NCBI GenBank assembly: GCA_001774945.1
Contig: MFBL01000043.1
Location: 2,782-66,781 of the forward strand
Source of the DNA: Candidatus Curtissbacteria bacterium RIFCSPHIGHO2_12_FULL_41_17
Lineage (GTDB): Bacteria > Patescibacteriota > Microgenomatia > Curtissbacterales > GWA2-41-24
Length of the DNA stretch: 64,000 nucleotides
Direction: 5' to 3'
The position numbers and the translations under genes are program-made. The first letter of the stretch is position 1, and each line of letters starts with the position of its first letter. The notes beneath the pieces are model-generated. The model was given only the letters and a program-made list of their open reading frames with translations. It made no database searches and had not been told where the DNA came from. Positions 1 to 64,000 of this stretch are shown in pieces.

Positions 1-1551
1 CGAAAGCTATTTAATAGCGTCAGCAAAAAGCTTACGCCTGATAATGCCTTATATGGGTTAAACCATATGCATCTTTATGGTATCAATGCGCAATTTAAAG
101 ACGTTTCATCAAAACTTGAAAAGCTTTTAGATTTTTTATTTTTGCCTTTGCACAAATTATTTTTTTCCCAAATTGATTTCGATTTTAAGTTGGGAAGGGC
201 TCTTTTATTACTGCCTTGGCTAAATAAAGCCGATTGTATTGTTGCCAATACCGACGGTATTGCTCTTGCAATTTGCCTTTTAAAACGTTTGAGGCTTGTT
301 AACAAACCTCTTATCTATGCTGTCGGTTTATTTTATATTCAGGGCAATTTAAAAGCTGCGATCGACAATGAAAAAAAAAGTCTTTTTTTTCATTTTTATC
401 AATGGCTTCTTGGAGCTGCAGATCAAATTCTTTTTCATGCGCAGATTGAAAAAGATAAGCTCGTAAAAATGGGAGTTTATAATCCTGCCGTTTGTACATT
501 TGTACCTATGGGTTCAGATTCAGCTTTTTTTAACTTGAATAAATTTCAAAAATTGAAAAAGCTAGAAAATATCGTAGTCTCTGTTGGTAAAGATCGGGCC
601 AGGGATTACAAAACTCTTCTTGAATGTGCGAAAAAAATTCCATATATATCCTTCAAGCTTGTTTGCCGAAAGATCAATATAGCCGGACTAAATATTCCAA
701 ATAACGTTAAAGTTTATTTCGATCTGCCTTATATAGAGGTAGCTAAATTATATAAACAAGCCTCTCTGATTGTTATCCCTATTAGAGAAATGCATCGTTC
801 CAGCGGACAGATGACTCTTACGGATTGTATCCAGTGTTCAAAGCCGATCATTATAAGTGATGTGGTCGGAGTTAGTCATTATCCTCTTAAGAATAATGTC
901 AATGTCATAAAGGTTGCCCCCGAAAATCCCCAACTTCTTAAAAACGCAATTTTAAAACTGCTCAAAAATAATCAGTTGCGAACTAAACTAATCAGAAACA
1001 CCAAAACGTTGGCCGTACGCTACAGCACTAAAAATTATGCTCGATCCGTCGCAAAAACTATTAAATTCACCACAGACGATTTAAGACTGAAACCGATTAA
1101 AAAACCCGACCTTGAATTTATGCGCAATTTGCGTAATCAAAATCGCAATTTTTTTATCCATAGTGATGCAATTTCCACAAGCGAAAAACAAGCAGGTTGG
1201 TTTGAGGAATATACAAAAAAACATGATGATTACACTTTCATTCTGACTAAAAATGATACAAAGATCGGTATCGGTGCAATTTATAACATTAATGAGAAAA
1301 AAAGGAATGCCGAAATCGGCCGTTTTATTATTGACCAAAAATTCCAAGGTCATGGACACGGCAAAATCTTACTTAAAAAAATTGAAGAACTTGCTTTTAG
1401 CCGGCTGGGCCTGGAAAGTTTATACCTTGAAGTTTTAACTGGGAATAAGACGGCAGTCAACTTTTATAAAAAAACGGGATTTATTAAGCAAAAAGATATT
1501 TTAGTAAATGGTAAAAAAGTGACGTTTATGATTAAAAAGAAAGAATCATGA
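1..1551 (+). CDS. Glycosyltransferase family 1 (GT4-like) fused to a C-terminal GNAT N-acetyltransferase domain. It is 5'-partial because the reading frame is open from base 1.
   Basis: The ORF at 67..1551 has no in-frame stop back to the window edge. The middle region (VSVGKDRARDY...SGQMTLTDCIQCSKPIIISDV) looks like a GT1 C-terminal domain. The last ~150 aa (GIGAIYNI...RFIIDQKFQGHGHGKILLKKIEELAF...AVNFYKKTGF) carry a GNAT motif A (Q-x-x-G-x-G). Confidence 0.55.
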   Translation, partial: RKLFNSVSKKLTPDNALYGLNHMHLYGINAQFKDVSSKLEKLLDFLFLPLHKLFFSQIDFDFKLGRALLLLPWLNKADCIVANTDGIALAICLLKRLRLVNKPLIYAVGLFYIQGNLKAAIDNEKKSLFFHFYQWLLGAADQILFHAQIEKDKLVKMGVYNPAVCTFVPMGSDSAFFNLNKFQKLKKLENIVVSVGKDRARDYKTLLECAKKIPYISFKLVCRKINIAGLNIPNNVKVYFDLPYIEVAKLYKQASLIVIPIREMHRSSGQMTLTDCIQCSKPIIISDVVGVSHYPLKNNVNVIKVAPENPQLLKNAILKLLKNNQLRTKLIRNTKTLAVRYSTKNYARSVAKTIKFTTDDLRLKPIKKPDLEFMRNLRNQNRNFFIHSDAISTSEKQAGWFEEYTKKHDDYTFILTKNDTKIGIGAIYNINEKKRNAEIGRFIIDQKFQGHGHGKILLKKIEELAFSRLGLESLYLEVLTGNKTAVNFYKKTGFIKQKDILVNGKKVTFMIKKKES

Positions 1552-1590
1552 AAGTAGCGGTTTAGTTATTAGTGCAGTACAATTCAAAAC

Positions 1591-2769
1591 ATGCCTCAAA
1601 AGAATAAGTACCCTGTTGCAAATCTTTCTGTTCTGCCGGTTTTTAGACCATCAATGGGACAAGAAGAAATAGATGCTATTGCCGAGGTTATTAAAAGCGG
1701 CTGGATAGGTTTGGGGCCAAAAACAGAGGAGTTTGAGAAAAAATTTGCTGCTTTTGTTAACAGCGGTAATGCAATTGCTCTTTCTTCTGCAACGGCCGCT
1801 CTGCACTTAAGTTTACTTGCATTAGGAATCGGCAAGGGTGATGAAGTTTTAGTTCCCTCACTCACTTTTGTATCTACATCTCATGCTGTACTTTATGTTG
1901 GGGCAAAACCAGTCTTTGTTGATATTGATGAAGAAACTCTCTGCATGGACCCGGGGGATTTAGAGAGAAAGATTACCCGAAAGGCAAAAGCCATTATTCC
2001 GGTTGACTATGGCGGCCATCCTGCGGATCTTGATTCGATTAACCGTATTGCAAGATTTCATAAACTAACAGTAATTGAGGATGCCAGTCACGCAGCCGGA
2101 GCAAAGTATAAAGGAAGAATGGTTGGCGGCATTTCAGACCTTACTTGTTTTTCGTTCCACGCAGTCAAAAATTTGGCAACCGGGGATGGGGGAATGGTGA
2201 CAACAAATAATTCCAAGATAACCCAGAAAATAAGAAACTTACGGTGGATGGGTATCAACAAAGACACTTGGGAGCGTGAAGAACAAGTACTTAAAAAAAG
2301 TTATCGCCAATACGGATGGTTTTATGATGTTACTGATCTTGGCTACAAATATCATATGAATGATATTGCGGCAAGTCTTGGTCTGGTTCAGCTAAAAAAT
2401 CTCCAGAAAACGAACGCTATTCGTCGAAAGCTCTCAAGTCGTTACAATCAAAAACTCAACAATATCAGGTGGATTTCTACGCCTACCTTAAGGCCTTGGG
2501 CAAGAAGTGCTAATCATAATTACGTCATAAGAACTCATTTGCGGGATCGGCTCAATCTCTTTTTGAAGAAAAAGCGAATTTCATCTGGTGTTCATTACAT
2601 GCCAATTCATCACTTTTCATATTACAAAAACCATGGATATTCTGCCGATGTTCCCATAACAGATAGAATATGGAGTACCTTGCTGACTCTGCCTCTATAT
2701 CCTACTCTTTCAGACGAAGATCAAGACAGGGTAATTAAGGCTATCTACGATTTTGACAAAACTATCTAA
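1591..2769 (+). CDS. DegT/DnrJ/EryC1/StrS-family PLP-dependent sugar aminotransferase.
   Basis: Carries the FSFHAVKNLATGDGG motif with the PLP lysine. The N-terminal fold II aminotransferase pattern (IGLGPKTEEFEKKFA, DEVLVPSLTFVSTSHAV) is also present. Confidence 0.8.
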   Translation: MPQKNKYPVANLSVLPVFRPSMGQEEIDAIAEVIKSGWIGLGPKTEEFEKKFAAFVNSGNAIALSSATAALHLSLLALGIGKGDEVLVPSLTFVSTSHAVLYVGAKPVFVDIDEETLCMDPGDLERKITRKAKAIIPVDYGGHPADLDSINRIARFHKLTVIEDASHAAGAKYKGRMVGGISDLTCFSFHAVKNLATGDGGMVTTNNSKITQKIRNLRWMGINKDTWEREEQVLKKSYRQYGWFYDVTDLGYKYHMNDIAASLGLVQLKNLQKTNAIRRKLSSRYNQKLNNIRWISTPTLRPWARSANHNYVIRTHLRDRLNLFLKKKRISSGVHYMPIHHFSYYKNHGYSADVPITDRIWSTLLTLPLYPTLSDEDQDRVIKAIYDFDKTI

Positions 2770-3399
2770 ATGGTGAAAAGAAAAATTCAAGTCCCCGAAG
2801 ATCATTATTTCAACCTTAAATATGATTCCAAGGGACGCTGGATTAGCTACTGGTACCAAATTAAAGAAGTTTTGTCATTTAGCCCGGAAACGGTTTTAGA
2901 GATAGGGGTAGGCAATAAAACAGTTTCGGATTATCTTAAAAAGATTGGATTAAATGTCAAAACTTGCGATTTTGATAAAAGCCTAAAACCGGATGTAGTA
3001 GGGGATGTTTTAGATTTACCATTTAAAGGTGACAGCTTTGATGTAGTTTTATGTGCTCAGGTTCTAGAACATTTGCCTCCTGTTAAGTTCACCAAAGCCC
3101 TTGGAGAAATTTACAGAGTGTGCAAAAAAGCTGCTGTTATCACCTTACCCCATTTTAGCCTGACCAATTTGTATTTTGGTTTTAAGCTAATTCCTTTTGT
3201 TCCAAAGATTGAATTATCGCTTAAAGTTGATTGGCCTTTTAAACACAAGTTCAAAGGTGAACATTATTGGGAGATTGGCAAGAAGGAATATTATTTAAAC
3301 AAAATCAAAAAGAAAATTGAAGATGCGGGTTTTAGCATTGAAAAATCATTTTATCCCGCCGAAAATCCCTTCCACCACTTTTTTGTCATCAAAAAATAA
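2770..3399 (+). CDS. Class I SAM-dependent methyltransferase (Methyltransf_11-like).
   Basis: Has a glycine-rich VLEIGVGNKT motif I and DLPFKGDSFDVVLCAQVLEHL motifs II/III. Its start overlaps the stop of the upstream aminotransferase (TAAATG). Confidence 0.6.
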   Translation: MVKRKIQVPEDHYFNLKYDSKGRWISYWYQIKEVLSFSPETVLEIGVGNKTVSDYLKKIGLNVKTCDFDKSLKPDVVGDVLDLPFKGDSFDVVLCAQVLEHLPPVKFTKALGEIYRVCKKAAVITLPHFSLTNLYFGFKLIPFVPKIELSLKVDWPFKHKFKGEHYWEIGKKEYYLNKIKKKIEDAGFSIEKSFYPAENPFHHFFVIKK

Positions 3400-3465
3400 G
3401 TCCTATATTAAAAAATTACCCATCACCTTAAAGAAAACAATTCTTTGATATAATAACGAATAAAA

Positions 3466-4485
3466 ATGCTAAGGTACAAAATAGTTGTTACAGGTAATGC
3501 CGGTTTTATGGGTTCGCATCTGGTGGATTACTTAATTAATTTAGGACACGAGGTACATGGAATAGATAATCTATCAGGAGGATATTTAAGAAATATTTCA
3601 TCACAAGCCAAACCTACTTTCATAAAGATAGATCTGTGTGATAAAAAAAGAACTTCATTGATAATAAAACAATTAAGACCCCAGATTATTTATCATTTGG
3701 CAGCTATTGCACGGGAAGGGTTATCTCAGTTTACCCCTATAAGTCATGTTGAAAACAATTATAATGCTTACTTAAATTTACTTATTCCGGCAATCAATAA
3801 TGGTGTTAAGAGAATAGTCCTTTGTTCATCAATGGCTGTTTATGGAAATCAAAAACCGCCATTTGCTGAAAACATGCGTCGGGAACCCCACGATATTTAC
3901 GGTATTGCAAAAACAGCAATGGAACAAACGACCGAAGTGCTCGCAGATGTTAATATGTTCGAATATGTAATTCTAAGACCTCATAATGTATACGGACCCA
4001 GACAAAATCTAGCTGATCCCTATCGAAATGTAGTCGCCATTTTTATTAATTGTTTACTCAAAAATAAACCTTTCTATATCTATGGAGATGGAGAACAAAA
4101 ACGCGCATTTTCTTATATTGACGATATTACTCCTTCTATAGCAAAAGCAGGCTTTAATAAAAATGTAATTAACGAAATTGTTAATATAGGACCCGAAAAA
4201 GAATATACGATTAATCAATTATCCCAAATTATTTTAAAATCATTTAAATCCAAACTAAAACCAATCTATCAAAAAGAGCGGCCCAGAGAAGTAAAAGAAG
4301 CTTTTTGCTCATCCCAAAAAGCTCGTGAACTTTTGGGTTTTAAGGATAAAACGTCACTTGAACAAGGTGTTTTAAAAATGATGGACTGGGCAAAATCAAT
4401 AGGTTACACAAAGCCAAAATATCTCAAAGAACTCGAGCTCGAAAACAGTCAAACTCCAGAAACGTGGAGTAGTAAGCTGATTTAA
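3466..4485 (+). CDS. NAD-dependent sugar epimerase/dehydratase (extended SDR).
   Basis: Has a VTGNAGFMGSHL Rossmann motif, a YGIAK catalytic Y-x3-K and the typical PHNVYGPRQ motif. Confidence 0.7.
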   Translation: MLRYKIVVTGNAGFMGSHLVDYLINLGHEVHGIDNLSGGYLRNISSQAKPTFIKIDLCDKKRTSLIIKQLRPQIIYHLAAIAREGLSQFTPISHVENNYNAYLNLLIPAINNGVKRIVLCSSMAVYGNQKPPFAENMRREPHDIYGIAKTAMEQTTEVLADVNMFEYVILRPHNVYGPRQNLADPYRNVVAIFINCLLKNKPFYIYGDGEQKRAFSYIDDITPSIAKAGFNKNVINEIVNIGPEKEYTINQLSQIILKSFKSKLKPIYQKERPREVKEAFCSSQKARELLGFKDKTSLEQGVLKMMDWAKSIGYTKPKYLKELELENSQTPETWSSKLI

Positions 4486-4501
4486 CTGCCTAAAGACAAA
4501 T

Positions 4502-5701
4502 ATGGCCCTAAAAACTCTGGCGATTCTAAGCGATGAAGACTTAATCCGCTCCGATAGAACATCTAGCATGGCTATTAGGCAAAGATTTCTTGCAAATCTT
4601 CTCTCAAAAATATTCAATGTATCTCTTGTAACATCATTCGGAAAACACCAAGAAAAAAAACTATCGAATATTAAAATCATGGGTGGCGTAGGAAACCTGC
4701 ACAGCTTGTCAAAAGAAAAATTCGACGCTGTCATTATCGGTCTTGCTACAAATAAAGACTCTATTTACTATAAATATTCGAAATTGAAACCAAAGTCACC
4801 GATTATAGTTGATATGTACTACGCTATAATTTTCGAAAAATTAATTACACTGGAAAACTCATGGTCTGGCAATAGAATTTTTAACGAGAAGCTAAAAGTG
4901 TTAGATAAAATATTGGGCTCTGGTGATCATTTTATCTGTGCTACTTCACAACAAAAAGATTATCTACTTGGTATGCTTTCATCAATTGGTTGTATTAATA
5001 CTTCTAATTTTAGTGAAGAGTTGGTATCTATCGCACCGACTATTATCGATACAACTTTTAAAAAAAATAAAGTAAAGAAATTACGAAGTGGTTCACAATT
5101 TGGCGGGAATGACAAAATTGTCTTATGGCTTGGCGGAATTTACCCCTGGTTCGATCCTTGTCCTCTTATCGAGGCAATGCCGCAAGTTATTAGAAACACA
5201 AAAAATACTAAATTGCTCATTTTAGGCGGGAAGCACCCTAACATCGAATACAAATCATTTTATGATAAAGCTCTGGTGCTTGTACAAAAGTCTGGACTTT
5301 TAGGGAAAAGCATCATTTTTATGGATTGGGTCGATGAAAAGCAAAGCTACGCTTACATAAAAGAAGTCGATTTAAATGTGATATTGTCGCAACAAACGTT
5401 AGAAGACAAATATGCCTTTAGAACTAGAATCCTTGCACCTACACTTTTGGGGATTCCAAGTATTACCAACGGCAGCGATTATATCTCTAGCCTTATAAAA
5501 AAACACGGTGCAGGAGTAGTGCTAAATAGTACTGATCCAACAAATATAGCTGCAGCAATCAATGGTTTCTTTAGATTACAGGATGAGAAGCGCAAGATTA
5601 TAAGTGTCAAAAAAGTAATATCAGAAATAAAAAGTTCTACAGACCTTAAAAACCTTATAAACTTTGTTGAGAGGCGGCAAAACATAAAAGAAACACACTG
5701 A
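4502..5701 (+). CDS. Putative glycosyltransferase family 1 (GT-B fold).
   Basis: The C-terminal half (IVLWLGGIYPWFDP...LLILGG...GIPSITNGSDYISSLIKKHGAGVV) resembles a GT1 donor-binding domain. The match is weak. Confidence 0.4.
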   Translation: MALKTLAILSDEDLIRSDRTSSMAIRQRFLANLLSKIFNVSLVTSFGKHQEKKLSNIKIMGGVGNLHSLSKEKFDAVIIGLATNKDSIYYKYSKLKPKSPIIVDMYYAIIFEKLITLENSWSGNRIFNEKLKVLDKILGSGDHFICATSQQKDYLLGMLSSIGCINTSNFSEELVSIAPTIIDTTFKKNKVKKLRSGSQFGGNDKIVLWLGGIYPWFDPCPLIEAMPQVIRNTKNTKLLILGGKHPNIEYKSFYDKALVLVQKSGLLGKSIIFMDWVDEKQSYAYIKEVDLNVILSQQTLEDKYAFRTRILAPTLLGIPSITNGSDYISSLIKKHGAGVVLNSTDPTNIAAAINGFFRLQDEKRKIISVKKVISEIKSSTDLKNLINFVERRQNIKETH

Positions 5702-5768
5702 GGATAAATAACCTGTCGGATTTCCTAAATAAGCGAATAACAAAATTATTTTCAATTTCAAATTAATA

Positions 5769-7457
5769 ATGTCAGAATCTATTAAGATAAACCTCATGCA
5801 CTTCAAAGAAAACTTTGATACGAGAAAAAAGAATTTGATTGCAATAATTTCAATTATTGTTGTTACAGTCCTGTTAATTAGCCTGATGTTTCCATTAAAA
5901 AATCAAACAGCAGGTGATGATTATGCGTACGCTTATTCAGTTAAAAAGTCAATAGAAACTGGTCGACTGTACCTTTCTGAAGCAACTACAGCGGCTTTGG
6001 TTTTTCCGGTTCTTTGGGCAATTTTATTTTCTTCGTTTTTAGGCTTTTCATTTAAGACTTTACATATTTCTGTAGTATTTTTTTTACCCATCATTGCAAT
6101 AACAACTTATTTTCTACTAAAACAATTCAAATTAAAGCCACATTTAGCTTTTTTTGCATCACTATTTTTTATCTCAGTACCTTTTATTTTTCAATATGCG
6201 TTCACTTTTCTGACTGATATCCCTTTTTTAACATTAGAACTGTTAGTTTTGCTTTTTTTTGTCAGAGGATTAAAGGCAGATAAAAAAGGAGATCTATTTT
6301 TAGGTTCTATCTTTTCTGCTCTTGCTTTCTTAACAAGACAATTAGGACTCTTATTACCCTTGAGTGTTCTAGCTGCATATATAGTTACCTCCAGAATTAA
6401 TATAATTTCCAGAAAATATTTAAGTATTCTGGCAATCTCCGTACTGCCTGCGTTAACAGTTATCTTGTACATTTTAGTTTTTAGGGAAGGAACGGTGAAT
6501 CAATACATTTATGGCAAAAGAGTTTCCGAAACTATACATTCACTGCTTTTCGCACGATCTGCTTCCGTAGGACTTGAAGCATGGTCACGAATTATATACG
6601 TGGCTTTAGAATATTTTTGGCAAGCCTTAGGCCTTTTCTCACTGTTTGCCATAACAGTTATTGCCTCGAATTTCAAAAGATATTTAAGTAAAAAGGCTAT
6701 AAAATCTTTAATGTTAGCACTAATCGTCTTTATCGGCCTTGTACTTCTAGAAAAAATAGTCTATATGGAAAAAACCTATTTGGGTTTTCCGTTAGTGTTG
6801 TACAGGTATGAGAGTCTATTTCCGGTGCCTTGGCCTCATATATGGAAATACTTGGTCATGATAAGTTTTTTATTCGTAACAACAGAAAGTTTGTTAAACT
6901 TGAAGAACTTAAAATTTACAAGAACTGCTATCTTTCTTTTAACATCTTTTTTGCTTTTTCTCGGAATGAGTGCAATTGCTATCCCGTCTCATAAAAAATA
7001 CGTCATGTCCTTGTTGCCTTTCTTCCTAATTTACATCTGCTTATTATCCAAAAAGCTGAAAATTTCCGGACTTGTCGCCATACCAGTATTACTTTTTGTC
7101 CTAATCGACTCATTGCAAATGACAAAACTTAGATACGATACAAACGCACTTGCCCAGCAAAAAGGTCTTGAAATAGTTGGTAGAGGAATTGACATAGATA
7201 GAGTTCTGCCTAATCTGGAATATACATGGTCACTTTGGTATACAGTTGAAGATAAATATGCACAAGAGTTGAAAAAAGCCGGAGGTGATAAATTAACAGT
7301 AACATATCCCGTGACACCAGCCAACCAAGATTACCTAATTATTTCCAAGGAAAATATAAAATATGGAAATTTACCACAAAAATATTTATTTATCGAAAAC
7401 AGTCCATTTACTAGCTTATTTGTTTCTTCTTACCTTTTAACTATTAAAAAACTATGA
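5769..7457 (+). CDS. Polytopic membrane protein, probably a GT-C-fold (PMT/ArnT-like) glycosyltransferase. First of three tandem paralogs.
   Basis: Has an N-terminal TM helix followed by a DDYAYAYSV loop (DE-like motif) and more than ten hydrophobic segments. It shares blocks with the next two ORFs: TDIPFLTLE, LAFLTRQLG, FPVPWPHIWKY and SLQMTKLRYD. It also has a C-terminal soluble domain. Confidence 0.5.
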   Translation: MSESIKINLMHFKENFDTRKKNLIAIISIIVVTVLLISLMFPLKNQTAGDDYAYAYSVKKSIETGRLYLSEATTAALVFPVLWAILFSSFLGFSFKTLHISVVFFLPIIAITTYFLLKQFKLKPHLAFFASLFFISVPFIFQYAFTFLTDIPFLTLELLVLLFFVRGLKADKKGDLFLGSIFSALAFLTRQLGLLLPLSVLAAYIVTSRINIISRKYLSILAISVLPALTVILYILVFREGTVNQYIYGKRVSETIHSLLFARSASVGLEAWSRIIYVALEYFWQALGLFSLFAITVIASNFKRYLSKKAIKSLMLALIVFIGLVLLEKIVYMEKTYLGFPLVLYRYESLFPVPWPHIWKYLVMISFLFVTTESLLNLKNLKFTRTAIFLLTSFLLFLGMSAIAIPSHKKYVMSLLPFFLIYICLLSKKLKISGLVAIPVLLFVLIDSLQMTKLRYDTNALAQQKGLEIVGRGIDIDRVLPNLEYTWSLWYTVEDKYAQELKKAGGDKLTVTYPVTPANQDYLIISKENIKYGNLPQKYLFIENSPFTSLFVSSYLLTIKKL

Positions 7458-7520
7458 CACATGCTGTTCCAAAGAATCACCTTGACAACAATATCTTTAA
7501 ACATCATACGATTAGAATGA

Positions 7521-8255
7521 TTACTTTTTCGTCCCAAAACCGATAATCCATGCCCCGATTATGCTAGCTAGTGGTGTTGCAGCCAAAATATGATCAAAAA
7601 TATTATATATCGAAAGGAGTACCTCAGCCTTTTTATTTTCGAGGTATTTCATATTAATGCCGGAAATAATTTCGGTTTCAACATTAAAATCGAAACCTCC
7701 AAACACCTTCTCAATTTCACTAGTTGTCAGGAGCCTTTCATTTTCAGTTATGCCGACTCTTGTAGAAAAAGGTGAGCTTGGGCTTCTATATAACCAAAAA
7801 GCAGGATTATATTTATTTGGGTCGTAAGAGAAAAAATGACCTCCTGGCTTAAGTATCCTGGATGCTTCTTTGGCGACTTTTGAAAAGTCTGGAAAATGAT
7901 GTAATATCCCGGAGTAACAAATTAAGTCAACTGAAGCTGAAGGAAACCTTGTCTTTTCGATATCCCCAACTTCAAATTTTAAATTAGAATAATCTTGTTT
8001 AGCCCTCTTAATGCAGCCTTTGGAAATATCTAAACCGATAATCTCACTTTTTGGTAGTTCCTTTGCAAGTCTTGCCGTAAAAGCTCCGCTGCCGCAACCC
8101 ATGTCAATCACGTTTTTTATATCTGAAGACTTAAACTTTTTTTTCAAACGCGACAGAATTTTATAGTAGCCGCTATCATCAAATGCGTCATACCCGCCCT
8201 CGATATCAAATTTATCAAAAAACGTAACCTCTGCCTTTTTATTCTGGGCTGTCAT
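7521..8255 (-). CDS. Class I SAM-dependent methyltransferase.
   Basis: Carries VIDMGCGSGAFTARLA (motif I) and DLICYSGILHH. It is the only minus-strand gene in the first 25 kb. Confidence 0.65.
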   Translation of the reverse strand: MTAQNKKAEVTFFDKFDIEGGYDAFDDSGYYKILSRLKKKFKSSDIKNVIDMGCGSGAFTARLAKELPKSEIIGLDISKGCIKRAKQDYSNLKFEVGDIEKTRFPSASVDLICYSGILHHFPDFSKVAKEASRILKPGGHFFSYDPNKYNPAFWLYRSPSSPFSTRVGITENERLLTTSEIEKVFGGFDFNVETEIISGINMKYLENKKAEVLLSIYNIFDHILAATPLASIIGAWIIGFGTKK

Positions 8256-8348
8256 TGTGTCTTAAAATTTGCTTGGAAAAACCGCGTGTTATGTTGATTA
8301 TATGAAATTAACTGATATTATTACAACAGTTTACGGCCGCTAGTATTT

Positions 8349-10073
8349 ATGAGATACTCAATTATCCAAAAATTCCTGCTTCTTGTACTTGCCTACAAAA
8401 AGAAAACACTCCAAATGCTTAAGTCTGACAAAAATATTTACTTATTCCTATTGGCCGTTTTTTTTGTAGTCTTAACTATCATGTTGCCTTTTAAAGACCA
8501 GTTATTTTCTGAGGATTTTGCCTATGCTCAAAGCGTAAGACATTTTATTAATACTGGAGATTTAAAAATATCAGAAAGAGTAGTACCAACTAGTATTACT
8601 CATATAATTTGGGGAACGGTTGTTACAAAATTTCTTGGGCTTTCTTTAGCAAATCTCCATTTTTCTGTTGTGCTGCTTTTACCGTTTTTGCTTTTTGCGT
8701 TGTACAAATTATTTAGCTTAATTGGCTGCAATAAAGAAAAAAGTTTTATCTTCACAATATTTTTTTTCTCAATACCCTGGATATTACAGCTAAGCTATAC
8801 ATTTACGACGGATATACCATTTTTGATCTTAGAAGTTTTTGCAATACTGTTTTATATACAGGGATTTAAAGAGAATAAAACGACGAGTTTGTTGATTGGA
8901 TCAATATTTGCCTCTTTAGCATTTTTAACAAGGCAGTTAGGGATACTTTTGGCATTTGCCGCTTTTGTTACTGTCATTCTTAGCAGTAACAGCAAAAATC
9001 AAAAAATTAAAAATGCACTATTATCCTTAGGCATTCCTCTACTAACTCTTTTTTTGTATTTATGGTGGTTAAGTTTTCCTGAAAATAAAACCATCGCCCA
9101 ACTTAGCACGTATCGAGAGCTCAAAGAAACTTATTTTTATTCGTTTGCGCTTAATATTTTGATAGAGAATCTTGCAAGGATTATTCACACAACCTTAAAT
9201 CTGACCAGCCAAGCGTTAGGCTTATTATTTCCTATTATTTTATTGTTACTTTTAACTAACTTGAAAAGAGTATTTAATCTTGCGAATAAAAATAAACGCA
9301 GATTCACAGTTGCCACAATTGTTGCTGTAATTATCTATGCTATCGACATTATTAATTTCAGAAAAGAATACACTGTTGGTTTCCCGTTTAATATCTACCA
9401 ATATGAAAATCTTTTGCCAGTTCCTTGGGCACATATTTGGAAATATATAGTGTTAATTAGTCTCCCAATACTTAGCTGTACAATTTATCTACAATACAAA
9501 AATGTAATTAAACTTAACAATTATCAACGATTTATATCTTTATCCTTTGTTTTTTTAGCAATTCCAACAGTGATCCATGTTGCAAAATGGGATATATATA
9601 TAATTCCGTTTTTACCGCTCTCAATGTTATGGATTGCTAGTTCGACAAAAAAATTCACGCTAAATTTAAAACTTTCCTTGGTTGTTGTTTTAATATTGTT
9701 ATTAGATTCAGTGCAAATGACAAAATTAAGATATAACGAGTCAGCTCTCATATGGGAAAAAGCTATGAAATTAGTAGACAGCGGAATAAGTCCTGCCGAA
9801 ATTGACCCAAGTAACAATTTTGGCTGGTACTACTGGTTTTATTACGAAAAGTTGGCAAGCGATTCTATTAAATCTAACGACGGTAATAAGGATAAATCAG
9901 ACTACGGATTTGTTATAGCAAAACCCGACCTTCCCAAATATAGAATCTATACTGAAAGAATGATTCGTTATAGTAGCCTAAACACTACAAATTATAAAGT
10001 TCAAACGATTCCGCTTAGAAGTTTCTTGGTTAACTCGAAAATATATTTTATGCAACTTGATGAAAGATACTAG
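8349..10073 (+). CDS. GT-C-like polytopic membrane protein, second tandem paralog.
   Basis: Carries EDFAYAQSVRHF, TDIPFLILEV, LAFLTRQLG, LPVPWAHIWKY and SVQMTKLRYN, all collinear with 5769..7457. Confidence 0.5.
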   Translation: MRYSIIQKFLLLVLAYKKKTLQMLKSDKNIYLFLLAVFFVVLTIMLPFKDQLFSEDFAYAQSVRHFINTGDLKISERVVPTSITHIIWGTVVTKFLGLSLANLHFSVVLLLPFLLFALYKLFSLIGCNKEKSFIFTIFFFSIPWILQLSYTFTTDIPFLILEVFAILFYIQGFKENKTTSLLIGSIFASLAFLTRQLGILLAFAAFVTVILSSNSKNQKIKNALLSLGIPLLTLFLYLWWLSFPENKTIAQLSTYRELKETYFYSFALNILIENLARIIHTTLNLTSQALGLLFPIILLLLLTNLKRVFNLANKNKRRFTVATIVAVIIYAIDIINFRKEYTVGFPFNIYQYENLLPVPWAHIWKYIVLISLPILSCTIYLQYKNVIKLNNYQRFISLSFVFLAIPTVIHVAKWDIYIIPFLPLSMLWIASSTKKFTLNLKLSLVVVLILLLDSVQMTKLRYNESALIWEKAMKLVDSGISPAEIDPSNNFGWYYWFYYEKLASDSIKSNDGNKDKSDYGFVIAKPDLPKYRIYTERMIRYSSLNTTNYKVQTIPLRSFLVNSKIYFMQLDERY

Positions 10074-11718
10074 AAGCATTGCACTAATACTTTTAATAAG
10101 TGCCCTTTTTATTATACTCATGCTGCCATTGCAAAACAGCGTCTACAGTGATGATGTAGCTTTTTCTCAAAGTGTAAGACATTTGTTGCAAACTGGAGAA
10201 CTAAAAGTTTCGGAGTATACTGCTGCAAGTTCTATAAGCCATATTTTATGGGGGTCTCTATTCGCAAAGTTATTAGGATTTTCATTTACGTCACTGAATA
10301 TTTCCGTAATAGTACTTTTGCCGATCCTGCTTATTAGCTTTTATAAATTACTAAGGATAATTGGTGTCTCTACAGATAGAGGTTTCATCTTTACACTTTT
10401 TTTCTTTTCAATTCCCTGGATACCGTTTTTAACATACACATTCATGAGCGATATACCATTTTTAACCCTGGAAGTGTTAACAATCTTGTTCTATTTAAAA
10501 TACTCAAAAGATAAAAATGTCAAATACCTAACAGTCAGCCTGGTTTTTGCAAGCATTGCGTTTTTGGCAAGACAACTTAGCTTGGCACTCATCGCAGGTA
10601 TTGTAACTAGCATTTTATTAAACACAAAATTTTCTCTGAAAAGTGTAAAAAAAATGATCTTACCCCTTCTGATTCCACTGGTCACTATAATTTTTTATCA
10701 TATCTGGTTATCGGCGCCCGGCAATAAAACTATGCCTCAATACTTTTATGAAGATCAAATCAACGAAGTTTTAAAAAACTTCGTTCCGCTTACTAACATT
10801 TCTTTAAACATGCGCGTTTTGAACCTTTCTCTTTTTATGCATCGTACCCTTAATTACGCAAGCCAGGCGATGGGCTTACTGTTTCCGCTAATCTTTGTTT
10901 TAATTATTTCAAATATACCAAAAGTAAAGAGATTTATAAAAAGAAATTTTAGAATTATTATTTTTTCAACAACAGTAGCCGGATTGCTATACTTGCTGGA
11001 CGTTATTAATTTTAGAAAGGAATATTATGCCGGATTCCCACTTAACGAATACGAATACGAATCTTTATTCCCGATTCCATGGGCTCACATATGGAAATAT
11101 CTTGTAATCCTATCAATACCTTTTTGGTCTGTACTAATGGCAAAAACCTATACAAACGGATCGCAAAAAATAGACGCGCAAAAAAGATACCTTATAATTA
11201 CTTTTTTAGGTGTTCTCTTTATGACCGTGATTACTTTTCAGTCGTGGGATCGTTATGTACTTCCGTTGCTACCATTTGTGTTTATTTATTTAGCAAGAGT
11301 TACCAAGACATTAAAATTCAACTTATTAATATCAGTTCCAATCGTCGCATTATTTTTGATCGACGCTATTCAAATGACAAAATTAAGATATGATGAGGCC
11401 GGACTGCTTTACAAAATTGGGAATCAACTAGTACAGCAAGGAGCCGAACCTTCGACAATCGACTTAAACAGAGACCAGGGCTGGGATATCTGGTTCTATT
11501 ACGAGAAAGGAGTTCAAGAGCAAATTAAAGAAGCAAACGGAGATAAAACTAAGATAAATTTCCGCGTGTACCCCTTACCCAAAAAGAATATAAAATATGG
11601 CATCTACACGGACAGGATGATTAAATATCAAACCTTGAATATCGACGAAGATAGTTTCTTTATCATTCCTTTTAAAAGTTTGTTCGTCTCTTCAAAATTA
11701 ACATTTGTAAATTACTGA
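10057..11718 (+). CDS. GT-C-like polytopic membrane protein, third tandem paralog.
   Basis: Carries DDVAFSQSVRHL, SDIPFLTLEV, IAFLARQLS, FPIPWAHIWKY and AIQMTKLRYDE. It overlaps the previous paralog by 17 bp. Confidence 0.5.
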   Translation: MMKDTRSIALILLISALFIILMLPLQNSVYSDDVAFSQSVRHLLQTGELKVSEYTAASSISHILWGSLFAKLLGFSFTSLNISVIVLLPILLISFYKLLRIIGVSTDRGFIFTLFFFSIPWIPFLTYTFMSDIPFLTLEVLTILFYLKYSKDKNVKYLTVSLVFASIAFLARQLSLALIAGIVTSILLNTKFSLKSVKKMILPLLIPLVTIIFYHIWLSAPGNKTMPQYFYEDQINEVLKNFVPLTNISLNMRVLNLSLFMHRTLNYASQAMGLLFPLIFVLIISNIPKVKRFIKRNFRIIIFSTTVAGLLYLLDVINFRKEYYAGFPLNEYEYESLFPIPWAHIWKYLVILSIPFWSVLMAKTYTNGSQKIDAQKRYLIITFLGVLFMTVITFQSWDRYVLPLLPFVFIYLARVTKTLKFNLLISVPIVALFLIDAIQMTKLRYDEAGLLYKIGNQLVQQGAEPSTIDLNRDQGWDIWFYYEKGVQEQIKEANGDKTKINFRVYPLPKKNIKYGIYTDRMIKYQTLNIDEDSFFIIPFKSLFVSSKLTFVNY

Positions 11719-13613
11719 TGAAATTAATCAGAGCCAATTTTCTCATTATTACCATCTTTTTCGGTGTATTAATTACTCTCAGTCTTCCGCATATATTCCG
11801 CTATCTTGCACTCGGTTCAAAATACACGACGCTCATCATAAGCGGGCCATCAGCAACTGCGACAAGCTGGGAAGAAACTTATACTTACGCAACGGAAGCA
11901 AACAGAATTAAAAACAACCAGCCAATCAATGACCCGTATATTTATGAATACAGAAACAAGCCTTCTCCATTAATCTCCGAATTAGTTCCGTCTGTTCTTT
12001 TGGGAGTACCCGCCAAAGTATTATCAACATCTTTAGTTTTTATACTGGCAAAAATCTTCGTTTTACCGCTTACAATTTTCGTATGGTACCTTATAGCCAG
12101 ACAACTTGGCTATTCAAAAAAAGCCAGTATTTGCGCAGCCCTAACAAGTTTTATCTTACAGAAGCTTTTTGTCTACATTCCATATTTTCCTAAAATATTC
12201 TCTTACGAATTTGATGGCTACCTTGAAGCCCAAAGAATTTATTTTCCCCTGATATCCTCGTTTATTACATCAATCACTATCTTATTTATTTTAAAAATTC
12301 TGGATAATAGATTCCCACGGCCTAAAGGCCGTGGTTCTCTAGTCTTCGCTCAAAATTCGCTTCATCTTCGGCAGATACAGTGCCATGCGGTCCTCGTCCT
12401 TCGGACTGCGGGCCTAAAATGCTGGAGTTTTTTCGCTCAGAATAAAAAAATGAAGTATGTACTATTAGCCGGAATATTACCGGGCTTACTTTTTTATACC
12501 TACTTTTTTGCATGGACCTTAATTTGGTCGTCACTAATATTATTTTTAATCAGTTTGAAAATATCCGGCTGGCACATCCAGGCAAAAAAATTACTTGCTG
12601 TTCTGGCAGTTGGATTATTAATCGGCCTTCCTTATTTTCTAAACTTACTGTTCTTTTATCAAAATCCATCGAGAAGCGATTTCATTTTAAGGACCATAAG
12701 TTTCCCAATAATTGATTGGAATATACCGATAATATTCAGGTTTTTGACATTTTTTTGTTTGATTACTTTTTTTGGTAAAAAATGGTTAAAAAGTCCCGAC
12801 AAAAGATTATTAATCTTAATCTACTTAACGGCGGCATTTTTGCCCTTAGTCTCAAAAATAATTTTTCAGGCGGATAACCAAACAGACCATTGGTACGAGC
12901 GTTTCTTATACCCATTATCAACCTTTTTACTTGTTCTTTTTGCGGCCGACATAAAACAACTAGGCCTCAAAATCAAAAATTTTATTTTTCTGGCATTTTT
13001 ACTTTTGGCAATTCTGAAGTTTGATATTAGTATTTACAACGAGATCAAAAGACCATCCGAATATTTCACAATTGGTCTACCCCGACTAGATCTTTATCAT
13101 TGGATGGCCAAAAATCTGCCAAAAAACAGCGTAGTTGGATCACTAAGTTTTAAGGAAGAAATCTATTTGACGGCATACACGCCTCTCTATGCTTATCTGC
13201 CTCAAGCATACAAAACAATAGCGCCGACAAAAGAAATTACGGATAGATATTTATTTCTGGCTCGCCAAATCGGTGTTGGTCCCGAATTTATAAAACAAGT
13301 CTTTATCATGCCCGACCAGTCTTACAGTAACCCTGATTCAATTCAGGCAAAGGACGGTAACGGCTTTATGGTTCTTCTCGGTATCGCCAACCATTTCGAC
13401 AAGTTTCCATACCCGTCTCACTACAAAATACAACAAGATTTAGTCCAGTCGCTCAACAAATCGATAAATCAAATCGGCCGTCTTGATTATTTATTGATAG
13501 GCCCATTAGAAAGAGAAGCATCTCCAGATTTTGCCAAAAACACCAAATGCCAGCTTATATTCCAAAATGTCACATACAAACTCTACCGCTTCCACAATTG
13601 TTCTGTCCGGTAA
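11718..13613 (+). CDS. Large polytopic membrane protein of unknown function. It contains an atypical GC-rich in-frame insert at ~12312-12433.
   Basis: A 631-aa ORF with many hydrophobic helices. The internal segment RFPRPKGRGSLVFAQNSLHLRQIQCHAVLVLRTAGLKCWSFFAQNKK is basic and non-hydrophobic, and its codons are GC-rich, unlike the flanks. Confidence 0.4.
   Translation: MKLIRANFLIITIFFGVLITLSLPHIFRYLALGSKYTTLIISGPSATATSWEETYTYATEANRIKNNQPINDPYIYEYRNKPSPLISELVPSVLLGVPAKVLSTSLVFILAKIFVLPLTIFVWYLIARQLGYSKKASICAALTSFILQKLFVYIPYFPKIFSYEFDGYLEAQRIYFPLISSFITSITILFILKILDNRFPRPKGRGSLVFAQNSLHLRQIQCHAVLVLRTAGLKCWSFFAQNKKMKYVLLAGILPGLLFYTYFFAWTLIWSSLILFLISLKISGWHIQAKKLLAVLAVGLLIGLPYFLNLLFFYQNPSRSDFILRTISFPIIDWNIPIIFRFLTFFCLITFFGKKWLKSPDKRLLILIYLTAAFLPLVSKIIFQADNQTDHWYERFLYPLSTFLLVLFAADIKQLGLKIKNFIFLAFLLLAILKFDISIYNEIKRPSEYFTIGLPRLDLYHWMAKNLPKNSVVGSLSFKEEIYLTAYTPLYAYLPQAYKTIAPTKEITDRYLFLARQIGVGPEFIKQVFIMPDQSYSNPDSIQAKDGNGFMVLLGIANHFDKFPYPSHYKIQQDLVQSLNKSINQIGRLDYLLIGPLEREASPDFAKNTKCQLIFQNVTYKLYRFHNCSVR
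12312..12433. other. GC-rich structured element (possible small RNA or miniature insertion) embedded in-frame in the ORF.
   Basis: The span is roughly 50-60% GC against a ~33% background. There is a perfect 8-bp hairpin ccacggcc-taaa-ggccgtgg (12315..12334). A second hairpin gtcc-ttc-ggac lies at 12396..12406. A T6 run follows at 12428..12433. Confidence 0.3.
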
Positions 13614-13689
13614 CTCAAAAAATGCGTATCAAACCAAAAATATGTGATAAAATTTGCTTCAGCAAACGATATAATCATAAGCAAAATTT

Positions 13690-14784
13690 ATGATTCCCGT
13701 TATTGACCTGAAAATTACGGAAAAGCAAAACAGAGCGATAAAAAAACGCGTTTCAAAAGTCATAGATTCCAGGTCTTATATTTTGGGAAAAGAGCTTGAT
13801 GCTTTCGAAAAAGAATTCGCCAAAATCACTAAGGTAAAAAAAGCCATTGGGGTAGGTAATGGTACCGACGCCCTGAGACTTTCTCTTAGAGCTTTGGGTA
13901 TTGGCGCCGGTGACAAGGTTTTAACAGTGTCTCTCACATCGCCTTTTACAGCTATTGCCATAATAGAAGAAGGGGCGGTACCGGTTTTTTGCGATGTGGA
14001 CGAAAATACATGGACAATTGATCCTCGCGACATCATCAAACGGATAGACAAAAAAGTGAAAGCCATCATTCCTGTGCATCTTTATGGCAATCCGTCAGAC
14101 ATGAAATCAATAAATAAAATCGCAAAAAAATTTAATCTAAAAGTCGTAGAAGATGCCTGTCAAGCCCATTTGGCTCAAATAGATAATATTTTAGTTGGAA
14201 ACTGGGGAGATGCAGCAGCCTTTAGTTTTTACCCGACAAAAAATCTCGGCGCGATGGGTGATGCCGGAGCGGTAGTAACCAATAACGGCCAGCTTGCAAA
14301 GCACATTAGAATTTTAAGACATGGCGGTCAAACAAAAAGGTTTTGGCATGCGTACAGTGGGTTCAACAGCAGGCTTGATGAAATTCAAGCGGCAGTTTTA
14401 AGAGTAAAATTGAAATCACTAAAAAAACACAACACCAGCAGGTCAAAAATTGCTCGCACATACAAACAAGAATTAGCGAATCTCCCGATTTCATTTCAGC
14501 AAGCAGTTATTGGCGGAAAATCGGCAAACCACTTATTCGTGATAAGAGTAAAGCAGCGCGATAAGTTACATAAATATTTGCTCCAAAACGGGGTCGCAAG
14601 CGACATATATTACCCTTACCCGGTCCACGTCCAACCGGCATTTAAGAAGTTTTCGTCAGGCAGTCTGCCAATCACCGAAAAACTTACAAAAGAGTTGCTC
14701 GCTCTGCCATTTTATCCGAATCTCTCTGCGCCGGACCAGAAAAGGGTAATTCGAGCGATAAAAAGTTTCTTTAAAAATAACTAG
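13690..14784 (+). CDS. DegT-family PLP-dependent sugar aminotransferase.
   Basis: Carries FSFYPTKNLGAMGDAGAV with the PLP lysine. The N-terminal region (ILGKELDAFEKEFA...DKVLTVSLTSPFTAIA) fits the family. Confidence 0.8.
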   Translation: MIPVIDLKITEKQNRAIKKRVSKVIDSRSYILGKELDAFEKEFAKITKVKKAIGVGNGTDALRLSLRALGIGAGDKVLTVSLTSPFTAIAIIEEGAVPVFCDVDENTWTIDPRDIIKRIDKKVKAIIPVHLYGNPSDMKSINKIAKKFNLKVVEDACQAHLAQIDNILVGNWGDAAAFSFYPTKNLGAMGDAGAVVTNNGQLAKHIRILRHGGQTKRFWHAYSGFNSRLDEIQAAVLRVKLKSLKKHNTSRSKIARTYKQELANLPISFQQAVIGGKSANHLFVIRVKQRDKLHKYLLQNGVASDIYYPYPVHVQPAFKKFSSGSLPITEKLTKELLALPFYPNLSAPDQKRVIRAIKSFFKNN

Positions 14785-14831
14785 ATTCTCTGTGAATGAA
14801 GTATATTCTGTGCTAGAATTAGCTTCAACTC

Positions 14832-15809
14832 ATGCGTGTAAAACAAAAAATAATTGGAGTCACCGGTGCAGCCGGTTTCATTGGTAGTCATTTATGCGAG
14901 AAATTATTAAATAATGGTTACAAAGTAATAGCTGTCGACAATTTGTCAAAAGGCAGTAAAAATAACATACGAGATTCCCTGAAAAACAAGAGTTTTAATT
15001 TTTTTAAGGCTGACATAAGCAATCCAAAAACAGCAAGGAAGTCATTTGCCAACGTAGACGGTGTTGTCCATCTAGCTGCCTCTAAAATCCCAAGGTACGG
15101 AGGAAGGCTGGAAACTTTACTTGTAAACACCGAGGGAACAAAAAATATCTTAGAGGCGATAAAAAATAAGAAATCAAAGTTCATCTTTGCTTCGACGCCA
15201 GATGTCTACGGCAAAAACCCCAAAATACCATTTTCGGAAGACAGTGATCTTACTGTCGGTTCACCGGAGGTGGCAAGATGGGCCTATGCGGCTTCTAAAA
15301 TTTTTGACGAGCATCTTTGTTTTGGGTATTGGGAAGAATATAAAGTTCCTTTTGTCATTCTACGTCTATTTGGAGTTTATGGTCCGCGTCAGCACAGAAG
15401 CTGGTGGGGAGGGCCGCAAGCGCTTTTTATAGACAAGATCATAGCCGGAAAAGAAATTGAGATCCATGGTGATGGTCACCAGACAAGAACTTTTATTTAT
15501 ATCGATGATGTTGTTGAAGCACTCATTAAATCTATATCGTCCGAAAAAGCGAATAACCAAATAATTAACATCGGTACAACGCATGAAATTTCCATTATCG
15601 AACTTGGAAAATTAATTTCTAAACTTCTCCAAAAACCGCTCAAGATTAAAAAAGTACCGTATCGGTCTTTTACAGGCAAGAAATATGAAGATGTGAGAAG
15701 AAGGACTCCGACAATTAAAAAAGCTAAAGAGTTATTAAATTGGGAGCCAAAAGTCTCATTGGCTGAAGGACTTAAAGAAACAATAAGTTGGCACTTAAAA
15801 ACTAAATGA
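14832..15809 (+). CDS. UDP-glucuronate decarboxylase / UDP-xylose synthase-like SDR (ArnA C-domain-like).
   Basis: Carries GVTGAAGFIGSHL, YAASK and DGHQTRTFIYIDDVVEAL, which resembles the UXS signature G-x-Q-T-R-S-F-x-Y-V-x-D. Confidence 0.65.
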   Translation: MRVKQKIIGVTGAAGFIGSHLCEKLLNNGYKVIAVDNLSKGSKNNIRDSLKNKSFNFFKADISNPKTARKSFANVDGVVHLAASKIPRYGGRLETLLVNTEGTKNILEAIKNKKSKFIFASTPDVYGKNPKIPFSEDSDLTVGSPEVARWAYAASKIFDEHLCFGYWEEYKVPFVILRLFGVYGPRQHRSWWGGPQALFIDKIIAGKEIEIHGDGHQTRTFIYIDDVVEALIKSISSEKANNQIINIGTTHEISIIELGKLISKLLQKPLKIKKVPYRSFTGKKYEDVRRRTPTIKKAKELLNWEPKVSLAEGLKETISWHLKTK

Positions 15810-16537
15810 TTTACTTTCTAATTCCCTCTTTTAACGACTGTGAAAACTTTGCCGATTTGCTTAAAAATATTGCAAAGACCATAAAGCGCCAGAGATATAA
15901 AGTAACTATTGTCAACGACGGCTCTACAGATAAAACAAAGCAGGTTATAAAGGAGCTTTCAAAGAAATATCCGGTCACAATGATTGGCTATGATAAAAAC
16001 AGAGGACCGGGATACGCTTTTAAATTTGGTTTTAATTATTTAATCCCAAGACTCAAAGCCGATGATTTAGTAATAACTATGGAGGCGGACAACACTGCAG
16101 ATTATTTTATTCTTAAAAGAATGATTCAAGAATCCAATAACTTCGATGTGATACTAGCATCACCATATTCCGGGGCAGGGGCTTTTTTAGGCATAAATTT
16201 ACAAAGAAAAATTTTAGGACACGTTGCCAGTATTTTAGATCGCTTTATCTTTAGATTAAAAAACATTAAAACGTACTCGTCATTTTATAGAATTTACAGG
16301 GTAGCGATTCTTAAAAAGGCGAAAAAAGTATATGGTGATAAATTCATTACCGAAGATGGCTTTTCGTCTGTTATAGAGATTTTGATCAAGCTTGCAAAAG
16401 TTGACGCAAAATTTACCGAAGTTCCAGCAGTCGTTGACTGGAGGAGTCGGAAGGGTAAAAGCAAAATGAAAATTACAAAAACAATAACTCGCCATCTAAG
16501 ATTATACCAAGAATATCTTCAAGGAAAATATAACTAA
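15806..16537 (+). CDS. GT2 polyprenyl-phosphate sugar synthase (DPM1/ArnC-like, soluble form).
   Basis: Has the VTIVNDGSTDKT motif, and MEADNTADY provides the DxD-like region. Its start overlaps the upstream stop (ATGA). Confidence 0.6.
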   Translation: MIYFLIPSFNDCENFADLLKNIAKTIKRQRYKVTIVNDGSTDKTKQVIKELSKKYPVTMIGYDKNRGPGYAFKFGFNYLIPRLKADDLVITMEADNTADYFILKRMIQESNNFDVILASPYSGAGAFLGINLQRKILGHVASILDRFIFRLKNIKTYSSFYRIYRVAILKKAKKVYGDKFITEDGFSSVIEILIKLAKVDAKFTEVPAVVDWRSRKGKSKMKITKTITRHLRLYQEYLQGKYN

Positions 16538-17589
16538 TGAAAACGAAAATAGTTTCAATAGTTGGTGCGAGACCGAATCTTATTAAATTGGCAGCTTTAC
16601 ATCCTAGACTTCGCAAAGATTTCAACCATATCATAATCCATACAGGACAGCATTATGATTTAGAGCTTTCAAAACATTTTTTCGATGAGCTGGATATTCC
16701 AGAGCCCAACTATAATCTACATGTCGGCTCAGCGACTCATGGAATCCAAACAGCTAGAATCCTTTCTGGATGCGAAAGGATTCTACTGACTGAAAAGCCC
16801 TTTACTGTCTTGGTCTATGGGGATACAAATTCGACATTGGGAGGGGCTCTAGCTGCTGCAAAATTGCGTATCCCGACTGTGCACATTGAATCCGGGATGA
16901 GAAGTTACGATCGGTCAATGCCCGAAGAGATAAATAGAGTAATTACGGATCATATTTCATCATTATTATTGTGTCCTTCTGCTTCTGCTGCCAAATTTCT
17001 TAAAAAAGAAGGAATTACCAAAAACGTATTTTTTACTGGCGACGTTATGTACGATATTTTTTTAAAAATTAAGCCCAACCATCTGGTTTTGAAAAGATTT
17101 AATTTGAAGCCCAAAAGTTACTATTTTGCAACTGTCCATCGCCAAGAAAATACAGACAACCTTCAACGTCTTCGTCAAATATTTAATATTTTTGAAGCTT
17201 TAGATAGACCAGTTATTTTGCCAATCCATCCCAGAACTAGGAAAGCTCTTTCTCGAATTAAAATAAGTCTAAAAAATACTAAACTTGTAGAACCTGTCAA
17301 ATTTTCCGATAATATTGCCCTTGAACAGAATTCTTCGGTGATATTGACAGATTCTGGCGGCATTCAAAAAGAAGCCTATTGGTTAAGAATTCCCTGTCTG
17401 ACTCTACGAAATACTTCGGAATGGCTCGAAACAGTTAAAAGCGGGTGGAATCATATTACGGATTTAGATAGTGAACTTATCTTAAAATATACGACACAAA
17501 GGGTTAAACAATCTAAAACACACCCCCAATATTATGGAAAGGGCGATTCTGCTAAAAAGATAATCGATGTCATCAAGAAATGGCTATGA
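16537..17589 (+). CDS. UDP-N-acetylglucosamine 2-epimerase (WecB/WbpI family).
   Basis: Carries IVGARPNLIKLAAL, HTGQHYD and HIESGMRSYDRSMPEEINRVITDH, all family hallmarks. Confidence 0.8.
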   Translation: MKTKIVSIVGARPNLIKLAALHPRLRKDFNHIIIHTGQHYDLELSKHFFDELDIPEPNYNLHVGSATHGIQTARILSGCERILLTEKPFTVLVYGDTNSTLGGALAAAKLRIPTVHIESGMRSYDRSMPEEINRVITDHISSLLLCPSASAAKFLKKEGITKNVFFTGDVMYDIFLKIKPNHLVLKRFNLKPKSYYFATVHRQENTDNLQRLRQIFNIFEALDRPVILPIHPRTRKALSRIKISLKNTKLVEPVKFSDNIALEQNSSVILTDSGGIQKEAYWLRIPCLTLRNTSEWLETVKSGWNHITDLDSELILKYTTQRVKQSKTHPQYYGKGDSAKKIIDVIKKWL

Positions 17590-19403
17590 TAATTTGCGAT
17601 TTTGATGGTACAATTATTGACCCGTCGGAGAGACTTTACAAGGTTTATTCAAATTGCTGTTCTCTTCTTAAAATTAAACCATTATCTCAAAAAAGATTTA
17701 TAAATCTTAAAAGGTCAGGAAAGTCCGAAGTTGAGTTCATTAGTCCAGTAAAAGCTAGGGAAAAATACAGAAAAATTTTCAAGGAAAAAATAGAAGAAAA
17801 AAAATATTTAAGGTTGGACAGAATTTATCAATATGCAAAAGATTTCCTTGAGGATAATTATAAAAAAAATGAAATATTTTTAATGACTAATCGGCAAAAT
17901 AGAAAAAATCTGTTTTGGCAACTAGATTATTTGGAAATTAGAAAGTTCTTTCAAAAAATTATTCTTGCAAAAGAAGCAAACAAAAGTCTTCAATTTCTTA
18001 AATCACGGCATTTATACTTTATTGGTGACACAGAATTGGATATTAAGTTAGGGAGGAAATTATCTGCTTTCACAATTGCTGTAGACTATGGATTAAGAAC
18101 AAGGCGTTATTTGAAAAATTTTAAACCAGATAAAATTGTTTCCTTCCTCAAAGATATTAAATTTCCTACAGAAGACGTATTCATTCTTAAGACTTTGAAT
18201 AAAGGTCTTCAGCAGGTTAGAGATAGGACGGTTTTCATAGATTTGAGTAAAGAGCCTAGCCTATATGATTTGTTTAGAGTATTAAGAAAACAGCCTAAGA
18301 TGGTATTGATTAACGGGAAAGGATTTGTTGATCATTATGCCGTATTAGCGTCAGAGTTTGGGATTCCGCTAATTCCCGTACTTAAAAAAGATTCGCAAAG
18401 CGTCTTAAAGGTTTCCTCCCATACTATTCCAATTAAAAATAGTCATGTTATGGATCAAGACTCACAAGGCCAGCTTAAAACTGCTTCTAAATTAAAAATA
18501 AACCTTGGCAATAGCGAAATTCTTAAAAAATACCCTGAATTAGTTGAACTTAGCGACGGCATTGGTTTTTTGAGGACAGAATTTATACTTCTTTCTGTTC
18601 TAGAGGGTTTACATCCACAGTACTTTATCGATAAATTCGGGAAAAAGACATTGATAAAAAAATTCACAGTTGAAATGCTAAAGATAGTTTCAAAGTTCGA
18701 CAAAAAAAATAAACCGGTTTGGATACGTACGAATGATTTTTCAACAGATGAACTAAGACTGTTTAAATACGGAAATAGGTTCGAGAAAACGGAGCCTAAC
18801 CCCGCTCTTGGTTTCAGAGGAATAAGAAGAACTCTTGATGAGAAATTCTTATTAGAGGTAGAACTATCCGTATTCGATAATCTAATTAAAAATGGTATTA
18901 AAAATCTTGGCGTTTTTCCACCAATGGTTAGGTTCCCTGATGAATTCATTTCATTTGAAAAGATCATAAAAGAAAGATTTAAACATAAACTAAAGATAGG
19001 GTTGATGGTTGAAACGCCAGCTATTGCTCTGGCCTTTCACAACATAGTTAAAAAACTTGACTTTATGATATTTGGGTCCAATGATTTAACTCAATTCACT
19101 TTAGCTCTTGATAGGCAAAACCCGAATCTGGCGAAGTATTTCGATGGGAGAAATGAGTCGGTTATGTTCCTTTTCAATATCGTGATCGATTTGTGCAACA
19201 AGTTTAATGTCGAATCTTTCATTGGTGGTCAAGCTGCGAATGATTGGGAAACGGCCAAATTACTATTAAAACTTGGCATTTCCGGACTTTCTGTTTCACC
19301 TGACCCTTCTAGCTTTTCTAGAATGAGGGGCCTGATCTATAAATGGGAAAATAAACATAGTTTTTCTGTGAGTAAGCCAAGCTTTTCTGTGAATAAAAAA
19401 TGA
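17580..19403 (+). CDS. Fusion protein: N-terminal HAD-superfamily hydrolase domain plus a PEP-utilizing enzyme phospho-His swivel domain and a PEP/pyruvate-binding TIM barrel (Enzyme I / pyruvate phosphate dikinase (PPDK) / PEP synthase-like).
   Basis: HAD motifs are DFDGT (I), MTNR (II) and GDTELD (IV). The central VDHYAVLASEFGIPLIPV resembles GGRTSHAAIIARELGIPAV of Enzyme I (catalytic His). The C-terminal GIGFLRTEFILL and FGSNDLTQFTLALDR match PtsI GLFRTEFLYM and IGTNDLTQYTLAVDR. Confidence 0.65.
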   Translation: MAMIICDFDGTIIDPSERLYKVYSNCCSLLKIKPLSQKRFINLKRSGKSEVEFISPVKAREKYRKIFKEKIEEKKYLRLDRIYQYAKDFLEDNYKKNEIFLMTNRQNRKNLFWQLDYLEIRKFFQKIILAKEANKSLQFLKSRHLYFIGDTELDIKLGRKLSAFTIAVDYGLRTRRYLKNFKPDKIVSFLKDIKFPTEDVFILKTLNKGLQQVRDRTVFIDLSKEPSLYDLFRVLRKQPKMVLINGKGFVDHYAVLASEFGIPLIPVLKKDSQSVLKVSSHTIPIKNSHVMDQDSQGQLKTASKLKINLGNSEILKKYPELVELSDGIGFLRTEFILLSVLEGLHPQYFIDKFGKKTLIKKFTVEMLKIVSKFDKKNKPVWIRTNDFSTDELRLFKYGNRFEKTEPNPALGFRGIRRTLDEKFLLEVELSVFDNLIKNGIKNLGVFPPMVRFPDEFISFEKIIKERFKHKLKIGLMVETPAIALAFHNIVKKLDFMIFGSNDLTQFTLALDRQNPNLAKYFDGRNESVMFLFNIVIDLCNKFNVESFIGGQAANDWETAKLLLKLGISGLSVSPDPSSFSRMRGLIYKWENKHSFSVSKPSFSVNKK

Positions 19404-20476
19404 AAATGAAGATTTTAATAACAGGAGCAGGTGGTAGCGCCTCGATAGGACTTACACGTTGCCTAAAAAATTATTTTCCTAAGGCTAAAATTATCGGTGT
19501 AGAGTCAGATTTATTCAATTCAGCATTATCAGAAACAAATAGTACGTATCTTATCCCGCGGGCCAGTGACAAGGATTATATTAAGGTGCTCAACCATATA
19601 ATTCTAAAGGAGAAAATAGATTTTTTATATCCTCAAACCGATTCTGAAATTTCAGCTATAGCAAAGAATATTAGAAAAATTCAGTGTAAGACACTAATCC
19701 CTTCCTTTAAAATCATTTCAACTTGTCAAAACAAATATAAACTCAATAAACACCTATTTGCAAAAGGAATTCCTGTTCCCAAGACCATTCTTATAAAAAC
19801 ATCCAGTGACCTAAAAAATGCCACCAAGTATAAACTTTTTTGGCTAAGAAATGTTACAGGTGCCGGTGCAAAGGGCGCGTTTTTGGCGGAAAATTTTGAA
19901 CAAGCAATCTGGTGGATAAATTTTCAAAATGGTTGGGGCCACTTTACCGCATCAGAATACATGCCTGAGGATAACTATGGATGCGATTTACTTTTTGCTG
20001 GGGGGAAGCTCGTCTTCTCTCAAATCAAAAGGAGACTTGAGTATGTACTCTCAAAAGCAAACATCGTAGGAATAACTGGAACCACGGGCATTCTCGAGAC
20101 TGTCTCAACAAAATTCGACCTCAATGATATTTCTGAAAGAGCAGTGACTCTACTTGATAACAATATTTCAGGCGCTTTCTCAGTTGATATAAAGTGTGAC
20201 TCACTTTCAAAACCATATGTGACAGAGATAAATCCAGGAAGATTTCTATCATCCTCGATGCATTTATTCGCAGAAACTAAATTTCCTGCTCCCGCATTAG
20301 TAATTCTTGTTGCAAACGACCAAAAATTACCCTCTTTTCCCAAAAGAAATCCAATAAAAGGTGGTACCATCCTGATAAGACAACTAGATCGTAAGCCAGC
20401 GACAGTAAATCTGAAAAATCACAACAGATTAAGAAAAAAGTTTGAAAGAAAACATTATGTCAAATTAGAAACATGA
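19400..20476 (+). CDS. ATP-grasp domain protein (carbamoyl-phosphate-synthase-like ligase/kinase fold).
   Basis: Has an N-terminal Rossmann-like ILITGAGGSASIGL pre-ATP-grasp region. The central block KHLFAKGIPVPKT...GAGAKGAFLAENFEQA is ATP-grasp-like. It overlaps the upstream gene by 4 bp. Confidence 0.5.
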   Translation: MKMKILITGAGGSASIGLTRCLKNYFPKAKIIGVESDLFNSALSETNSTYLIPRASDKDYIKVLNHIILKEKIDFLYPQTDSEISAIAKNIRKIQCKTLIPSFKIISTCQNKYKLNKHLFAKGIPVPKTILIKTSSDLKNATKYKLFWLRNVTGAGAKGAFLAENFEQAIWWINFQNGWGHFTASEYMPEDNYGCDLLFAGGKLVFSQIKRRLEYVLSKANIVGITGTTGILETVSTKFDLNDISERAVTLLDNNISGAFSVDIKCDSLSKPYVTEINPGRFLSSSMHLFAETKFPAPALVILVANDQKLPSFPKRNPIKGGTILIRQLDRKPATVNLKNHNRLRKKFERKHYVKLET

Positions 20477-21459
20477 TCAAGATTGCAGTTATCGGCCTAG
20501 GGTATATGGGGCAGGGGCACGTCCGAGTGCTTTCTTCACTATCAGAAGTTGATATAGTTGCAGTCTGCGATAAGGATTTTCAAAAAACAGAAAAAATATC
20601 AAAACAGTATAGAGTGAAACCGTACCGAAACTTTAAAAAACTTTTAAAAGAGGAAGAACTAGATGCTATCTCAATTTGTCTCCCCACATCGCTTCATTTC
20701 ATAGTTGCATCAAATGCAGCCAAAAAAGGAATTGCACTTTTTATCGAAAAACCAATATGTTCTAATTCCAAAGAAGCTAAGAAACTAATTGAGCTCGCTA
20801 GGTTTAAAAAAACTCCAATAATGGTGGGCCACATCGAAAGATTTAATCCAGTAGTCAACGAAATTAAACAGAGGATTAAATTAGGAGAGCTAGGGAGAAT
20901 CTTGCAAATTCATACCCAGAGATTTTCTCCCCCACCCGCAAGGGCATTCGACGTTTCTGCGGTTGTGGATTTAGCAACCCATGACATCGACATCATTCAA
21001 TATCTTCTTGACCAAAAACCCGTCAGAATTTACGCAGAGACTGACAACAAAGCTCACAGAAAAGAGGATTTAATGGCAGCGATTTTGAGGTTTAAAAATG
21101 GTGTAATCGGACTCGTTGAAGTGAGTTGGCTACATCCGACAAAAATTAGAAGGTTAACAGTTTTAGGTGAGAATGGAATGTATGTAGCAGATTATATTAC
21201 TCAAGAACTATTTTTTTACAGACAAAACGAGAATCTATTCAGAAAAAATAATATTTCTCCGACTACTCCTATTACACAAGCAGATATTGTCAAAATAGCC
21301 TTTCAAGCAAAAGAACCTCTTGAAATAGAACTCGAATCTTTTATTCAGGAACTTCTATCCGGGGCAAAGATGTCTGTCACAGCTGAAGATGGCTTAGTTG
21401 CTCTAACCTTGGCGGAGAAAATGATTAATTCTGGAACTTTCCATAAAGTTTTAAAATGA
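20473..21459 (+). CDS. Gfo/Idh/MocA-family NAD(P)-dependent oxidoreductase (WbpB-like sugar 3-dehydrogenase candidate).
   Basis: Carries IKIAVIGLGYMGQGH at the N-terminus and EKPICSNSKEAKKLIELA, the EKP motif of the family. Confidence 0.7.
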   Translation: MIKIAVIGLGYMGQGHVRVLSSLSEVDIVAVCDKDFQKTEKISKQYRVKPYRNFKKLLKEEELDAISICLPTSLHFIVASNAAKKGIALFIEKPICSNSKEAKKLIELARFKKTPIMVGHIERFNPVVNEIKQRIKLGELGRILQIHTQRFSPPPARAFDVSAVVDLATHDIDIIQYLLDQKPVRIYAETDNKAHRKEDLMAAILRFKNGVIGLVEVSWLHPTKIRRLTVLGENGMYVADYITQELFFYRQNENLFRKNNISPTTPITQADIVKIAFQAKEPLEIELESFIQELLSGAKMSVTAEDGLVALTLAEKMINSGTFHKVLK

Positions 21460-22733
21460 ATGCTGCGGTAATCGGATTAGGTTATGTAGGGCTACCACTT
21501 TCTATCAGGCTTGCTCAAACCGGTTTTGGAGTACTTGGTATTGATAAAGATCAAAAGAAGATTGAACTTTTAGGAAAAAATTTACTTCCTTTCGGTCTGA
21601 GAGAACCAAATTTGTTGAGTTTTTTTAAGCAAGCTCAAGTGAGTAAAAATTTAAAATTCACATCAACTTATGAAGAGATAAAAGATGTTGATATCATTTT
21701 CATCAGTGTTGATACACCAGTTGAAAAAAGACAACCAGATATCGCTTCTTTATTAGCGGCCACTAAGAGCATTGCAAAACATTTAAAAAAAAATCAGATA
21801 ATTGTCATTGAATCTACAGTTGCACCCAAAACAACTCAAGATTTAATTATTCCCCTACTTGAGAAGCTATCAAAGTTGAAGTTAAATCGAGACTTTTTCG
21901 TTGCGGTTGTTCCAGAAAGAATCCGTCCTAATTATATTTTTAAACAACTGACAACCTTGCCTAGAGTGATTGGAGTATCTGATCTTAGAATTAAGAAAGA
22001 ACTAAGAATAATTTATTCAAAAATAACTACTGGGAAGCTAAATTTTACAGACTTGGCTACCGCCGAAGTTGTCAAAACAGTAGAAAATGCCTATCGGGAT
22101 GTTAATATCGCCTTTGCCAATGAGATAGCACTTGCTTGCGAAGATCTAGGGGTAGACGTATGGAAAATCAGAGAACTTGTCAATAAGTCACCATGGCGAG
22201 ATATGCATAAACCAGGATCAGGGGTTGGCGGGCACTGCATTCCAAAAGATCCATGGCTTTTAGCGTCTTCTGTCAAAAAACACCAAATGAGGTTAATTGA
22301 AACAGCCAGAAGCATAAATGATAATATGCCTGCGCACATTTTTGCATTAGCGGAAGAAGCGCTCAAAGAAAAGAAAATCAAAATTGCCAGTGCAAATCTT
22401 GCCATACTCGGTTATGCATATGTTGGCAATTCAGACGACACCAGAAATTCTCCAACTGAATCGTTAATACAAATCCTAAAGAACAAAAAAGTTAAATATA
22501 AGGTTCATGACCCATACGTCAAAGATTTTTCAAATCACTCTGTAGAGATGACAGCAAAAGGGGCAGACGTTTTAATTATCATGGTAAACCATGACGTATA
22601 TAAAAAAATCAATTATAAAAAAGTTGCGAAAGTAATAAAAACGAAAATTATCATTGATGGCCGGAACTTGGTGCCGGCCGAACTTGTCAGAAAGTTGGGT
22701 TTTGTCTATAAGGGTGTTGGAAACACCAGTTAA
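21456..22733 (+). CDS. Nucleotide-sugar 6-dehydrogenase (UDP-glucose/GDP-mannose dehydrogenase family; WecC/WbpA-like).
   Basis: Carries MNAAVIGLGYVGLPLSIRLAQ, GVGGHCIPKDP with the catalytic Cys, and a C-terminal UDP-binding domain. Confidence 0.8.
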   Translation: MNAAVIGLGYVGLPLSIRLAQTGFGVLGIDKDQKKIELLGKNLLPFGLREPNLLSFFKQAQVSKNLKFTSTYEEIKDVDIIFISVDTPVEKRQPDIASLLAATKSIAKHLKKNQIIVIESTVAPKTTQDLIIPLLEKLSKLKLNRDFFVAVVPERIRPNYIFKQLTTLPRVIGVSDLRIKKELRIIYSKITTGKLNFTDLATAEVVKTVENAYRDVNIAFANEIALACEDLGVDVWKIRELVNKSPWRDMHKPGSGVGGHCIPKDPWLLASSVKKHQMRLIETARSINDNMPAHIFALAEEALKEKKIKIASANLAILGYAYVGNSDDTRNSPTESLIQILKNKKVKYKVHDPYVKDFSNHSVEMTAKGADVLIIMVNHDVYKKINYKKVAKVIKTKIIIDGRNLVPAELVRKLGFVYKGVGNTS

Positions 22734-23872
22734 TGAAAAAATATTTTCTATTAGGACTGCTTATAAAATTCCTCTTTGTAGTCTTTACTTTTCACTTGGA
22801 CACCTTATTTATTTGGGAAAGACCGGCACATTTTATTCAAAATTTACATACAATCAGTTCCTATTACGGGCCGTTAACATACATTACCTTCGGTATGCTT
22901 TCACCGATTTATTTCCTAAGCCAGAACATCGGGTATTGGATATTAAAAATCCCTTACTTGTTTGTGGACATTTATATACTTTATTTATTGTTGAAAATGT
23001 CACCTAAAGCTATTCATAAAAAGGTCCTTGTCTTTTGGTGGCTGAACCCCATTGTCATATTCTCGACGTATGCGATGGGGCAATTAGACATAATTTTATC
23101 TTTGTGCGTGGTGCTTTCCGTGTATGTTGCCAAGAGACACCATGTCTTTTCAATCTTATCTCTTGGAGCAGGTGTGGCATATAAAACAATGACCCTGCCG
23201 CTTCTTATTTCCTCATCACTAATTCTAGAAAAAAATTTAGTTAAAAGGATTGAAATGATAGCAATCGGGATATCTGTGCCACTGTTACTTGGGATACTAT
23301 TCTGGTTACCCTCGCACCAAAATATTTCAAATACCTATTTTCCAACAGGCATTATTTTCTATCCCAAATTGTCAATGACCCCGGACGCCATTTGGGAATA
23401 TTCGAGTTTATTTATAGGAATAATCGGCTTTTTTGCAGTCCAATACCTGCTGATTAAAAAGAAAATAGACATTTCTAATTTTGCGCACGTATTATTCGTC
23501 TCGCTTGCGTTCGTTATAATTGCCCTACCCATCTACTCGGTTTTTAGATATACGATATTAATGCCATTACTGGTACTCGTTTCATTAAAAGTGAAAAAAG
23601 CCTTAGTGCTAGCACTTATTCTAATTTTGCTGCCGCTTGGTTATCTATACATTTGGCCTCTCGAGTGGGGCTTAATCGCCCATATTTACCCTCAGGCTAA
23701 AAATTTACCGGCACTGCGCGAATGGGTTTCCCTAGTGGTAAATTACGAAAATGCAGCATTTTTATTCAGAGTTATTGCTGATAGCCTGATTTTCTATTTG
23801 GCAATCATATCACTTAAAAAAACGTTCCATCATAAAACTTTATCCAATCAAATAAGTGGCAACCATATTTAA
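22733..23872 (+). CDS. Polytopic membrane protein, possible GT-C/DUF2029-like glycosyltransferase or polymerase.
   Basis: Has about ten hydrophobic helices and no soluble domain. The family assignment is uncertain. Confidence 0.3.
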   Translation: MKKYFLLGLLIKFLFVVFTFHLDTLFIWERPAHFIQNLHTISSYYGPLTYITFGMLSPIYFLSQNIGYWILKIPYLFVDIYILYLLLKMSPKAIHKKVLVFWWLNPIVIFSTYAMGQLDIILSLCVVLSVYVAKRHHVFSILSLGAGVAYKTMTLPLLISSSLILEKNLVKRIEMIAIGISVPLLLGILFWLPSHQNISNTYFPTGIIFYPKLSMTPDAIWEYSSLFIGIIGFFAVQYLLIKKKIDISNFAHVLFVSLAFVIIALPIYSVFRYTILMPLLVLVSLKVKKALVLALILILLPLGYLYIWPLEWGLIAHIYPQAKNLPALREWVSLVVNYENAAFLFRVIADSLIFYLAIISLKKTFHHKTLSNQISGNHI

Positions 23873-25373
23873 ATACCAACTAACACTTTTAATTTTTCTC
23901 CTACTGCTGTGGAACATCTTCATGCCGATTTTTGAAGGTGCTGATGAAGAAGGCCATTTTTGTTCAGCCGACTACATTGCTCATAAAAATAAGTTACCAA
24001 ACTTGCTGATAAATGACGGTTGCTTTATATGGCATCCTCCCTTGTACTATCTTTATCTTTCTCCATTCATTAGATTATTTCACACGCCACAGCATACACC
24101 TTTTGATGTCAAAGAAAACCCCAAAGCATTCTTATTAAGAAAGGGGCAGTACGCCCAGTACGTTCATACGAAAAAAGAGATGACATTCAGATGGAATACT
24201 CTTCAGCTTATGGTACATGTGCTTCGCTTATTGACCTCATTTTTTGCCGTTTTAATATTTATCATTACCTGGAAAGCTGCCAGAAATATCTTTTCCGAAA
24301 AGTTAGCCCGGAATTTGTCTTTGCTTCTATTCTTTAACCCAATGTTTATTCATATATTCACGACATTAACAAACGTGACACTAGTAAGTTTAATCGCAAC
24401 AGTGGTGATCTTGATAGATCTTGCGCATGCAAAAGAGTCTAAAAGCCTAAAAGTCGTATTTATCCAAGGCCTGTTAATAGGTTTTGGTTACATTACAAAG
24501 ATTACTATTTTGTCTTTAATTCCCGTCTGGCTTATTTTAATGATTGTTGAACAGCATAAGTTTAAATACTCGTTAAGGTTACTTATCGGCAAAGTTTCCA
24601 TTTTTACAATTGGGTTTGCTTTAAGTGCCGGTTGGTATCTTGCCAGGAATTTAATGCTTTACGGCAATATTCTGGAAGTAAATGCACTGGCAAAAACATA
24701 TGGGGCAAGTGCCCACGATTTACTGCTGGAGCGTGTCGGCCTTTTAAATTATTTAAACAGCATTGCACTGACACTATTTAAAACCTTTTGGTCCGGCTAT
24801 GGATATTTAACAATAAGATTTCCCGAATTTGTGAACCTACCTTTGCTCATAGTTTTGTTATTAATAATTTATACAATCTATGTGAATTACAAAAAACTGA
24901 ACCGGGAATTAACAATTGCCCTTATTTACGCAGTCGGTGTGATTGGGGGTCTGGTCATTATGAACTTTAGGCTTTCCGCAATGCACGCAAAGGACCTTTT
25001 CCCTGCTTATATGCCTCTTGCGCTATTGTTTGGATACGGCTTGTTTCATGCTAAAGACACCATCAAGAAAGGCCGTTTACGATTTTTTACAATTGTAAGT
25101 TTAATTCTCGGTTCCTATCTTTTTGCGCAAGTGGAAATTGTAAAATTATTAAAGGCATTGTTTCAATTTCAGTGGGCTCCGGTAGTACCTCTTCTTTTGG
25201 CAATAGCTATAAAAACCGTTCTTGTTTTCGCGCTTGTTAAAATTGTTGTGAGCTTCATAGGTAAGGCGAAATTTGACCCAAAAAGCGTTGTTGTTCTTAC
25301 ATACCTCATTGCAATATTTGACATTTTCATCCTATTTTCAAGCGTTTATCTGTTATACAAAAGCTTCATTTAA
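23856..25373 (+). CDS. GT39-like (protein O-mannosyltransferase/ArnT-like) GT-C glycosyltransferase.
   Basis: The first loop, FEGADEEGHFCSADYIAHKNKLPNL...WHPPLYYL, resembles the PMT DE(x)HF...HPPL motif. The rest is polytopic. Confidence 0.55.
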   Translation: MATIFKYQLTLLIFLLLLWNIFMPIFEGADEEGHFCSADYIAHKNKLPNLLINDGCFIWHPPLYYLYLSPFIRLFHTPQHTPFDVKENPKAFLLRKGQYAQYVHTKKEMTFRWNTLQLMVHVLRLLTSFFAVLIFIITWKAARNIFSEKLARNLSLLLFFNPMFIHIFTTLTNVTLVSLIATVVILIDLAHAKESKSLKVVFIQGLLIGFGYITKITILSLIPVWLILMIVEQHKFKYSLRLLIGKVSIFTIGFALSAGWYLARNLMLYGNILEVNALAKTYGASAHDLLLERVGLLNYLNSIALTLFKTFWSGYGYLTIRFPEFVNLPLLIVLLLIIYTIYVNYKKLNRELTIALIYAVGVIGGLVIMNFRLSAMHAKDLFPAYMPLALLFGYGLFHAKDTIKKGRLRFFTIVSLILGSYLFAQVEIVKLLKALFQFQWAPVVPLLLAIAIKTVLVFALVKIVVSFIGKAKFDPKSVVVLTYLIAIFDIFILFSSVYLLYKSFI

Positions 25374-25374
25374 T

Positions 25375-26505
25375 CTAAAAAAGATTATTGTACCTTTCTA
25401 TAAGAATTGGGTTAACGCTATTTAAATCGAAGTTGTGAATTCTGGTCAATGACGGGACAATTAAAGCAAAAGTTAGAAGAAGAAGAATCGATAACACAAA
25501 AAACTTTCTTAAAGTCTCATTTTTCAAATCTATGGATTTGAAAACCGCAGACATACCCGCACCCGTAAAAGTTGCCAGTGGAGGCATTAAGGGCAAACTG
25601 TAATACTCGTGTGTGGAGACATGTCTGTTGAAAAACGCCGCGTATAAAATCGAAGCAAATAACCACGTTTTCCATAAAGCCATAGACTTTTCCCTCCAGC
25701 TGTAGAAAAGTCCTATTATAAAAAATAAAAGCCCGATTGTTGTAAGGGCGTTGATATGTAATATGTTAAATACAGATGTATAAAAACGGTAATCCAGAAA
25801 AAACAAAGGGTCAAACCAATTTAGTATGGCATAGGCCCCGCTATAACCTTCACCTTTCATTATCATTGATGCACGGATAGACCAGACGATAATTGGCATG
25901 AAAAAAATTAGATATTTTAAAATTCCCAATCGTATCTTTGTATGTTTCTTTAAGGTAAAGATAAGCCCAAATAGATAAAATGGCAGCTTGATAAACCCTG
26001 ATATCATCAAAAAGAAATAAGAAGAATAATAAATGGAAATAAGTAGAAACATAAGTGCAAGCTCATCCGGCTGATATGATCTGCTTACAAGTACATGTAG
26101 AGGAGAAAATACAAAAACAAGAAGAGCCGGGAAAAGTAACTTTTTGTCTGAATGTTTTAAAATTATGAGCGCGAAAAATATCGAACTTATCAAATAAGCA
26201 AATATAGAAACCAATCTGCCTAAAATAAGATTTTGCCCAAATGACGAATATAATCCTGCTGTAATTAGGTTATAAATAGGTAATTCCAGAACAAGCGGGG
26301 TAGGGTAGCCCTTTTCGTATCTTATTTTGGGAATCCAAAAGTCGTTCCAACCATTAGCATAAATATTTCTGGTTATTTCTGCCGTTTGCGTTTGCCTTTC
26401 CGGGAAATATTCCAAAATAGGTTGATTTATCCTATAGAACCTTAATGCTAATCCCGACAGAATAATTATAGTTACTAAAATGTTTCTTTCTAAGGTGGTC
26501 ATCAA
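25375..26505 (-). CDS. ArnT-like (GT83/GT39) membrane glycosyltransferase, short form.
   Basis: Carries YFPERQTQTAEITRNIYANGW, comparable to ArnT DETRYAEISREMLASGDW. The rest is polytopic. It converges on the upstream plus-strand gene, with the two stop codons 1 nt apart. Confidence 0.45.
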   Translation of the reverse strand: MMTTLERNILVTIIILSGLALRFYRINQPILEYFPERQTQTAEITRNIYANGWNDFWIPKIRYEKGYPTPLVLELPIYNLITAGLYSSFGQNLILGRLVSIFAYLISSIFFALIILKHSDKKLLFPALLVFVFSPLHVLVSRSYQPDELALMFLLISIYYSSYFFLMISGFIKLPFYLFGLIFTLKKHTKIRLGILKYLIFFMPIIVWSIRASMIMKGEGYSGAYAILNWFDPLFFLDYRFYTSVFNILHINALTTIGLLFFIIGLFYSWREKSMALWKTWLFASILYAAFFNRHVSTHEYYSLPLMPPLATFTGAGMSAVFKSIDLKNETLRKFFVLSILLLLTFALIVPSLTRIHNFDLNSVNPILIERYNNLF

Positions 26506-28025
26506 GAGTGAATTACATGTTCAATAAAATCAAAAATTTTTTGATATGAATCTTTACCAAACGCGTCACAGCAATTTTTAACGACCTTATCCTGAATTGA
26601 TCTTTGTTTGGCCAAAGCACGGGGATTGCCGATAAACTTAAGAATTACCCTGTCTATTTTGGGCAAAGATTTAATCGGCACATTCACCGCGGCACCGCTT
26701 TTCGTCATAAAATTACCATCAACCTCTTGGAGCCACGAGTTGTGAAAGAAAAAAAGAGGCTTTTTGTAAAGCATCGCCTGGAAACCTGCTGTGGTGGCCC
26801 CAGTAAGGACTATGTCGTTATTTTTAATATCATCAGCAAGGGGGTGTGTACTGAACCCGAAATTTGAAGGAAGATCAATTGCTTTAAAATCACCCCCCTT
26901 ATTATAAGATGGATGCGCCCTTACCGTTATTAGAAATCTATTTGGCAGTTTTGATAAACCATTAATCAAGTCTCTTGTCACTGTACCATTCTCTATAGAA
27001 CGAAAAATTGCTTCCGTTCCAAACGGCGGCGCCAAAAGAACTAGAATGCCTATTGTTTTCTTTTTCTGAATGGCAAAATCATTCTTACCCACAGCATATT
27101 TTTTTAGAAAAGGAGACCCTACTTCAATTTTAACTTGGCGCATATTCTTGACTATTTCTGCCTGCTGTTTGGACCACATAAGTTCATAATCGCTTCGGTA
27201 AAACTGGGCATCAGTTTCCCACAACCAAATACCATGTTGGATTTCGGCAGAAGGAATACCTAATTTGTGAGCCATCAAACAAAAAGCCGATCCCGTTAAG
27301 TCATTGCTTGTAGTAGTCAACAGTAAGCGTGCCGAACTTAAAGAAAGCAATTTATTTGCTAACGATAATAGGCTTACTATTTCCGGAAACTGCACCAGTC
27401 GCAAGAACCATAGTCGTTTTTTCCAGTAATGACTACCGAATGGATAAACACGTGGTGTACTGCGTTGCCCTCTAGAGACAAAATAAGCTAGATATTTAAG
27501 CCTGCTAAATCTGTCCAAAAAAGATAATCCGCTTTGGAAATCAAAATAATCAATGGACGATTTGGACAATTGCTTTTTAAAGTGTTCGTTAAGTTTACCA
27601 ACGACCAGAATATCATATTTCCTGTGCAAAAAAGTTATTAGACCAAAAAGCTCTTCAATATGTCTTCCGCTTCCCAAGATAATGAGAGGAAAAATTTTAG
27701 AAACTTGAACTTGCTTACGAGCGTGCATGGTATCTTTAACTAAATCATAAGTCCTAAATAATATTTCCAGTATTTTTTTAAATCTATTTGTGCCGCGATT
27801 AACAATTAGCGGATAATTTGCCCAGACATCCATTACTAACCCTGACTGATTTTCCAAATCAAACAGACAGGAGAGAAAGTAATGCTGAGAAAAAGCTTGC
27901 ACAGTCTCAATTGCCACGCCTTTAAACTTAAAGTTGAGTTTTGGGTAATATCTTGAAATCCAGGAGTTAGAAAGATTAGCAGAGAGACTGTAATTTTTCT
28001 TTGTCTCCTGATAAGACTTAGGCAT
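26502..28025 (-). CDS. Putative polysaccharide-biosynthesis transferase (TagF/KpsS Capsule_synth-like).
   Basis: The C-terminal half (ITVRAHPSYNKGG...IVLTGATTAGFQAMLYKKPLFFF) resembles CDP-glycerol glycerophosphotransferase / capsule synthesis proteins. The call is weak. Confidence 0.3.
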   Translation of the reverse strand: MPKSYQETKKNYSLSANLSNSWISRYYPKLNFKFKGVAIETVQAFSQHYFLSCLFDLENQSGLVMDVWANYPLIVNRGTNRFKKILEILFRTYDLVKDTMHARKQVQVSKIFPLIILGSGRHIEELFGLITFLHRKYDILVVGKLNEHFKKQLSKSSIDYFDFQSGLSFLDRFSRLKYLAYFVSRGQRSTPRVYPFGSHYWKKRLWFLRLVQFPEIVSLLSLANKLLSLSSARLLLTTTSNDLTGSAFCLMAHKLGIPSAEIQHGIWLWETDAQFYRSDYELMWSKQQAEIVKNMRQVKIEVGSPFLKKYAVGKNDFAIQKKKTIGILVLLAPPFGTEAIFRSIENGTVTRDLINGLSKLPNRFLITVRAHPSYNKGGDFKAIDLPSNFGFSTHPLADDIKNNDIVLTGATTAGFQAMLYKKPLFFFHNSWLQEVDGNFMTKSGAAVNVPIKSLPKIDRVILKFIGNPRALAKQRSIQDKVVKNCCDAFGKDSYQKIFDFIEHVIHS

Positions 28026-28566
28026 GGCGGTGAATTTTAGCGAGAGTAGCGTTTACTACCTCTATATAAAGAGGGTATAAATCATTGTAGACATCCGCCT
28101 CGACTTTATTTTTGATACTATCTATTCTTATAAATTTTTCAACAATTACTTTTCCGCCGTCAACTTTTTCGGTCATCCAATGAGATGCCACTGAAGCCTT
28201 GTTAACTCCGTCATTTATTAGTCTTAAAATGGGTTTTGCACCTTTGTATTTATATAAGCATGGATGGATGTTAATGCAGGGTATGGATTTTACCAAATGA
28301 GGACTAAAGATCTTCTTACCATGACAGCACAGTAGTAAATCAATCTGCTTTGCTAACTTTTCAATTAATTCTTGATCATCCAATTTATGTTTGGGGAAAA
28401 TTTGCAGGTTGAATTCTTCGGCTATTTTTTCGATTTTTTCGTCTTCGCAAAAAACAGCTCTTATATTGTGTCCTTTGGCAATCAAGTTCAGTAGAACTAT
28501 CATACCTGTACTTTGACCACCATAAAAAGCAATTTTCATCTTTAATTTGTTTTGACCATTTTCCAA
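28018..28566 (-). CDS. Formyltransferase-domain protein (Fmt/ArnA-N-like sugar N-formyltransferase).
   Basis: KIAFYGGQSTG and IHPCLYKYKGAKP compare with the formyl_transf motif HPSLLPKYRG. Confidence 0.55.
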   Translation of the reverse strand: MENGQNKLKMKIAFYGGQSTGMIVLLNLIAKGHNIRAVFCEDEKIEKIAEEFNLQIFPKHKLDDQELIEKLAKQIDLLLCCHGKKIFSPHLVKSIPCINIHPCLYKYKGAKPILRLINDGVNKASVASHWMTEKVDGGKVIVEKFIRIDSIKNKVEADVYNDLYPLYIEVVNATLAKIHRHA

Positions 28567-29663
28567 GAAAGTGGTGTACCGCGTTCTATATCGCCTTTTG
28601 CAGTCCTCCCTATAACATCTTCATAATACTTAGGAGCCAACCCGTCTCCGGGCCTGATACATCTCACGTTGTCTGGTGTTAAAGTATCGCCCTTTTTGAT
28701 ATCATTGATGGCAAAAATCGATTGCGAAAACCTTCTACCATTGTAGATTTCGGCTGGGTTTACTGGTCCGTACTTTACTCTCCCTATAACTTCTTTTGCA
28801 AATGGTGTGTTTAAAATATCCGTCCCCATTTTTTCATTTTTTCGGATTTGCCGAACCATCTGAGCAACTTCATCTGGCTCTATCGAAAATGAGGCATCAG
28901 GCCCACCCATCGAACGCTTTAAAATTACATGCTTTTCGACTATGGCAGCACCTAGAGCTGCTGCAACAATGGGAATTTTGATACCGCCATTATTATCAGA
29001 AAATCCTGTGACTGCCTTAAACCTTTTGGATATATCCGGTATTGTTTTAAGATTGATATCGGCAAGTGCTGGTTTCGAAGCGTAGCTTGTTACGCAATGA
29101 AGAATTGCAATCTGGTCCACACCGTTTTCTTTTAGAGTTTTTAGAGCAAGTTTAATATCAGAAATGCTTGCAAATCCCACAGAAAGGATAACAGGCTTAC
29201 CTATTTTTGCAACCTTTCTCAAAAGAGGAATATGACTTGCTTCATAAGAGGAAATTTTGTAGGCCGGAGGATTGATTTCTTTTTCTAAATAATCAACAGC
29301 CGTCTCATCAAATGGCGTCGAAAAAAGGATTAAGCCTAAGCTTTTTGCAAGTTTTGAAAGTTTTGGTTGCCAGTCCCAAGGGGTATAAGCGGTTTTGTAA
29401 AGGTCATAAAGTTTGTGTCCTCTCCAAGCGTTTGGCGTATCTTCAGACTCCACGATAAACCACTTCTTATCACAATCAATTGTTAGAGTGTCTGGTGTAT
29501 AAGTTTGCAATTTGACAGCATCTACACCGGCAGCGGCTACTGCTTTAATTAACCGGACGGCTTCATCATAATTTTGGTGATGGTTCCCCGAAATCTCAGC
29601 AACAATAAAACAAGGATGACCTTGACCGATTTTCCTGTGGCCAATCTTAATAACTTTTGCCAT
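28542..29663 (-). CDS. pseI: NeuB-family nonulosonic acid synthase (PseI/NeuB/LegI) with a C-terminal SAF domain.
   Basis: Carries HPCFIVAEISGNHHQNYDEAVRLIKAVAAAGVDAVKLQTY. The ORF extends to 29750, but the likely start is MAKVIK at 29663, which avoids a long overlap with the upstream GT2. Confidence 0.75.
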   Translation of the reverse strand: MAKVIKIGHRKIGQGHPCFIVAEISGNHHQNYDEAVRLIKAVAAAGVDAVKLQTYTPDTLTIDCDKKWFIVESEDTPNAWRGHKLYDLYKTAYTPWDWQPKLSKLAKSLGLILFSTPFDETAVDYLEKEINPPAYKISSYEASHIPLLRKVAKIGKPVILSVGFASISDIKLALKTLKENGVDQIAILHCVTSYASKPALADINLKTIPDISKRFKAVTGFSDNNGGIKIPIVAAALGAAIVEKHVILKRSMGGPDASFSIEPDEVAQMVRQIRKNEKMGTDILNTPFAKEVIGRVKYGPVNPAEIYNGRRFSQSIFAINDIKKGDTLTPDNVRCIRPGDGLAPKYYEDVIGRTAKGDIERGTPLSWKMVKTN

Positions 29664-30354
29664 GCGATTTTGGTAATAAGTACGAACGTATTTGAGAAAT
29701 TTCAATAAGTTTGTTCGGATGAAGCTCCTCAAGCTCTTTGATACCGGCAATAACTTTTGACTGTTTAGCCGTAATGCTTTGCGTGTCGCGATGATAAGTA
29801 AAAAGGGATTTATTTATATGTTGACCATTCCATTTGCCAAGAGTTCTCAAGAATAAATCATATTCGATAAAAGTAATATTAGGATTGTAAAGCCCCTCAT
29901 CCAATACCCGCTTCCGCCTCATCATTACACCAATCATTACACTTTCAAATATATTTTTAGGCGAAACTGTTTTTTTATTCCCCTTATATTCCTCTATGTA
30001 GTCACAATATACAAAATCTACAGAACTTGAACTGTCAAGAACTTCCGCCTCCTGTGAAAGCAAATCGGGATCAAATTCATCATCGCCGTCAAGAAAAACG
30101 ATGTAATCTCCTTGACTTGATAAAATTCCCGTGTTTGCCGCTTGAGCATGTCCTTGATTTTCTTGATTGACTATCCGTAAATTTTTAACAGATGCGAACT
30201 TTTTTATTATCTCCAAAGTCTTGTCGGTCGAACCGTCATTGACAACAACAACCTCGAAGTCTTCTTCTGGGTAATTTTGTCCAAGGGAACTTTTAATAGC
30301 TCTTTCTAAGGTTTTCTCATTATTAAAAGCCCTGATAATAATTGAGACTTTCAT
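29647..30354 (-). CDS. Glycosyltransferase family 2.
   Basis: Carries VSIIIRAFNNEKTLERAI...VVNDGSTDKT and FLDGDDEF as the DxD region. Confidence 0.7.
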   Translation of the reverse strand: MKVSIIIRAFNNEKTLERAIKSSLGQNYPEEDFEVVVVNDGSTDKTLEIIKKFASVKNLRIVNQENQGHAQAANTGILSSQGDYIVFLDGDDEFDPDLLSQEAEVLDSSSSVDFVYCDYIEEYKGNKKTVSPKNIFESVMIGVMMRRKRVLDEGLYNPNITFIEYDLFLRTLGKWNGQHINKSLFTYHRDTQSITAKQSKVIAGIKELEELHPNKLIEISQIRSYLLPKSHGKSY

Positions 30355-30357
30355 TTA

Positions 30358-31602
30358 TCAATTATCCATGCCTTTACCAAAGAGAATGTAAGAGTTTACT
30401 CTTGGCTCCTTTGAAGCGCTCACTTGAAAAACACAACTATCTTTTTTTGTAAGGCGAACTTTACCAACACCCTCATCTCTTATGTGACCAGTAACAGAAT
30501 CTTTTAGTGTCCAATTATGTTCACTACTCTTCCTCCAAATTTTAAGATTCCTAAATTGGTCTATCAAAAAATAAAAACCCAGCTCTGTCATCCCTATCCA
30601 GTCCAAAAATAATTGCAGATTTTGGGGTTTTTTATTTTGGTAATTCTTAACCTGATTAATTCCTTCTTCTCGAGTTAACCTTTTTAGCCTAATTTCTCTT
30701 ACGGCATGATCCGTTGCTTTACCATAACCCAATTTCAAAAATTTAATATAATCATGTACGTCCGAGTAATTAAAACAGTCGACATCATTATAGGTATCAA
30801 AAGTTCTAGTTTGAGCAGCAGTTTGATAGCCGTACTCCTTTATCATATCTTCATGCTGTTTTTTTGAATCCCATCGAATGTAATTGGAGAGATATATGCC
30901 GCGGATACCAATCCTTTCGATTTCCTTATCGTGAGGATAGATAAATGGTGTTAAATCTTCACGGCTTAGGTAATTTTGCTGATCAATCAGGTCTTCTGCT
31001 TCATAATCCAGAAGATCATGCTCCTTGCGGTATTTTCTAGTCATTTCAACTTCATCCAAGTGAGAAAACATACCCACCTGGTCGATACCCTGATGCCCCC
31101 CCCAAATAATTAACGGAATTTTAAATCTAACAGCTGTTTGAACAGGAAAAACCGTTTGGCCGGCAAGGCAATGCCAATACATACTGCCCATTTTTTGTAA
31201 AGTTACCTTGGTAATTTTTTTAACAATTTTGGGATTAACAGTCAATGTAAGCAAATCACAATCAAATAGGGTTTTGAGGTAAGCTAAATTTCTAATCCCA
31301 ATAGGAGTATTATATTGTTTATTATAAGTAACCAGCAGGGGATTCATTTTATAAATATTTTTTATAGTATGAACAATAAAGTAAGAATCCCTTGCTCCGG
31401 AAACGGGAACAATACAGTCATAATTTTCTTTTGATTTATTCCTGAAACCATCCAAAATCCTCTTGAGTTTTTTGATCCGCTTGTCCCAATCCAGAATATC
31501 TTTTTCTTCATGGACCCTGCAGCCGCTGCAAACCCCCTCGTTGTCAAAAGTAATATTTAATGGGTGGTTAGCCGGATATATACAACGTGTGCAGTATTTC
31601 AT
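30358..31602 (-). CDS. N-acetyl sugar amidotransferase (WbuX/PseA-like PP-loop ATPase).
   Basis: A Cys-rich N-terminus (MKYCTRCIYPANHPL...CSGC) and PP-loop-like CIVPVSGARDS are present. The ORF is open to 31722, but the likely start at 31602 abuts the HisF-like gene. Confidence 0.6.
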   Translation of the reverse strand: MKYCTRCIYPANHPLNITFDNEGVCSGCRVHEEKDILDWDKRIKKLKRILDGFRNKSKENYDCIVPVSGARDSYFIVHTIKNIYKMNPLLVTYNKQYNTPIGIRNLAYLKTLFDCDLLTLTVNPKIVKKITKVTLQKMGSMYWHCLAGQTVFPVQTAVRFKIPLIIWGGHQGIDQVGMFSHLDEVEMTRKYRKEHDLLDYEAEDLIDQQNYLSREDLTPFIYPHDKEIERIGIRGIYLSNYIRWDSKKQHEDMIKEYGYQTAAQTRTFDTYNDVDCFNYSDVHDYIKFLKLGYGKATDHAVREIRLKRLTREEGINQVKNYQNKKPQNLQLFLDWIGMTELGFYFLIDQFRNLKIWRKSSEHNWTLKDSVTGHIRDEGVGKVRLTKKDSCVFQVSASKEPRVNSYILFGKGMDN

Positions 31603-31603
31603 A

Positions 31604-32476
31604 TTAAATAATCTCAGGAGGATAATATTTGAATCTTTGCTCGGCAAGGTACCGATCTGGTCTTTTAGCAATCCTGCCCCCGTCATCAAATTCAAAATCC
31701 ATATAATGTGCCTGCGTGTCAAATCTTATATCGATGCCTTTCTTTTGCAGGTATGCTTTAGCGTTTATTACGCTATGCTCTGTGAAATGAAAAAAATTGC
31801 CTGCTGCCGCACAATTTGCCCTACCTTGTGTCATTACGTCAACAAAGTCTTGTGGATGTCCTGCTCCGCCACAGGCGATTACCGGAATATCAACAGCCTC
31901 TACTATCATCCTGACCATATTAATGTCATACCCAACCTTTGATCCGTTCCTGTCAACACAGTTGAGCAATATCTCTCCAGCCCCCAAACTTGCTAAAGTT
32001 TTGGCCCATTTGACCGGATCTTTTTCCGGTATATCAATGCCGAAATTGGAAAAAACAGAATATTTTTTATCTTTGTCTAATTTAACATCAATCGATGCAA
32101 CTATGCACTGGTTGCCCAATATGGATGCCCCCTTTTTAATCAAAAGAGGGTCTTTCAAGGCAGCACTATTAATAGCAATTTTATCTGCGCCAAATTTTAC
32201 CAACTTCTGCATGTCGCCAACCGAACTTATTCCCCCGCCAACCACCAAGGGCACGAAGCATTTTTTTGAAACACTTTGAATTTCTAAAAAATCCGGCCCC
32301 TGGTCTTTAGGAGTCGCTGATATGTCTAAATAAATTATTTCATCTATACCCCAGGAATTTAGAAATTCGACGGCAATTTGGGCTTTTCCTACCGGTAGAT
32401 ATTTAGAAAAGCCGATACTTTGGACGACTATACCATCGCGGATGACCAAAATTGCTGTTAACCTTTTTTTTAACAT
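31604..32476 (-). CDS. HisF-like imidazole-glycerol-phosphate-synthase cyclase homolog (WbuZ-like).
   Basis: (beta/alpha)8 HisF-like blocks: IDEIIYLDISA, VGGGISS, VIACGGAGHPQD. Confidence 0.65.
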   Translation of the reverse strand: MLKKRLTAILVIRDGIVVQSIGFSKYLPVGKAQIAVEFLNSWGIDEIIYLDISATPKDQGPDFLEIQSVSKKCFVPLVVGGGISSVGDMQKLVKFGADKIAINSAALKDPLLIKKGASILGNQCIVASIDVKLDKDKKYSVFSNFGIDIPEKDPVKWAKTLASLGAGEILLNCVDRNGSKVGYDINMVRMIVEAVDIPVIACGGAGHPQDFVDVMTQGRANCAAAGNFFHFTEHSVINAKAYLQKKGIDIRFDTQAHYMDFEFDDGGRIAKRPDRYLAEQRFKYYPPEII

Positions 32477-33100
32477 TTAATTGATGCCGCAATAATTAAA
32501 AAAACTTCGATAAATCCGCAAGCCGTTATTTTGGCTCTTCTCCGGATGAAACTGGACACCGAAAATATTATCCTTTTGTATTGCGGCTATCATCTTATGA
32601 CCATAAATGAAAGTAGCCGCAACAAACTTGTTATTGCAAACAAAGTGATAACTGTGATCAAAGTAAAAATTCGTGTTGGAAGACACACGCGAAAAAAGCG
32701 GATTTTTAGAAACGGCATGAATATTATTCCAACCCACATGGGGAACTCTAATTTCCTGGCCGGGTGGAACTTTCGCTACGTGTCCACTAACCCATCCAAG
32801 ACCTTTATGGAAGCCGTTTTCAACAGAATCATTCGCCAGAATTTGCATTCCCAAACATACCCCCAGGATTGGCTTTTTTCGCTTTATAACTTCATGGGCC
32901 AATACATCAACTATGCCAATTGCTTTTAAATTTTTCATCGCCTCTGGGAAAGCTCCAACTCCCGGGAGGATATAGGCTTGTGCTCTTTTAATATCCGCAG
33001 GAGAATTAGAGATTAAAAAATCATAACCTAAGAACGTTAGCGTATTTGCAACCGATTGGTGGTTCCCCAGTTTGTAATCTATTAATAATATTTTTTTCAT
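32477..33100 (-). CDS. HisH-like class I glutamine amidotransferase (WbuY-like).
   Basis: Carries KILLIDYKLGNHQSV, PILGVCLGMQIL with the catalytic Cys, and HPE. The likely start is the MKKILL Met. Confidence 0.7.
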   Translation of the reverse strand: MKKILLIDYKLGNHQSVANTLTFLGYDFLISNSPADIKRAQAYILPGVGAFPEAMKNLKAIGIVDVLAHEVIKRKKPILGVCLGMQILANDSVENGFHKGLGWVSGHVAKVPPGQEIRVPHVGWNNIHAVSKNPLFSRVSSNTNFYFDHSYHFVCNNKFVAATFIYGHKMIAAIQKDNIFGVQFHPEKSQNNGLRIYRSFFNYCGIN

Positions 33101-34218
33101 ATTAATGGCGTTTTTAAAACCCATTTTCCCTGTTTGTCTTTCTTCCAAATATCTTTGTTTCTGAATGATTCAACAACTTGCCAAAATTTATTTTCTAATA
33201 TTTCAATGTAGTTGCAGAATTTTTTAATGTAATAATTGGAACATTTTCCATCATATTTTTTAACCAGATCCACCGCTTCTTCGCGGGTCATTCTACCAAA
33301 TCTAATCTCTTCACATACCTCGTCCGTAACTTGTCCAAAGCCATACTTTATGTATTTGATCATTTGATTAACAATTACGAAATCATCATCCAGTGCGTTA
33401 AATGGGAAAATATGTCCGGTATTGCCCGGAGAGTCTTCCCTGATTTCCAGTCCTCTTGCTATCGAAAACTTTGCATTATCCAGCTTGGTAAAATCTCGCC
33501 AGTAGTAGCCCAAATATTGGATCTTTAACTTTCCCCATTCCAACTCTTCATCCGAAGAGTAACGATACCAAAGAGCTTGCTGTCTAGCTATATTTTCGTC
33601 CTCAAGTAACTCATCTGGGTTGCCTCCGGCAAGAGTATTTGAGTACTTCATTTTACCCGCGTCTGCCGAAATGGAGCCAACCCCTAAATCACCTAACTGA
33701 ATAGCAGGATTTTCACCTAAAAAAATTAGGGGAATTTGATAAGCGATGGCAACTTTTGGGGCGCTTGCGTAAAGTGCCATTTCCGTTGATTTTGCCCAGT
33801 TACCGTATTTTAAAAAACTGCGGCGCATCAGCTTTTTCCATATTTGGGGAGCCGGAGCAATTGTTACTGTGTCAAAACCTAAGGATATTAAATTGCTAAT
33901 ATTGTGGGCACCTCTTTCGGTTAACTGCTCCGGAGGATAACCACAACAAACCAGCAGCGGTTTTAATCCTAGCCCATCTCGAACGTACAAAGATTGCCTA
34001 GTGCTGTCTTTCCCGCCGCTTACACCGACAATACAATCATAACCTGAAACATTATGTTTCTTTCCAAAATCGGCGATTTCCAGAAGTTCTCGTTTCCTCT
34101 GCTCCCAATCAATCTCATCAAATTTCGCTGTGAACCGACAGGGAGGACAAATGCCATCAGAGTCAAACTTTATGCCCGGCCTTGTGTCGGGCTGGACGCA
34201 TTTTTTGCAGTATCTCAT
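33097..34218 (-). CDS. N-acetyl sugar amidotransferase, second paralog (WbuX-like PP-loop).
   Basis: Carries MRYCKKCVQPDTRP...CPPC and the PP-loop DCIVGVSGGKDS. Confidence 0.65.
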   Translation of the reverse strand: MRYCKKCVQPDTRPGIKFDSDGICPPCRFTAKFDEIDWEQRKRELLEIADFGKKHNVSGYDCIVGVSGGKDSTRQSLYVRDGLGLKPLLVCCGYPPEQLTERGAHNISNLISLGFDTVTIAPAPQIWKKLMRRSFLKYGNWAKSTEMALYASAPKVAIAYQIPLIFLGENPAIQLGDLGVGSISADAGKMKYSNTLAGGNPDELLEDENIARQQALWYRYSSDEELEWGKLKIQYLGYYWRDFTKLDNAKFSIARGLEIREDSPGNTGHIFPFNALDDDFVIVNQMIKYIKYGFGQVTDEVCEEIRFGRMTREEAVDLVKKYDGKCSNYYIKKFCNYIEILENKFWQVVESFRNKDIWKKDKQGKWVLKTPLI

Positions 34219-34769
34219 TTTCTTTTAGGTGCATCGAATTCACTTGATAATATTCCATACTCAACAATATCCGCATACTCTCTGTCTTTAAAAAACGCTT
34301 TTCTTCTTCTTCCTTCCTCAATCATCCCCAAAGAAACGGCAAGTTTTTGCATGGCAATATTTTTTGATGACGTGCCACAATAAATTCTATTCAAATTAAG
34401 TTCGTCAAATCCGTGCTTTAAAATCAAAAGAGCAGCTTCTTTAGAATAACCTTTGTGCCAGTAGTCTTTTTCTCCCAACAATATCGTAAGCTCTCCGCTG
34501 CGGTTAACCGGGTCAATATTTTGAAGAGCGATATTACCAATGTGCAAATTTTTGCCCGTCAAAACAATTGCCAGGACAATTTTATCTTTAGTCTTACTGC
34601 TCTGCTTAATATACTTACGCCCTTCACTGTAAGAGTAGGGGAAAGTGTTATGGGAGTTATATCTGGAGACTTCTTCATTATTTAACCACGAAACGTAATT
34701 ACCTTGAAGATCTTTTTCTTCCAAGGGCCGCAAATATATGTTTTTGCCTGCCAAAAAAGGATTTCTCAT
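34215..34769 (-). CDS. GNAT-family N-acetyltransferase (RimL/PseH-like).
   Basis: The length and the motif HKGYSKEAALLILKHGFDELNLNRIYC are typical of RimJ/RimL-type GNATs. Confidence 0.6.
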   Translation of the reverse strand: MRNPFLAGKNIYLRPLEEKDLQGNYVSWLNNEEVSRYNSHNTFPYSYSEGRKYIKQSSKTKDKIVLAIVLTGKNLHIGNIALQNIDPVNRSGELTILLGEKDYWHKGYSKEAALLILKHGFDELNLNRIYCGTSSKNIAMQKLAVSLGMIEEGRRRKAFFKDREYADIVEYGILSSEFDAPKRK

Positions 34770-34777
34770 AAGCTTTA

Positions 34778-35482
34778 TTATTTAACCATCTTTTGTGCTG
34801 CCAAAAGGTCTGACGGGTTATCAATATCCACGTTTTCGTTTTCGTCCATGATCACAAACTCTATGCTGTTGTCATCCACCAGTTTATTCATTTTCATCAG
34901 CACTTCGTATTTTGAGAAATAAATCGCGCCGTCTTCCCTATATAAAGGTTTGTAATATTGACGGTTAACTCTCTCTTTTGGATAAAAAGGCACGTATTTA
35001 TTTTTACCTTCATCAAAGCGCCATAACCTACCCCAATCGCGCACAACGCTTACAACGCTATTGCATTTTTTCTTCTGGAATAAATCCAGCGCCTCTTCAA
35101 CTCTCTCTTTTCTTAAAAAGGGAGCAGTAGGGTAGAGAAGCAGCACTATATCACAACGATAACCCTCCTCGTCTTCGAGGTATTTAATTGCATGTTGTAA
35201 AACAGGTAAAGTAGGAGTTTGGTCGTCGGCTAATTCCTTTGGTCTGTCAAACGGAGTTTCGGCACCGTATTTATTGGCAATGGCCTTTATCTCACTATCA
35301 TCGGTTGAAACAATCACTCTATCAATTCTTGGCACTGATAAAGCTAAACCGATTGGCCATGCTATTAGCGGTTTGCCGCCAAGAGGTAGAACATTCTTTC
35401 GTGGAATGGATTTTGAACCGCCTCTGGCGATAATGATGGCAACAATTTTTTTATGGCCGCCTTGTTTATTTTTCATTTTCAA
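34778..35482 (-). CDS. pseF: Acylneuraminate cytidylyltransferase family (CMP-nonulosonic acid synthetase, PseF/NeuA-like).
   Basis: VAIIIARGGSKSIPRKNVLPLGGKPLIAW is the CTP_transf_3 signature. Confidence 0.75.
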   Translation of the reverse strand: MKMKNKQGGHKKIVAIIIARGGSKSIPRKNVLPLGGKPLIAWPIGLALSVPRIDRVIVSTDDSEIKAIANKYGAETPFDRPKELADDQTPTLPVLQHAIKYLEDEEGYRCDIVLLLYPTAPFLRKERVEEALDLFQKKKCNSVVSVVRDWGRLWRFDEGKNKYVPFYPKERVNRQYYKPLYREDGAIYFSKYEVLMKMNKLVDDNSIEFVIMDENENVDIDNPSDLLAAQKMVK

Positions 35483-36479
35483 TCAAATTGATTATGTTTT
35501 TAATCGGTCCTTTTATGTAATTAACCGTTGATTTTGCTTTAAAATTTCCTTCGAGATATCTCTTAATCTCTCCTGCCAAATCACTTTTAGCAGTCACAAT
35601 TTTATCACAGAGAATAGATTTTTCTCTTATTAGCTCATTTTTAGAAAGCCCTGGCTGATACGAGACAACATTCCTTCCAACAAGATTTGCAAGATAAAGC
35701 ACAATAGAGTTCATGCCAAAAACCAAACCGTGTTTTTTTAACGAATTTTTTAAATCGAGCCTGTCAATTTTTACGTTACCGTGTTTTTTCAGGTAACTGT
35801 TATATTTACTTGGGTAGTCTTTAGGGTGCAATCGGAGAGATAATTTTACATCTTGCTTCTTTAACCCCGAAAGTACTGCCAAAAGATCATCAAATACACT
35901 AAACTCGTCAAAACCAAACATATTTAATTTATGAGTTTTGTTAACCCTCGATAATGGTTGAGAAATAAATAATATTGAGTCATGTTCATTGCCGGAAGTT
36001 CCGAAGCCAGTTGTAAAATATTCAAAATAGGGATTACCGGTAACGCAAATTACTTTCGGATTAAACCCTAACTTAACCATCTCCTTTTTTGCAAGGTCAT
36101 CCATCACGCAAATTAAATCCGGTAAAAATTTGAAGTCTCCCGGGTTGTTTGAAAATCTTTGAACGTAATTTGACCAGTAATCAAGGATATAAATTGATCT
36201 TATTTTGCGCTTCTTGCAGTAATATAAAACTTTCTTGTCGATAGTAGGACCAACGCTTGTTCCCGCTAAAAAAAGGTTTGGCTTAAACTTTGTCAGCATC
36301 CTTTCCAACTCTGCCTGGCTGATCTTATCAGCGTCTTTAAAATCAATATCCCATGAGCAGAAAATCTTTTTGGCGGGTCCCTCGATAATATTTAATAGAG
36401 TATGCTTTTTGAGTTTTCTTATAAGCGGGAAAACAGCATTGGCAGCTCCAGGGTCAGACGCGCTAACAACGACCCTCAT
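35466..36479 (-). CDS. PseG-like / GT28-C-domain protein (candidate UDP-sugar hydrolase).
   Basis: Two Rossmann-like halves, and its position between the cytidylyltransferase and an aminotransferase in the Pse-type operon. The call is weak. Confidence 0.3.
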   Translation of the reverse strand: MRVVVSASDPGAANAVFPLIRKLKKHTLLNIIEGPAKKIFCSWDIDFKDADKISQAELERMLTKFKPNLFLAGTSVGPTIDKKVLYYCKKRKIRSIYILDYWSNYVQRFSNNPGDFKFLPDLICVMDDLAKKEMVKLGFNPKVICVTGNPYFEYFTTGFGTSGNEHDSILFISQPLSRVNKTHKLNMFGFDEFSVFDDLLAVLSGLKKQDVKLSLRLHPKDYPSKYNSYLKKHGNVKIDRLDLKNSLKKHGLVFGMNSIVLYLANLVGRNVVSYQPGLSKNELIREKSILCDKIVTAKSDLAGEIKRYLEGNFKAKSTVNYIKGPIKNIINLIENEK

Positions 36480-37810
36480 TCTAAAAGTTCCAATTTACAT
36501 TGAAGCACTTTATTAACAGCATCGAAAAAAAGATCAATTTGACGATAAGTCCTTGGATGCTGGCATATATCCGTGAATGTCAGCTCTTTCTCATACAATC
36601 TTTCAGTTACCGGACAAAGCCCTCTATCGTAATTGGTATTGTAGCCGTCGTAATCAAAAGGAAAATGGGTTTGATTGAAAACATGTTTTTCTTGAAAAAG
36701 TTTTAGGAGGTAAATGGGCTTTACATAACCTTTGGACATCGGGAAACCCTCAGCAGCCATGGCTTCAACGAATAGGTTTCTGCTTATACCTAATTTATTT
36801 TCGTCTATCTTGATGGGGAAAACGTAATAAACATGTTTTTTATCTTTATCTTCCTTTGGTAGGATAAAGCCTTCAATATCTGCAAGCTTTGATCGCAAAT
36901 GATTTACAAGGTCTAACCTCTTTTCGTTTAAGAAATCTAATTTTTTAAGTTGGTAATACCCAAGCAGCGCATGGATTTCACTCATCCTAAAATTATTGCC
37001 CATAACCGGTCCCAGATGGTAATTTGGGTCTTCGTCGGCAACTATTTCTCCGTGGTTTCTCACAAGTTGTGCCCGATAGGCGCTGTGTTTATTATTCGTT
37101 ACCAAAACTCCTCCCTCGCCAATTTGGATAACTTTATGAACGTTGAAACTAAAAACTCCAACGTCGGCAATAGTTCCCGTGTACTTACCTTTATATTGCG
37201 CACCAGGAGCTTGAGCATTATCCTCAATAGTTTTAAGTTTATATTTTTTGGCGATTTTAAGAATTTGGTCAAAATCTGCCGGATTCCCAAACAGGTTAAC
37301 AATCATTATCGCCTTTGTTCTTGAACTAATTACTTTTTCAATTGAGGTAGGATCAACACAAAAATTATCCTCATCGATATCCGCAAAAACCGGTACGGCT
37401 CCATTTGCCAAAATGCTTGTTGCAGATGCCGACATCGTGTATGGTGGAACGATAACTTCGTCCCCTGGTCCTATCTCAAGACTTGCGACTGCAGCTTGTA
37501 ATGCGGTTGTTGCGCTATTAAAAGTGACTGCAAATCTGGATCCAAATTTCTTACAAAATAAGAATTCCAACTTTCTAACTTGTTTTCCGCCTAAGAATTT
37601 ATCACCTGTTATCCCGACAAAGTCGGAAAGCGGGCCCTTACCCAGGAGTTTTATAAGAGATTCGATTTCTTTTTTGCTTATATTGTAAACAGGATCGAAA
37701 GGTTTATTTAAAATCGGCTTGCCGCCCAAAATGGCTAATTTTTTCCCCACTTTGAGTTCCTTTCTATGAGGGCTATAATTTTTAAAGCCGCCAGTGCTTC
37801 TTCTCCCCAA
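36476..37810 (-). CDS. DegT-family PLP aminotransferase with N- and C-terminal extensions.
   Basis: Carries FSFNVHKVIQIGEGG. The annotated ATG would overlap the upstream gene by 76 bp, so the true start may be a downstream TTG/GTG. Confidence 0.7.
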   Translation of the reverse strand: MGRRSTGGFKNYSPHRKELKVGKKLAILGGKPILNKPFDPVYNISKKEIESLIKLLGKGPLSDFVGITGDKFLGGKQVRKLEFLFCKKFGSRFAVTFNSATTALQAAVASLEIGPGDEVIVPPYTMSASATSILANGAVPVFADIDEDNFCVDPTSIEKVISSRTKAIMIVNLFGNPADFDQILKIAKKYKLKTIEDNAQAPGAQYKGKYTGTIADVGVFSFNVHKVIQIGEGGVLVTNNKHSAYRAQLVRNHGEIVADEDPNYHLGPVMGNNFRMSEIHALLGYYQLKKLDFLNEKRLDLVNHLRSKLADIEGFILPKEDKDKKHVYYVFPIKIDENKLGISRNLFVEAMAAEGFPMSKGYVKPIYLLKLFQEKHVFNQTHFPFDYDGYNTNYDRGLCPVTERLYEKELTFTDICQHPRTYRQIDLFFDAVNKVLQCKLELLE

Positions 37811-38712
37811 ACGATATTGTTTTTCTTCCCTAAAAAATAATTATCAATGTTTTTGTAAACCGGGAGCAAACCGCCGGAAATATCGACGAAAAAACCCGAC
37901 TGTCTGGATCTTGTAAGAAAGTTAGACGATCTCTCAACCCGATACAAGTTTAATTTATCATTTTGAATGTTTATTCTGCCATTTTCAAGCAGAATATCCA
38001 TCTCAAATAGATTAAAAAATTTATAGTCCAGCCCTTGAATAAAAGCGTTAAACCCATCCCTAAAACTAATAACGCAATCCATTGTTTTGTCGGTCTCCTT
38101 CGATGCTGCTCTGTCGAAAAATCCTTGAGCACTTTTTACGTCTGGTGAAATCTTGAGCAGCAGGTTTATAAAATGAGAACCGTTATTATATAAGCCCTTA
38201 GTGTACTTGCAGTTTATCGACTGGACCCTACCAAATTTCCCCTCTTTGATGGATTCAATGAGTCTAATGTAACTGTCGGTAAAACCTCGAAAATAATTTA
38301 CGGCAAATCCAACATTATGCTTTTTTGCCTTGTCGACAATTCTTTTTGCACTCTGGTAAGAATATGAAATCGGCTTTTCGCAAAGGATAAATTTAATCCC
38401 CGCGTCGATTGCTAGATCACATATCTGTATATGTGAATTTGTATTGGTGGCAACAACCAAAAGATCAAGTTTCTGACTACTAATCAATTTTTTTGCTGAA
38501 CTGTAAATTGCAACTTGATGGTCTACTTTCCCCTTAAACACTTCTCGCGCCGTCGCGCTTTCATCACTAGCCGCGACTAGTTCAAAATCGTCAATGGCTT
38601 TAATAGCTGACAGATGTGTTGGGTATTTCATCCTACTAACTACATGAGGATCATCCTCGTAACCATGAGTGATTCGTCCAAGTCCAATTATTCCTGTGCT
38701 AATTTTTTTCAT
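37735..38712 (-). CDS. Gfo/Idh/MocA-family oxidoreductase.
   Basis: Carries STGIIGLGRITHGY at the N-terminus and CEKPISYSYQSAKRIV. Confidence 0.65.
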   Translation of the reverse strand: MKKISTGIIGLGRITHGYEDDPHVVSRMKYPTHLSAIKAIDDFELVAASDESATAREVFKGKVDHQVAIYSSAKKLISSQKLDLLVVATNTNSHIQICDLAIDAGIKFILCEKPISYSYQSAKRIVDKAKKHNVGFAVNYFRGFTDSYIRLIESIKEGKFGRVQSINCKYTKGLYNNGSHFINLLLKISPDVKSAQGFFDRAASKETDKTMDCVISFRDGFNAFIQGLDYKFFNLFEMDILLENGRINIQNDKLNLYRVERSSNFLTRSRQSGFFVDISGGLLPVYKNIDNYFLGKKNNIVWGEEALAALKIIALIERNSKWGKN

Positions 38713-39824
38713 CGAAGTGCTTTTTTTAAACTCTCAATGACATACATTTGCTCATTTAATTGTAATCCGGCATACAAAGGTAAAGACAAGGCTTGATGGT
38801 AATAGCTTTCGGCGATGGGGAAATCTCCTATCTTGTAATCTTTTCGGTAGAGGCTAAAAAAATGAATCGGAATATAATGAACTTGAACACCTATTCCGTC
38901 TTTGCGCATTTTGTCAAAAACCCTTTTCCTATTTTTAGAATTCATTCTAATTGGAAAAAGATGCCAGGCACTTTTTGCTTCTTTTTTCTCAACGGGCAAT
39001 GAAACGCCATCAACATTTCTCAATTGCTTTTGGTAAATACCCCAGATTTTCCTGCGTGTTTGTATAAAGGAGTCGATTTTTTTAAGCTGGCTTGCACCAA
39101 GAGCTGCTTGTATATCGGTCATCCGAAAGTTGTAGCCAAGCGTATCCACATCGTAATACCATCCGCCTTTACTTTTAGACTCTTTCGGTCTGCTAATTCC
39201 GTGATGCCTGATCTTCTTGATCGTTTCAAAATATCTCTTTTCGTTTGTGGCAACAGCTCCCCCCTCTCCCGTAGTAATTGCTTTGACCGGATGAAAAGAG
39301 AAGGTTGTTAAATCAGCGATACTTCCGATTCGCCTGCCTTTATATACGCTTCCTAAAGCGTGAGAAGCATCGTCGATTAATATTAAGTGATATTTACCAG
39401 CAAGTTTTTTTAATTTATCCCAGTCGGCAGGGTGACCGGCAAAATCCACGGCAATAATCGCTCGGGTTTTTTGAGTAATTTTTTTTTGGGCTTGTTCTAC
39501 ATCAATCGTTATAGTATCTGGATAAACATCACAAAGAACGGGTTTAGCGCCGCAGTATAAGACACAATTGGCACTGGCAACAAAAGTGAGTGCCGGAACG
39601 ATAACTTCATCTCCGGGTCCTATCCCTGCAGCTATACAGGCGGCGTGCAGGGCACATGTTCCATTTGCAACAACGCACGTATATTTGGCGCCGACGAATT
39701 TAGAAAGGGATTTTTCAAACTGCTCTATTCTTTTTCCTTGAGTAATCCAATCAGATTTAAGAGCTTCAACTACGGATGAAATGTCACTGTCATCAATGAG
39801 CTGATGGCCATATGGAATAACCAT
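38709..39824 (-). CDS. pseC: PseC-like DegT aminotransferase (UDP-4-amino-4,6-dideoxy-hexose transaminase).
   Basis: Carries YGHQLIDDSDISSVVEALKSDWITQGKRI, DEVIVPALTFVASANCV and FSFHPVKAITTGEGG. Confidence 0.7.
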   Translation of the reverse strand: MVIPYGHQLIDDSDISSVVEALKSDWITQGKRIEQFEKSLSKFVGAKYTCVVANGTCALHAACIAAGIGPGDEVIVPALTFVASANCVLYCGAKPVLCDVYPDTITIDVEQAQKKITQKTRAIIAVDFAGHPADWDKLKKLAGKYHLILIDDASHALGSVYKGRRIGSIADLTTFSFHPVKAITTGEGGAVATNEKRYFETIKKIRHHGISRPKESKSKGGWYYDVDTLGYNFRMTDIQAALGASQLKKIDSFIQTRRKIWGIYQKQLRNVDGVSLPVEKKEAKSAWHLFPIRMNSKNRKRVFDKMRKDGIGVQVHYIPIHFFSLYRKDYKIGDFPIAESYYHQALSLPLYAGLQLNEQMYVIESLKKALR

Positions 39825-39826
39825 AA

Positions 39827-40801
39827 TTAGGCTTTGACTATGCCCGAGATTTGTTTCTTAATTTCACCAACTGATAACCACTGGTCATTATTGTCACTCG
39901 TATAGCTGAATGATTTGAAACCGCGATTAACTTTGGGAAGCGTATTAGCTGACCAGTGAATAATTGCGAAGTGGCTGCCCAAATCATGGCTATTCCTGGA
40001 TTCTTCATAGCTGATCAAAACTTCATGAATTTTCTCGCCTGGCCGTATGCCGATGACATCAATTTTTGCCTTTGGCGCGACAGCCCTTGCGATATCAACT
40101 ATTTTAACGCTGGGTATTTTTGGCACGAAAATTTCTCCTCCCGCCATTTTACCAAGACATTTTAAGACGAAATCCACTCCTTGTTCTAAAGTTATCCAAA
40201 ATCTTGTCATTCGGGTATCTGTAATATTTAACCGATTCCCTTTTGCCTGTTCTATAAAGGCCGGCACCACACTGCCTCTTGAACCAACCACGTTGCCATA
40301 CCTTACAACGCTAAGTCTGGTTTTTGTTGCACCAGCGTAAACGTTGCCCTGAACAAATAATTTTTCAGCAACCATTTTGGTCGCTCCATACAAATTCACC
40401 GGAGAAACCGCTTTGTCGGAAGAAACCAATATAGCTTTTTTAACTCCTGTATCAATTGCCGCTTCAATGACATTTTGACTGCCCAAAATGTTTGTTTTTA
40501 CCGCTTCATACGGATTGTATTCCAAAATCGTCACCTGTTTTAAGGCAGCGGCATGGATTACAATGTCGGCGTCGTACATAGCGCGTTTAAGCCTTTCAAG
40601 ATCTCGAACGTCTCCGATAAAAAAGCGCAGCCGTTTATCATTATCGTAAATTCGCGCGAGTTCATACTGTTTAAACTCGTCTCTTGAGAATACGCGGATG
40701 ATGCCGCGGAAGGAATTGCCTGATAGCACCTTGGCGATAAACGCCTTTCCGAAAGAGCCAGTGCCGCCGGTTAAGAGGATTGTTTGATTGGTTAGTTTCA
40801 C
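39827..40801 (-). CDS. pseB: PseB/FlaA1-like UDP-GlcNAc 4,6-dehydratase (short CapD-like SDR).
   Basis: Carries ILLTGGTGSFGKAF, YGATK and IHAAALKQV. Confidence 0.7.
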   Translation of the reverse strand: MKLTNQTILLTGGTGSFGKAFIAKVLSGNSFRGIIRVFSRDEFKQYELARIYDNDKRLRFFIGDVRDLERLKRAMYDADIVIHAAALKQVTILEYNPYEAVKTNILGSQNVIEAAIDTGVKKAILVSSDKAVSPVNLYGATKMVAEKLFVQGNVYAGATKTRLSVVRYGNVVGSRGSVVPAFIEQAKGNRLNITDTRMTRFWITLEQGVDFVLKCLGKMAGGEIFVPKIPSVKIVDIARAVAPKAKIDVIGIRPGEKIHEVLISYEESRNSHDLGSHFAIIHWSANTLPKVNRGFKSFSYTSDNNDQWLSVGEIKKQISGIVKA

Positions 40802-40852
40802 AACAACTGTGTTTGAATGAGTATTTTAGCCCAATACGTAAGTAAAAACAAA

Positions 40853-42115
40853 CTACTTTAAGATAATAGGAGAGGGGAGAGGAACAATAAATTTTCCCCT
40901 GAAACCACGCTGTTTTAACTTGGAAGAAAGCTCATCTGCGATATGCCATGAAAACAAGAACGCATAGTCGGGTTGGTCGCGAAACAACCGTTCCTCGTCA
41001 ACAACAGGTATAAGAGTCCCTGGCATATACCTTCCTATTTTGTGTGACCCTTTAACTTCACAAATGTAATCAATCATTCCATCGTCGATTCCGCAATAGC
41101 TTACAAGAGTACTGCCTCTTGACGGTGCCCCAATGCCATATATAGTTTTATCTTTGGATTTTAGCTTATATATCAAATCCAAAATCTGAAGTTTAGAAAG
41201 AATAACCCTTTTTCTAAAATTCAAAAGCGCTTTCTTTGAATCAACAATACCCTTTTCCATCCTGAGCATTTTGGAAACAGTAGGCAAAATTTTCCTTTCA
41301 CCCTTTCTTGCTGCATATACTCTAATCGATCCTCCGTGTGATGGAATTTTTTTAGCGTGGAATATCTCAAGTCCGTACATTGAAAGTAAATACTTCAAAC
41401 TACGAAGCGAGTAATAACGCATATGTTCATGATAAATAGTGTCGTATTGCAAAGTTTTGATAAGAGAGTAAAGGTAATGAGATTCAGATACAAAAACCCC
41501 ATTTGGTGCCAGAAGTCTCTTAATATTTTTCATCACTTCAGGAAGATCTTCCATATGAGCAAAAACGCTGGTTGCCGTAATAAGAGCAGCCTTGCCCTTT
41601 TTCTTTATGATGTTGTCAACAACGGTTGGGGTAAAATAATCAATAATAGTTTCGATTCCTTTTTCAATTGCCAGCCGGCCTATTTCTTCCGGCGTGATCC
41701 CGAGCACTCTATGATTGTCTTTAAAATTGGAAAGCAAGTTACCATCGTTTGAACCAATGTCTACGATTAAGTCTTTCCTCGTAAGCGCTAAGATTTTCAA
41801 GGACTCTCTATAAAGTTCTGCGAAGTTGTCTCTTAATACTTTTGTTGTACTGCTTGTGTAAGGATATTCGGCAGGAAAAAGAATTTTAGGGTCGACAATT
41901 GTTCCAAGTTGGACAAGCAAGCATTGTGGACAGTACAGCCATTGTGCGGGATAACTGGGCTGCCTGATTGGTCTCGTACCAATTTTCGGCATGATGTTTA
42001 CTGGGGGTAAGTAACCCAAAAAAAGTATGGGCTCAAGTTTTTTATTTCCGCAAATTTGGCAGCTTTCAACGGGAATACTAGTGTTAGTTCCAAAAGCAAG
42101 AACTCTTTTAACCAT
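40853..42115 (-). CDS. SAM-dependent sugar C-methyltransferase (Methyltransf_13 zinc-ribbon plus Methyltransf_14; TylC3/NovU-like).
   Basis: Has an N-terminal CQICGNKK...CPQCLLVQL zinc ribbon, a VDIGSNDG SAM motif, and a length of about 410 aa. Confidence 0.55.
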   Translation of the reverse strand: MVKRVLAFGTNTSIPVESCQICGNKKLEPILFLGYLPPVNIMPKIGTRPIRQPSYPAQWLYCPQCLLVQLGTIVDPKILFPAEYPYTSSTTKVLRDNFAELYRESLKILALTRKDLIVDIGSNDGNLLSNFKDNHRVLGITPEEIGRLAIEKGIETIIDYFTPTVVDNIIKKKGKAALITATSVFAHMEDLPEVMKNIKRLLAPNGVFVSESHYLYSLIKTLQYDTIYHEHMRYYSLRSLKYLLSMYGLEIFHAKKIPSHGGSIRVYAARKGERKILPTVSKMLRMEKGIVDSKKALLNFRKRVILSKLQILDLIYKLKSKDKTIYGIGAPSRGSTLVSYCGIDDGMIDYICEVKGSHKIGRYMPGTLIPVVDEERLFRDQPDYAFLFSWHIADELSSKLKQRGFRGKFIVPLPSPIILK

Positions 42116-42118
42116 TAG

Positions 42119-43102
42119 TTAAATAATCTCCAAGGCTGGCATTAAATGTGCGTTGGCATTATACCACTGCGCTGTTAATTTAATTCCTTCGCTTAATGAA
42201 ATTTTCGGCTTATATCCAAGTTTTTCAATTTTTGAAATATCAGGTAATCGTCTGATTGTGCCGCCCGCTGCGAGTTTCCCTGGTATAATTTTAATCTTTC
42301 TGCCGTAAAATTTGGCAATCTCATTTGCAACGTCTTTAATTTTAGCTTCCTCTTCAGTACCGATATTGTAAGTGTTTAAAGTCTTCGCCTTTTTGAAAAG
42401 AATCATAAGTCCTCTTATAAAATCATCAATATATACAAATGACCTTGTTTCGTTACCACTGCCCTGGATCGGAAAGGGAATAATGTCCTCCTTTTTGTCC
42501 AGGAGTTTCTTAAGTCTTAAGATAAACTGTGGAATAACGTGCTCCCAACCCATTTGTGGACCATACACATTATGTGGTCTAAACACCACGGCCCGACGAA
42601 AATATTTTTTACCGTAGTTTAAAACATACAGCTCGCTTATAATTTTTCCCCCAGCATAAGAAAATCTTGAATTCCCCGAATCCGGTATTACCAGAGGAAC
42701 GTCTTCCGGGGTCGGCACTACAGGAGGAATATGATAAACTTCTGAACTGGATGCAAAGAAAAATTCTTCTACCCCCCACCAAAGGCAAGCATCTACGATA
42801 TTTATAATACCCCTTGTTGAAACGTCTAAAACTTGTTCCGGTATTGTATAGAAAAATTTCGTACCGTTTATTGCAGCCAAATGTATTACTGCATCAACAT
42901 TCTTACAGGCCTTTCTCACTTCTTCGAAATTTCTTATATCCCCTTTTATAAACTCGATATGGTTTGTTAAATCTTTCAGGCTTTGGGGATTCCCCCTTGA
43001 GTAATCATCAAAAATCTTAACACTATCCCCATTTTTAATAAGCGCTCTTACTAAATTCGTGCCGATAAAGCCCGAACCGCCTGTAACTAGATAAGTTTTC
43101 AT
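42119..43102 (-). CDS. NAD-dependent epimerase/dehydratase (extended SDR).
   Basis: Carries VTGGSGFIGTNL, YAGGK and PHNVYGPQ. Confidence 0.7.
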   Translation of the reverse strand: MKTYLVTGGSGFIGTNLVRALIKNGDSVKIFDDYSRGNPQSLKDLTNHIEFIKGDIRNFEEVRKACKNVDAVIHLAAINGTKFFYTIPEQVLDVSTRGIINIVDACLWWGVEEFFFASSSEVYHIPPVVPTPEDVPLVIPDSGNSRFSYAGGKIISELYVLNYGKKYFRRAVVFRPHNVYGPQMGWEHVIPQFILRLKKLLDKKEDIIPFPIQGSGNETRSFVYIDDFIRGLMILFKKAKTLNTYNIGTEEEAKIKDVANEIAKFYGRKIKIIPGKLAAGGTIRRLPDISKIEKLGYKPKISLSEGIKLTAQWYNANAHLMPALEII

Positions 43103-43162
43103 TTATAAAAAAACATTTGAATAAACTGGTAATTTTTCACCATTTGTAATATTCTAGCCGAT
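43103..43162. promoter_or_regulatory. Divergent intergenic promoter region.
   Basis: A 60-bp AT-rich spacer lies between head-to-head genes 42119..43102(-) and 43163..44089(+). It contains TAATAT/TATAAA-like boxes. Confidence 0.35.
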
Positions 43163-44089
43163 ATGTCAAAAGAGTCTACCAAAAGCCAACCTCAAAAACA
43201 AAAAATTTTAGTATACGGATCAACAGGCTTGGTTGGTACAAAGATAATTCAGCTATTATCTGATAAGTTTAGAATAGTAGCTCCGCCGCATTATCAACTT
43301 AATTTAGTAAATAAAAAGAAAATTTCAAGCCATCTCAAAGATGTATTACCAGACCAAATAATTTATGCTGCCGGTTTAACAAAAGTTGACAGTGCACAAG
43401 CAAATCCAAAAAAGGCATTTTATCTCAACTACCAAATTGTTGACTTTATAGCCTCGCAGGCATCGAAGTTAAAAGTGCCTTTTCATTACTTATCGACAGA
43501 TGCCGTTTTCAATGGCACAAAAACTAATGCTCCTTATAGAGAAGACGATAAACCAAATCCCATCTCTGTTTATGGAGAGAGTAAATTAAAAGGCGAGATC
43601 GCAACACTTTCTGCCTCTTCCCGAAATTCAGTCATTAGAACGGAACTAATTTACACATCTTATTTCCCGCACAAAAAAGATTTTGCCAGAGTCGCTTACG
43701 AGTCGCTTAAAAGAAAAGAAATGTTTGATGGAATTATTGATCAGGTGATAACACCCACTTTTGTTGACGATATAGTATACTCAATTAGCTTAATTTTTGA
43801 AAAAAAAGCAAAGGGTATCTATCATGTTGCCTCTACAGATGCTACAACAAACTACGGTTTTTTGATTAAGCTAGCAAAAATATTTAACTTTGACGAAACG
43901 TTAATCAGAAAAGTAAAATTCGACGATTTCTTTGCTGGTAAAATTGCCAAAAGAGCGAAATATTGTTGGCTCGATACCGCCAAATTTCAAAAAGAGTTTA
44001 AAGACCACCCACTCAGAAGAATTAAAAACAGTTTGCTGGATTTTAAAAAACAGCTATCCAAGGTAGAATTACTGCCTATCGACCTTTAA
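43163..44089 (+). CDS. RmlD-like NAD(P)H-dependent sugar-nucleotide 4-reductase (dTDP-4-dehydrorhamnose reductase family).
   Basis: Carries ILVYGSTGLVG, YGESKLKGE and a RmlD_sub_bind-like length. Confidence 0.55.
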   Translation: MSKESTKSQPQKQKILVYGSTGLVGTKIIQLLSDKFRIVAPPHYQLNLVNKKKISSHLKDVLPDQIIYAAGLTKVDSAQANPKKAFYLNYQIVDFIASQASKLKVPFHYLSTDAVFNGTKTNAPYREDDKPNPISVYGESKLKGEIATLSASSRNSVIRTELIYTSYFPHKKDFARVAYESLKRKEMFDGIIDQVITPTFVDDIVYSISLIFEKKAKGIYHVASTDATTNYGFLIKLAKIFNFDETLIRKVKFDDFFAGKIAKRAKYCWLDTAKFQKEFKDHPLRRIKNSLLDFKKQLSKVELLPIDL

Positions 44090-44794
44090 TCTTTGCAAGA
44101 TACCCCATAGGTACCAATGGATATATTTGGGCAGCCATTTCATCATTTTAAATTTTGAAGTACCCTGAGTTCTTTCTCTCCAGATAGTTGGAACGTCACA
44201 GATTTTTGCTCCCATTGAGTTTGTTTTAATTAAAATTTCCATCGAAAATTCCCATCCCCCGTTAGATTCAATTTTAATTTTTTTCAAAAAGTCTTTTTTA
44301 TACATTTTAAAACCATTGGTTAAATCTCTCGTCGATATTCCTAAAAGAACCATAGTCAATAAACCTGCAACTCTCGACAATGTTGTCTTGATAAACCCGC
44401 CGCCGATTTTGCTGCCGCCTTTTGAGTATCGGGTTGCGCAAACAATATCAAAGCCTGCTTGGATTTTTGAATACATCTTATTTATCGTCTTCGGATCATC
44501 AGCCAAGTCTGCAGGCATGACAACACAAATTCCAAAAGACGACGTTGTAAACCCTGTCTTTACTGCATTTATTATCCCTCGTCCGAATTTGTTTCTGACA
44601 AGTTTAACGTTTGGAAATTTCTTACGGATTAATTTTACCGGTTCAATTGTAGTATCTTTATCAAAGTCATAGACAATTAAAACCTCATGCTTTGCGTCAA
44701 CCATTTTTTCGATTTGCTTAATCTGCTCGGTGATATTTTCGCCTTCGTTATAAACGGGTAAAATAATGGAAATTCCTTCAGCGGACTTTTTCAT
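44069..44794 (-). CDS. GT2 polyprenyl-phosphate glycosyltransferase (DPM1-like).
   Basis: Carries ISIILPVYNEGENI and VMPADLADDP. Its 3' end overlaps the convergent upstream gene by 21 bp. Confidence 0.65.
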   Translation of the reverse strand: MKKSAEGISIILPVYNEGENITEQIKQIEKMVDAKHEVLIVYDFDKDTTIEPVKLIRKKFPNVKLVRNKFGRGIINAVKTGFTTSSFGICVVMPADLADDPKTINKMYSKIQAGFDIVCATRYSKGGSKIGGGFIKTTLSRVAGLLTMVLLGISTRDLTNGFKMYKKDFLKKIKIESNGGWEFSMEILIKTNSMGAKICDVPTIWRERTQGTSKFKMMKWLPKYIHWYLWGILQRLKVDRQ

Positions 44795-44804
44795 AGCATT
44801 GCTT

Positions 44805-46514
44805 TTACCTCCCTACTTTCAATACGTCAAAATATGGACCAGCGCGATCCATAATAAAAAGTGGAAAAACGTAGTGCGTATCAACTAAAAGCTCGGGAAT
44901 TTTTCCATCATAAATAGAATTTTTTGTAGGCGAAAAATGCGCCGCTAGTTCAAATCTGCCTGTCTTATCCAGGTTCAATAATCTTCCGTCAGACCCGAGG
45001 TAGGAATCAACAACATATCTTACCGGAAATACAGCTTTTGCTTTTTCAAAAGCTTCCATCTTGGATAACGATTTATTAGAGTAGTCATATATATATAAAA
45101 CTTCCCGAACATTAATAGGGTATGATTTTCCTACTAATTTTTCAGCACGCATGTAGTAAGATTTGTTATTTAATCTGATAATTTTTCGGGCATCTGTCCC
45201 GGAAACATAGCCTAAAGCTCTTTTTTCGGTTGAGGCAATGGGAATTCTAATGTCTATATTTTTATCAACCCATTTTCTTACTTGAACAAATGTTGGTTCT
45301 CTCAGAAGCAGAAGATTCCAATAAATTGAGTTAAAAGAGGCAACAAAAATTATAAAAACAGTAAATGGTATCCTTAACATTTTATAGCGTTCTATTAAGT
45401 TAGCTGCCTCAAATCCGGCAAATAAAGGTAATAATGAAATGCCAACCAAAGAATATCTCAAAAAAGGAGGAAAGATACTTACAATCAGCGAAAAATTAAA
45501 TATTATAAATATTAAAAAAGCGAAAAGAATCCGCTTATCCCTACTTTTTTCAAATCTTCCCAGGATGAATTTAATGAAAAAGACGGCGGTCAAAATTACT
45601 ATTAGTCCGTCTGTTAGAAAAAAATCTTTGGTCATTCTAGGTACCGACATTTCCCTTAAAGATATAAGTGGATTTTTTAGAAGGCCTACAGTAGGATTTG
45701 CAGGATCAATAATTTTTAAAAAATTCCCTCCAACTGAGAAATAATTTAAAACTAGAACCAAGAATAACCACAATAATGCTCCGAAAATATGATGAATTGA
45801 AATAATTTTTTTTCCAGCAAAAATTCGTATTAAACCCACCAATAAAATAACTATGCCCGCTATTTGATGAAAACCGAAGGCGATAGAGGCAAAAAATACA
45901 GAGAGAAGAAGATTCCGCAGCGCATGGTTTCTCTTTAAAACGCTTCTTAATACAAACAAAGTTGCCAGCAGGCTGAAAAAAATTGCCCCTGACCAACCTC
46001 TAGCAAGATGAGAAATATGAACTAGATTAAAAGAGACTGCCGCAAAAAAACTCGCCCACAAGGCTATCTTTCTGTTTTTAAACAATTCCACACAGAGAAG
46101 ATAAATAGCAATTATGCTTAATGTTCCAAACATTGCCGAAATTATTCTAGGTATGAAGAGCATATAGCCTTCTTGGGTTACTAATAAAAACTCCATATCT
46201 TGTACCGAGTGAATCTTTCCGGTTAGCAAAAGTACACTAAATGCCAAAAGAAGGAAAGGAATCTGGAGATAAGCTCCAAGCGGTCCGTAATTCCCGATAG
46301 TAAAAGGAGTTTTTTCAGCTAGCATATTTAAAGCGCTTTGATGGTATATTGCTTCATCATTTGAAACAAAAAGTATAGGAAAGCCAATAGTTAGATTATT
46401 GATCCTTAACAAAAAGCCCAGAGTAATAATTGCAAGAAGAATATACTTCGGCTGCCGAAAAACAGGTTTAGTTAGAATATTTCTTAAAAAATTCCTCAAA
46501 TTTCGAAACAACAT
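44805..46514 (-). CDS. ArnT/PMT-like GT-C membrane glycosyltransferase.
   Basis: Carries SNDEAIYHQSALNMLAEKTP, comparable to the ArnT DE-x-RYAEISREML loop. It has more than ten TM helices and a C-terminal soluble domain. Confidence 0.5.
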   Translation of the reverse strand: MLFRNLRNFLRNILTKPVFRQPKYILLAIITLGFLLRINNLTIGFPILFVSNDEAIYHQSALNMLAEKTPFTIGNYGPLGAYLQIPFLLLAFSVLLLTGKIHSVQDMEFLLVTQEGYMLFIPRIISAMFGTLSIIAIYLLCVELFKNRKIALWASFFAAVSFNLVHISHLARGWSGAIFFSLLATLFVLRSVLKRNHALRNLLLSVFFASIAFGFHQIAGIVILLVGLIRIFAGKKIISIHHIFGALLWLFLVLVLNYFSVGGNFLKIIDPANPTVGLLKNPLISLREMSVPRMTKDFFLTDGLIVILTAVFFIKFILGRFEKSRDKRILFAFLIFIIFNFSLIVSIFPPFLRYSLVGISLLPLFAGFEAANLIERYKMLRIPFTVFIIFVASFNSIYWNLLLLREPTFVQVRKWVDKNIDIRIPIASTEKRALGYVSGTDARKIIRLNNKSYYMRAEKLVGKSYPINVREVLYIYDYSNKSLSKMEAFEKAKAVFPVRYVVDSYLGSDGRLLNLDKTGRFELAAHFSPTKNSIYDGKIPELLVDTHYVFPLFIMDRAGPYFDVLKVGR

Positions 46515-47769
46515 ATCTTAATTTTGCTTTATCGTTTCCTGGATAAACTCCGATCCAAAAACCATTATTCATAATTAAATCACTATTTTTTAAATCTGTG
46601 ACCACACGGTGTTTAATATTAAGGTATGCAGGGTGGCGAAGTAAGTTTCCTGCAAATAAACTTCTGGTTTCAATTTTGTTATCCTGAAGAAAGTTAACGA
46701 TATCCAGTCTGGAAAACGGGGCAGTTTTTTTGACTACAAGCATGAACCCGAACCAGCAGGGTTCGGTTTTTTTATCCCACGCGGGCAGGATGAAAAACTT
46801 TTCGTATTTTTTTAAATTTTTATACAAATAATCGAAATTTTTTCTGCGTGTTTTGATAAATACCGGCAGTTTCTCAAGCTGAGCTATGCCGATTGCAGCG
46901 GCTATGTCGGTACTTTTTAAATTGTATCCAATGTGTGAATAGGTATATTTATGGTCGTAGCCATACGGGAGTTTGCCCAATTTGTAGCCAAATCTTCTGC
47001 CGCAGCGGTTGTCTTGCCCCGTTCTGCACCAGCAATCTCGTCCCCATTCACAAAATGAGTTAACAATAACGTAAAGGTCTGGATTGTTGGTGACAACTGC
47101 TCCTCCTTCACCCATAGTTATCTGGTGCGCAGGATAAAAGGAAAATGTTGCCAAATCCCCAAAACTGCCGACATACTCTCCTAAGTATTTTGAACCCAGC
47201 GCATCGCAGCAGTCTTCGATTATCCAAAGATTATATTTCTTGGCAACTTTCTGAACTTCTTTCATGTCGAACGGATTGCCAAGAGTATGAGCCATCATTA
47301 TGACTTTAGTTTTTTTTGAAACGGCCTTTTCAATAAGTTTGGGAACTGCATTTCTGCTGGCTGCATCTATGTCGACAAAAACGGGAACTGCACCGAACTG
47401 AATTATCGGGTTGATTGTCGTTGGGAAAGAACAAGCGACAGTTATGACTTCATCACCCGGCATAATTCTTCTTTTGCCAAGTTTTATAGAGGTGAGAGCC
47501 GAAAATGCTGCCAAATTGGCGCTCGAACCGGAGTTTACAAGTGTCGTGTATTTGACTCCCAGAAATTTAGAAAATTTTTTACAAAATTCTTCTGCAAAGT
47601 GTCCTTCTGTCAGCCAAAATTCTAAAGACGCCTCGACTGCTTTTTCAATTTCTTTCTGGTCAAAAACCCTGCCGGAAACTTTAACTGGGGTTACTCCCGG
47701 AATGAAGTTCTGGGGTTTGTGATATTTTAAGTAGTGTTTTTTTATCAGGGATTTTGGAATTACTGTCAT
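46468..47769 (-). CDS. rfbH: E1-type PLP/PMP-dependent 3-dehydrase (CDP-6-deoxy-L-threo-D-glycero-4-hexulose-3-dehydrase, RfbH/DdhC-like).
   Basis: The DegT fold has FSFYPAHQITMGEGG, where His (codon at 47125..47127) replaces the PLP lysine. It also carries C188-X57-C246-X1-C248-X7-C256, the E1 [2Fe-2S] motif. Confidence 0.7.
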   Translation of the reverse strand: MTVIPKSLIKKHYLKYHKPQNFIPGVTPVKVSGRVFDQKEIEKAVEASLEFWLTEGHFAEEFCKKFSKFLGVKYTTLVNSGSSANLAAFSALTSIKLGKRRIMPGDEVITVACSFPTTINPIIQFGAVPVFVDIDAASRNAVPKLIEKAVSKKTKVIMMAHTLGNPFDMKEVQKVAKKYNLWIIEDCCDALGSKYLGEYVGSFGDLATFSFYPAHQITMGEGGAVVTNNPDLYVIVNSFCEWGRDCWCRTGQDNRCGRRFGYKLGKLPYGYDHKYTYSHIGYNLKSTDIAAAIGIAQLEKLPVFIKTRRKNFDYLYKNLKKYEKFFILPAWDKKTEPCWFGFMLVVKKTAPFSRLDIVNFLQDNKIETRSLFAGNLLRHPAYLNIKHRVVTDLKNSDLIMNNGFWIGVYPGNDKAKLRYVVSKFEEFFKKYSN

Positions 47770-48740
47770 TTGGTCAGATCTTCACCAACAGATTTCTTTT
47801 TTTCATTTAATATCTCATCAATAATGTATACGGGTCTTGACTTAGTTTCTTCAACGATAACTTGGATATATTTACCTATAATACTAATTGCCAAAAGCTG
47901 AATTCCCCCAAAGAAGACAATACTAACAACAATGGTTACGGCAGCTTTAATAGGATTTCCAAATAACAAGAAAATCAGCAGATAAGCAATGATAAAAAGA
48001 AATGAAAGTAAGACCAGAATAAAGCTAATATAGACCATCAGATCCAAAGGTAAATAGGAAAAACCGAAAAAGCTTCTTTCGGCATGTTTAATGTACCTGA
48101 AAAAATTATATGAACTCTTCCCCCTTTTTCTCTTTTGTCTTTTATATTCCACGTAATCAGTTTTAAATCCAACCCAGGCCCTAAGGCCCCTAAACATCCT
48201 GTACTTTTCCGGCAATGATTGAATTGCCCTTAAAACTTTTCTGTCTAACAGTCCATAACTTCCACTATTTACTGGAATGTATATGTCCGAAATTGCTTTA
48301 AAAATTTTGTAATAAGTTTTTCTTAAAAGAGTCATTATCAAACTATCCTCAATTTTTGTACGTATTCCCACCACAACATCAAACCCTTTTTCCCAGCGGT
48401 CGATAAACTGCGGTATCAAATGAGACGGATCTTGCAAATCAGCCTCGTAAATAATTACTGCATCGCCGTTAGTCTTATCTAGTCCTGCATGAACTGATGC
48501 TTCCGGGCCGAAATTCCTTGACAAAAAAATGCCAACCACATTTTTGTCTTTTTTTGCAAGATCTCGGATTTCTTTTCTCGTATTATCCAAACTTCTATTG
48601 TCAACAAAAACAAATTCGTAGGCATAATTTTTAATTTTAGTAATTACATTTTTTAATTCCCTATAAACTTGGAGGACATTCTCCTCCTCATTAAAACAGG
48701 GAATTACAAAAGAAATAATTTTTTTCCTATTACTTATCAT
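47766..48740 (-). CDS. GtrB/ArnC-like GT2 polyprenyl-phosphate glycosyltransferase with C-terminal TM helices.
   Basis: Carries ISFVIPCFNEEENV and IYEADLQDP. Two C-terminal hydrophobic helices follow (ISFILVLLSFLFIIAYLLIFLLF...). Confidence 0.7.
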   Translation of the reverse strand: MISNRKKIISFVIPCFNEEENVLQVYRELKNVITKIKNYAYEFVFVDNRSLDNTRKEIRDLAKKDKNVVGIFLSRNFGPEASVHAGLDKTNGDAVIIYEADLQDPSHLIPQFIDRWEKGFDVVVGIRTKIEDSLIMTLLRKTYYKIFKAISDIYIPVNSGSYGLLDRKVLRAIQSLPEKYRMFRGLRAWVGFKTDYVEYKRQKRKRGKSSYNFFRYIKHAERSFFGFSYLPLDLMVYISFILVLLSFLFIIAYLLIFLLFGNPIKAAVTIVVSIVFFGGIQLLAISIIGKYIQVIVEETKSRPVYIIDEILNEKKKSVGEDLTK

Positions 48741-49432
48741 TTGCCTTGTAGTAAATATTTTTTTAAGTCAAAAAATTTCTCAATAATGAGATCTGCATTA
48801 GATAAAAATTTTGCGGGTAACGTTGACCGTATCGCAATACAGTAAAGCCCAGCGCCTGAAACCGAAAGTATTCCTAGTGGAGCATTTTCAACTGCTACTG
48901 CCTCATGTGATTCTACTTCGAGCATCTCAAGAGCCCTCTTATAAGGGTCAGGACTAGGCTTTACTTTTAAATTCATATCTCCTGTTATCAAGACATCAAA
49001 AAGAGCCAAAAGTTTTCCAGGAGCCGTCTTGGCAAGTCTCAATTTAGTTGCTCCACTAACTAGCGCCAATAATTTCTTTGAGGCTTTTAGCCTTTTTAAT
49101 ATTTGTAATACCCCTGGATATAATCTTAATTTATTAAAATTAACATAGACATTGTCTTTATCGCGGGCAATTTTTAAAATTTGACTTTCCGAAAGTTTCA
49201 GTTTGTTATTTAAAACGATGGTTCTGGCAACTCCAGCTGGGTTCATTCCTTCAAGTGGTAGATAGTCATTTTTCCGAAGCGAAACCTTTTGCTTCAAAAA
49301 AACTTTACGCCAAGCACGAAAATTATCATACATACTATCAACTAAAACCCCATCATAATCAAATAATACTGCTTTTAACCTCTTGGGAAATTGTCGTTTA
49401 TTCACACTGACCTTATCTTCTCCAGATTTCAA
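48737..49432 (-). CDS. HAD-superfamily hydrolase (beta-phosphoglucomutase-like phosphatase).
   Basis: Carries AVLFDYDGVLVDS (motif I) and VSGATK. Confidence 0.65.
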   Translation of the reverse strand: MKSGEDKVSVNKRQFPKRLKAVLFDYDGVLVDSMYDNFRAWRKVFLKQKVSLRKNDYLPLEGMNPAGVARTIVLNNKLKLSESQILKIARDKDNVYVNFNKLRLYPGVLQILKRLKASKKLLALVSGATKLRLAKTAPGKLLALFDVLITGDMNLKVKPSPDPYKRALEMLEVESHEAVAVENAPLGILSVSGAGLYCIAIRSTLPAKFLSNADLIIEKFFDLKKYLLQGK

Positions 49433-50318
49433 CCCTATTCAGATTTAACGAGTTTTTATCAATCTTCGAAATATTTTTTTGGTACCACCTGTACAAGTAT
49501 TCAAGTTTTTCATCAAAATTGCTAAATTTCAAACCTATTATTTCATCTTTAAGTCTTTGGTTATCACACGTATATTCATTATTTAACCCACTTTTCATAA
49601 TTTTTATAGGTAATTTTTTACCAGAAATTTTGAGAATTTTTTGGGCAATTGAAACAAGATCAATAGGCACACCCGTACCTACGTTATAAGTTTTAAATTT
49701 CCCATCATGCGTCAGGAAATGGTCTAAAATCTTAGTAAAGTCCTCGACATAGAGATAGTCGAAAAATATATTCTGATTAATAGTAATCGGCATATTAAAA
49801 ATTACTTTACAGATTGTGTTGGAAATAAAACGGTATTGCCAATTCTCATATTTCCCATAGAGTCCAAAGATTCTTAAGTTAACTATATTTTCAGACTTTT
49901 CGATGTACTTTGCGCAAATGTACTTGTAAAGGCCAAAATCATCCGATGGGATTCTTGAATCGAAATCAGTTTCTTTAACTTTGCTAATTGAAAGTTGCTT
50001 GCCATATTCGGCGCCTGAGCCGACTAAAATCATTTTTTTAAAAAACTGATCATTTCGAACAATATTGAAGAACATTCTTAGATTATAAGAAGTTACATGC
50101 TCAAAATTTGCTTCTTTCTGATTTCCACCGCGATTTGCTAAATGAATTACTATATCAATAGGGTTCTTTTTCATGAATTTATAAACAGCATCAGAGTCGA
50201 CAAGTTCCAATTCATCGTGCGAAGGTGCAATGAACTGATATTTTTTATCCAAAAGTTCAAAAATATTTCTGCCAATGAAGCCTTGTTTACCCGTTAAAAA
50301 AATTTTGAGCTTTGCCAT
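49413..50318 (-). CDS. NAD-dependent epimerase/dehydratase family protein.
   Basis: Carries IFLTGKQGFIGRNI and YKYICAKY. Confidence 0.55.
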   Translation of the reverse strand: MAKLKIFLTGKQGFIGRNIFELLDKKYQFIAPSHDELELVDSDAVYKFMKKNPIDIVIHLANRGGNQKEANFEHVTSYNLRMFFNIVRNDQFFKKMILVGSGAEYGKQLSISKVKETDFDSRIPSDDFGLYKYICAKYIEKSENIVNLRIFGLYGKYENWQYRFISNTICKVIFNMPITINQNIFFDYLYVEDFTKILDHFLTHDGKFKTYNVGTGVPIDLVSIAQKILKISGKKLPIKIMKSGLNNEYTCDNQRLKDEIIGLKFSNFDEKLEYLYRWYQKNISKIDKNSLNLNRVEIWRR

Positions 50319-50333
50319 TTCCAGGTTGAAGTT

Positions 50334-51377
50334 TTATAGCGAAAATTTAATATTATACTGAGAAATTAGTTTTTTGAATTCTTGGTAGTCGAAGTTACTT
50401 ATCGGAATTCCTGTTTTTATTCTAATCTTATATACTTCCTTTTCTGGGTCACCGGCGACCATAACTCTTTGATCGTTTGAGGCTACAGACTTCTTGCGAA
50501 GTGCATCGCAAAGGTCTCTTAGGCTCCTTTTAAAAATTTCCAACCTTATATAACGAGAAATATCTATAGCCATAAAGAAATGTCCGAGTCTACGTTTCTT
50601 ATTAGTGAGTGGGTACATTGGTACGATTTTTCTCCCGTAAGGCATTCCAGATAAAAGGGAGCATAAAATTTCAATAGCTAAAGCTAGTCCATACCCTTTA
50701 TACCCACCTATTGGATAGAGCCCAACTGCTTTCATGGGATCAGTAGTGATTTTTCCGTTTTTATCAACTGCCCAACCAAAATCGAGGGCCTTTTTTTTAG
50801 ACTTATAAACAAGAATTTTATTCCAGGAAATTTGACTGGTGGCCATGTCTAAGCACAAGGGTTCTTCACCTGTCATTGGAGCAGCAAAGGAAATCGGATT
50901 GGTTCCTAGATATGGTTTTCTTCCGCCGTATGGCACTACCAATGAATCAACATTGGTAAAAGCAAAACCGATCATGTTCTTCTTTGCTGCCAAAAGCGTA
51001 TAGATGGCAGCTGCCCCGAAATGTGACGAATTTCTGACGCTGACTGCTCCTAGCCCTGTTTTTTTAGCAAGCATAGTTGCTTTCATCATAGCTTCGATGC
51101 CAGCAGCAATTCCGAAGCCATCATCAGCATCAAAGATTCCACAAGAAGGGGCCGTTTTAGTAAAAATAAATTTTGGATTCTTTTTAATTCTTCCTCTCTG
51201 AGTAGCACGTATGTAATGGGGAATAAGTCTGATCCCATGTGAATCGACGCCCCTCAAAGACGTATCCACTAGGCCATTGACTACTAGAGTGCTAATTTTC
51301 CTAGAGACTCCCACTGTTTTAAATAATTCGTAACCAAAATTGCGAAGTTTAAGATGGGGAACTAATTTTTCTCGCAT
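50334..51377 (-). CDS. Ldh_2-family (malate/L-lactate/sulfolactate dehydrogenase type 2) 2-hydroxyacid dehydrogenase.
   Basis: Carries GVDSHGIRLIP, HFGAAAIYT and GGYKGYGLALAIE, all family blocks. Confidence 0.7.
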   Translation of the reverse strand: MREKLVPHLKLRNFGYELFKTVGVSRKISTLVVNGLVDTSLRGVDSHGIRLIPHYIRATQRGRIKKNPKFIFTKTAPSCGIFDADDGFGIAAGIEAMMKATMLAKKTGLGAVSVRNSSHFGAAAIYTLLAAKKNMIGFAFTNVDSLVVPYGGRKPYLGTNPISFAAPMTGEEPLCLDMATSQISWNKILVYKSKKKALDFGWAVDKNGKITTDPMKAVGLYPIGGYKGYGLALAIEILCSLLSGMPYGRKIVPMYPLTNKKRRLGHFFMAIDISRYIRLEIFKRSLRDLCDALRKKSVASNDQRVMVAGDPEKEVYKIRIKTGIPISNFDYQEFKKLISQYNIKFSL

Positions 51378-53216
51378 CTATTCCTCATCGATTGGTTTAA
51401 TAATCATGTTCTTCAGAAACTCTTCACGGGGCAAAAATGGGTACATATCTTCCATAGGTTTGGAGATAACTTTCCCGTCGCTCCTGACGTATGAAGTCAC
51501 TTTTGGAATTAAAGGTTGTTTAGGGCCCATCATAATTTCGCAAATAAATGGACCTGGTTTGGAAAGTACATATTTTAATTGTCTTTTTAAGTTTTTATGG
51601 TTCTCGATTTTTATGGAAGGAATACCGTAGGCATAGGCAATTTTTTGCATGTCTGGGAAACTAATGCCACTTTTAGGATTTGCTCCGACATAATGTCCTT
51701 TAAAAAAGTTTTCTTGAGTAATGCGAATTGCTAAATAGCCGTCATTATTGAGTACGAAAATTTTGATAGGCAACCGATGATGAACAATAGTTTGTAATTC
51801 TTGAATGTTTAATTGAATACTGCCATCGCCCGCAAGACAAATAACTCTCTTTTTGCTATTGGCAATACAGGCTCCGATGGCAGCTGGTAAATCATAACCC
51901 ATCGAAGCACAGCCAACATTGCCTATAAGCCTTTGATTTTTCTTGAGTCTTATACATTGGTAGGTGCAGGTGAAGGCAGTGCCGTCTCCTACTACTATCA
52001 CTTCATCATCTTTCATCACGTCAGAGAGGATATCTATAAAGTAGTAAGAATTAACATATTTTTTTTGTTTTTTTTGCTCGGGCAAAACTGGCAGATATTT
52101 TTTTCTAATCCGCTTACAGTAATCATGCCATAGGTCCCATGAAGGCAATCCCTTGTTTTTAATTTGTCGACTAAGCTCTTTAATAAAGACTTTTGCATCA
52201 GCACAAATCGGTAAATCCGCATGAACCGTTTTTTTAACAAGTTCTGCTTTGTCAATGTCAATCATCACATGTTTGGCTTCCCTGGCAAAAGTTTTATAGG
52301 AAAAACTAACTACCCAAATTGAGAGTCTTGATCCAATGCTGATTAATAAATCACAATTCTGAACGACAAAATTGCCAACTCGTTCCCCAAAGATTCCCGG
52401 ACGGCCCAAGAATAACCGGTGGTCAGAAGGAATCAAATCATGGGCAGTAATGCCCGTTACTACTGGAATATTCAGTTTTTGAATTAATCGACCGAAATCG
52501 TCAACTGCTCCGGCAAGTCTGACGCCATTACCAGCCAGAATCAATGGTCTTTTTGACGCAAAAATTAACTTGACAGTTTGAGCAACCTTCTTTTTGACTT
52601 TACCTTGACTGTCAAGATCAAATTTAACCTCCCGTGGATTAAAGGGCTTTAACAAAGCAGGATTTACTCTTGCTGCTTGAATATCAAGGGGAATATCAAT
52701 CCAAACCGGACCTGGTCGACCGGACATTGCTAGATAAACTGCTTTTTCAAGATGACACCGAATCTCTTGAGGTTTGGTTACTGTCACTGCATATTTGGTT
52801 ACTGGCTTAACCATTGACACTATTGGTAGTTCTTGTATGCCAATCTGCCTGACCTTAGATTTACCTATCGTTGTTTCTAACTTAGGTTGCCCTGAAATAA
52901 ATAGTGTCGGGATTGAATCAAGCCATGAACCAATAAGACCGGTTAAGGTATTAGTGCCGCCTGGCCCGGCGGTAACGACACAAACACTCAATTTTCCGGA
53001 AAGTCTTGTATAGCTTTCGGCAGCCATCGCCGATGCTTGCTCATGGTGATTGCAAAAGTAGCGTATTTTTGAATTAGAACCAAAAGATTCATTAAGATGC
53101 ATGGCGTTGCCGCCAGTGATCATAAATACATCGCGAATGCCAAGGTCCACCAAATAAGAGACAAGATAATCAGAAAGTTTTATGAGATTATTTGATTTTT
53201 TGAGTTTTTCTGTCAT
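51378..53216 (-). CDS. Thiamine-pyrophosphate-dependent enzyme, acetolactate synthase large subunit-like (about 610 aa).
   Basis: Has three ALS-like domains: TPP_N (ITGGNAMHLNESF), central (VTGITAHDL) and TPP_C (GCASMGYDLPAAIGA...AGDGSIQLNIQEL). The ORF is open to 53333, but the likely start is MTEKLKK at about 53216. Confidence 0.65.
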   Translation of the reverse strand: MTEKLKKSNNLIKLSDYLVSYLVDLGIRDVFMITGGNAMHLNESFGSNSKIRYFCNHHEQASAMAAESYTRLSGKLSVCVVTAGPGGTNTLTGLIGSWLDSIPTLFISGQPKLETTIGKSKVRQIGIQELPIVSMVKPVTKYAVTVTKPQEIRCHLEKAVYLAMSGRPGPVWIDIPLDIQAARVNPALLKPFNPREVKFDLDSQGKVKKKVAQTVKLIFASKRPLILAGNGVRLAGAVDDFGRLIQKLNIPVVTGITAHDLIPSDHRLFLGRPGIFGERVGNFVVQNCDLLISIGSRLSIWVVSFSYKTFAREAKHVMIDIDKAELVKKTVHADLPICADAKVFIKELSRQIKNKGLPSWDLWHDYCKRIRKKYLPVLPEQKKQKKYVNSYYFIDILSDVMKDDEVIVVGDGTAFTCTYQCIRLKKNQRLIGNVGCASMGYDLPAAIGACIANSKKRVICLAGDGSIQLNIQELQTIVHHRLPIKIFVLNNDGYLAIRITQENFFKGHYVGANPKSGISFPDMQKIAYAYGIPSIKIENHKNLKRQLKYVLSKPGPFICEIMMGPKQPLIPKVTSYVRSDGKVISKPMEDMYPFLPREEFLKNMIIKPIDEE

Positions 53217-53973
53217 GATGCGAAATTGTGAGGTATATGATATCATCACGTGCCAAAATTTTCGGCCGGCTTTGTATCTCCGAAAGCAAAGCAATTTCCC
53301 CACAGCTAAGAAGAATTTCTCCTCGATCATCAACTAATCCTCCTTTTAATATGCCCACTAAGTGAGCTGATTCTGTTTTCAACTGTTGATCAATATCCAA
53401 TCCTCTTTCAAAAGAAATTAAAGTTAAATTGCAATCACCAATAAGTTTTCTATCTTTTTTCTTTAAAGGTTCTTTATGAAAATGAACATATCGATATTGC
53501 TTTGTTTTATTAGTCATCTTACTTTGTCCTTCATACTCTTGATTTTCTCGGCCATATTCGTCTTTTAATCTAATTAAGTCTTTCTTATTCGGGGGTGATT
53601 CAATTTCCATAATAAACGCCCCCCCCCTGGAGATAGTTTTAGTCCTGTGAAAGACGGCTTCCTCTATACTTATTCCTTCACACTTACCAAATTCAAACCA
53701 GCCTTCAAGTGTTGATACAAGAACCCTTCCAGAAAGCACCATCAGCGAAGTTTTTTTATTGGGATGGCAATGCATTGAGGTTGCGTGATTATATTTCAAA
53801 AAGAGAACCCATACTGCCACTTCCGGATTTTCATACATTAAATATTCATATCCCCAAGGCTTATTAACAATTATTCCTCTATAATTAAAAGCGTCTTTAC
53901 TATGAGGAACTGCAGTCCTAAGACGAGATAAGTTTTCGATATCCGATTTGGATCTAAATATCCGCTTAATCAT
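53188..53973 (-). CDS. Cupin-domain protein (type II mannose-6-phosphate-isomerase-like).
   Basis: VNKPWGYEYLMYENPEVAVWVLFLKYNHATSMHCHPNKKTSLMVLSGRV matches the ManC C-terminal cupin pattern. Confidence 0.45.
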   Translation of the reverse strand: MIKRIFRSKSDIENLSRLRTAVPHSKDAFNYRGIIVNKPWGYEYLMYENPEVAVWVLFLKYNHATSMHCHPNKKTSLMVLSGRVLVSTLEGWFEFGKCEGISIEEAVFHRTKTISRGGAFIMEIESPPNKKDLIRLKDEYGRENQEYEGQSKMTNKTKQYRYVHFHKEPLKKKDRKLIGDCNLTLISFERGLDIDQQLKTESAHLVGILKGGLVDDRGEILLSCGEIALLSEIQSRPKILARDDIIYLTISHHDRKTQKIK

Positions 53974-54507
53974 TTAGGATATTTTACTTATCAGGCTGAC
54001 GGTAGTTTTCATCCAACTAGCAAGATTGTGTGGATGATCCGAAGTGATAATGTTTCCGTCAACGACTACAGCCTCTTGGTGGTAGATGGCTCCAGCGTTG
54101 ATAAGGTCATCTTTCATGCCGATGTAACAAGTCGCATTCTTTCCTTTTAAAATTCCTGCCGAGATTAAAACCCATGGGCCATGACAAGTACTTGAAACAA
54201 TCTTTCCAGTTTTATTCATCTTGCGCACAAATTGCAAAATTTTTTTTACTTGTCTGACCCTATCTGGAGCTTCATGCCCACCCGGGATAATCACTGCGTC
54301 GTACTTTTTAACAGATAGATCATTTATAAGTACTGTAGGTTTTATAGGGTAGCCATGTTTGCCTTTGATCTCACTATCGCTACTGGTGGCTATGTCAGTT
54401 TTTATTTTGGATTCTTGGAGTCTAAAATAAGGGTAGATTACTTCCGGGTCTTCAAAGCCCGGTCCGGTAATAATTACTGCCTTTTTTATTTTCATTCTTG
54501 CAACCAA
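53974..54507 (-). CDS. DJ-1/PfpI-family protein (class I glutamine-amidotransferase-like fold).
   Basis: Carries AVIITGPGFED, IIPGGHEAPD and SSTCHGPWVL with the nucleophile Cys. Confidence 0.6.
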   Translation of the reverse strand: MVARMKIKKAVIITGPGFEDPEVIYPYFRLQESKIKTDIATSSDSEIKGKHGYPIKPTVLINDLSVKKYDAVIIPGGHEAPDRVRQVKKILQFVRKMNKTGKIVSSTCHGPWVLISAGILKGKNATCYIGMKDDLINAGAIYHQEAVVVDGNIITSDHPHNLASWMKTTVSLISKIS

Positions 54508-55283
54508 TGAGACTTATTTTTATCTACTAGGTCGGCTAAAAACAGGTAATCACGATCTGTATCGAGCCATCGCCAAAATCCATGATGTGGGTAAATTGCT
54601 AGCTGGCTATCTTTGATCAAATTTTCAAAGACTTCTGTTTCAAGCATGCATTCATTAAATGGTGAAAGATAGGAAAAGACTTGACTTTTAAAAACCATGA
54701 AACCGCCATTAATGTAACGCTCAATCAAGTGAGACTTAACATTGGCCGCATTATAAAAACCAATTGCCAAATTTTTCTTTACCAAAAGTTCTCCTATCCG
54801 GAAAGGAGGAACCACCCCACTGATTGTGGCGATTTTTTTATTTTTTTTATGAAATTTCAGAAGTTTTTCTAAATTGACATCCGCTAAACAGTCAGCATAA
54901 GTCACCATAAAATCTGATTCCTTGTCCAGGTATTTCTTACATCTGGCAATACGCGAACCAGTCAAAGCTGCTTCCCCAGTATCTACAAGTGTTATTTTCC
55001 ATTCAGATTCGCCATGCCTACTTAATTGTTCAAAGTCATCGCCTTTGGAAAGCTCGATGCGTACATCACCAGTATACAGATCATAATTGGCAAAAAAATC
55101 TCTAATCATTTCTCCCTTGTAGCCAAGCGCCAAAATAAATTCATTAAAGCCAAACAGTGAATATCGCTTCATTACATGCCAAACAATAGGCCTATGTCCA
55201 AGCTTGACCATCGCTTTTGGGATGTAGTCAGATTGTTGAGCAAGTCTAATGCCTCTTCCGCCGCACAGAATTACTACTTTCAT
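54492..55283 (-). CDS. Glucose-1-phosphate cytidylyltransferase paralog (RfbF-like).
   Basis: MKVVILCGGRGIRL...PKAMVKLGHRPIVWHVMKRYSLFGFNEFILALGYKG is collinear with Salmonella RfbF. Confidence 0.7.
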   Translation of the reverse strand: MKVVILCGGRGIRLAQQSDYIPKAMVKLGHRPIVWHVMKRYSLFGFNEFILALGYKGEMIRDFFANYDLYTGDVRIELSKGDDFEQLSRHGESEWKITLVDTGEAALTGSRIARCKKYLDKESDFMVTYADCLADVNLEKLLKFHKKNKKIATISGVVPPFRIGELLVKKNLAIGFYNAANVKSHLIERYINGGFMVFKSQVFSYLSPFNECMLETEVFENLIKDSQLAIYPHHGFWRWLDTDRDYLFLADLVDKNKSHWLQE

Positions 55284-55359
55284 GATTGGATGTCATTATA
55301 TAATAATTTATGTCTTCATCAAAAAATAGATGAGACCATATCAGTAGGAATGTTAAAAG

Positions 55360-55770
55360 ATGAATTCGGTGTTGTTTAAATCTACTCAAGGAGAAAACTT
55401 TAGACTTAGTAGCAAATTTATATTTGTTGGTATTTTAAATACTATCGTTGGCTATGGACTTTTCGCCCTGCTTATTGATCTTAATATTTTCTATCTTTTA
55501 TCTCTAACCATTTCCCATATCGCTGGTACAATTCATAGTTATCTTTGGAATCGACTTTTCACCTTTAAGTCAAAAAGCAGCATAGTAAAGGAGATAACCA
55601 AATTTGTCACTGTTTATACTTTTATTTATCTTACTAATTTTGTTTTACTATACGTTGCCGTGGATTTATTGCAGCTTAATACTTTGATTGCTCAACTGTT
55701 TATTTTGGGGGTAGTAACAGTGATCTCATTTTTAAGCCAAAGATACTGGACTTTTAGAAGATATTATTAG
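55360..55770 (+). CDS. GtrA-family small membrane protein.
   Basis: A 136-aa protein with four TM helices. It carries FIFVGILNTIVGYGLFALLI and is divergent from an RfbF gene. Confidence 0.6.
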   Translation: MNSVLFKSTQGENFRLSSKFIFVGILNTIVGYGLFALLIDLNIFYLLSLTISHIAGTIHSYLWNRLFTFKSKSSIVKEITKFVTVYTFIYLTNFVLLYVAVDLLQLNTLIAQLFILGVVTVISFLSQRYWTFRRYY

Positions 55771-56735
55771 CTAGAACTTTTAACTTCTTGAAAATACTCC
55801 TTGTACCATTCGTAAATATCTTTGATCGTTTTATCGATGTTACTTGCCGGCTTCCAGGCAAGCATTTTTCTTATTTTATTAAAATTAATTGATTGCTGGG
55901 GTATTTCATTAATTGCGCTTTTGGTAATCCGGTACTTTATTTTTCTACCCAATTTTTTTTCAATCTTGCCCAAAAGTGCAAGGACCGAAAGATTTTCGCG
56001 TGATGATACATTGAAAACTTCGCCCTTTATTTTTTGGATATTTTTGGAGCAGACAATCAAAGCCTCAACAATATCTTTAACATAAACGTAATCTCTTATG
56101 TATTTGCCATCGCTTCTGACATCTAAGACATCTCTTTTGACAATTGCCTTGAGCGCTCCAGGGATAATCCGGCTAAAATTGATGTCACCTTCGCCATAGA
56201 CATTTCCGAACCTTACCACAACGGTAGGCAAATTATACGTCTTAAAATACGTAGTGGTTATAAGATCACAGGCGGCTTTTGACGTTTCGTAAGGATGATC
56301 TCCCGAAAGTGGATCCTTTTCAGATGCTTTAGGAATTTTCCCATAGGCTTTATCAGATGAAACAACAATTATTCCTTGAACTTTTCCATATAATCTTGCA
56401 GCCTCCAGAACATTAGCAGTGCCTATGATATTAGTTTCAAAAGTTTCCAGTGGGTTATAATAAGCGGTTGGTACTATCGATTGGGCAGCCAGATGGAAAA
56501 TGAAATCAATTTCGTATTTAGTGACAATGTCCAGTGTCCTTTTGAAATTTTTCAGATCTTTCTGGACTAAAATTACATATCTTGCAAGTCTTTGGCGCAA
56601 AAAATAAGACTTTGGATTTAGACTTTGGTAGGGGACAATAACATTTGCCTTGTCGTTAATTAACCTTTTAACTAGATGACTTCCTATAAATCCCGTTCCT
56701 CCAGTAACTAAAACATTTTTTCCCGTTAATCCCAT
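55767..56735 (-). CDS. CDP-glucose 4,6-dehydratase-like SDR (RfbG-like).
   Basis: Carries VLVTGGTGFIGSHL, SSDKAYGK and YETSK. It lies adjacent to rfbF. Confidence 0.6.
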   Translation of the reverse strand: MGLTGKNVLVTGGTGFIGSHLVKRLINDKANVIVPYQSLNPKSYFLRQRLARYVILVQKDLKNFKRTLDIVTKYEIDFIFHLAAQSIVPTAYYNPLETFETNIIGTANVLEAARLYGKVQGIIVVSSDKAYGKIPKASEKDPLSGDHPYETSKAACDLITTTYFKTYNLPTVVVRFGNVYGEGDINFSRIIPGALKAIVKRDVLDVRSDGKYIRDYVYVKDIVEALIVCSKNIQKIKGEVFNVSSRENLSVLALLGKIEKKLGRKIKYRITKSAINEIPQQSINFNKIRKMLAWKPASNIDKTIKDIYEWYKEYFQEVKSSS

Positions 56736-57505
56736 ATTTTCCAGGCAGGGTTTTCCTTCCAGAAGTTATTTAAGTCTTGGACATCTTGATAGGTATCCAT
56801 TGAATGAAAAAATTCCTTATGGTAGTAAACCGTCAGTTGTCTTTTTTCTATTAATTTGTAGAAAACATCTTCTATCATCGAATCCGGTTCAATATAATTA
56901 AAGATGCTTTTTTTAAATACCATAAATCCAACATTAATTAAATTCTTAATTTTTGCACGCTTTTCAAATTTTTTAGCCATTCCGTTTTTGTCAATTTCTA
57001 AACCGCCAAATTTTAAAATTGGGTGAGCTACTGTTACAGTGCCGATAGCCTTTTTGTTTTTGTGGTAACTTAGAAGATTGGCAATATTAATATCAGCAAC
57101 TCCATCACCATAAGTAACCATGAAATCATTGTCATTGATGTATTTTTTTAACCTTCTTACCCGTTCTCCAGTCAGCGATTCTTGCCCGGTATCAACGAAA
57201 GTAATTCTAAAATCATCTTTTTTTTCACCTTTATGATGTTTAATGCTGTGTTTATCCGTCACGAGCGTAAAATCTCCGTCATAATATTTTTTGTTAACAA
57301 AATAGTCTTTAATTAGATTTCCTTTATATCCGAGAGCAATAATAAAGTCACGGAATCCGAAGTGGGCGTAAATTTTCATGATATGCCAAAGGATAGGTTT
57401 ACCTCCAACTTCCACCATCGGTTTAGGTTTAAATTCTGTTTCTTCTTTAAGACGATAGCCAATGCCCCCGCAAAGTATTACGACTTTTATTCTACTGGCT
57501 CTCAT
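56726..57505 (-). CDS. rfbF: Glucose-1-phosphate cytidylyltransferase (RfbF).
   Basis: VVILCGGIGYRLKEETEFKPKPMVEVGGKPILWHIMKIYAHFGFRDFIIALGYKG is nearly collinear with Salmonella RfbF. Confidence 0.75.
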   Translation of the reverse strand: MRASRIKVVILCGGIGYRLKEETEFKPKPMVEVGGKPILWHIMKIYAHFGFRDFIIALGYKGNLIKDYFVNKKYYDGDFTLVTDKHSIKHHKGEKKDDFRITFVDTGQESLTGERVRRLKKYINDNDFMVTYGDGVADINIANLLSYHKNKKAIGTVTVAHPILKFGGLEIDKNGMAKKFEKRAKIKNLINVGFMVFKKSIFNYIEPDSMIEDVFYKLIEKRQLTVYYHKEFFHSMDTYQDVQDLNNFWKENPAWKIWD

Positions 57506-58274
57506 TTTTTGAACCCTTTACGTCATCTAAATAATGACTAATAACCGTTTTTGTTTCTCCTTGCATTTTTATCTTGCCACCATCCAGATAAATTGCTTTG
57601 GAACAGATAAGTTTTACCGCATCCATGTTGTGGGAAACAAACACAATTGTTTTCCCGCTTTTTACAAATCTTTTCATTTTATCGAGGCATTTCTTTTGGA
57701 AATTTTGATCACCGACTGCTAGAACTTCATCTATTAAAAGTATTTCCGGATCCATGAAAGACACAACCGAAAAGCCAATTCTAGCATACATGCCAGAAGA
57801 ATAACGTTTTATAGGAGTGTCGATAAATTTCTCGATGCCGGAAAATTTTACGATGTCGGCATATTTTCCTTTAATCTCTTGTTTTTTCATTCCTAAAATT
57901 GCTCCATAAAGAAAAATATTCTCTTTGCCGCTTAACTCGGGGTGAAGACCGGCCCCAAGCTCAATAAAAGCCCCGACTTTTCCATTTACTGTTATCTGGC
58001 CGCTTTTGGGATAGGTAATTTTAGAAATAAGTTTCAGAATGGTGCTTTTTCCGGACCCGTTTCTGCCGATTATCCCCAGACACTCTCCCTCATGTACAGT
58101 AAAGCTTAGATCATTTATTGCCAATAGAGTTTCTCTCTGAAGGGTTTTGTGTCTATTTTTGCCAATTAATTTTCCTAAAAAAATCCCAAAATCATCCGAA
58201 AAGCGTCCATATTTCATTCTTGAGATTAAATAACTTTTTGTAACATTTTGAAACTTTATGGCTATGTTGTCCAT
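57492..58274 (-). CDS. ABC transporter ATP-binding protein (Wzt/TagH-like polysaccharide export).
   Basis: Walker A GRNGSGKST, the LSGG-like signature SSGMYARIGF, and Walker B LLIDEV. Confidence 0.75.
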   Translation of the reverse strand: MDNIAIKFQNVTKSYLISRMKYGRFSDDFGIFLGKLIGKNRHKTLQRETLLAINDLSFTVHEGECLGIIGRNGSGKSTILKLISKITYPKSGQITVNGKVGAFIELGAGLHPELSGKENIFLYGAILGMKKQEIKGKYADIVKFSGIEKFIDTPIKRYSSGMYARIGFSVVSFMDPEILLIDEVLAVGDQNFQKKCLDKMKRFVKSGKTIVFVSHNMDAVKLICSKAIYLDGGKIKMQGETKTVISHYLDDVKGSKNESQ

Positions 58275-58300
58275 TTATTCGAAAAGTAAATTTTTCTTTT

Positions 58301-59083
58301 TTAAATAACGTCGGCAAAAACTTTTTCCTTAATCTTAAAAAATTTGTATCCAAAGATAAAAAGTATTAAAGATATTCCAAGCGCTATTGCAAAATCATTC
58401 CAATTTGGAGCCAAGCCTCCAACCGTTACTTTCCTGAAATTTTCTACTACCGAAGACATTGGATTTAACATATAAAATGGCCTAAATTTTTCGGGTACTT
58501 TAGAAAGAGGGTAAATCACCGGCGTAACAAAGATCCACAGTTGTATCAAAAGAGGAATTACAAATTTAATATCTCGCCACATTACATTAAGTGCAGAGGT
58601 AAATAGAATTAGCCCAGCGATAAAGATTGTTTCCAAAAATACAATGGGAATTGTGTAAACTACATTTATAGTGAGTGGGACATTGTAAATAACAAGCATC
58701 ACTATAAAAATTAATGCACTAATTAAAAAATCCATAAAACCTGCAATTATAGATGCAAACGGAAGAATTTCTCTTGGGAAATAAATTTTAGTCACCAAAT
58801 TCCCGTTATTTATAACTGCCAAAGACCCGAAAGAAAGACTAGTGGCAAAAAAGGTCCATGGCATTAAAGCACTGTAATAAAAAAGAGGGTAAGGGACCCC
58901 TTCGGAATTAATTTTTAAGAAGAAGCCGAATATCAAGGTGAACATTATCATTAGAGAAAGAGGCTGAATCACTGCCCATGAAGCCCCAAGAAGTGTTTGC
59001 TTGTACCTCACCTTTATCTCTCTATTCGTAAAAGCAAAGAGCAGTTCTCGAAACTTTATCAATTCTTTTAAATGGATAAACAT
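58301..59083 (-). CDS. ABC-2-type transporter permease (Wzm/TagG-like).
   Basis: A six-TM 260-aa protein located immediately upstream of the ATPase. Confidence 0.65.
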   Translation of the reverse strand: MFIHLKELIKFRELLFAFTNREIKVRYKQTLLGASWAVIQPLSLMIMFTLIFGFFLKINSEGVPYPLFYYSALMPWTFFATSLSFGSLAVINNGNLVTKIYFPREILPFASIIAGFMDFLISALIFIVMLVIYNVPLTINVVYTIPIVFLETIFIAGLILFTSALNVMWRDIKFVIPLLIQLWIFVTPVIYPLSKVPEKFRPFYMLNPMSSVVENFRKVTVGGLAPNWNDFAIALGISLILFIFGYKFFKIKEKVFADVI

Positions 59084-59086
59084 TTT

Positions 59087-60034
59087 TTAATTTTGACTAA
59101 GCCATTCAATATACTTGGCAAGTCCCTGCGGTAGTTCTGTTCTTGATTCCCACCCAAGGAGTTTTTTTGCTTTTACTATATTTGCCCAGGTAACTTCAAC
59201 ATCACCGGCTTGTTTGGGCAACATTTTAATTTTGGCCTTTTTGCCAGTCGCTGTCTCCAGCGTTTTGATGAAATCGGCCAAAGTTATCGGATGGCTATTG
59301 CCAAGGTTAATGATTTCAAAATCGAAGGCTACGTCTAAGGCTCTCAGAATGCCATCGACAATGTCGTCAATATAGGTGTAATCGCGACTTGTTAATCCAT
59401 TACCGAATTGACCAATTTCTTTTCCCTTCAATATAGCTTTAGTGAAGAGCGCTGGTGCCATATCAGGCCTGCCACGAGGACCATAAACGGTAAAGAGTCT
59501 CAAGATGGTTGCCTTAAGACCAAAATTACGGTGAAATGTTTCTACAAAAAATTCGGCTGCTCTTTTGGATGCGCCATATGGGGAGATAATGGCACCACAT
59601 GGATCATCTTCAGAAAATGGCAATCTTTTGGAGTTGCCATAAACGGACGAAGAAGAGCCATATATAAATTGACCAACCCCTGCATTACTTGCGATTTTTA
59701 AAAGATTGACTGTCCCCAAAACGTTTACCTCGGCATAAAGTAATGGATCAGCAATAGAAGCTCGAACACCTGCTCTTGCCGCCAGATGGATAACTTTTTC
59801 CGGTCTTTCTTGGGCAAAAATCTCACCAAGCCTCGAAAGATCAAGGATGTCCATTCGATACAGCCTGAACTTTTTGTAAGACATGGCGGATTGAATATTT
59901 TTTTCTTTAACAGCCGGATTGTAATAATCGTTAAAATTGTCAATGCCTATCACCTCATATCCCTCACCAAGTAATCTCTCAGTCAGATTTGAACCAACGA
60001 ACCCCGCACATCCAGTAACAAGTATTTTTTTCAT
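59087..60034 (-). CDS. NAD-dependent epimerase, UDP-glucuronate 4-epimerase-like.
   Basis: Carries ILVTGCAGFVGSNL and IDNFNDYYNPAVKEKN (compare DNxNDYYD of Cap1J/Gla) and YGASK. Confidence 0.6.
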   Translation of the reverse strand: MKKILVTGCAGFVGSNLTERLLGEGYEVIGIDNFNDYYNPAVKEKNIQSAMSYKKFRLYRMDILDLSRLGEIFAQERPEKVIHLAARAGVRASIADPLLYAEVNVLGTVNLLKIASNAGVGQFIYGSSSSVYGNSKRLPFSEDDPCGAIISPYGASKRAAEFFVETFHRNFGLKATILRLFTVYGPRGRPDMAPALFTKAILKGKEIGQFGNGLTSRDYTYIDDIVDGILRALDVAFDFEIINLGNSHPITLADFIKTLETATGKKAKIKMLPKQAGDVEVTWANIVKAKKLLGWESRTELPQGLAKYIEWLSQN

Positions 60035-61272
60035 TCTGACGTTTTTAATTTAAAATAGCCTGCATTCAATAAATAATTGTATATAATTTCCGCGGCAAGT
60101 TCATGCCCTGTTTTATTCCAGTGATAGTCCTGACTAAAATACAACGGGAATTTACCACTTTGTTTAAATCCCGGTAATAAATTAATCGTTGGTATATCAT
60201 GCGAATTTAATCTTTCAGTCAATTCATACTCAAAAGGTTCTCGTGTGTCCGAAAAGTTTTCATCAACGCTTATTAACGTTCTGCCAGGCCATTCTTTAGA
60301 TGAAACCTGAATCGCATCCGGTATTGCTATAACAACAAATGGAATATTTTTTTCTTCAAGTAATTTTTTCATATTAACTAAATTAGTAATTGGTATTTTC
60401 CACAGCTTCTGCCAGTCGTCCTCACTAATGTCATCTCCTCTTATTATTGAGTAAATATCATGATCTATATCTCCGGTAAGGGATTGGTTCTCTTTTTCAT
60501 CTCTTACTGTATTTTTTATAAAATTTATCGTGAATTTATAAATTCTTATATTTTCTCGAAGCCACTTTTTGATAAGATAAACCGTTTTGCTTTTTTCGAT
60601 TTCTTGATTCTTTTCAATAGCGGCAGACTTATTTATTTTTTCAAAATCAAATTCTACTTGACCACTTTCAATCTTTGCTAATATGGCATCCTCACCAAGA
60701 TCAGGGTAGCTAAAGATTAATTCTTCGAATCTTTTGTTGTCATCGAAAAAGTCTGTAATGGTAAACGCATACATCATGAGATCTGGATTAAATAATAACC
60801 CTACTTTTTTTAAATATAAATATTGAGTTAACGGAGAATGTCCAAAAATTGCCAGGTTAATAATATTAATATTTACGTTTGGGTTATTTTCATTAAATCT
60901 CTTTTCGATAATAGTTGAATATCTGTCTTCAAGCTCTACTCCATGTCCTTGAGTAAAAGAATCACCGAGCAAAACTAATCTGTATTCATCATCTGGTTTG
61001 TAAAAACTTAAGTCCTCATCCCTAATGCCTAAATTATTGATGGAGAATTCTACATCCCATTCGTCTGAAATTTGTCTGCAGACCGTATTCGGAATCATTA
61101 CGTTATGAAAATATTTATCCAAGCTTGAGCATTGTCCGCCGTCGCTAGATTTATCTTCAGTAATTCTAAGATACACATCGACTGTTAAAATCGAGAAGAA
61201 TAATCCAAAAATAAATAAAACCAATTGAAATCGATACTTTTTTAAAACTTTCAAAATTTTATTGAGAAGCAC
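60031..61272 (-). CDS. SGNH/GDSL-hydrolase-domain protein with an N-terminal TM anchor (candidate polysaccharide O-acetyl transferase or esterase).
   Basis: Has an N-terminal hydrophobic helix. LLGDSFTQGHG gives the GDS(L) block. An HW motif near the C-terminus (DYHWNKTGHE) is consistent with an SGNH catalytic His. Confidence 0.45.
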   Translation of the reverse strand: MLLNKILKVLKKYRFQLVLFIFGLFFSILTVDVYLRITEDKSSDGGQCSSLDKYFHNVMIPNTVCRQISDEWDVEFSINNLGIRDEDLSFYKPDDEYRLVLLGDSFTQGHGVELEDRYSTIIEKRFNENNPNVNINIINLAIFGHSPLTQYLYLKKVGLLFNPDLMMYAFTITDFFDDNKRFEELIFSYPDLGEDAILAKIESGQVEFDFEKINKSAAIEKNQEIEKSKTVYLIKKWLRENIRIYKFTINFIKNTVRDEKENQSLTGDIDHDIYSIIRGDDISEDDWQKLWKIPITNLVNMKKLLEEKNIPFVVIAIPDAIQVSSKEWPGRTLISVDENFSDTREPFEYELTERLNSHDIPTINLLPGFKQSGKFPLYFSQDYHWNKTGHELAAEIIYNYLLNAGYFKLKTSE

Positions 61273-61276
61273 AATA

Positions 61277-62236
61277 CTATAAATAGTCTTTGAAATATTT
61301 AATCGTTACTTTAAGTCCTTCTTCAAGTGAGATTTTAGGTTCCCAATTTAAATTCTTTTTTGCTTTGCTGATATCAGGTCTGCGCTGGTGGGGATCATCT
61401 ATAGGTAGATCTTGAAAAACTATTTTACTTTTGCTGTTGGTGAGTCTCTTTATGAGTTTAGCGAATTCTAAGATTGTTCTTTCATCGTCATTTCCGATAT
61501 TAAATATCTCGCCGGGTCCTCCTTTTCTCATTGCTAGGATTTGTCCTTCGACTTGGTCGTCAACATAACAAAATGATCTTGTCTGTTTCCCGTTACCGTA
61601 GATTGTGATTGGCTTATTCGAAAGAGCCTGCTTTATAAAATTGACTACAGCTCTTCCTTCGGCAATATTCATTCTTGGTCCATATGTATTAAAAATTCTG
61701 GTGATTATGGCATTAAGACCTTTCTCTCTGACAAATGTTGAAACAATCGTCTCGCCAAATCTTTTTGCCTCGTCATAAACAGATCTTGGGCCTGTGGGGG
61801 AAACATTACCTCGATATCCTTCTGACTGAGGCGAAACTTGTGGATCGCCATAGACTTCGGAAGTTGAAGCAAAAGAAAGTTTGGCTTTATGTTTAAGTGC
61901 CAGCTCACACATGTTCCATGTGCCGATTGTATTAACCTGCATAGTTTCAAATGGATGGTTTAGGTAGGAGAAAGAAGAGTTCTTGTTTGGATCCGCAGGA
62001 GAAGCCAGATGGTAAATTTCGTCAATTTTTCGGAATTTATTGCTTTTGAAAGGTTTTACGACGTCATGATTGAAAAAGAAAAAAGTTTTTCTTCCCAGTA
62101 AATGTGCAATATTTTTTTGCGAACCGGTTATAAGATTATCTAGACAGATGACGGTATCACCACGATTGACCAGTTTCTCACACAGGTGTGATCCGATGAA
62201 ACCAGCGCCACCAGTAACTAGAATTGTCTTTGTCAT
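61277..62236 (-). CDS. UDP-glucuronate decarboxylase / UDP-xylose synthase-like SDR, second paralog.
   Basis: Carries ILVTGGAGFIGSHL, YDEAK and GNGKQTRSFCYVDDQVEG. Confidence 0.7.
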   Translation of the reverse strand: MTKTILVTGGAGFIGSHLCEKLVNRGDTVICLDNLITGSQKNIAHLLGRKTFFFFNHDVVKPFKSNKFRKIDEIYHLASPADPNKNSSFSYLNHPFETMQVNTIGTWNMCELALKHKAKLSFASTSEVYGDPQVSPQSEGYRGNVSPTGPRSVYDEAKRFGETIVSTFVREKGLNAIITRIFNTYGPRMNIAEGRAVVNFIKQALSNKPITIYGNGKQTRSFCYVDDQVEGQILAMRKGGPGEIFNIGNDDERTILEFAKLIKRLTNSKSKIVFQDLPIDDPHQRRPDISKAKKNLNWEPKISLEEGLKVTIKYFKDYL

Positions 62237-62297
62237 ACCTTTTACGTTTACCCGAGGTTTTTAACCCGTGGTACTCGTGATACTTTGATACCCCCAA

Positions 62298-63431
62298 TCA
62301 TAAAATTTTCTCTAGTGCTGCTACCATATAATCTATTTCTGACCTTTTAAGTTTAGGATACATCGGCAATCTGATCAAAGTCGCAGCCACATCCTCCGTT
62401 ACGGGCAGATCTCTTATTTTATAACCCAGTTTTCTGCCCATCGGGGAAGTATGAAGAGGCAGATAATGAAAAGAGGCCTCGATTCCATAAGTTCGCAAAC
62501 CCGCAATTACTCGATCTCTTAATAGTCTCGGTACTCTAATCGCAAAAATGTGCCAGTTAGGTTCAGTTTCCTCGGTAATTTGCGGCAGAATCAATTTCGA
62601 GGAAAGTTTTTTTAACTTTTTTATTAAGTAATCAGCATTCTTCTCTCTGAGTCTGGTTATTTCCGCCAGCTTCTTTACCTGCTCCAGCGCTATTGCTGAG
62701 AGAATATCAGAAAGTATTAGACTTCTTCCGACCGAAACCCAGGAATACTTTTTTCTTTCACCTCGGATAAAAGAAGACCGATTTGTTCCCTTTTCACGAA
62801 TTATTTCGGCGCGCTTAAAAATCGCAAGATCCCTAGTTACAAAGGCACCGCCTTCTCCGCTGGCTACATTTTTTGTGCCGTGGAACGAAAAGCATCCCAC
62901 ATCAGATAGCGTCCCTAAGTAGCTACCGTCATATTTACTGCCTAAAGCATGAGCAGCATCCTCGATTACTAAAAGTCCATGATCTCTGGCAATGTTCGAG
63001 ATAGCGTTCATATCGCAAGCCATTCCGGCATAGTGAATAACCATAATTGCTTTGGTTTTTTTAGTGATTTTTTTCTCTATGTCGACAGGATCAATGTTGT
63101 AGCTTGTAATGTCGATATCCGCAAAAACAGGTTTGGCTCCGCAAAGCTTTATTGCATTTGCGCAGGAGGAGAAGGTAAAGCTTGGAAGTATAACCTCGTC
63201 GCCTCGCTTAACAAGACAGGCGCATGCAAGCTCCAGCGCCGCTGTTCCGGAGCCGGTCGGCAAAACATATTTTATGCCAAGATAGCTTGCGAGTTCATCT
63301 GCCAACTGTTCACTATAGGCCAAATCGCCGATGCCTGTTCCTTGGCGCATGGCATCAATAACCGCTTTTTCTTCTTCTTTTCCCCAAAAAGGTTTATGCA
63401 AGGGGATGATGTAATCAGTCATAAATAACAA
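62298..63431 (-). CDS. DegT-family PLP aminotransferase.
   Basis: Carries FSFHGTKNVASGEGG and DEVILPSFTFSSCANAI. Confidence 0.8.
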   Translation of the reverse strand: MLFMTDYIIPLHKPFWGKEEEKAVIDAMRQGTGIGDLAYSEQLADELASYLGIKYVLPTGSGTAALELACACLVKRGDEVILPSFTFSSCANAIKLCGAKPVFADIDITSYNIDPVDIEKKITKKTKAIMVIHYAGMACDMNAISNIARDHGLLVIEDAAHALGSKYDGSYLGTLSDVGCFSFHGTKNVASGEGGAFVTRDLAIFKRAEIIREKGTNRSSFIRGERKKYSWVSVGRSLILSDILSAIALEQVKKLAEITRLREKNADYLIKKLKKLSSKLILPQITEETEPNWHIFAIRVPRLLRDRVIAGLRTYGIEASFHYLPLHTSPMGRKLGYKIRDLPVTEDVAATLIRLPMYPKLKRSEIDYMVAALEKIL

Positions 63432-63480
63432 GGTCTAAATTTCAAATTACAAACAATATCAAAATAACAATCATTAAAAC

Positions 63481-64000
63481 TCAAAACTGTTTAGAATTTA
63501 TAATTTTGGATTTAAGATTTGTTTGGAATTTGCTATTTGTTATTTGTGATTTTAAACGGATCAGGTTTTTGATGTAGTCAATTGTGTCGGGTATGAGTCT
63601 AACTGTGGATTTTTTATCTCTTCTTCGGACAAAAAGTACCGGAATCTCACTAATCGTAAGTCCCATCCAGTATGCTTTGGCGCATATCTCTGTATCCCAG
63701 AACCAATGGTTATCTCTTACCTTGAAAAGCACAGGAAGTATCCTATCTCTCTTGAAAAACTTGTAGCCGGCTTCGGTATCGGATATTGGAATTCTGATCG
63801 ATGCCTTTACCAAAAAAGAATAGATTTTTGAAGCTAAAAACCTTGCAAGTGATTTATAACCGGCCTCAAAATACCTTTTTCCAACAACCATGTCGTAGCC
63901 TTTTTTAATTTCATCTACGAAAATGGGAATATAATTTTCCGAAATTTCCAAATCAACATCCAAATAGCCGCAGATTTCTCCTTTTGCTGCCCTGATTCCA
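63481..64000 (-). CDS. GT2 glycosyltransferase, 3' portion. The N-terminus is presumably encoded beyond the window end.
   Basis: The central-to-C-terminal GT2 region (YDMVVGKRYF...) is present. The ORF starts at the first Met at 63963, and whether the frame stays open past base 64000 was not checked. The C-terminus is low-complexity. Confidence 0.45.
   Translation of the reverse strand, partial: GIRAAKGEICGYLDVDLEISENYIPIFVDEIKKGYDMVVGKRYFEAGYKSLARFLASKIYSFLVKASIRIPISDTEAGYKFFKRDRILPVLFKVRDNHWFWDTEICAKAYWMGLTISEIPVLFVRRRDKKSTVRLIPDTIDYIKNLIRLKSQITNSKFQTNLKSKIINSKQF

Follow-up and report, generated by a model that had tools for sequence, protein, structure and literature searches.

What do three related membrane glycosyltransferases, encoded almost side by side, do for a bacterium of the candidate phyla radiation (CPR)? 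The window analysed here, 64,000 nucleotides from Candidatus Curtissbacteria, holds such a trio within a very large island of cell-surface sugar genes. Paralogs A (5769-7457, 562 aa), B (8349-10073, 574 aa) and C (10060-11718, 552 aa) lie on the plus strand, and all three reading frames are intact. An ORF call on this strand starts C at TTG 10057 and gives 553 aa; ATG 10060 is most likely the true start because NCBI and UniRef hold the 552-aa form and the orthologs agree with it. In tblastn searches, B and C were 41% identical (E 4e-139), A and C 36% (E 4e-88) and A and B 33% (E 1e-68), in collinear matches of nearly full length. This sequence similarity is far above chance and makes the genes paralogs, as the initial annotation had proposed, and tblastn found no further close paralog in the window. 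The five motif blocks quoted in that annotation all appeared in the three-way alignment: DDYAYAYSV / EDFAYAQSVRHF / DDVAFSQSVRHL, TDIPFL(T/I)LE, (L/I)AFL(T/A)RQL(G/S), (F/L)P(V/I)PW(P/A)HIWKY and (S/A)xQMTKLRY(D/N). The three genes are consecutive as far as the plus strand is concerned, but a methyltransferase gene lies between A and B on the minus strand (7521-8255), divergent from B. It encodes a class I SAM-dependent enzyme of 244 aa (Pfam Methyltransf_31/11/25, E 1e-23 to 1e-25), whose hydrophobic C-terminal segment, with a hydropathy peak at residues 223-241, is likely a membrane anchor. This gene stands beside B in every relative examined, with position and orientation kept in L001, L002, L003, L008, L009 and L010.

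All three proteins match the Pfam family PMT_2 (PF13231, clan GT-C) with 32.3 bits for A, 32.8 for B and 30.7 for C, which is 4-7 bits above the gathering threshold of 26.1 bits. UniRef names A 'Glycosyltransferase RgtA/B/C/D-like domain-containing protein'. An AlphaFold2 model of B (pLDDT 89.6, pTM 0.90) had significant Foldseek matches in the PDB to GT-C enzymes only. ArnT (5f15/5ezm) was the best of these (E 2e-6), followed by STT3/PglB/AglB, Pmt1/2, DPY19, ALG9, AftD and Emb; the TM-scores are modest (0.44-0.48) and the rmsd is large, so that the likeness to ArnT is supported at the level of the overall fold. The GT-C relationship claimed earlier is thus borne out by the family matches and the model, which support placing A, B and C in a known enzyme class, the PMT_2 or RgtA/B/C/D-like glycosyltransferases of GT-C_A fold. 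It is highly improbable that they are instead transporters, Wzy/WaaL-like polymerases or ligases, or flippases with a GT-C-like hydropathy. The PMT_2 scores are near the threshold, and a profile search of A, B and C against PDB sequences gave no significant relative. However, more than 30 GT-C chains matched the B model at a Foldseek probability of 1.00, whereas transporters (MFS and others) reached at most 0.25, with TM about 0.12. The conserved residues also form an acidic first-loop motif that is typical of GT-C enzymes (PMC7801869; PMC11127046). A profile of the family found about 5,000 relatives among cluster representatives, and the precomputed Pfam annotation of the 38 closest homologs was PF13231 or nothing. 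Filing the trio specifically under GT39, GT83, GT66 or GT53 found no support in the tests run (Pfam, PDB profile search and hhalign). A, B and C did not match the PMT model PF02366 or Arabinose_trans in Pfam, and the Pfam scan gave no MIR domain at E <= 1. Alignment to E. coli ArnT by hhalign was not significant (E 0.51); it set DDfAYAQSVR on PDETRYAEISR of ArnT.

The initial annotation ended the array at 11718, the position at which gene D begins (11718-13613, plus strand, 631 aa). D belongs to a different family and has no Pfam or NCBIfam match, but its AlphaFold2 model (pLDDT 87.5) identifies it as a fourth membrane protein that is a GT-C by fold. Foldseek placed AftA first (8if8, E 1.5e-6), then STT3, DPY19, PglB and ArnT. 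D has the motif WEETYTYA after TM1, and hhalign against the A/B/C profile (E 0.0026) aligned the acidic motifs of both. D directly follows C in L001-L003 and L008-L010, and a D-like protein follows the single copy of L004.

The topology read from the model of B counts 13 TM helices and places the N-terminus in the cytoplasm and the C-terminal domain outside. This small alpha/beta domain, made up of the last 100-115 residues, shares its side of the membrane with the [DE]D motif (DD50-51 in A, ED55-56 in B and DD in C), as in the earlier description of more than ten TM helices and a C-terminal soluble domain. The loops assigned to the cytoplasm contain 0.27-0.33 lysine and arginine per residue and those assigned to the outside 0.07-0.10, which makes the density on the cytoplasmic side 3-4 times higher in each of A, B and C. 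The [DE]D motif lies 9-10 residues past TM1, and from helix order and the positive-inside rule it is predicted to be extracytoplasmic, where the annotation had placed it, and not cytoplasmic. This first extracytoplasmic loop carries the invariant Asp within the motif [DE]D-x-A-[YF]. The family has 22 invariant columns, including D56, R195, Q196 and K459; A, B and C keep all of them, and therefore all three are likely to be catalytically active. Across the three orthogroups 50 positions are conserved; only one of them is in a cytoplasmic loop, and nearly all belong to the C-terminal domain, to loops EL1, EL2, EL3 and EL5 or to TM segments close by. Their placement argues for an active site on the outer face. 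Group-specific conserved positions are few (15, with an A group of five sequences only), and 12 of these fall where differences in specificity would be expected, seven in EL1 and five in the C-terminal domain.

The tree separates A, B and C into three orthogroups (bootstrap 100% for the A group and for the C group), and identity within groups (53-64%) is well above that between groups. The gene order is A, methyltransferase, B, C, D in the window and in L001, L002 and L003, and methyltransferase, B, A, C, D in L009 and L010. Every sufficiently long related contig has the set of B, C and D, and A is found wherever its position is readable. Comparison of related loci showed the trio in several relatives and one copy in more distant relatives; L004 has a single copy and L005 at least one. 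Because the three orthogroups are kept in several relatives with different gene orders, the triplication is, judging from these alignments, old and under selection. Tandem duplicates are often redundant, and B of the window lacks about six residues of loop EL4 that are found in C and some B orthologs. It is nevertheless very improbable that the copies are redundant recent duplicates or that one or two are decaying or non-catalytic. The identity of only 33-41% between paralogs, the separate orthogroup of each in several genomes, their survival of gene-order rearrangement, the higher identity within groups, the intact frames and the complete set of family-invariant residues in all three disfavour this explanation. 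The earlier suggestion of sub-functionalisation is plausible. It is favoured by three old orthogroups, by the retention of every invariant residue and by the group-specific positions in EL1 and the C-terminal domain, all of which bear on it indirectly.

B and C overlap by 14-17 nt on the sequence reading, and the last base of the C stop codon is also the first of the D start codon (TGATG), which indicates that D is translationally coupled to C. Together these overlaps point to co-expression of B, C and D. In L009 the overlaps are those of B/A, A/C and C/D. The products of A, B, C and D could accordingly be imagined as subunits of one obligate hetero-oligomeric GT-C complex, comparable to Pmt1-Pmt2 and EmbA-EmbB, and the trio would then reflect assembly and not separate acceptor specificities. 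The retention of B, C and D together, with A where readable, agrees with this, and the paralog heterodimers Pmt1-Pmt2 (6p25) and EmbA-EmbB (7bvf) are among the structural matches. However, codon overlaps are frequent in the compact operons of CPR bacteria and do not demonstrate contact between the proteins, and A belongs to a transcription unit of its own, with a convergent gene downstream, in the window as well as in L001 and L002. On balance we regard such a complex as rather unlikely. A complex of active subunits would account just as well for the full catalytic signature of all paralogs; it would overlap with the division of labour that we prefer and does not exclude it.

A conserved block of sugar-precursor genes follows D on the plus strand. 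It opens with a DegT/DnrJ/EryC1-type sugar aminotransferase (13690-14784; Pfam PF01041, E 1e-109), which has the same place in L001-L003, L009 and L010. The next gene encodes an SDR-type nucleotide-sugar dehydratase, decarboxylase or epimerase (14832-15809; Pfam Epimerase and GDP_Man_Dehyd) with below-cut-off NCBIfam likeness to LegB, the ArnA C-terminal domain and UXS. A DPMS-like GT2 of 243 aa without TM segments (15806-16537), syntenic in L001-L003, is a candidate polyprenyl-phosphate sugar synthase that would make the lipid-linked donor. Its best PDB match was the dolichol-monophosphate-mannose synthase of Pyrococcus (5mlz, E 1.8e-16, residues 4-233), with weaker matches to ArnC and GtrB, and its weak NCBIfam likeness to PpgS, ArnC and PgfS was far under every equivalog cut-off. 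It is followed by a non-hydrolysing UDP-GlcNAc 2-epimerase of WecB/WbpI-like type (16537-17589; TIGR00236, 277 bits against a cut-off of 210).

Further GT-C genes and possible partners are scattered over the island. Gene E (23856-25373, plus strand, 505 aa) encodes a distant fifth PMT_2-type GT-C (Pfam PMT_2, 29.1 bits) without the C-terminal soluble domain; it has the motif ADEEGHF after TM1 and is 44% identical to the third GT-C of L004. Gene F (44805-46514, minus strand, 569 aa) is a possible sixth. It had no Pfam or NCBIfam hit, but hydropathy gives about 11 TM helices and a C-terminal soluble part, the motif NDEAIY follows TM1, and hhalign against the A/B/C profile gave E 0.004 across the PMT_2 core. 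Adjoining F is a second DPMS-like GT2 (44069-44794, minus strand, 241 aa; 5mlz, E 1.6e-25), with GtrB and ArnC matches in the PDB at about 1e-11 and below-cut-off NCBIfam likeness to PgfS and a dolichyl-phosphate hexose transferase. A GtrB/ArnC-type GT2 (47766-48740, minus strand) matches GtrB over its full length (5ekp, E 3.4e-68) and ArnC (1e-29); with two C-terminal hydropathy peaks read as two TM helices, it is by these matches a polyprenyl-phosphate glycosyltransferase. A small GtrA-family membrane protein (55360-55770, plus strand; PF04138 GtrA_DPMS_TM, 88.2 bits against a cut-off of 26.1) is a candidate flippase for polyprenyl-phosphate sugars. An ABC-2 type exporter (57492-59083, minus strand; ATPase 57492-58274, permease 58301-59083; Pfam ABC_tran and ABC2_membrane) is TagGH- or Wzm-Wzt-like, with below-cut-off NCBIfam likeness to TagH, Wzt and Wzm, and is a candidate for export of the acceptor polymer. 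The GtrB-like GT2, the GtrA protein and the exporter are 36-47 kb from the trio, and their tie to A-C is only that they share the glycan island. The island further contains genes for a nonulosonic-acid pathway (NeuB, a CMP-transferase and PseB/PseC-like enzymes), for several GT4/GT2 enzymes of chain building and, among others, for DegT aminotransferases, SDR enzymes, WecB and a UDP-sugar 6-dehydrogenase.

The function of the trio is most likely extracytoplasmic transfer of sugar from a polyprenyl-phosphate donor to a surface glycan or protein. A polyprenyl-P-sugar synthase, a flippase and a GT-C enzyme constitute an established three-component route of extracytoplasmic glycosylation (PMC11127046), and streptococcal protein O-glycosylation uses the same route with PgfS/PgfM1 and GtrB/PgtC2 (PMC12041528). 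The analysis shows the paralogy, fold and topology of the trio, its retained conserved residues, its age and its company of D, the methyltransferase and the GT2; what we infer is that the donor is lipid-linked, which sugar and which acceptor are used, and how A, B and C divide the work. Cytoplasmic enzymes of the island (DegT, SDR, WecB, UDP-sugar 6-dehydrogenase and others) would produce unusual nucleotide sugars, a DPMS-like or GtrB-like GT2 would load a monosaccharide onto polyprenyl phosphate, and the GtrA-family protein would flip the loaded lipid to the outer side. There, A, B, C and their neighbour D would pass the sugar to an acceptor outside the membrane. Nothing within the window identifies that acceptor; it would most likely be a surface glycan delivered by the TagGH/Wzm-Wzt-like transporter, with Ser/Thr-rich surface proteins as the alternative. 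The paralogs share one catalytic core and differ in conserved positions round the active-site loop and in the C-terminal domain. Each would most likely act at a distinct acceptor position or in a successive step, by analogy with RgtA/B/C on the rhizobial LPS core and AftA/EmbA/EmbB on mycobacterial arabinogalactan. We consider it probable that the trio is an old GT-C triplicate that moves polyprenyl-P sugars outside the membrane, each paralog having its own position or step.

ArnT (GT83), the undecaprenyl-phosphate-L-Ara4N:lipid A transferase that best matched B (5ezm/5f15), is of similar size (about 550 aa) and also has 13 TM helices, an inside N-terminus, an outside C-terminal alpha/beta domain (PMC7801869) and an acidic [DE][DE]xxYA-type motif right after TM1. 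It too matches PMT_2 (37 bits), and its arnB/arnA/arnC neighbours parallel the DegT aminotransferase, SDR enzyme and GT2 near the trio. However, PF02366 scores 211 bits in ArnT and does not match A, B or C, identity in the structural alignment is 8-9%, hhalign was not significant, and ArnT is one gene where here there are three paralogs and D. The host here is a CPR bacterium, in which lipid A would not be expected. RgtA, RgtB, RgtC and RgtD of Rhizobium leguminosarum, with the GT2 RgtE, belong by automatic annotation to the same Pfam/InterPro family. These GT-C paralogs reportedly use one polyprenyl-phosphate sugar from a GT2 at different acceptor positions and are a direct precedent for sub-functionalisation, but they act on LPS core and lipid A in a Gram-negative bacterium. 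EmbC-EmbA-EmbB (GT53, embCAB) are a tandem array of paralogous GT-C enzymes. Emb and Aft enzymes take a monosaccharide from a polyprenyl-phosphate donor and add it, outside the membrane, to a Wzm/Wzt-exported polymer. The B model matched Emb, AftA, AftB and AftD in structure, AftA tops the matches of D, and the window has a Wzm/Wzt-like exporter. Emb proteins differ in having about 1,050-1,100 aa with carbohydrate-binding modules, against about 550-575 aa in A-C, and in the Arabinose_trans family that A-C do not match. Unlike in Emb/Aft systems, no decaprenyl-phosphoribose pathway genes were seen within the window. All three component types of the Gtr (GtrA flippase, GtrB GT2 and GtrC-type GT-C) and GT136 pentofuranose systems, in which a glycan is modified outside the membrane after polymerisation (PMC11127046), occur in the window. 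However, the GtrA/GtrB-like components are distant from the trio, whose own neighbour is the TM-less DPMS-like GT2, and there are several GT-C enzymes in place of one serotype-specific enzyme.

The paralogs might instead be protein O-glycosyltransferases resembling PMT, PgfM1 or PgtC2, which act on Ser/Thr-rich regions of proteins that are secreted or anchored in the membrane, for example pilins or S-layer proteins. Each paralog would then prefer a protein or sequon of its own, and the target would not be a polysaccharide or glycolipid. The Pfam family is named for protein mannosyltransferases, and the B model matched Pmt1/2/4 and DPY19 in structure. Nonulosonic sugars, for which the island has a pathway, are often found on pilins and flagellins. 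[quoted passage not shown] The GtrB-like GT2 of the window scores 235 bits with the NCBIfam PgfS model, below its cut-off of 500. However, PgfM1 and PgfM2 are YfhO-family GT-C enzymes (PMC12041528), whereas A-C are of PMT_2 type, and the Pgf acceptors are proven proteins. The lack of PF02366 and MIR matches, the top fold match to the lipid A-modifying ArnT and the closeness of D to the glycan-priming AftA argue against protein acceptors. So do the polymer exporter and chain-building enzymes of the island, and the window has no Ser/Thr-rich target gene. We judge protein O-glycosylation rather unlikely and a surface glycan the likelier acceptor.

Gene D of the window carries an insertion of about 135-143 nt (44 codons, in frame; 12306-12448, plus strand) that is absent from its orthologs in the alignment. 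D residues 199-241, which correspond to it, have pLDDT <50 in the model. The inserted sequence is one copy of a dispersed element that is small and GC-rich and forms a hairpin, with an RNA fold z-score of -3.7 and no Rfam family. A copy about 93% identical is present in L011 with unrelated flanks, and at least five other contexts contain the core hairpin.

Alignment and tblastn bore out the initial annotation in describing three GT-C-like paralogs with collinear blocks. Genes A (5769-7457, 562 aa ORF), B (8349-10073, 574 aa ORF) and C (10057-11718, 553 aa ORF; most likely start ATG 10060, giving 552 aa) lie on the plus strand and are collinear over their full length. Identity is 41% between B and C (tblastn, E 4e-139), 36% between A and C (E 4e-88) and 33% between A and B (E 1e-68), and all the motifs quoted earlier for these genes were found in their alignment. 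The triplication is not consecutive in the strict sense, however, because a minus-strand gene for a SAM-dependent methyltransferase of 244 aa (7521-8255) splits A from B. The array was also said to occupy 5769-11718, where A, B and C do lie, but it runs on past 11718 with gene D (11718-13613), which encodes a GT-C-fold membrane protein. D is GT-C by both fold and motif, and the array therefore consists of four GT-C genes, three from one family and one from another. The end of B overlaps the start of C by 14-17 nt, and the stop codon of C and the start of D have one base in common (TGATG). Operon boundaries were taken from gene orientation and overlaps only; the GC content of the window is 33-40%, and a promoter and terminator scan found no excess over shuffled sequence (28 versus 32 expected; 4 versus 4.7). 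B is 100% identical to the NCBI hypothetical protein A3D81_01025, and A, C and D are A3D81_01015, A3D81_01030 and A3D81_01035; these Candidatus Curtissbacteria records place the window in a CPR (Microgenomates) MAG from groundwater. A 'candidate division WWE3 bacterium' MAG also includes a sequence identical to B and one at least 90% identical to A (A3H26_01430, A3H26_01440). Either this contig went into the bins of two different CPR MAGs, or the island is common to different lineages.

In Pfam, A, B and C scored 32.3, 32.8 and 30.7 bits against PMT_2 (PF13231, clan GT-C), passing the gathering threshold of 26.1 bits with a small margin. The UniRef name for A, B, C and D is 'Glycosyltransferase RgtA/B/C/D-like domain-containing protein', and NCBI lists them as hypothetical. 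The AlphaFold2 model of B, built on an alignment of 30 sequences, has a pLDDT of 89.6, a pTM of 0.90 and approximately 13 TM helices. When it was compared with the PDB by Foldseek, all matches at probability ≥0.96 were GT-C-type except one GPI transamidase chain. The best match was ArnT (5f15/5ezm; E 2e-6 and 2e-5, TM 0.44-0.48), followed by STT3/PglB/AglB, Pmt1/Pmt2/Pmt4, DPY19, ALG9/ALG3, AftD, AftB and EmbA/B/C, and MFS-type transporters appeared at probability ≤0.25 only. The GT-C relationship claimed from the sequence is thus upheld by the PMT_2 scores and by the structural matches. Only the fold, in the predicted structure of B, reveals kinship with solved GT-C enzymes. When the 30-sequence profile was run against PDB chains, it returned no GT-C enzyme, just chance GPCR matches (E ≥0.15), and an hhalign comparison between the A/B/C profile and E. 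coli ArnT fell short of significance (E 0.51); the pairing of DDfAYAQSVR with PDETRYAEISR of ArnT in that non-significant alignment is a hint of motif correspondence. Set against the family scores and the fold, the idea that A, B and C are not glycosyltransferases at all is hardly credible. Of 1.84 billion cluster representatives, the profile matched 4,998 at E ≤1e-3 and 984 at E ≤1e-30, and by this measure the trio belongs to a large family; its close relatives are few, with 38 found.

Assignment to GT39, GT83, GT66 or GT53 proper, the families named for comparison in the initial annotation, was not supported. PF02366 (PMT; GT39/GT83) had no match in A, B or C even at E ≤1; E. coli ArnT scores 211 bits against it. 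PMT1/2/4 of GT39 have a large luminal loop 5 with MIR domains, whereas its counterpart in A, B and C (the fifth extracytoplasmic loop, EL5) has only about 23 residues, and no MIR domain was found in the three proteins by Pfam scan at E ≤1. With respect to GT66, the Pfam scan gave no STT3 match in A, B or C, the WWD motif (WWDxG in GT66) is absent from A, B, C, D and two further GT-C candidates of the window, E and F, and B resembles STT3-type enzymes in nothing but the fold (TM ~0.40). No Arabinose_trans match (GT53) was found in the same scan. Emb proteins have about 1,000-1,100 aa with C-terminal carbohydrate-binding modules, whereas A, B and C, with 552-574 aa including a C-terminal domain of ~100-115 aa, are half as long; B matched Emb with a Foldseek TM of 0.19-0.22 normalised to the target. 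NCBIfam gave no equivalog-level name for any of A-F. ArnT combines 13 TM helices and JM helices, located in its first periplasmic loop, with a C-terminal domain in the periplasm (PMC7801869), and the same architecture is predicted for A, B and C. The trio is probably ArnT/Rgt-type in its working and is not to be filed as GT39, GT83, GT66 or GT53.

Topology was read from the helices of the B model, hydropathy and charge. The N-terminus is K/R-rich and is followed by a predicted TM1, which spans residues 28-45 in B. Next comes the long first extracytoplasmic loop (EL1), which has two interfacial helices and carries ED55-56 in B. In the model, twelve more TM helices and a C-terminal alpha/beta domain of ~100-115 residues come after EL1, in agreement with the expectation of more than ten TM helices and a soluble C-terminal domain. 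In each of the three proteins, the number of K and R per residue is 0.27-0.33 in the loops assigned to the cytoplasm versus 0.07-0.10 in those assigned to the outside. Across 30 homologs D56 (B numbering) never varies; it sits inside the motif [DE]D-x-A-[YF], 9-10 residues past TM1. Model helices and positive-inside charge in all three proteins both predict an extracytoplasmic location of this acidic motif, as had been proposed. Fifty positions carry the same residue, at least 90% conserved, in all three orthogroups. Nearly all of them lie in EL1, EL2 (TD-IPFL-LE), EL3 (R195 and Q196), EL5/TM10 (GFP..Y.YE..P.PW..IWK), TM segments close by, the last part of TM13 (D..Q..KLRY) and the C-terminal domain, and only one is in a cytoplasmic loop. 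This distribution points to the outer face as the functional face of A, B and C.

A neighbour-joining tree (Kimura-corrected p-distances, 200 bootstraps) resolves three orthogroups. The A and C groups each have 100% bootstrap support, and the B clade takes in a divergent branch of the L002 type. The gene order A-methyltransferase (minus)-B-C-D is found in the window and in the related loci L001, L002 and L003, and the order methyltransferase (minus)-B-A-C-D in L009 and L010; L008, which begins at a contig end, shows methyltransferase-B-C-D. The trio survived this gene-order rearrangement. Three orthogroups and kept synteny argue that the triplication is older than the divergence of these Curtissbacteria, and the tree and synteny led us to reject a recent tandem duplication. 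Redundancy or decay of the copies is very unlikely, since the triplication is old and was kept through the rearrangement, and no family-invariant residue is lost in A, B or C. The scan of genome contigs for relatives gave one Saccharibacteria locus only, and copy number was read from seven metagenomic contigs. Counting copies in relatives, as the initial annotation advised, showed the trio in several loci, but the more distant L004 has one subfamily copy, behind which lie a D-like protein, sharing 24-28% identity with D, and a PMT_2 protein of the E type. L005 has at least one subfamily copy beside GT2 and GT4 genes, and L007, a 5.9-kb contig of Saccharibacteria, has one match. Fifteen positions are conserved within each group yet differ between groups, seven of them in EL1 beside the catalytic motif and five in the C-terminal domain, the places where donor or acceptor specificity is expected. 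With 12 of 15 positions in these two regions and old orthogroups kept, the data support the suggested sub-functionalisation weakly, because the A group consists of five sequences.

D has no match in Pfam or NCBIfam. Its model (pLDDT 87.5) best matches AftA (8if8, E 1.5e-6) in the PDB, then STT3, DPY19, PglB and ArnT, and WEETYTYA after its TM1 aligns with the acidic motif of A, B and C (hhalign E 0.0026). D is present with the trio in every relative examined, always directly after C, and only 19 close homologs were found. D may represent a new GT-C family. An in-frame element of 44 codons (12306-12448), absent from D orthologs, is inserted in the gene, and pLDDT falls below 50 at this insertion in the model. 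Its DNA is GC-rich and contains a perfect 8-bp hairpin, CCACGGCC-TAAA-GGCCGTGG, and a UUCG-capped stem, with an RNA fold z-score of -3.7; a comparison with Rfam gave no match. A copy about 93% identical occurs in metagenome contig L011 (about 1772-1912) with unrelated flanks, and a 32-nt core, TGCGGTCCTCGTCCTTCGGACTGCGGGCCTAA, is found in at least five other contexts (L012-L022). The insertion resembles a small structured element, mobile or dispersed (MITE-like), that came to lie in a loop of D without a frame break.

The entire 64-kb window is a glycan island. Three GT2 genes look like polyprenyl-phosphate sugar synthases by sequence similarity. One (15806-16537), in the syntenic block right after D, is DPMS-like and has Pyrococcus DPMS as its best PDB match (5mlz, E 1.8e-16); a second (44069-44794) also matches DPMS (E 1.6e-25); and the third (47766-48740) is GtrB-like (GtrB 5ekp E 3.4e-68; ArnC E 1e-29) with two C-terminal TM helices. 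The GT2 at 29647-30354 is an ordinary Leloir enzyme unlike these three. The window also encodes a GtrA-family protein that is a candidate flippase (55360-55770, Pfam 88 bits) and a TagGH/Wzm-Wzt-like ABC-2 exporter (57492-59083). E (23856-25373) is a distant PMT_2 member (29.1 bits) with ADEEGHF after TM1. F (44805-46514, minus strand) has 11 TM helices and a soluble C-terminus, carries NDEAIY after TM1 (hhalign to the A/B/C profile, E 0.004), and adjoins the second DPMS-like GT2. With these, the island may encode at least six GT-C-type enzymes. Two polytopic proteins with 7-8 TM helices (22733-23872, and 25375-26505 on the minus strand) have no family match. The chain-building enzymes of the window are GT4s and GT2s. 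Its sugar genes comprise at least seven DegT-type aminotransferases, many SDR enzymes, a UDP-sugar 6-dehydrogenase, a GFO/IDH/MocA oxidoreductase, a formyltransferase, a NeuB/CMP-transferase/PseB-like nonulosonic-acid set, a C-methyltransferase and RmlD. A precursor route resembling that of Ara4N or WbpABEDI was weighed on the DegT, SDR, GT2, WecB-like epimerase, oxidoreductase, 6-dehydrogenase and formyltransferase genes, and is not claimed; WecB is the only sugar-precursor enzyme past its NCBIfam cut-off.

The tandem embCAB genes, with AftA-D, encode paralogous GT-C enzymes that share out acceptor sites or steps, and RgtA/B/C/D are reportedly paralogous GT-C enzymes that divide them as well. 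A polyprenyl-P-sugar synthase, a flippase and a GT-C enzyme form an established three-component logic (PMC11127046), which is used in streptococcal protein O-glycosylation, where one operon has two GT-C genes (PMC12041528). The three synthase candidates, the GtrA-family protein and A-D all lie in one 64-kb island. Beyond the paralogy, fold, predicted topology, kept residues, age and synteny shown above, we infer a scheme for the type of donor, the sugar, the acceptor and the way in which A, B and C divide the work. Nucleotide sugars would be made by cytoplasmic enzymes, the DPMS/GtrB-like GT2s would load the monosaccharide onto polyprenyl phosphate, and the GtrA-type protein would flip the lipid-linked monosaccharide. 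A, B, C and D would then transfer it outside, onto an exported glycan or surface proteins, and each paralog would act at its own position or step. Surface proteins are one of the two acceptors considered here; that A, B and C are specifically protein O-glycosyltransferases is rather unlikely. An obligate hetero-oligomer of B, C and D, perhaps with A, is compatible with the transfer scheme, and we regard it as possible at fairly low probability. A doubtful, more far-reaching reading is that the methyltransferase, B, C, D, A and E, possibly F, and the three synthases make up an extracytoplasmic multi-GT-C assembly line, analogous to mycobacterial arabinan synthesis. It would build, and not merely decorate, a so far undescribed polymer of the CPR envelope, made of amino, uronic and methylated sugars, with B/C/D as a translationally coupled hetero-oligomer and D as founder of a new GT-C family.

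To our knowledge, very little has been learned about the envelope chemistry of CPR/Patescibacteria, since only a few of these episymbionts have been cultured. For CPR bacteria, a literature search found nothing specific on either GT-C enzymes or protein glycosylation. The gene content and models suggest that one Curtissbacteria lineage commits to extracytoplasmic glycosylation at least five GT-C enzymes and three synthases of lipid-linked donors, along with more than 60 kb of sugar-nucleotide genes. The trio kept through rearrangement is a testable gene set for the cell coat and host attachment, and once activity is shown, both the A/B/C subfamily and the D family, which lacks a Pfam match, would be candidates for new CAZy GT-C families. 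The family assignment was already available from UniProt automatic annotation, and multi-paralog GT-C systems (Emb, Rgt, Pgf, PMT) are known. Nothing here goes against expectation, and current concepts are unchanged. What is new is an old conserved GT-C trio with a Pfam-less GT-C partner documented in a CPR lineage, and the unusual GT-C density within one island.

Several other features of the island were observed. The methyltransferase at 7521-8255 has a hydrophobic C-terminal tail; its gene is head-to-head with B in all six related loci, and the pairing is kept even where A has moved. The enzyme may act on a sugar, a lipid-linked donor or a glycan. An unusual fusion of 607 aa (17580-19403) joins a HAD-type hydrolase to a PEP-utilising-enzyme C-terminal (PEP-binding) domain and is followed by an ATP-grasp protein (19400-20476). 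In L002, a hexapeptide acetyltransferase takes the place of these two genes in a WbpA/B/E/I-like gene set. This arrangement may point to a diamino-uronic sugar whose substituent is a non-acetyl N-acyl group or derives from pyruvate. The nonulosonic-acid set, of pseudaminic or legionaminic type, occupies 28018-40801 on the minus strand and includes a SAF-domain NeuB, a formyltransferase, a CMP-sugar cytidylyltransferase, a GNAT protein, DegT aminotransferases and a PseB-like dehydratase. Embedded in it are HisF/HisH-like genes (31604-33148), of a kind found in amidino-sugar pathways. A thiamine-diphosphate enzyme of 651 aa lies beside an Ldh_2-family dehydrogenase at 50334-53333 (minus strand), also within the sugar island.

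Follow-up and report, generated by a model that had tools for sequence, protein, structure and literature searches.

A GC-rich stretch inside a membrane-protein gene of the window (the whole stretch of DNA analysed, 64 kb) is one copy of a previously uncatalogued two-hairpin repeat of about 99 bases that is dispersed in the genomes of CPR bacteria (Patescibacteria). We consider it probable that this copy, which a profile search recovers at 12306-12446 (nhmmer, E = 9e-28), belongs to a small, non-autonomous repeat that inserted in frame into a GT-C glycosyltransferase gene. A miniature mobile or repetitive element that left the reading frame intact was among the explanations listed in the initial annotation, and it is the one supported here by orthologues without the segment, by an exact empty site and by at least 22 copies of the family. 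The features of the window copy and of its host gene are given in Table 1.

Table 1. Features of the repeat copy and its host gene, in window coordinates.
Feature	Position	Strand	Description
Host gene	11718-13613	+	631-aa multi-pass membrane protein with GT-C glycosyltransferase fold (ORF list)
Full repeat-element copy	12306-12446	+	141-nt variant of the 99-nt consensus; same orientation as the host gene
Left junction AATA	12306-12309	+	One copy of a 4-bp target-site duplication, or the target tetranucleotide
Net inserted DNA	12309-12443	+	135 nt (45 codons), encoding RFPRPKGRGSLVFAQNSLHLRQIQCHAVLVLRTAGLKCWSFFAQN
Hairpin 1	12315-12334	+	Perfect 8-bp stem CCACGGCC/GGCCGTGG, TAAA loop
Hairpin 1 extension	12308-12311 with 12338-12341	+	UAGA pairs with UCUA (fold)
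C/U-rich spacer	12335-12365	+	Predicted single-stranded
Hairpin 2	12366-12427	+	Outer stem CTTCGGCA (12366-12373) / TGCTGGAG (12420-12427) (fold)
Nested 42-nt segment	12374-12415	+	14 codons; stem GCGGTCC (12387-12393) / GGACTGC (12403-12409)
T6 run	12428-12433	+	Directly 3' of hairpin 2
Right junction AATAAA	12441-12446	+	Second AATA and remainder of the target hexamer
Polymorphic patch	12341-12556	+	Holds all 10 substitutions and the 42-nt indel between the window and strain L001
Empty-site junction string of the host gene			CTGGATAATAAAAAAATG

The jump in GC content that first drew attention to this region is real: GC reaches 58% in the best 100-nt window (12305-12431) against a window-wide mean of 36.6% (sd 5.8%), a peak of about +3.7 sd that ranks second-highest across the 64 kb, although a few conserved enzyme genes also lie at 52-60% GC, so that high GC alone is not unique to the insert. 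The extent of about 115 bp originally proposed was too short, given the limits of the repeat unit and of the net insertion. All the motifs listed in the initial annotation are present, namely ccacggcc-taaa-ggccgtgg (hairpin 1), gtcc-ttc-ggac (12396-12406), cttcgg twice (12366-12371 and 12399-12404), the T6 run and an ATG at 12450. For the + strand RNA of 12300-12445 the predicted folding energy is -50.7 kcal/mol, compared with -36.9 +/- 3.2 kcal/mol for 200 dinucleotide shuffles (z = -4.3), none of which folds as well; the - strand gives z = -2.9. ARAGORN found no tRNA or tmRNA.

The 99-nt family consensus starts with AATAGATT and ends with GAATAAA. Its layout is AATAGATTCCCACGGCCTAAAGGCCGTGGTTCTCTGATCTTCGCTCAAAATTCGCTTCATC-(8-bp stem, TRAA loop)-TTTTTTCGCTCAGAATAAA, and it is made of two related units in which a hairpin precedes TTCGCTCARAAT; the resemblance between the two halves has p ~0.0005. 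In the window copy, TTCGCTCAAAAT in the spacer (12345-12356) recurs as the direct repeat TTCGCTCAGAAT (12432-12443). Here the loop of hairpin 2 is expanded by the nested 42-nt segment, an additional hairpin that alignment shows to be missing both from the canonical family and from the near-identical strain L001 at the same site. At a different locus, L045, the first 11 nt of this segment (...CTCCGGCAGATACAGTGCC) are present before the available sequence ends. Judged by sequence, hairpin 2 and the T6 run resemble an intrinsic terminator that points the same way as the host gene. Canonical versions of this part, with 8 pairs, a 4-nt loop and TTTTTT, were scored as terminator-like and are predicted terminators by sequence (L001, 4887-4906; L044, 983-1002), and the window copy was not scored as one because its loop, expanded by 42 nt, is longer than 8 nt.

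The host gene closes a tandem array of four GT-C-like genes (5769-13613) within a large glycan-biosynthesis cluster, and the genes beside it match PMT_2. An AlphaFold2 model of its product (pLDDT 78.5, pTM 0.82) finds AftA, PglB/OST and ArnT in Foldseek, with E from 4e-6 and TM ~0.45. Homologues are 575-593 aa long, lacking about 45 residues of the 631-aa protein, and the alignment places a gap exactly at the insert in 12 of 13 of them (39-66% identity for these twelve), with only DNKKM-like residues at that position. The empty site of the L059 orthologue, ...CTAGATAATAAAAAAATGAA..., equals the window minus 12309-12443 (CTGGATAATAAAAAAATGAA) to the base, while the filled site of the window reads ...CTGGATAAT-(135 nt)-AAAAAAATGAA...; a single AATAAA in the former corresponds to AATA...AATAAA in the latter. 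Because AATA stands at both junctions, the placement of the 135-nt insert is ambiguous by at most 4 nt.

The insertion point, ...ILKILDN|KKM..., falls in a short loop between two transmembrane helices. As previously noted, the ORF reads straight through the insert and encodes a basic peptide, for which we find a net charge of +7 and no acidic residue over 45 residues. The frame stays open because the net length is a multiple of three and a sense frame without stops is used; one of the three sense frames and one of the three antisense frames of the element are open. The chance prior of an open frame is roughly 1 in 3, and for the 42-nt indel to preserve the frame it is again about 1 in 3. Residues 199-241 are modelled at pLDDT ~30 and without secondary structure, the remainder of the protein being confident, and the peptide is thus predicted to form a disordered loop between the two helices, which by the positive-inside rule is probably cytoplasmic. 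Tryptic peptides encoded by the insert are GSLVFAQNSLHLR, QIQCHAVLVLR and CWSFFAQNK.

Strain L001 carries a plain 93-nt insertion at the same site. Every difference between the window and L001 falls within the polymorphic patch of Table 1, and the other ~6.4 kb are identical. Four of the differing codons are synonymous and five non-synonymous, and with only nine of them dN/dS is uninformative, too few to show purifying selection on the host gene. A net insertion of 93 nt is also the family length, to which the window copy adds 42 nt to reach 135 nt.

Copies of the family occupy no fewer than 22 distinct loci, in unrelated sequence contexts, from Curtissbacteria, Saccharimonadales and aquifer metagenomes. 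Exact-pattern scans retrieved full-length copies from two Curtissbacteria MAGs and one Saccharimonadales MAG (two copies), JGI metagenome matches added copies at 13 distinct loci, and others lie on ENA contigs. These copies are 89-96% identical to that of the window, whereas their flanks share nothing and have a GC content of 35-48%. The further copies that the initial annotation had suggested looking for thus exist, although blastn-short and the nhmmer profile found no second one within the 64 kb. Copy number looks low, with one or two exact-hairpin matches per representative genome and one in the window. Matches in Bacteroidota to the 21-mer hairpin do not belong to the family, having only the hairpin in common, which there forms part of a different, inverted-pair repeat. 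When viral contigs were scanned with four patterns (hairpin, 5' core, 3' end, inner 42-nt hairpin), all matches were unrelated or due to chance: L040 and L041 share the hairpin alone, and L058 shares an 18-mer by chance.

Across 22 copies, conservation falls abruptly from ~1.7-2 bits inside the element to <0.5 bits just outside its ends. AATA is found at the left end in 18 of the 22, and the GAATAAA terminus in 16 of the 19 whose 3' end is readable; in three copies a left end of CATA, TATA or AAGA is combined with AATA on the right. With AATA at both ends of nearly all copies, a target-site duplication is inseparable from the element termini. The stem of hairpin 1 is invariant in 16 of 16 aligned copies, but this same sequence had served as the query for retrieving them; it is also mostly preserved in copies retrieved through the encoded peptide. 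Hairpin 2 shows compensatory double changes at five of its eight pairs, a covariation score reached by none of 500 shuffles and one that collapses in slid-partner controls. This pattern in the alignment shows hairpin 2 to be maintained by compensatory changes, with its structure under selection. In distant hosts the unpaired C/U-rich spacer is as well conserved as the two hairpins. Some copies are truncated to a single unit and others have decayed stems, and one copy (L063) has a 36-nt nested hairpin inside hairpin 1.

The element is small (99 nt, <300 bp), multi-copy and dispersed, and has no ORF of its own. The distance from the 5' end to hairpin 1 is 9 nt, and that from hairpin 2 to the 3' end is 19 nt. 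Terminal inverted repeats are absent (the best local alignment of the first 35 nt with the reverse-complemented last 35 nt scores 5, a value equalled or exceeded by 81% of shuffles). All copies with enough flank to judge are intergenic or at a gene end, except at the locus shared by the window and L001, where the element lies mid-gene. A peptide search with both open frames gave only ORFs of 44-114 aa and, leaving aside the two candidates P0025 and P0028, no other mid-gene in-frame copy. The genes beside copies are housekeeping genes (mreB, rpsB, thyX, a pilin gene, divIC), and none of the 20 flanking ORFs scanned, from the 1-15 kb available around each copy, is a transposase, recombinase or reverse transcriptase. 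Rfam gave no gathering-level match in the 64 kb; at E <= 10 the window copy had only generic-hairpin matches, and at E <= 5 four canonical copies had none. An intein or self-splicing intron was ruled out, 45 aa or 135 nt being far too small and no Rfam intron matching.

Two other readings of the segment are refuted and have hardly any chance of being right. A native cytoplasmic loop specific to the lineage, or a two-gene fusion, with no foreign DNA, would agree with the open frame and with the position between two transmembrane helices, but other genomes carry this 99-nt sequence at 20 or more unrelated and mostly intergenic loci, and all 13 homologues are single colinear proteins across the site, which refutes the fused gene pair proposed earlier. 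The assembly chimera or contaminating segment, also proposed at that stage, could be suspected from the local GC jump and from hairpins able to cause mis-joins; it is refuted by an identical 251-nt region in six contigs from six different samples (ENA and JGI), by the exact 631-aa protein encoded on 18 contigs, and by a precise in-frame insertion whose ends are those of other copies.

We regard it as unlikely that the element is primarily a functional small RNA or terminator module. Such a module would start with a 5' stem-loop, continue with a C/U-rich, single-stranded stretch resembling a seed and end in a Rho-independent terminator, be multi-copy and horizontally spread, and in the window either express or terminate an intragenic RNA (an attenuator) or have landed by accident. 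The architecture resembles that of typical trans-acting sRNAs, most copies are antisense to both neighbouring genes, as an independent transcription unit might be, and both the covariation of hairpin 2, followed by a conserved T5-6 run, and the conservation of the unpaired spacer in distant hosts fit it; the structured RNA or riboregulator of the initial annotation finds its support in the same compensatory changes and T6 run. That suggestion fares less well on the lack of an Rfam family and of a conserved promoter: conservation starts sharply at AATAGATT, with no conserved promoter upstream across 22 copies, no promoter consensus in or beside the element above shuffle expectation, and no promoter-like site scored in or beside the canonical copies examined. 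The truncated and decayed copies are what selfish repeats would show, and the unit is not simply a transcript, since its 3' end lies 13 nt past the U-run. We likewise doubt that the host gene has been effectively killed, its frame open by luck and recency, transcription ending at hairpin 2 and T6, and the upstream GT-C paralogues covering its function. The sense orientation of the terminator-like hairpin, the three GT-C-like paralogues immediately upstream, the failure to find another mid-gene copy, which suggests that such insertions are normally purged, and allele substitutions that are not clearly mostly synonymous all speak for such a loss. Yet 631 codons are open despite a 37% GC genome, two diverged insert alleles (93 and 135 nt) are in frame and stop-free, the remaining protein models confidently as GT-C, and the identical protein is found in many samples.

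In the reading that we prefer, the insertion of a dispersed, non-autonomous repeat, a copy has landed at an AATAAA site in a loop-coding part of the GT-C gene. The insert would be translated and tolerated as a disordered loop, and translation through it would keep the sense-oriented hairpin 2 and U6 terminator inactive inside the gene. The element would spread as selfish DNA mobilised in trans. The combination of subterminal hairpins and an AATA site with a lack of terminal inverted repeats hints at a structure-recognising, single-strand mechanism (HUH/Y1, IS200/IS605- or REP/RAYT-like) or a site-specific recombinase, which may be slightly favoured over a DDE cut-and-paste transposase; IS608-like complementarity between guide and cleavage site was unconvincing by eye. 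No autonomous parent element, mobilising enzyme, excision allele or circular intermediate was seen, and mobility is thus deduced from the distribution only. Some points sit less easily with this reading: the apparently low copy number is unlike a bursting MITE, selection on an RNA function could instead account for the ~90% identity seen between distant CPR lineages, and the sense-oriented terminator-like hairpin could cripple the gene that contains it.

A bolder version, which we hold to be quite improbable, would see a new class of mobile hairpin-plus-terminator module that moves horizontally among unrelated CPR lineages without relying on terminal inverted repeats. Its target would be AATAAA, hairpin loops would serve it as landing pads, and its sense copy here would be a translation-dependent intragenic attenuator of a surface-glycosylation enzyme. 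If so, the 42-nt hairpin in hairpin 2, the 36-nt one in hairpin 1 of L063 and the recombination patch would be traces of ongoing activity.

The genomes of CPR bacteria are tiny, at about 1 Mb, and to our knowledge these bacteria are regarded as poor in mobile DNA; our literature searches turned up no account of MITE- or RPE-like repeats in this group. An element that is about 90% or more identical between Curtissbacteria, Saccharimonadales and further aquifer genomes, and whose flanks are unrelated, offers a handle on horizontal exchange and may point to a mobilising enzyme yet to be found. The in-frame copy provides a natural example of selfish DNA adding a loop to a membrane enzyme, and for annotation the family accounts for odd GC-rich 'insertions' and for many spurious ORFs of 40-110 aa over its copies.

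Several known systems share features with this family. A known dispersed repeat, of another host and another sequence, also has an intrinsic-terminator-like core (hairpin and T-run) but lacks the sequence-invariant 5' hairpin and the conserved spacer found here. Non-autonomous IS200/IS605 elements and REP/REPIN-RAYT systems likewise combine an absence of terminal inverted repeats with subterminal hairpins and a fixed tetranucleotide (here AATA, on the left flank in 18 of 22), and the IS200/IS605-type likeness fits insertion without true duplication. However, no TnpA or RAYT gene was seen within the flanks around copies, the two hairpins differ in sequence, one of them varying freely, and the element has neither a GTAG-type REP head nor inverted REP pairs. 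The mitochondrial double-hairpin elements, or GC clusters, are reportedly GC-rich two-hairpin mini-elements of AT-rich reduced genomes, said to be intergenic and now and then within coding regions. They are organellar, shorter and unrelated in sequence, and are an analogy only.

Classical MITEs (Correia, ERIC, RUP, BOX), as reviewed in PMC10969869, are likewise small non-coding repeats in multiple copies, sharply bounded and strongly structured; they are mainly intergenic, with occasional in-frame fusions, and can insert into each other. The present element differs in having neither terminal inverted repeats nor an identifiable parent IS, and the AATA at its two ends may or may not be a target-site duplication. 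The Rickettsia palindromic elements (RPEs; Ogata et al. 2000) are, in the account given by PMC10969869, hairpin-forming repeats of ~100-150 bp in a reduced, AT-rich bacterial genome, both intergenic and within ORFs, where they are read in frame and the peptide is thought to be tolerated on the protein surface; that account knows of no mobilising enzyme, as here. According to the same source, nearly half of the copies first reported in R. conorii lie inside ORFs, as opposed to one of at least 22 mid-gene in our family. Our family also has two tandem hairpin units instead of one long palindrome, and a terminator-like 3' hairpin. The host phylum is different as well, and a relationship in sequence is not expected. 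The element is of the RPE/MITE-like kind and represents a new family.

The GC-rich segment within the membrane-protein gene is real and non-random. All the features that the initial annotation had read there are present, namely an 8-bp inverted repeat, a second hairpin, two cttcgg motifs, a T6 run, a Met codon and a frame that stays open over the whole 631-aa ORF. Its best 100-nt stretch reaches 58% GC, compared with a window-wide mean of 36.6% (sd 5.8%), and for 12300-12445 the predicted folding energy of the + strand is -50.7 kcal/mol, with dinucleotide-shuffled sequences at -36.9 ± 3.2 (z = -4.3; z = -2.9 for the - strand). This GC peak ranks second in the 64 kb, where a handful of conserved enzyme genes also reach 52-60%. 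No tRNA or tmRNA was found.

Among 19 database relatives of the 631-aa protein, all are 549-593 aa long except one near-identical sequence. When 14 sequences were aligned, all relatives with 39-66% identity showed a gap of ~45 residues exactly between ...ILKIL-DN and KKM-KYVLL.... The DNA of one relative, L059 (encoding P0004), reads TTATTTATTTTAAAAATTCTAGATAATAAAAAAATGAATTATG at this place, to be compared with TTATTTATTTTAAAAATTCTGGATAATAAAAAAATGAAGTATG in the window once 12309-12443 is deleted; the two form a filled-site/empty-site pair of textbook type, with a net gain of 135 nt (45 codons). The target before insertion contained a single AATAAA. The precise empty site, together with many copies with unrelated flanks, bears out the earlier suggestion of a mobile or repetitive element inserted in frame. 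Two other suggestions proved wrong: the homologues, each a single colinear protein, exclude a fused gene pair, and a chimeric assembly is excluded by the presence of the exact 631-aa protein on 18 contigs and by the identity of 251 nt around the insert in six contigs, each from a different sample in ENA or JGI. Judging by their record names (ANAN16-..., groundwater), the contigs come from aquifer metagenomes, presumably the Rifle aquifer data set.

Locations of the features in the window and in other stretches carrying the element (L-numbers)
Feature	Location	Strand	Remark
GT-C/PMT_2-like membrane protein genes	5769-7457, 8349-10073, 10057-11718, 11718-13613		four consecutive; the last is the host gene
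Methyltransferase gene	7521-8255	opposite	between the first two GT-C/PMT_2-like genes
Element copy	12306-12446	+	net insertion 12309-12443
AATA junctions after insertion	12306-12309 and 12441-12444	+	filled versus empty site
Perfect inverted repeat ccacggcc-taaa-ggccgtgg	12315-12334
Second hairpin gtcc-ttc-ggac	12396-12406
T6 run	12428-12433
Met codon (ATG)	12450
Extra 42 nt	12374-12415	+	further hairpin nested within the hairpin 2 loop
Differences from L001	12341-12556		216 nt
Full-length copies	L012, L033		two Candidatus Curtissbacteria MAGs
Full-length copies	L022, L026		both in one Saccharimonadales MAG
Full-length copy	L010		low-GC contig binned 'Gammaproteobacteria'
Half copy	L046 2514-2555		hairpin-1 unit only, fused directly to CAGAATAAA
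Half copy	L062 6-50		hairpin-2 unit only: hairpin 2, T-run and CGCTCAGAATAAA
Full copy	L062 297-395		~250 nt from the half copy
Copy with a 36-nt hairpin insertion (TTTTTGT-GAA-ACAAAAA)	L063 ~150-245	-	nested in the hairpin 1 TAAA loop
Variant 3' junction	L042 ~50-70	-	CAGAATAGATTAG
Extra upstream similarity	L012 6112-6140, L050 650-679, L057 1160-1178		tandem motifs abut the 5' end

The 99-nt consensus of the element, AATAGATTCCCACGGCCTAAAGGCCGTGGTTCTCTGATCTTCGCTCAAAATTCGCTTCATCTCCGGCATGAATGCCGGAGTTTTTTCGCTCAGAATAAA (alignment A2 of its copies), contains two hairpins. Hairpin 1, CCACGGCC-TAAA-GGCCGTGG lengthened by AGA/UCU, does not vary in the aligned set, which is in part an effect of ascertainment bias, the hairpin sequence itself having served to retrieve these copies; it is also largely preserved in copies retrieved by peptide. 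After a C/U-rich spacer of ~30 nt follows hairpin 2 with an 8-bp stem and a TRAA loop; the sequence of this hairpin varies freely (CTCCGGCA/TGCCGGAG, CCCCGACA/TGTCGGGA, CCACGGGA/TCCCGTGG, CTCCGTCC/GGACGGAG and CCCCGACT/AGTCGGGG are examples). Both-sided changes occur in 5/8 pairs, the covariation score was matched by 0/500 column shuffles, and pairing drops from 94% to 23-40% when the partner columns are slid, which shows that the structure is conserved by compensation. A T5-6 run lies immediately 3' of hairpin 2 and was scored terminator-like in canonical copies by a consensus scanner; the element ends in the tail CGCTCAGAATAAA. Its two halves align with each other (p ~0.0005), each having a hairpin, then T-rich sequence and TTCGCTCARAAT, so the element resembles an ancestral unit of ~48 nt set in tandem. 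Half copies of both kinds were detected, one of them close to a full copy. Three copies resemble one another further upstream as well (…CGAATTTATGCKAATAGAT…), with short tandem motifs similar to ATGCGAAT directly at the 5' end; they may belong to a subfamily extended on its 5' side or mark footprints of insertion.

We found no second copy inside the window. Exact matches to the 21-nt hairpin were sought in 185,579 species-representative genomes and gave 32 stretches, compared with ~0.3 expected by chance as estimated from collection size; six of the 32 hold full-length relatives of the whole insert. A 24-mer scan of JGI metagenomes added 13 further distinct loci, and searches with element-encoded peptides retrieved further ENA copies, one from a Hainich aquifer sample. 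The search for copies proposed earlier thus yielded at least 22 distinct loci, with 89-96% identity to the window copy across the element. Such counts are lower bounds, as the collection scans need exact matches and the JGI collection scanned was not exhaustive: Ga0209542_10037985 (L001) and Ga0209343_10014460 (L007) both contain the query 24-mer and were missed. The flanks of the copies resemble neither the window nor one another, save for re-sampled identical loci, and their GC content of 35-48% implies several different host genomes. In anchored flank alignments, information content falls from ~1.7-2 bits to <0.5 bits right outside AATAGATT... and ...GAATAAA; the unit is thus discrete and its ends are precise. 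The 3' junction of L042 repeats the first 8 nt of the element (AATAGATT) and not the usual AATAAA. The L010 contig (CAYQTP010000113.1, from an 'uncultured Gammaproteobacteria' bin) is probably mis-binned; its element adjoins a PMT_2-like gene, at 35% GC, with a run of N after it.

The identical 21-mer hairpin, CCCACGGCCTAAAGGCCGTGG, also forms the core of another repeat, one abundant in Bacteroidota (L008, L011, L013-L039; Mucilaginibacter, Sphingobacteriaceae and others). There it forms inverted hairpin pairs ~80-120 nt apart with GGCTAAAGCC hairpins on the flanks, a REPIN/MITE-like arrangement with up to 10 matches in a single MAG. The two repeats have the hairpin alone in common, by coincidence or common origin.

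The window copy is the only one found midway in a long gene; the remaining copies with enough flank to judge are intergenic or touch a gene end. Neighbours include mreB, rpsB, thyX, divIC, a pilin gene, methyltransferases and PMT_2-type transferases, and no transposase was seen among them. By ORF inspection only, the gene at the 5' end lies on the opposite strand, starting ~5-60 nt off, in ~13/17 informative loci plus L063 (the bias includes L012, L026, L033, L043-L045, L047, L048, L050, L054, L055, L057, L063 and others), and the 3' neighbour is often on the opposite strand too; by the same inspection, the window copy is sense and other copies are mostly antisense to local transcription. Two proteins from ENA contigs are possible further intragenic insertions: P0025 has a YchF/Obg-type GTPase-like start (MVGLPNVGKSTLFNAL..), then an antisense-frame element peptide and a stop, and P0028 has a sense-frame element peptide midway in a 113-aa ORF.

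The near-identical strain L001 carries a canonical 93-nt insertion at the identical site and is otherwise 100% identical to the window over 6.6 kb. All 10 substitutions and the 42-nt indel fall in one cluster that begins inside the element and reaches 113 nt downstream, with none upstream of the element nor in the other ~6.4 kb. It looks like a short tract of recombination, gene conversion or co-conversion, or else a mutable site linked with the element. The first part of the 42-nt extension recurs at a different locus, L045, so the extension marks a subfamily that has propagated and not a single event. A different hairpin is nested in hairpin 1 of L063, and the loops of the element seem especially prone to gaining nested hairpins.

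The net length of 93 nt and the 42-nt extension are each a multiple of three, and the consensus, read in all six frames, is stop-free in only two: antisense frame 0 and sense frame 0 (NRFPRPKGRGSLIFAQNSLHLRHECRSFFAQNK), the one used in the window. A random insertion in a coding AATAAA would therefore keep the ORF open roughly 1 time in 3, and special adaptation is unnecessary. The host protein is well modelled (pLDDT 78.5, pTM 0.82) as a GT-C-fold glycosyltransferase, with Foldseek matches to AftA, PglB/OST and ArnT (E down to 4e-6). Insert residues 199-241 are predicted without secondary structure (pLDDT ~30) between helices 176-195 and 245-258. They contain 7 Arg/Lys and no Asp/Glu and replace a short basic DNKKM-type loop, so that the positive-inside rule would predict a tolerated cytoplasmic loop. 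A ribosome following closely can prevent an intrinsic terminator from folding; unless so blocked, the sense-oriented hairpin 2 and its U6 could terminate transcription within the gene. Window and L001 codons differ by four synonymous and five non-synonymous changes, too few for a selection test. The last three GT-C/PMT_2-like genes overlap or abut at their start and stop codons, and all four lie within a >60-kb sugar-modifying cluster with DegT aminotransferases, epimerases and GT1/GT2/GT4.

A discrete 93-nt unit (135 nt in the window) has thus been inserted at AATAAA, and many copies with unrelated flanks occur across several CPR lineages. We consider it highly probable that the element is selfish, non-autonomous repeat DNA and that the odd peptide represents its read-through translation. 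The main rival explanation sees in the unit a functional sRNA or terminator module, either outright or as a second role. The unit's conserved unpaired spacer, the terminator-like hairpin 2 with T-run and the predominantly antisense position of copies relative to neighbouring genes would speak for this; however, there is no conserved promoter, the unit reaches 13 nt beyond the U-run, and decayed and half copies exist. As for how selfish repeat DNA of this kind might move, we tentatively favour mobilisation in trans by a structure-recognising enzyme over a DDE transposase, because the ends are not inverted repeats, hairpins stand at both ends and the left flank is nearly always AATA. Candidates would be an HUH/Y1 single-strand transposase (IS200/IS605 or RAYT type) or a small site-specific recombinase. 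The AATA present at each junction can be read in two ways: a strict AATAAA target underwent a 4-bp duplication, or an element with AATA at its own end went in 3' of AATA and duplicated nothing; the left flanks CATA, TATA or AAGA in three copies argue mildly against a strict 4-bp duplication.

The element is a new family. Lacking terminal inverted repeats, it does not qualify as a classical MITE, and the Rfam scan proposed earlier returned no family match, either for the window copy or for four canonical ones. Our incomplete coverage of the literature on MITEs and repeat elements in CPR/Patescibacteria turned up nothing relevant, an absence of evidence and no more. The element merits follow-up for the range of its hosts (several CPR lineages at ~90% or more identity), its covarying terminator-like hairpin, its nested hairpin-in-loop variants and its mobilisation mechanism. 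An analogy can be drawn with the GC-rich double-hairpin elements that Paquin et al. (2000, cited in PMC2670323) reportedly described in AT-rich mitochondrial genomes. Like the element, SPRITE, a repeat of pneumococcus, is terminator-like (PMC10969869). Most alike in working, in a comparison by description and not by sequence, are the families of Rickettsia palindromic elements, short hairpin repeats that a reduced genome carries within its genes, in frame (PMC10969869).

Follow-up and report, generated by a model that had tools for sequence, protein, structure and literature searches.

A predicted GT-C membrane glycosyltransferase ends a sugar-nucleotide operon in a GT-C-rich surface sugar cluster of Candidatus Curtissbacteria

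The window analyzed here, a stretch of 64,000 nucleotides from an uncultured groundwater Candidatus Curtissbacteria bacterium (CPR), carries a cell-surface sugar gene cluster of very large size. Judging from its structural model, the open reading frame at 23856..25373 (plus strand, 505 aa, ~13 TM segments) encodes a real, uncharacterized integral membrane glycosyltransferase of the GT-C fold, which is most likely to transfer an unusual sugar onto a surface molecule outside the membrane. We lean, by a modest degree, towards an ArnC/ArnT-like transfer, in which a surface acceptor would receive the diamino-uronic sugar of the operon from a lipid carrier. The coordinates of all ORFs named in a first-pass annotation of this DNA were reproduced; in the gene at 23856 an in-frame TAA is followed by a GTG start.

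The AlphaFold (AF2) model of the protein (pLDDT 86, pTM 0.89) displayed a GT-C fold, and TM prediction and model alike described a nearly all-membrane protein with no large extracytoplasmic domain. When the model was searched with Foldseek, ArnT was the best solved neighbor (1.5e-5, TM 0.52), with ALG9, Pmt4, STT3, AglB, Pmt1/2, AftB and Emb as other matches; the structure resembles PMTs no more closely than it does ArnT, ALG9 or STT3. No sequence-level match to any solved or characterized enzyme was found, and the sole Pfam match was a marginal one to PMT_2 (29.1 bits, cutoff 26.1). None of the 31 family members matched PF02366 (PMT) or PMT_4TMC, even at E<=1, and the MIR domain was absent from all of them. 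DUF2142 appeared in a single member (E 0.16, below threshold) and not in the focal protein itself. Among 70 remote relatives, PMT_2 was matched by 58, DUF2142 by 31 and PMT by 30. With only a marginal PMT_2 match and no PMT, PMT_4TMC or MIR, the protein can thus be described as a divergent PMT_2/DUF2142-type GT-C. By sequence, the family appears to be an uncharacterized subfamily at the junction of the PMT_2, DUF2142 and PMT Pfam families, and the named members found here come from CPR bacteria (Candidatus Curtissbacteria). The first-pass annotation had labeled the protein a PMT-like (GT39) enzyme. MIR, PMT_4TMC and PF02366 are all missing, ArnT is the nearest solved structure and the DE motif typifies GT-Cs in general, ArnT among them (PMC8698208), so that a GT39 assignment is not demonstrable.

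The DE...HPP motif reported for the first loop was, in turn, confirmed. The translation contains MPIFEGADEEGHFCSADYIAHKNKLPNLLINDGCFIWHPPLYYL; FEGADEEGHF corresponds to residues 25-34 and WHPPLYYL to residues 60-67, and the pattern P-x2-E-G-x-D-E-x2-H ... (H)PPLYY sits straight after TM1. In 31 orthologs (42-63% identity), P24, E27, G28, D30, E31, H34, C36, P48, C56, P62 and Y65 were invariant (31/31). Across 70 distant relatives, at about 20-36% identity, E31 was likewise invariant, and E27, D30, P62, Y64 and Y65 reached at least 90% conservation. Conservation across both sets argues against a chance occurrence of the motif, and D30/E31 are candidate catalytic residues. R124 and K215 do not vary either, and R264 is kept in at least 90% of the distant relatives.

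The focal gene is the last gene of an overlapping operon, predicted from its gene content to make a 2,3-diamino-uronic acid sugar; from 14832 to 25373, every gene overlaps its neighbor by 1-17 nt. The sugar-nucleotide genes, all on the plus strand and assigned with Pfam and NCBIfam, start with a DegT-family aminotransferase (13690-14784) and an SDR epimerase/dehydratase (14832-15809), a pair whose order is conserved in the related loci L002, L007 and L008. After a GT2 gene (15806..16537) come a non-hydrolysing UDP-GlcNAc 2-epimerase (WecB/WbpI-like, 16537..17589; PF02350 1.2e-95; TIGR00236 277 bits, above cutoff), a HAD phosphatase fused to a PEP-utilising C-terminal domain (17580-19403) and a PylC-like ATP-grasp ligase (19400-20476); the slot of these last two holds a WbpD-like acetyltransferase in L002, L007 and L008. 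A UDP-GlcNAc 3-dehydrogenase-like GFO oxidoreductase (20473-21459; NF040723 292.9 bits, below the 450-bit cutoff) and a UDP-ManNAc/GlcNAc 6-dehydrogenase (21456-22733; TIGR03026 384.9 bits, above cutoff) follow. The focal gene is overlapped by 17 nt by the gene for a 379-aa polytopic membrane protein (22733..23872, ~9 TM), which had no Pfam, NCBIfam or PDB match and, in hhalign comparisons with PMT_2-type families, gave insignificant results. Its homolog adjoins the focal gene in L002, L006, L007, L008 and L012, and the protein is a candidate GT-C or accessory, flippase-like partner. L002, L007 and L008 keep the operon order, including the GT2, the 379-aa membrane protein and the focal gene, with identities of 40-82%.

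The GT2 of the operon (PF00535; no TM segment) is a soluble enzyme of the polyprenyl-phosphate glycosyltransferase (DPMS-like) type, and its best solved match was the P. furiosus Dol-P-Man synthase (5mlz, 1.8e-16), covering residues 4-233, the whole catalytic domain. A second soluble DPMS-like GT2 lies at 44069-44794 (minus strand; 5mlz, 1.5e-25). The third, at 47766..48740 (minus strand; 5ekp 3.5e-68), is a membrane-anchored GtrB-type enzyme (undecaprenyl-phosphate hexose synthase type) with two C-terminal TM segments, an ArnC match of 1e-29 and a PgfS model score of 235.6 bits, below the 500-bit cutoff of that model. The single GtrA-family small membrane protein of the window (55360..55770, plus strand; PF04138 5.9e-25) is a candidate flippase for lipid-linked sugar, and an ABC-2 type transporter pair (Wzm/Wzt-like, 57492..59083, minus strand; PF00005 and PF01061) is a candidate exporter of a lipid-linked backbone glycan. 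The relay parts listed in the first-pass annotation, namely two DPM1-like GT2s, one GtrB-like GT2 with C-terminal TM helices and one GtrA, were thus all recovered.

The same annotation had counted up to eight GT-Cs. Eight polytopic proteins are indeed present, seven of them PMT_2-type GT-Cs (five firm, two probable); the eighth, at 22733-23872, has no class match. Profile searches of the membrane proteins, which it had proposed, returned PMT_2 for the focal protein and for those at 5769, 8349 and 10057, but neither PMT nor PMT_4TMC for the focal protein. Besides the latter, assigned by fold, the firm members are three paralogous PMT_2 GT-Cs (5769-7457, 8349-10073 and 10057-11718, plus strand; PF13231 30.7-32.8 bits, cutoff 26.1; 33-42% identity), with a methyltransferase gene (7521-8255, minus strand) within their group, and a 376-aa short PMT_2/ArnT-like protein (25375..26505, minus strand), convergent with the focal gene. 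The latter was assigned through homologs, which match PF13231/PF02366 and are named ArnT-like or RgtA/B/C/D-like, and by hhalign against the focal superfamily (98.4%, E 5e-15). Both probable members rest on hhalign: a 631-aa protein (11718..13613, plus strand; 92.9%, E 3.6e-7 against the focal superfamily), whose gene in the window has about 130 nt inserted in frame, and a 569-aa protein (44805-46514, minus strand; 95.8%, E 7e-9 against the 25375-family profile, aligned from TM1). The 569-aa protein has an N-terminal NDEAIY...YGPL motif and pairs with the DPMS-like GT2 at 44069-44794.

In the ArnC/ArnT-like transfer that we favor, the operon (13690/14832-25373, 10-11 genes) would use WbpA/B/E/I-like steps to convert UDP-GlcNAc to UDP-2-acetamido-3-(acyl)amino-2,3-dideoxy-hexuronic acid. 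Given its similarity to Dol-P-Man synthase, the soluble GT2 at 15806-16537 would load this sugar onto polyprenyl phosphate at the cytoplasmic face, and the single GtrA at 55360 or another protein would flip it. On the outer face the focal GT-C would pass the sugar to its acceptor, D30/E31 at the start of the first extracytoplasmic loop acting as putative catalytic base or ligand and R124, K215 and R264 probably holding the donor phosphate. The acceptor would most likely be a surface glycopolymer that the many GT4/GT2 enzymes of the locus build and the Wzm/Wzt-like ABC transporter exports. We prefer this reading because of the GT-C fold, the acidic motif after TM1, the PMT_2 match above gathering score, the overlapping operon with its Dol-P-Man synthase-like GT2, the order conserved in L002, L007 and L008, and the presence of GtrA; GT2/flippase/GT-C relays have precedents (PMC8035078, PMC11127046). 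Against it, GtrA lies 30 kb from the focal gene, no solved or characterized enzyme is matched at the sequence level, and the GT-B protein at 26502, beside pseudaminic acid genes, is the only partner conserved wherever a locus has enough flank.

This partner (26502..28025, minus strand; 507 aa, AF2 pLDDT 79) is a soluble protein with a GT-B fold and founds a new sequence family. It had no Pfam or PDB sequence match, and Foldseek with its model returned GT-B glycosyltransferases and MurG (1e-12 to 1e-10). It is the most constant neighbor of the focal gene, the only one kept in every locus with enough flank, and it adjoins a pathway for a pseudaminic acid derivative (28018..40801, minus strand; Pfam, NCBIfam). 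The pathway comprises PseB (442 bits), PseC (478 bits) and PseI (390 bits), all above NCBIfam cutoffs, PseF-like and PseH-like proteins, a formyltransferase, a GT2 and two WbuX amidotransferases with HisH/HisF-like partners. The order focal gene, 26502-type GT-B, Pse genes recurs in L001-L005, L007-L010 and L012, with or without a nearby DPMS-like GT2. In L003/L004/L010, L005 and L009 the focal homolog lies directly after a 631-aa GT-C homolog, without the uronic-acid operon and GT2; hence, coupling to the GT2 at 15806 is not universal. Since the GT-B and pseudaminic acid genes are the most constant neighborhood, the focal GT-C may be a glycan ligase or polymerase. We regard this as unlikely, though the strongest competitor: the protein would act on a polyprenyl-diphosphate-linked oligosaccharide, like the DUF2142-type WpsI/WpsJ of Lactococcus, joining to another glycan or anchor a pseudaminic-acid-containing repeat unit that the GT-B would have helped to complete in the cytoplasm. 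The gene order held regardless of a DPMS-like GT2, DUF2142 in the remote relatives, the polymerase/transferase roles given to DUF2142 proteins in lactococcal wall polysaccharide (PMC12599335, PMC9746298) and a Wzx-type flippase just past the window end in near-identical contigs all fit. However, the focal gene is here translationally coupled to a monosaccharide pathway with its own DPMS-like GT2, the GT-B gene is transcribed convergently and not co-operonic, the focal protein itself lacks a DUF2142 match, and the roles of WpsI/WpsJ are predictions too.

Rather less probable again is the view of the first-pass annotation, a PMT-like O-glycosyltransferase that would transfer a lipid-linked sugar to Ser/Thr of secreted or surface proteins (S-layer, pili, adhesins). 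A gene for a candidate acceptor protein was not found in linkage with the focal gene, either in the window or in the 12 related loci. The DE followed by H-P-P does resemble PMTs, as in loop 1 of Streptomyces Pmt (D113/E114, then H159/P161; PMC8698208), but a DE motif is also common in GT-Cs with lipid or glycan acceptors. Likewise, Pmt4 and Pmt1/2 are among the structural matches and PF02366 occurs in 30 of the 70 remote relatives, yet ArnT beats every PMT and no family member carries PF02366, PMT_4TMC or MIR. Protein O-glycosylation by GtrB plus GT-C is known in streptococci (PMC12041528), although through YfhO-type GT-Cs, another family, and for most characterized Gram-positive PMT_2/DUF2142 GT-Cs the substrates are teichoic acids and wall polysaccharides (PMC8035078, PMC12599335). 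Finally, a transporter, flippase or inactive scaffold keeping a GT-C-like fold would suit a nearly all-membrane protein with no large extracytoplasmic domain. We consider this very improbable: the residues that an active GT-C should have (acidic, basic and histidine) do not vary among the 31 orthologs and are conserved in remote relatives, which argues for retained catalysis.

The favored relay can be compared with several known systems. ArnC/ArnT (GT83), the Gram-negative aminoarabinose relay, likewise combines tailoring enzymes (aminotransferase, dehydrogenase), a polyprenyl-phosphate-loading GT2 and a GT-C, and ArnT, the best solved structural match, likewise has an acidic residue where loop 1 begins, as well as basic residues for the donor phosphate like those proposed here. 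Unlike ArnT, to which it has no detectable sequence similarity (TM-score ~0.5), the focal protein has no C-terminal periplasmic domain; the predicted sugar is a diamino-uronic acid instead of L-Ara4N, and the flippase would be of GtrA or other type instead of ArnE/F. Nor would one expect lipid A in a Candidatus Curtissbacteria (CPR) cell. In the Gram-positive multi-component transmembrane glycosylation systems (CsbB/GtcA/YfhO, GtlA/GtlB, CsdAB, GacI/J/K/L), whose mode of action is comparable, teichoic acids or wall polysaccharides are decorated outside the membrane by a PMT_2-type or other GT-C, which works with a GT-A synthase for the polyprenyl-phosphate sugar and a flippase of the GtrA type. 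A flippase can be shared among several GT-A/GT-C pairs (PMC8035078), which fits the single GtrA of the window. In contrast to these systems, the soluble, DPMS-like type accounts for two of the three GT2s here, in place of membrane-anchored GtrB/CsbB types, the predicted donor sugars are highly modified, seven or eight GT-Cs share one locus, and the host is a CPR bacterium. With PMTs (GT39; yeast Pmt1/2/4, actinobacterial Pmt) the focal protein shares the GT-C fold, the loop-1 DE then H-P motif and, by prediction, a polyprenyl-phosphate-linked donor; it differs in lacking their domains, in its closer structural relation to ArnT and in a linked pathway predicted to yield a diamino-uronic acid, not mannose. 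The DUF2142 GT-Cs (Lactococcus WpsI/WpsJ, streptococcal rgp-locus proteins) have a P-D-E-x2-H-type loop-1 motif in common with the focal superfamily, are encoded in wall-polysaccharide loci, and are linked to it by remote relatives that match PF09913. The focal family falls below DUF2142 thresholds, and WpsI/WpsJ are predicted to use diphosphate-linked oligosaccharides. The Rhizobium galacturonosyltransferases RgtA/B/C/D, also PMT_2-type GT-Cs, are alike by family and name, the UniRef cluster of 25375-26505 being called 'RgtA/B/C/D-like'. Rgt enzymes transfer uronic acid from a polyprenyl-phosphate donor to LPS core or lipid A.

Beyond the relay ending in the focal GT-C, the window would encode at least two more: the pair of GT2 44069 and GT-C 44805 would form one, and the GtrB at 47766 could feed another, with one or more of the remaining GT-Cs. 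The earlier suggestion of several lipid-linked extracytoplasmic glycosylation relays is a reasonable reading of a window with three GT2s of the polyprenyl-phosphate glycosyltransferase type, one GtrA and many GT-Cs. In mechanism the locus is ordinary, but it is unusually rich in GT-Cs for a CPR bacterium.

The open reading frame at 23856–25373 on the forward strand, which encodes a protein of 505 residues (hereafter the focal protein), starts with a GTG directly behind an in-frame TAA and shares 17 nt with the gene upstream. The first-pass annotation had pointed to an acidic motif in the first loop of this protein. Both the reading frame and the residues were reproduced, FEGADEEGHF corresponding to residues 25–34 and WHPPLYYL to residues 60–67, and the acidic motif is conserved in orthologs. 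The first transmembrane segment is a helix of residues 2–22; D30/E31 come after it, at the start of the first extracytoplasmic loop, and are accompanied by H61-P62 and by R124, an arginine before the second transmembrane segment. The close family has about 34 members, from which 31 full-length orthologs (42–63% identity) were aligned. Unchanged across all 31 were P24, E27, G28, D30, E31, H34, C36, P48, C56, P62 and Y65, as well as R124, K215 and R264, while H61 varies, with Tyr or Gln in its place in some orthologs and Gln in the wider family. An exhaustive profile search with the focal family returned 4,744 cluster representatives at E ≤ 1e-3, only 49 of them at E ≤ 1e-30. Among 70 more distant relatives E31, P24, R124 and K215 are invariant, and E27, D30, P62, Y64, Y65 and R264 are conserved in at least 90%. 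Retention of the motif in the 31 orthologs and the 70 distant relatives shows that it is real and under selection.

Chance occurrence of the motif was rejected on the conservation of the N-terminal transmembrane segment and the motif in full-length homologs. A wrong start was likewise rejected, as the GTG adjoins an in-frame stop and the N-terminus is conserved in full-length homologs. In public gene calls of several family members (P0001, P0010, P0013 and P0015), the internal Met23 was chosen as start (the segment concerned is 23856–23924 in the window), giving proteins of 481–483 residues without the first transmembrane helix. That the longer form of 503–505 residues is correct is shown by the conservation of the N-terminus and by the stop codon immediately before it.

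For assignment to the GT-C fold, a polytopic membrane core with 7–13 transmembrane helices and a fold matching solved GT-C enzymes was used as criterion. The focal protein contains about 13 transmembrane segments, and its AlphaFold2 model (pLDDT 86, pTM 0.89) is nearly all helical, with a first loop of residues 23–114 and without an extramembrane beta domain. When the model was compared with the PDB using Foldseek, the top 28 matches were all GT-C enzymes. The best match was ArnT (E 1.5e-5, TM 0.52), followed by ALG9, Pmt4, STT3, AglB, Pmt1/2, AftB and Emb. By its model the focal protein thus belongs with the GT-C glycosyltransferases of the ArnT/PMT/STT3 structural class and is no closer to the PMTs than to ArnT. 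Its donor would be a polyprenyl-(di)phosphate-linked sugar on the extracytoplasmic face, judging from the fold and from a GT2 enzyme resembling Dol-P-Man synthase (DPMS) in the same operon.

The label of a PMT-like enzyme of family GT39 was not supported. Neither the focal protein nor, at E ≤ 1, any of the 31 family members matched PF02366 (PMT) or MIR; PF02366 was matched only by remote relatives (30 of 70). The C-terminal PMT_4TMC (PF16192) was absent from the Pfam results of the focal protein, the 31 orthologs and the 70 remote relatives. Bacterial-type Pmts are not known to carry a MIR domain, in which case its absence alone would not exclude an enzyme of this type. Of the PMT profiles, PMT_2 (PF13231) did match the focal protein, marginally (29.1 bits against a gathering threshold of 26.1; residues 123–247), as well as 22 of the 31 orthologs and 58 of the 70 remote relatives. 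DUF2142 (PF09913) was matched by one of 31 family members (E 0.16) and by 31 of 70 remote relatives, suggesting a relation to the focal family at superfamily level only. PDB sequence searches with the focal protein, with the ortholog profile and with a profile including remote relatives gave no relevant match. A scan of GTDB representative genomes revealed no relatives of the focal family, and a metagenome scan revealed seven loci. The DE motif has been described as a hallmark of GT-C enzymes, with D55 as its counterpart in ArnT (PMC8698208), and by analogy D113/E114/H159/R182 of a GT39 Pmt can be likened to D30-E31/H61/R124 of the focal protein (PMC8698208). Since ArnT also carries the loop-1 DE motif, it is not specific to GT39.

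Up to eight GT-C enzymes had been proposed for the window. Seven of these are supported, five firmly and two as probable, and the 379-residue membrane protein encoded at 22733–23872 is left without a class. Three paralogous PMT_2 proteins are encoded at 5769, 8349 and 10057. Homologs of 25375–26505 match PMT_2/PMT and are named ArnT-like or RgtA-D-like. Pfam at E ≤ 10 gave no class for 11718, 22733, 25375, 44805 or 26502, and local hhalign among the membrane proteins of the window gave no signal with shallow, locus-derived alignments. With deeper alignments 25375–26505 was linked to the focal superfamily at an hhalign probability of 98.4%, the 631-residue protein 11718–13613 to the same superfamily at 92.9%, and 44805–46514, which has a loop-1 motif NDEAIY...YGPL, to the 25375 family at 95.8%, aligned from the first transmembrane segment. 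No such link was obtained for 22733–23872, and a PDB sequence search with its family gave no relevant match.

The gene at 11718–13613 contains an in-frame insertion of about 130 nt with higher GC (12311–12443, residues ~205–250); none of the six homologs in related loci has it. The insertion folds strongly (-48.9 kcal/mol, z -4.15) to give a perfect hairpin of 8 bp, CCACGGCC-TAAA-GGCCGTGG, and then a second, long one whose end is a T run, as in a terminator. Shorter copies of about 95 nt (92–93% identity) were observed in another Curtissbacteria genome, where the copy is intergenic, and in a Saccharimonadales MAG (L029 6013–6112, reverse strand; L081 4737–4797). No Rfam family matches the insertion. 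It could be a small mobile element (MITE-like), or a small-RNA/terminator element, that came to lie in frame within a loop of the membrane protein.

From 14832 to 25373 each gene overlaps the next by 1–17 nt. Products of this operon are a DegT aminotransferase, an SDR, the DPMS-like GT2 (15806–16537), a WecB-type 2-epimerase (277 bits), a HAD/PEP-utilising-domain fusion, an ATP-grasp ligase, a UDP-GlcNAc 3-dehydrogenase-like GFO enzyme (293 bits, below the 450-bit cutoff), a UDP-ManNAc/GlcNAc 6-dehydrogenase (TIGR03026, 385 bits, above cutoff), the 379-residue membrane protein (22733–23872) and the focal GT-C (23856–25373). This enzyme set we take to be the established WbpA/B/E/I-type route to 2,3-diamino-2,3-dideoxy-uronic acids. 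The related loci L002, L007 and L008 carry a WbpD-like hexapeptide acetyltransferase where the window operon has the HAD-PEP fusion and the ATP-grasp protein. In the latter pair (17580–20476) the first protein joins a HAD phosphatase to the C-terminal, PEP-binding half of a PEP synthase-like enzyme, and the second, encoded next to it, is a PylC-like ATP-grasp protein; the pair occupies the exact slot of the WbpD-like N-acetyltransferase (L002 6001–6570). Together the two proteins resemble a split PEP-synthase architecture, and their position suggests that the uronic acid sugar is modified in an unusual, non-acetyl way, either at its 3-amino group or at its carboxylate.

The most likely mechanism is a lipid-phosphate relay ending in the focal GT-C, as suggested by fold, motif and gene linkage. 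We infer a chemistry in which the GT2 15806–16537 would load the uronic acid sugar onto polyprenyl phosphate; the lipid-linked sugar would then be flipped, by GtrA or another protein, and the focal GT-C would pass it to a surface acceptor with D30/E31 in use. This grouping of genes for sugar tailoring with a lipid-phosphate GT2 and a GT-C parallels that of the arn operon and mirrors that found in multi-component transmembrane glycosylation systems (PMC8035078, PMC11127046), and the mechanism of the focal GT-C is expected to be conventional. Further parts of such systems, polyprenyl-phosphate-type GT-A enzymes and a small member of the GtrA flippase family, are present in the window, and the DPM1-like, GtrB-like and GtrA-like proteins named by the first-pass annotation were borne out. 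The GT2s at 15806–16537 and 44069–44794 are soluble and have Pyrococcus Dol-P-Man synthase (5mlz) as best solved match over the whole catalytic domain (1.8e-16 and 1.5e-25, respectively). The GtrB-type GT2 at 47766–48740 has two C-terminal transmembrane segments and matches 5ekp (3.5e-68) and ArnC (1e-29). GtrA (55360–55770; PF04138, 5.9e-25) is present as a single copy, 30 kb from the focal gene.

Gene order was compared across twelve related loci. The GT-A/GT-C linkage takes the form of an overlapping operon in the window, L002, L007 and L008, and is not seen near the focal homologs of L003, L005, L009 and L010. In L003/L004/L010, L005 and L009 the focal homolog lies directly after the homolog of the 631-residue GT-C and the uronic-acid operon is missing, which weakens the relay mechanism. 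Compared with L009, the segment 13690–23872 of the window resembles an inserted block.

The constant neighbour of the focal gene is a convergent gene for a 507-residue protein (26502–28025), present in every locus with enough flank. It abuts the pseudaminic acid (Pse) genes, and its occurrences all lie beside such genes and the focal GT-C. Among the Pse genes of the window (28018–40801), PseB, PseC and PseI scored above NCBIfam cutoffs and PseF- and PseH-like matches below theirs. The same region encodes two amidotransferases of the WbuX type together with HisH/HisF-like subunits and a formyltransferase, which suggest an acetamidino or formylated pseudaminic acid derivative as the product. No recognisable PseG was found in the pathway. 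The protein 26502–28025 gave no Pfam, NCBIfam or PDB sequence match; its model has a GT-B fold like GT1 enzymes and MurG in Foldseek (pLDDT 79, only one of five models being good). It shows a conserved motif set, R-x-H-P-S-Y and T-T-A-G. We regard it as a candidate for a new family of pseudaminyltransferases or PseG-like enzymes. That it might be the missing PseG nucleotidase rather than a transferase was considered; the predicted fold is GT-B/MurG-like, and another PseG candidate is 35466–36479 (337 residues), for which the sole resemblance noted, a faint one, is to a glycosyltransferase model of the Tannerella BFO_1060 type. The constancy of this GT-B neighbour beside the Pse genes and the DUF2142 affinity of the remote focal relatives (31 of 70) keep a second reading alive, in which the focal protein would ligate or polymerise a diphosphate-linked oligosaccharide that contains Pse. 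For two DUF2142 proteins, WpsI and WpsJ, a role as polymerase or transferase in making lactococcal wall polysaccharide has been predicted (PMC12599335, PMC9746298).

The first-pass annotation had read the locus as a possible protein O-glycosylation system; its observation is confirmed, and its interpretation partly supported. That the focal GT-C glycosylates proteins is in our judgement unlikely. Protein glycosylation by a GtrB and a GT-C has precedent in streptococci, but the GT-Cs concerned are YfhO-type (PMC12041528). Neither the window nor the related loci have a linked gene for an acceptor protein, and the linked pathway to a 2,3-diamino-uronic acid argues against mannose as the donor sugar. 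We give very little credence to a bolder proposal, in which the PMT_2/DUF2142-type focal GT-C, the GT-B protein 26502–28025 and the acetamidino-pseudaminic acid pathway would form a CPR-specific machine, with the GT-C as an O-oligosaccharyltransferase that provides S-layer or pilus proteins with pseudaminic-acid-capped glycans. If true, it would be a new class of enzyme for bacterial protein glycosylation, distinct from PglB, PglL/PilO, PMT and YfhO, and could help explain how reduced-genome, possibly host-dependent bacteria build contact surfaces.

Further candidate sugar pathways were observed in the window. A conserved block at 40853–44794 (L002 12691–16615) encodes an NDP-hexose C-methyltransferase, an SDR epimerase/dehydratase, an RmlD-like reductase and the second DPMS-like GT2, which suggests a branched-chain (C-methylated) deoxysugar also delivered via a lipid-phosphate carrier. 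The block adjoins a GT-C of the 25375 type, not of the 44805 type, in L002, L007 and L008. Between nucleotidyltransferases and the GtrB operon lies a set (50334–54507) of a TPP-dependent, acetolactate synthase-like enzyme, an Ldh_2 family dehydrogenase, a DJ-1/PfpI protein and an uncharacterised 261-residue protein; the set may serve to make an unusual substituent, acyl or branched.

Pfam maps show the whole window (GC ~36%) to be one surface-glycan locus, with genes on the forward strand from 67 to 25373 and mostly on the reverse strand from 25375 to 63963. Proteins identical or nearly identical to those of the window are found in groundwater Candidatus Curtissbacteria of the Microgenomates, a CPR group (OGD87317, OGD91378, GCA_001776535.1), and near-identical contigs revealed that the locus continues beyond both ends. 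The upstream ~9 kb (L135 1–9338) hold four GT4s, a GT2, an epimerase and a methyltransferase. On the downstream side the locus runs on for at least 10 kb (L132 1–9939), with a GT2, two uncharacterised proteins, a 396-residue PMT_2 GT-C, a hexapeptide transferase, a methyltransferase, an uncharacterised 537-residue protein and a Wzx-type flippase; membrane proteins are among the uncharacterised ones. In all, the glycan locus spans well over 80 kb, with both ABC-transporter and Wzx-type export. With seven or eight GT-Cs in 64 kb and at least one more just outside, the density of these enzymes is unusual.

To our knowledge the cell surfaces of CPR bacteria are essentially uncharacterised. Our literature searches returned no paper tying CPR/Patescibacteria to pseudaminic or nonulosonic acids, CPR to GT-C enzymes, or Microgenomates to glycosylation and S-layers. 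CPR genomes are small, roughly 1 Mb, and seven or eight GT-Cs, three lipid-phosphate sugar synthases and pathways for pseudaminic acid and several rare sugars, all devoted to surface decoration, are a very large investment for a genome of this size. Neither the focal family nor the GT-B family of 26502–28025 has a characterised member, and the named members found here are from CPR bacteria. Once defined, their donors and acceptors would add a new branch to the GT-C map and would give handles, such as lectins, antibodies and metabolic labels, to study or enrich CPR cells.
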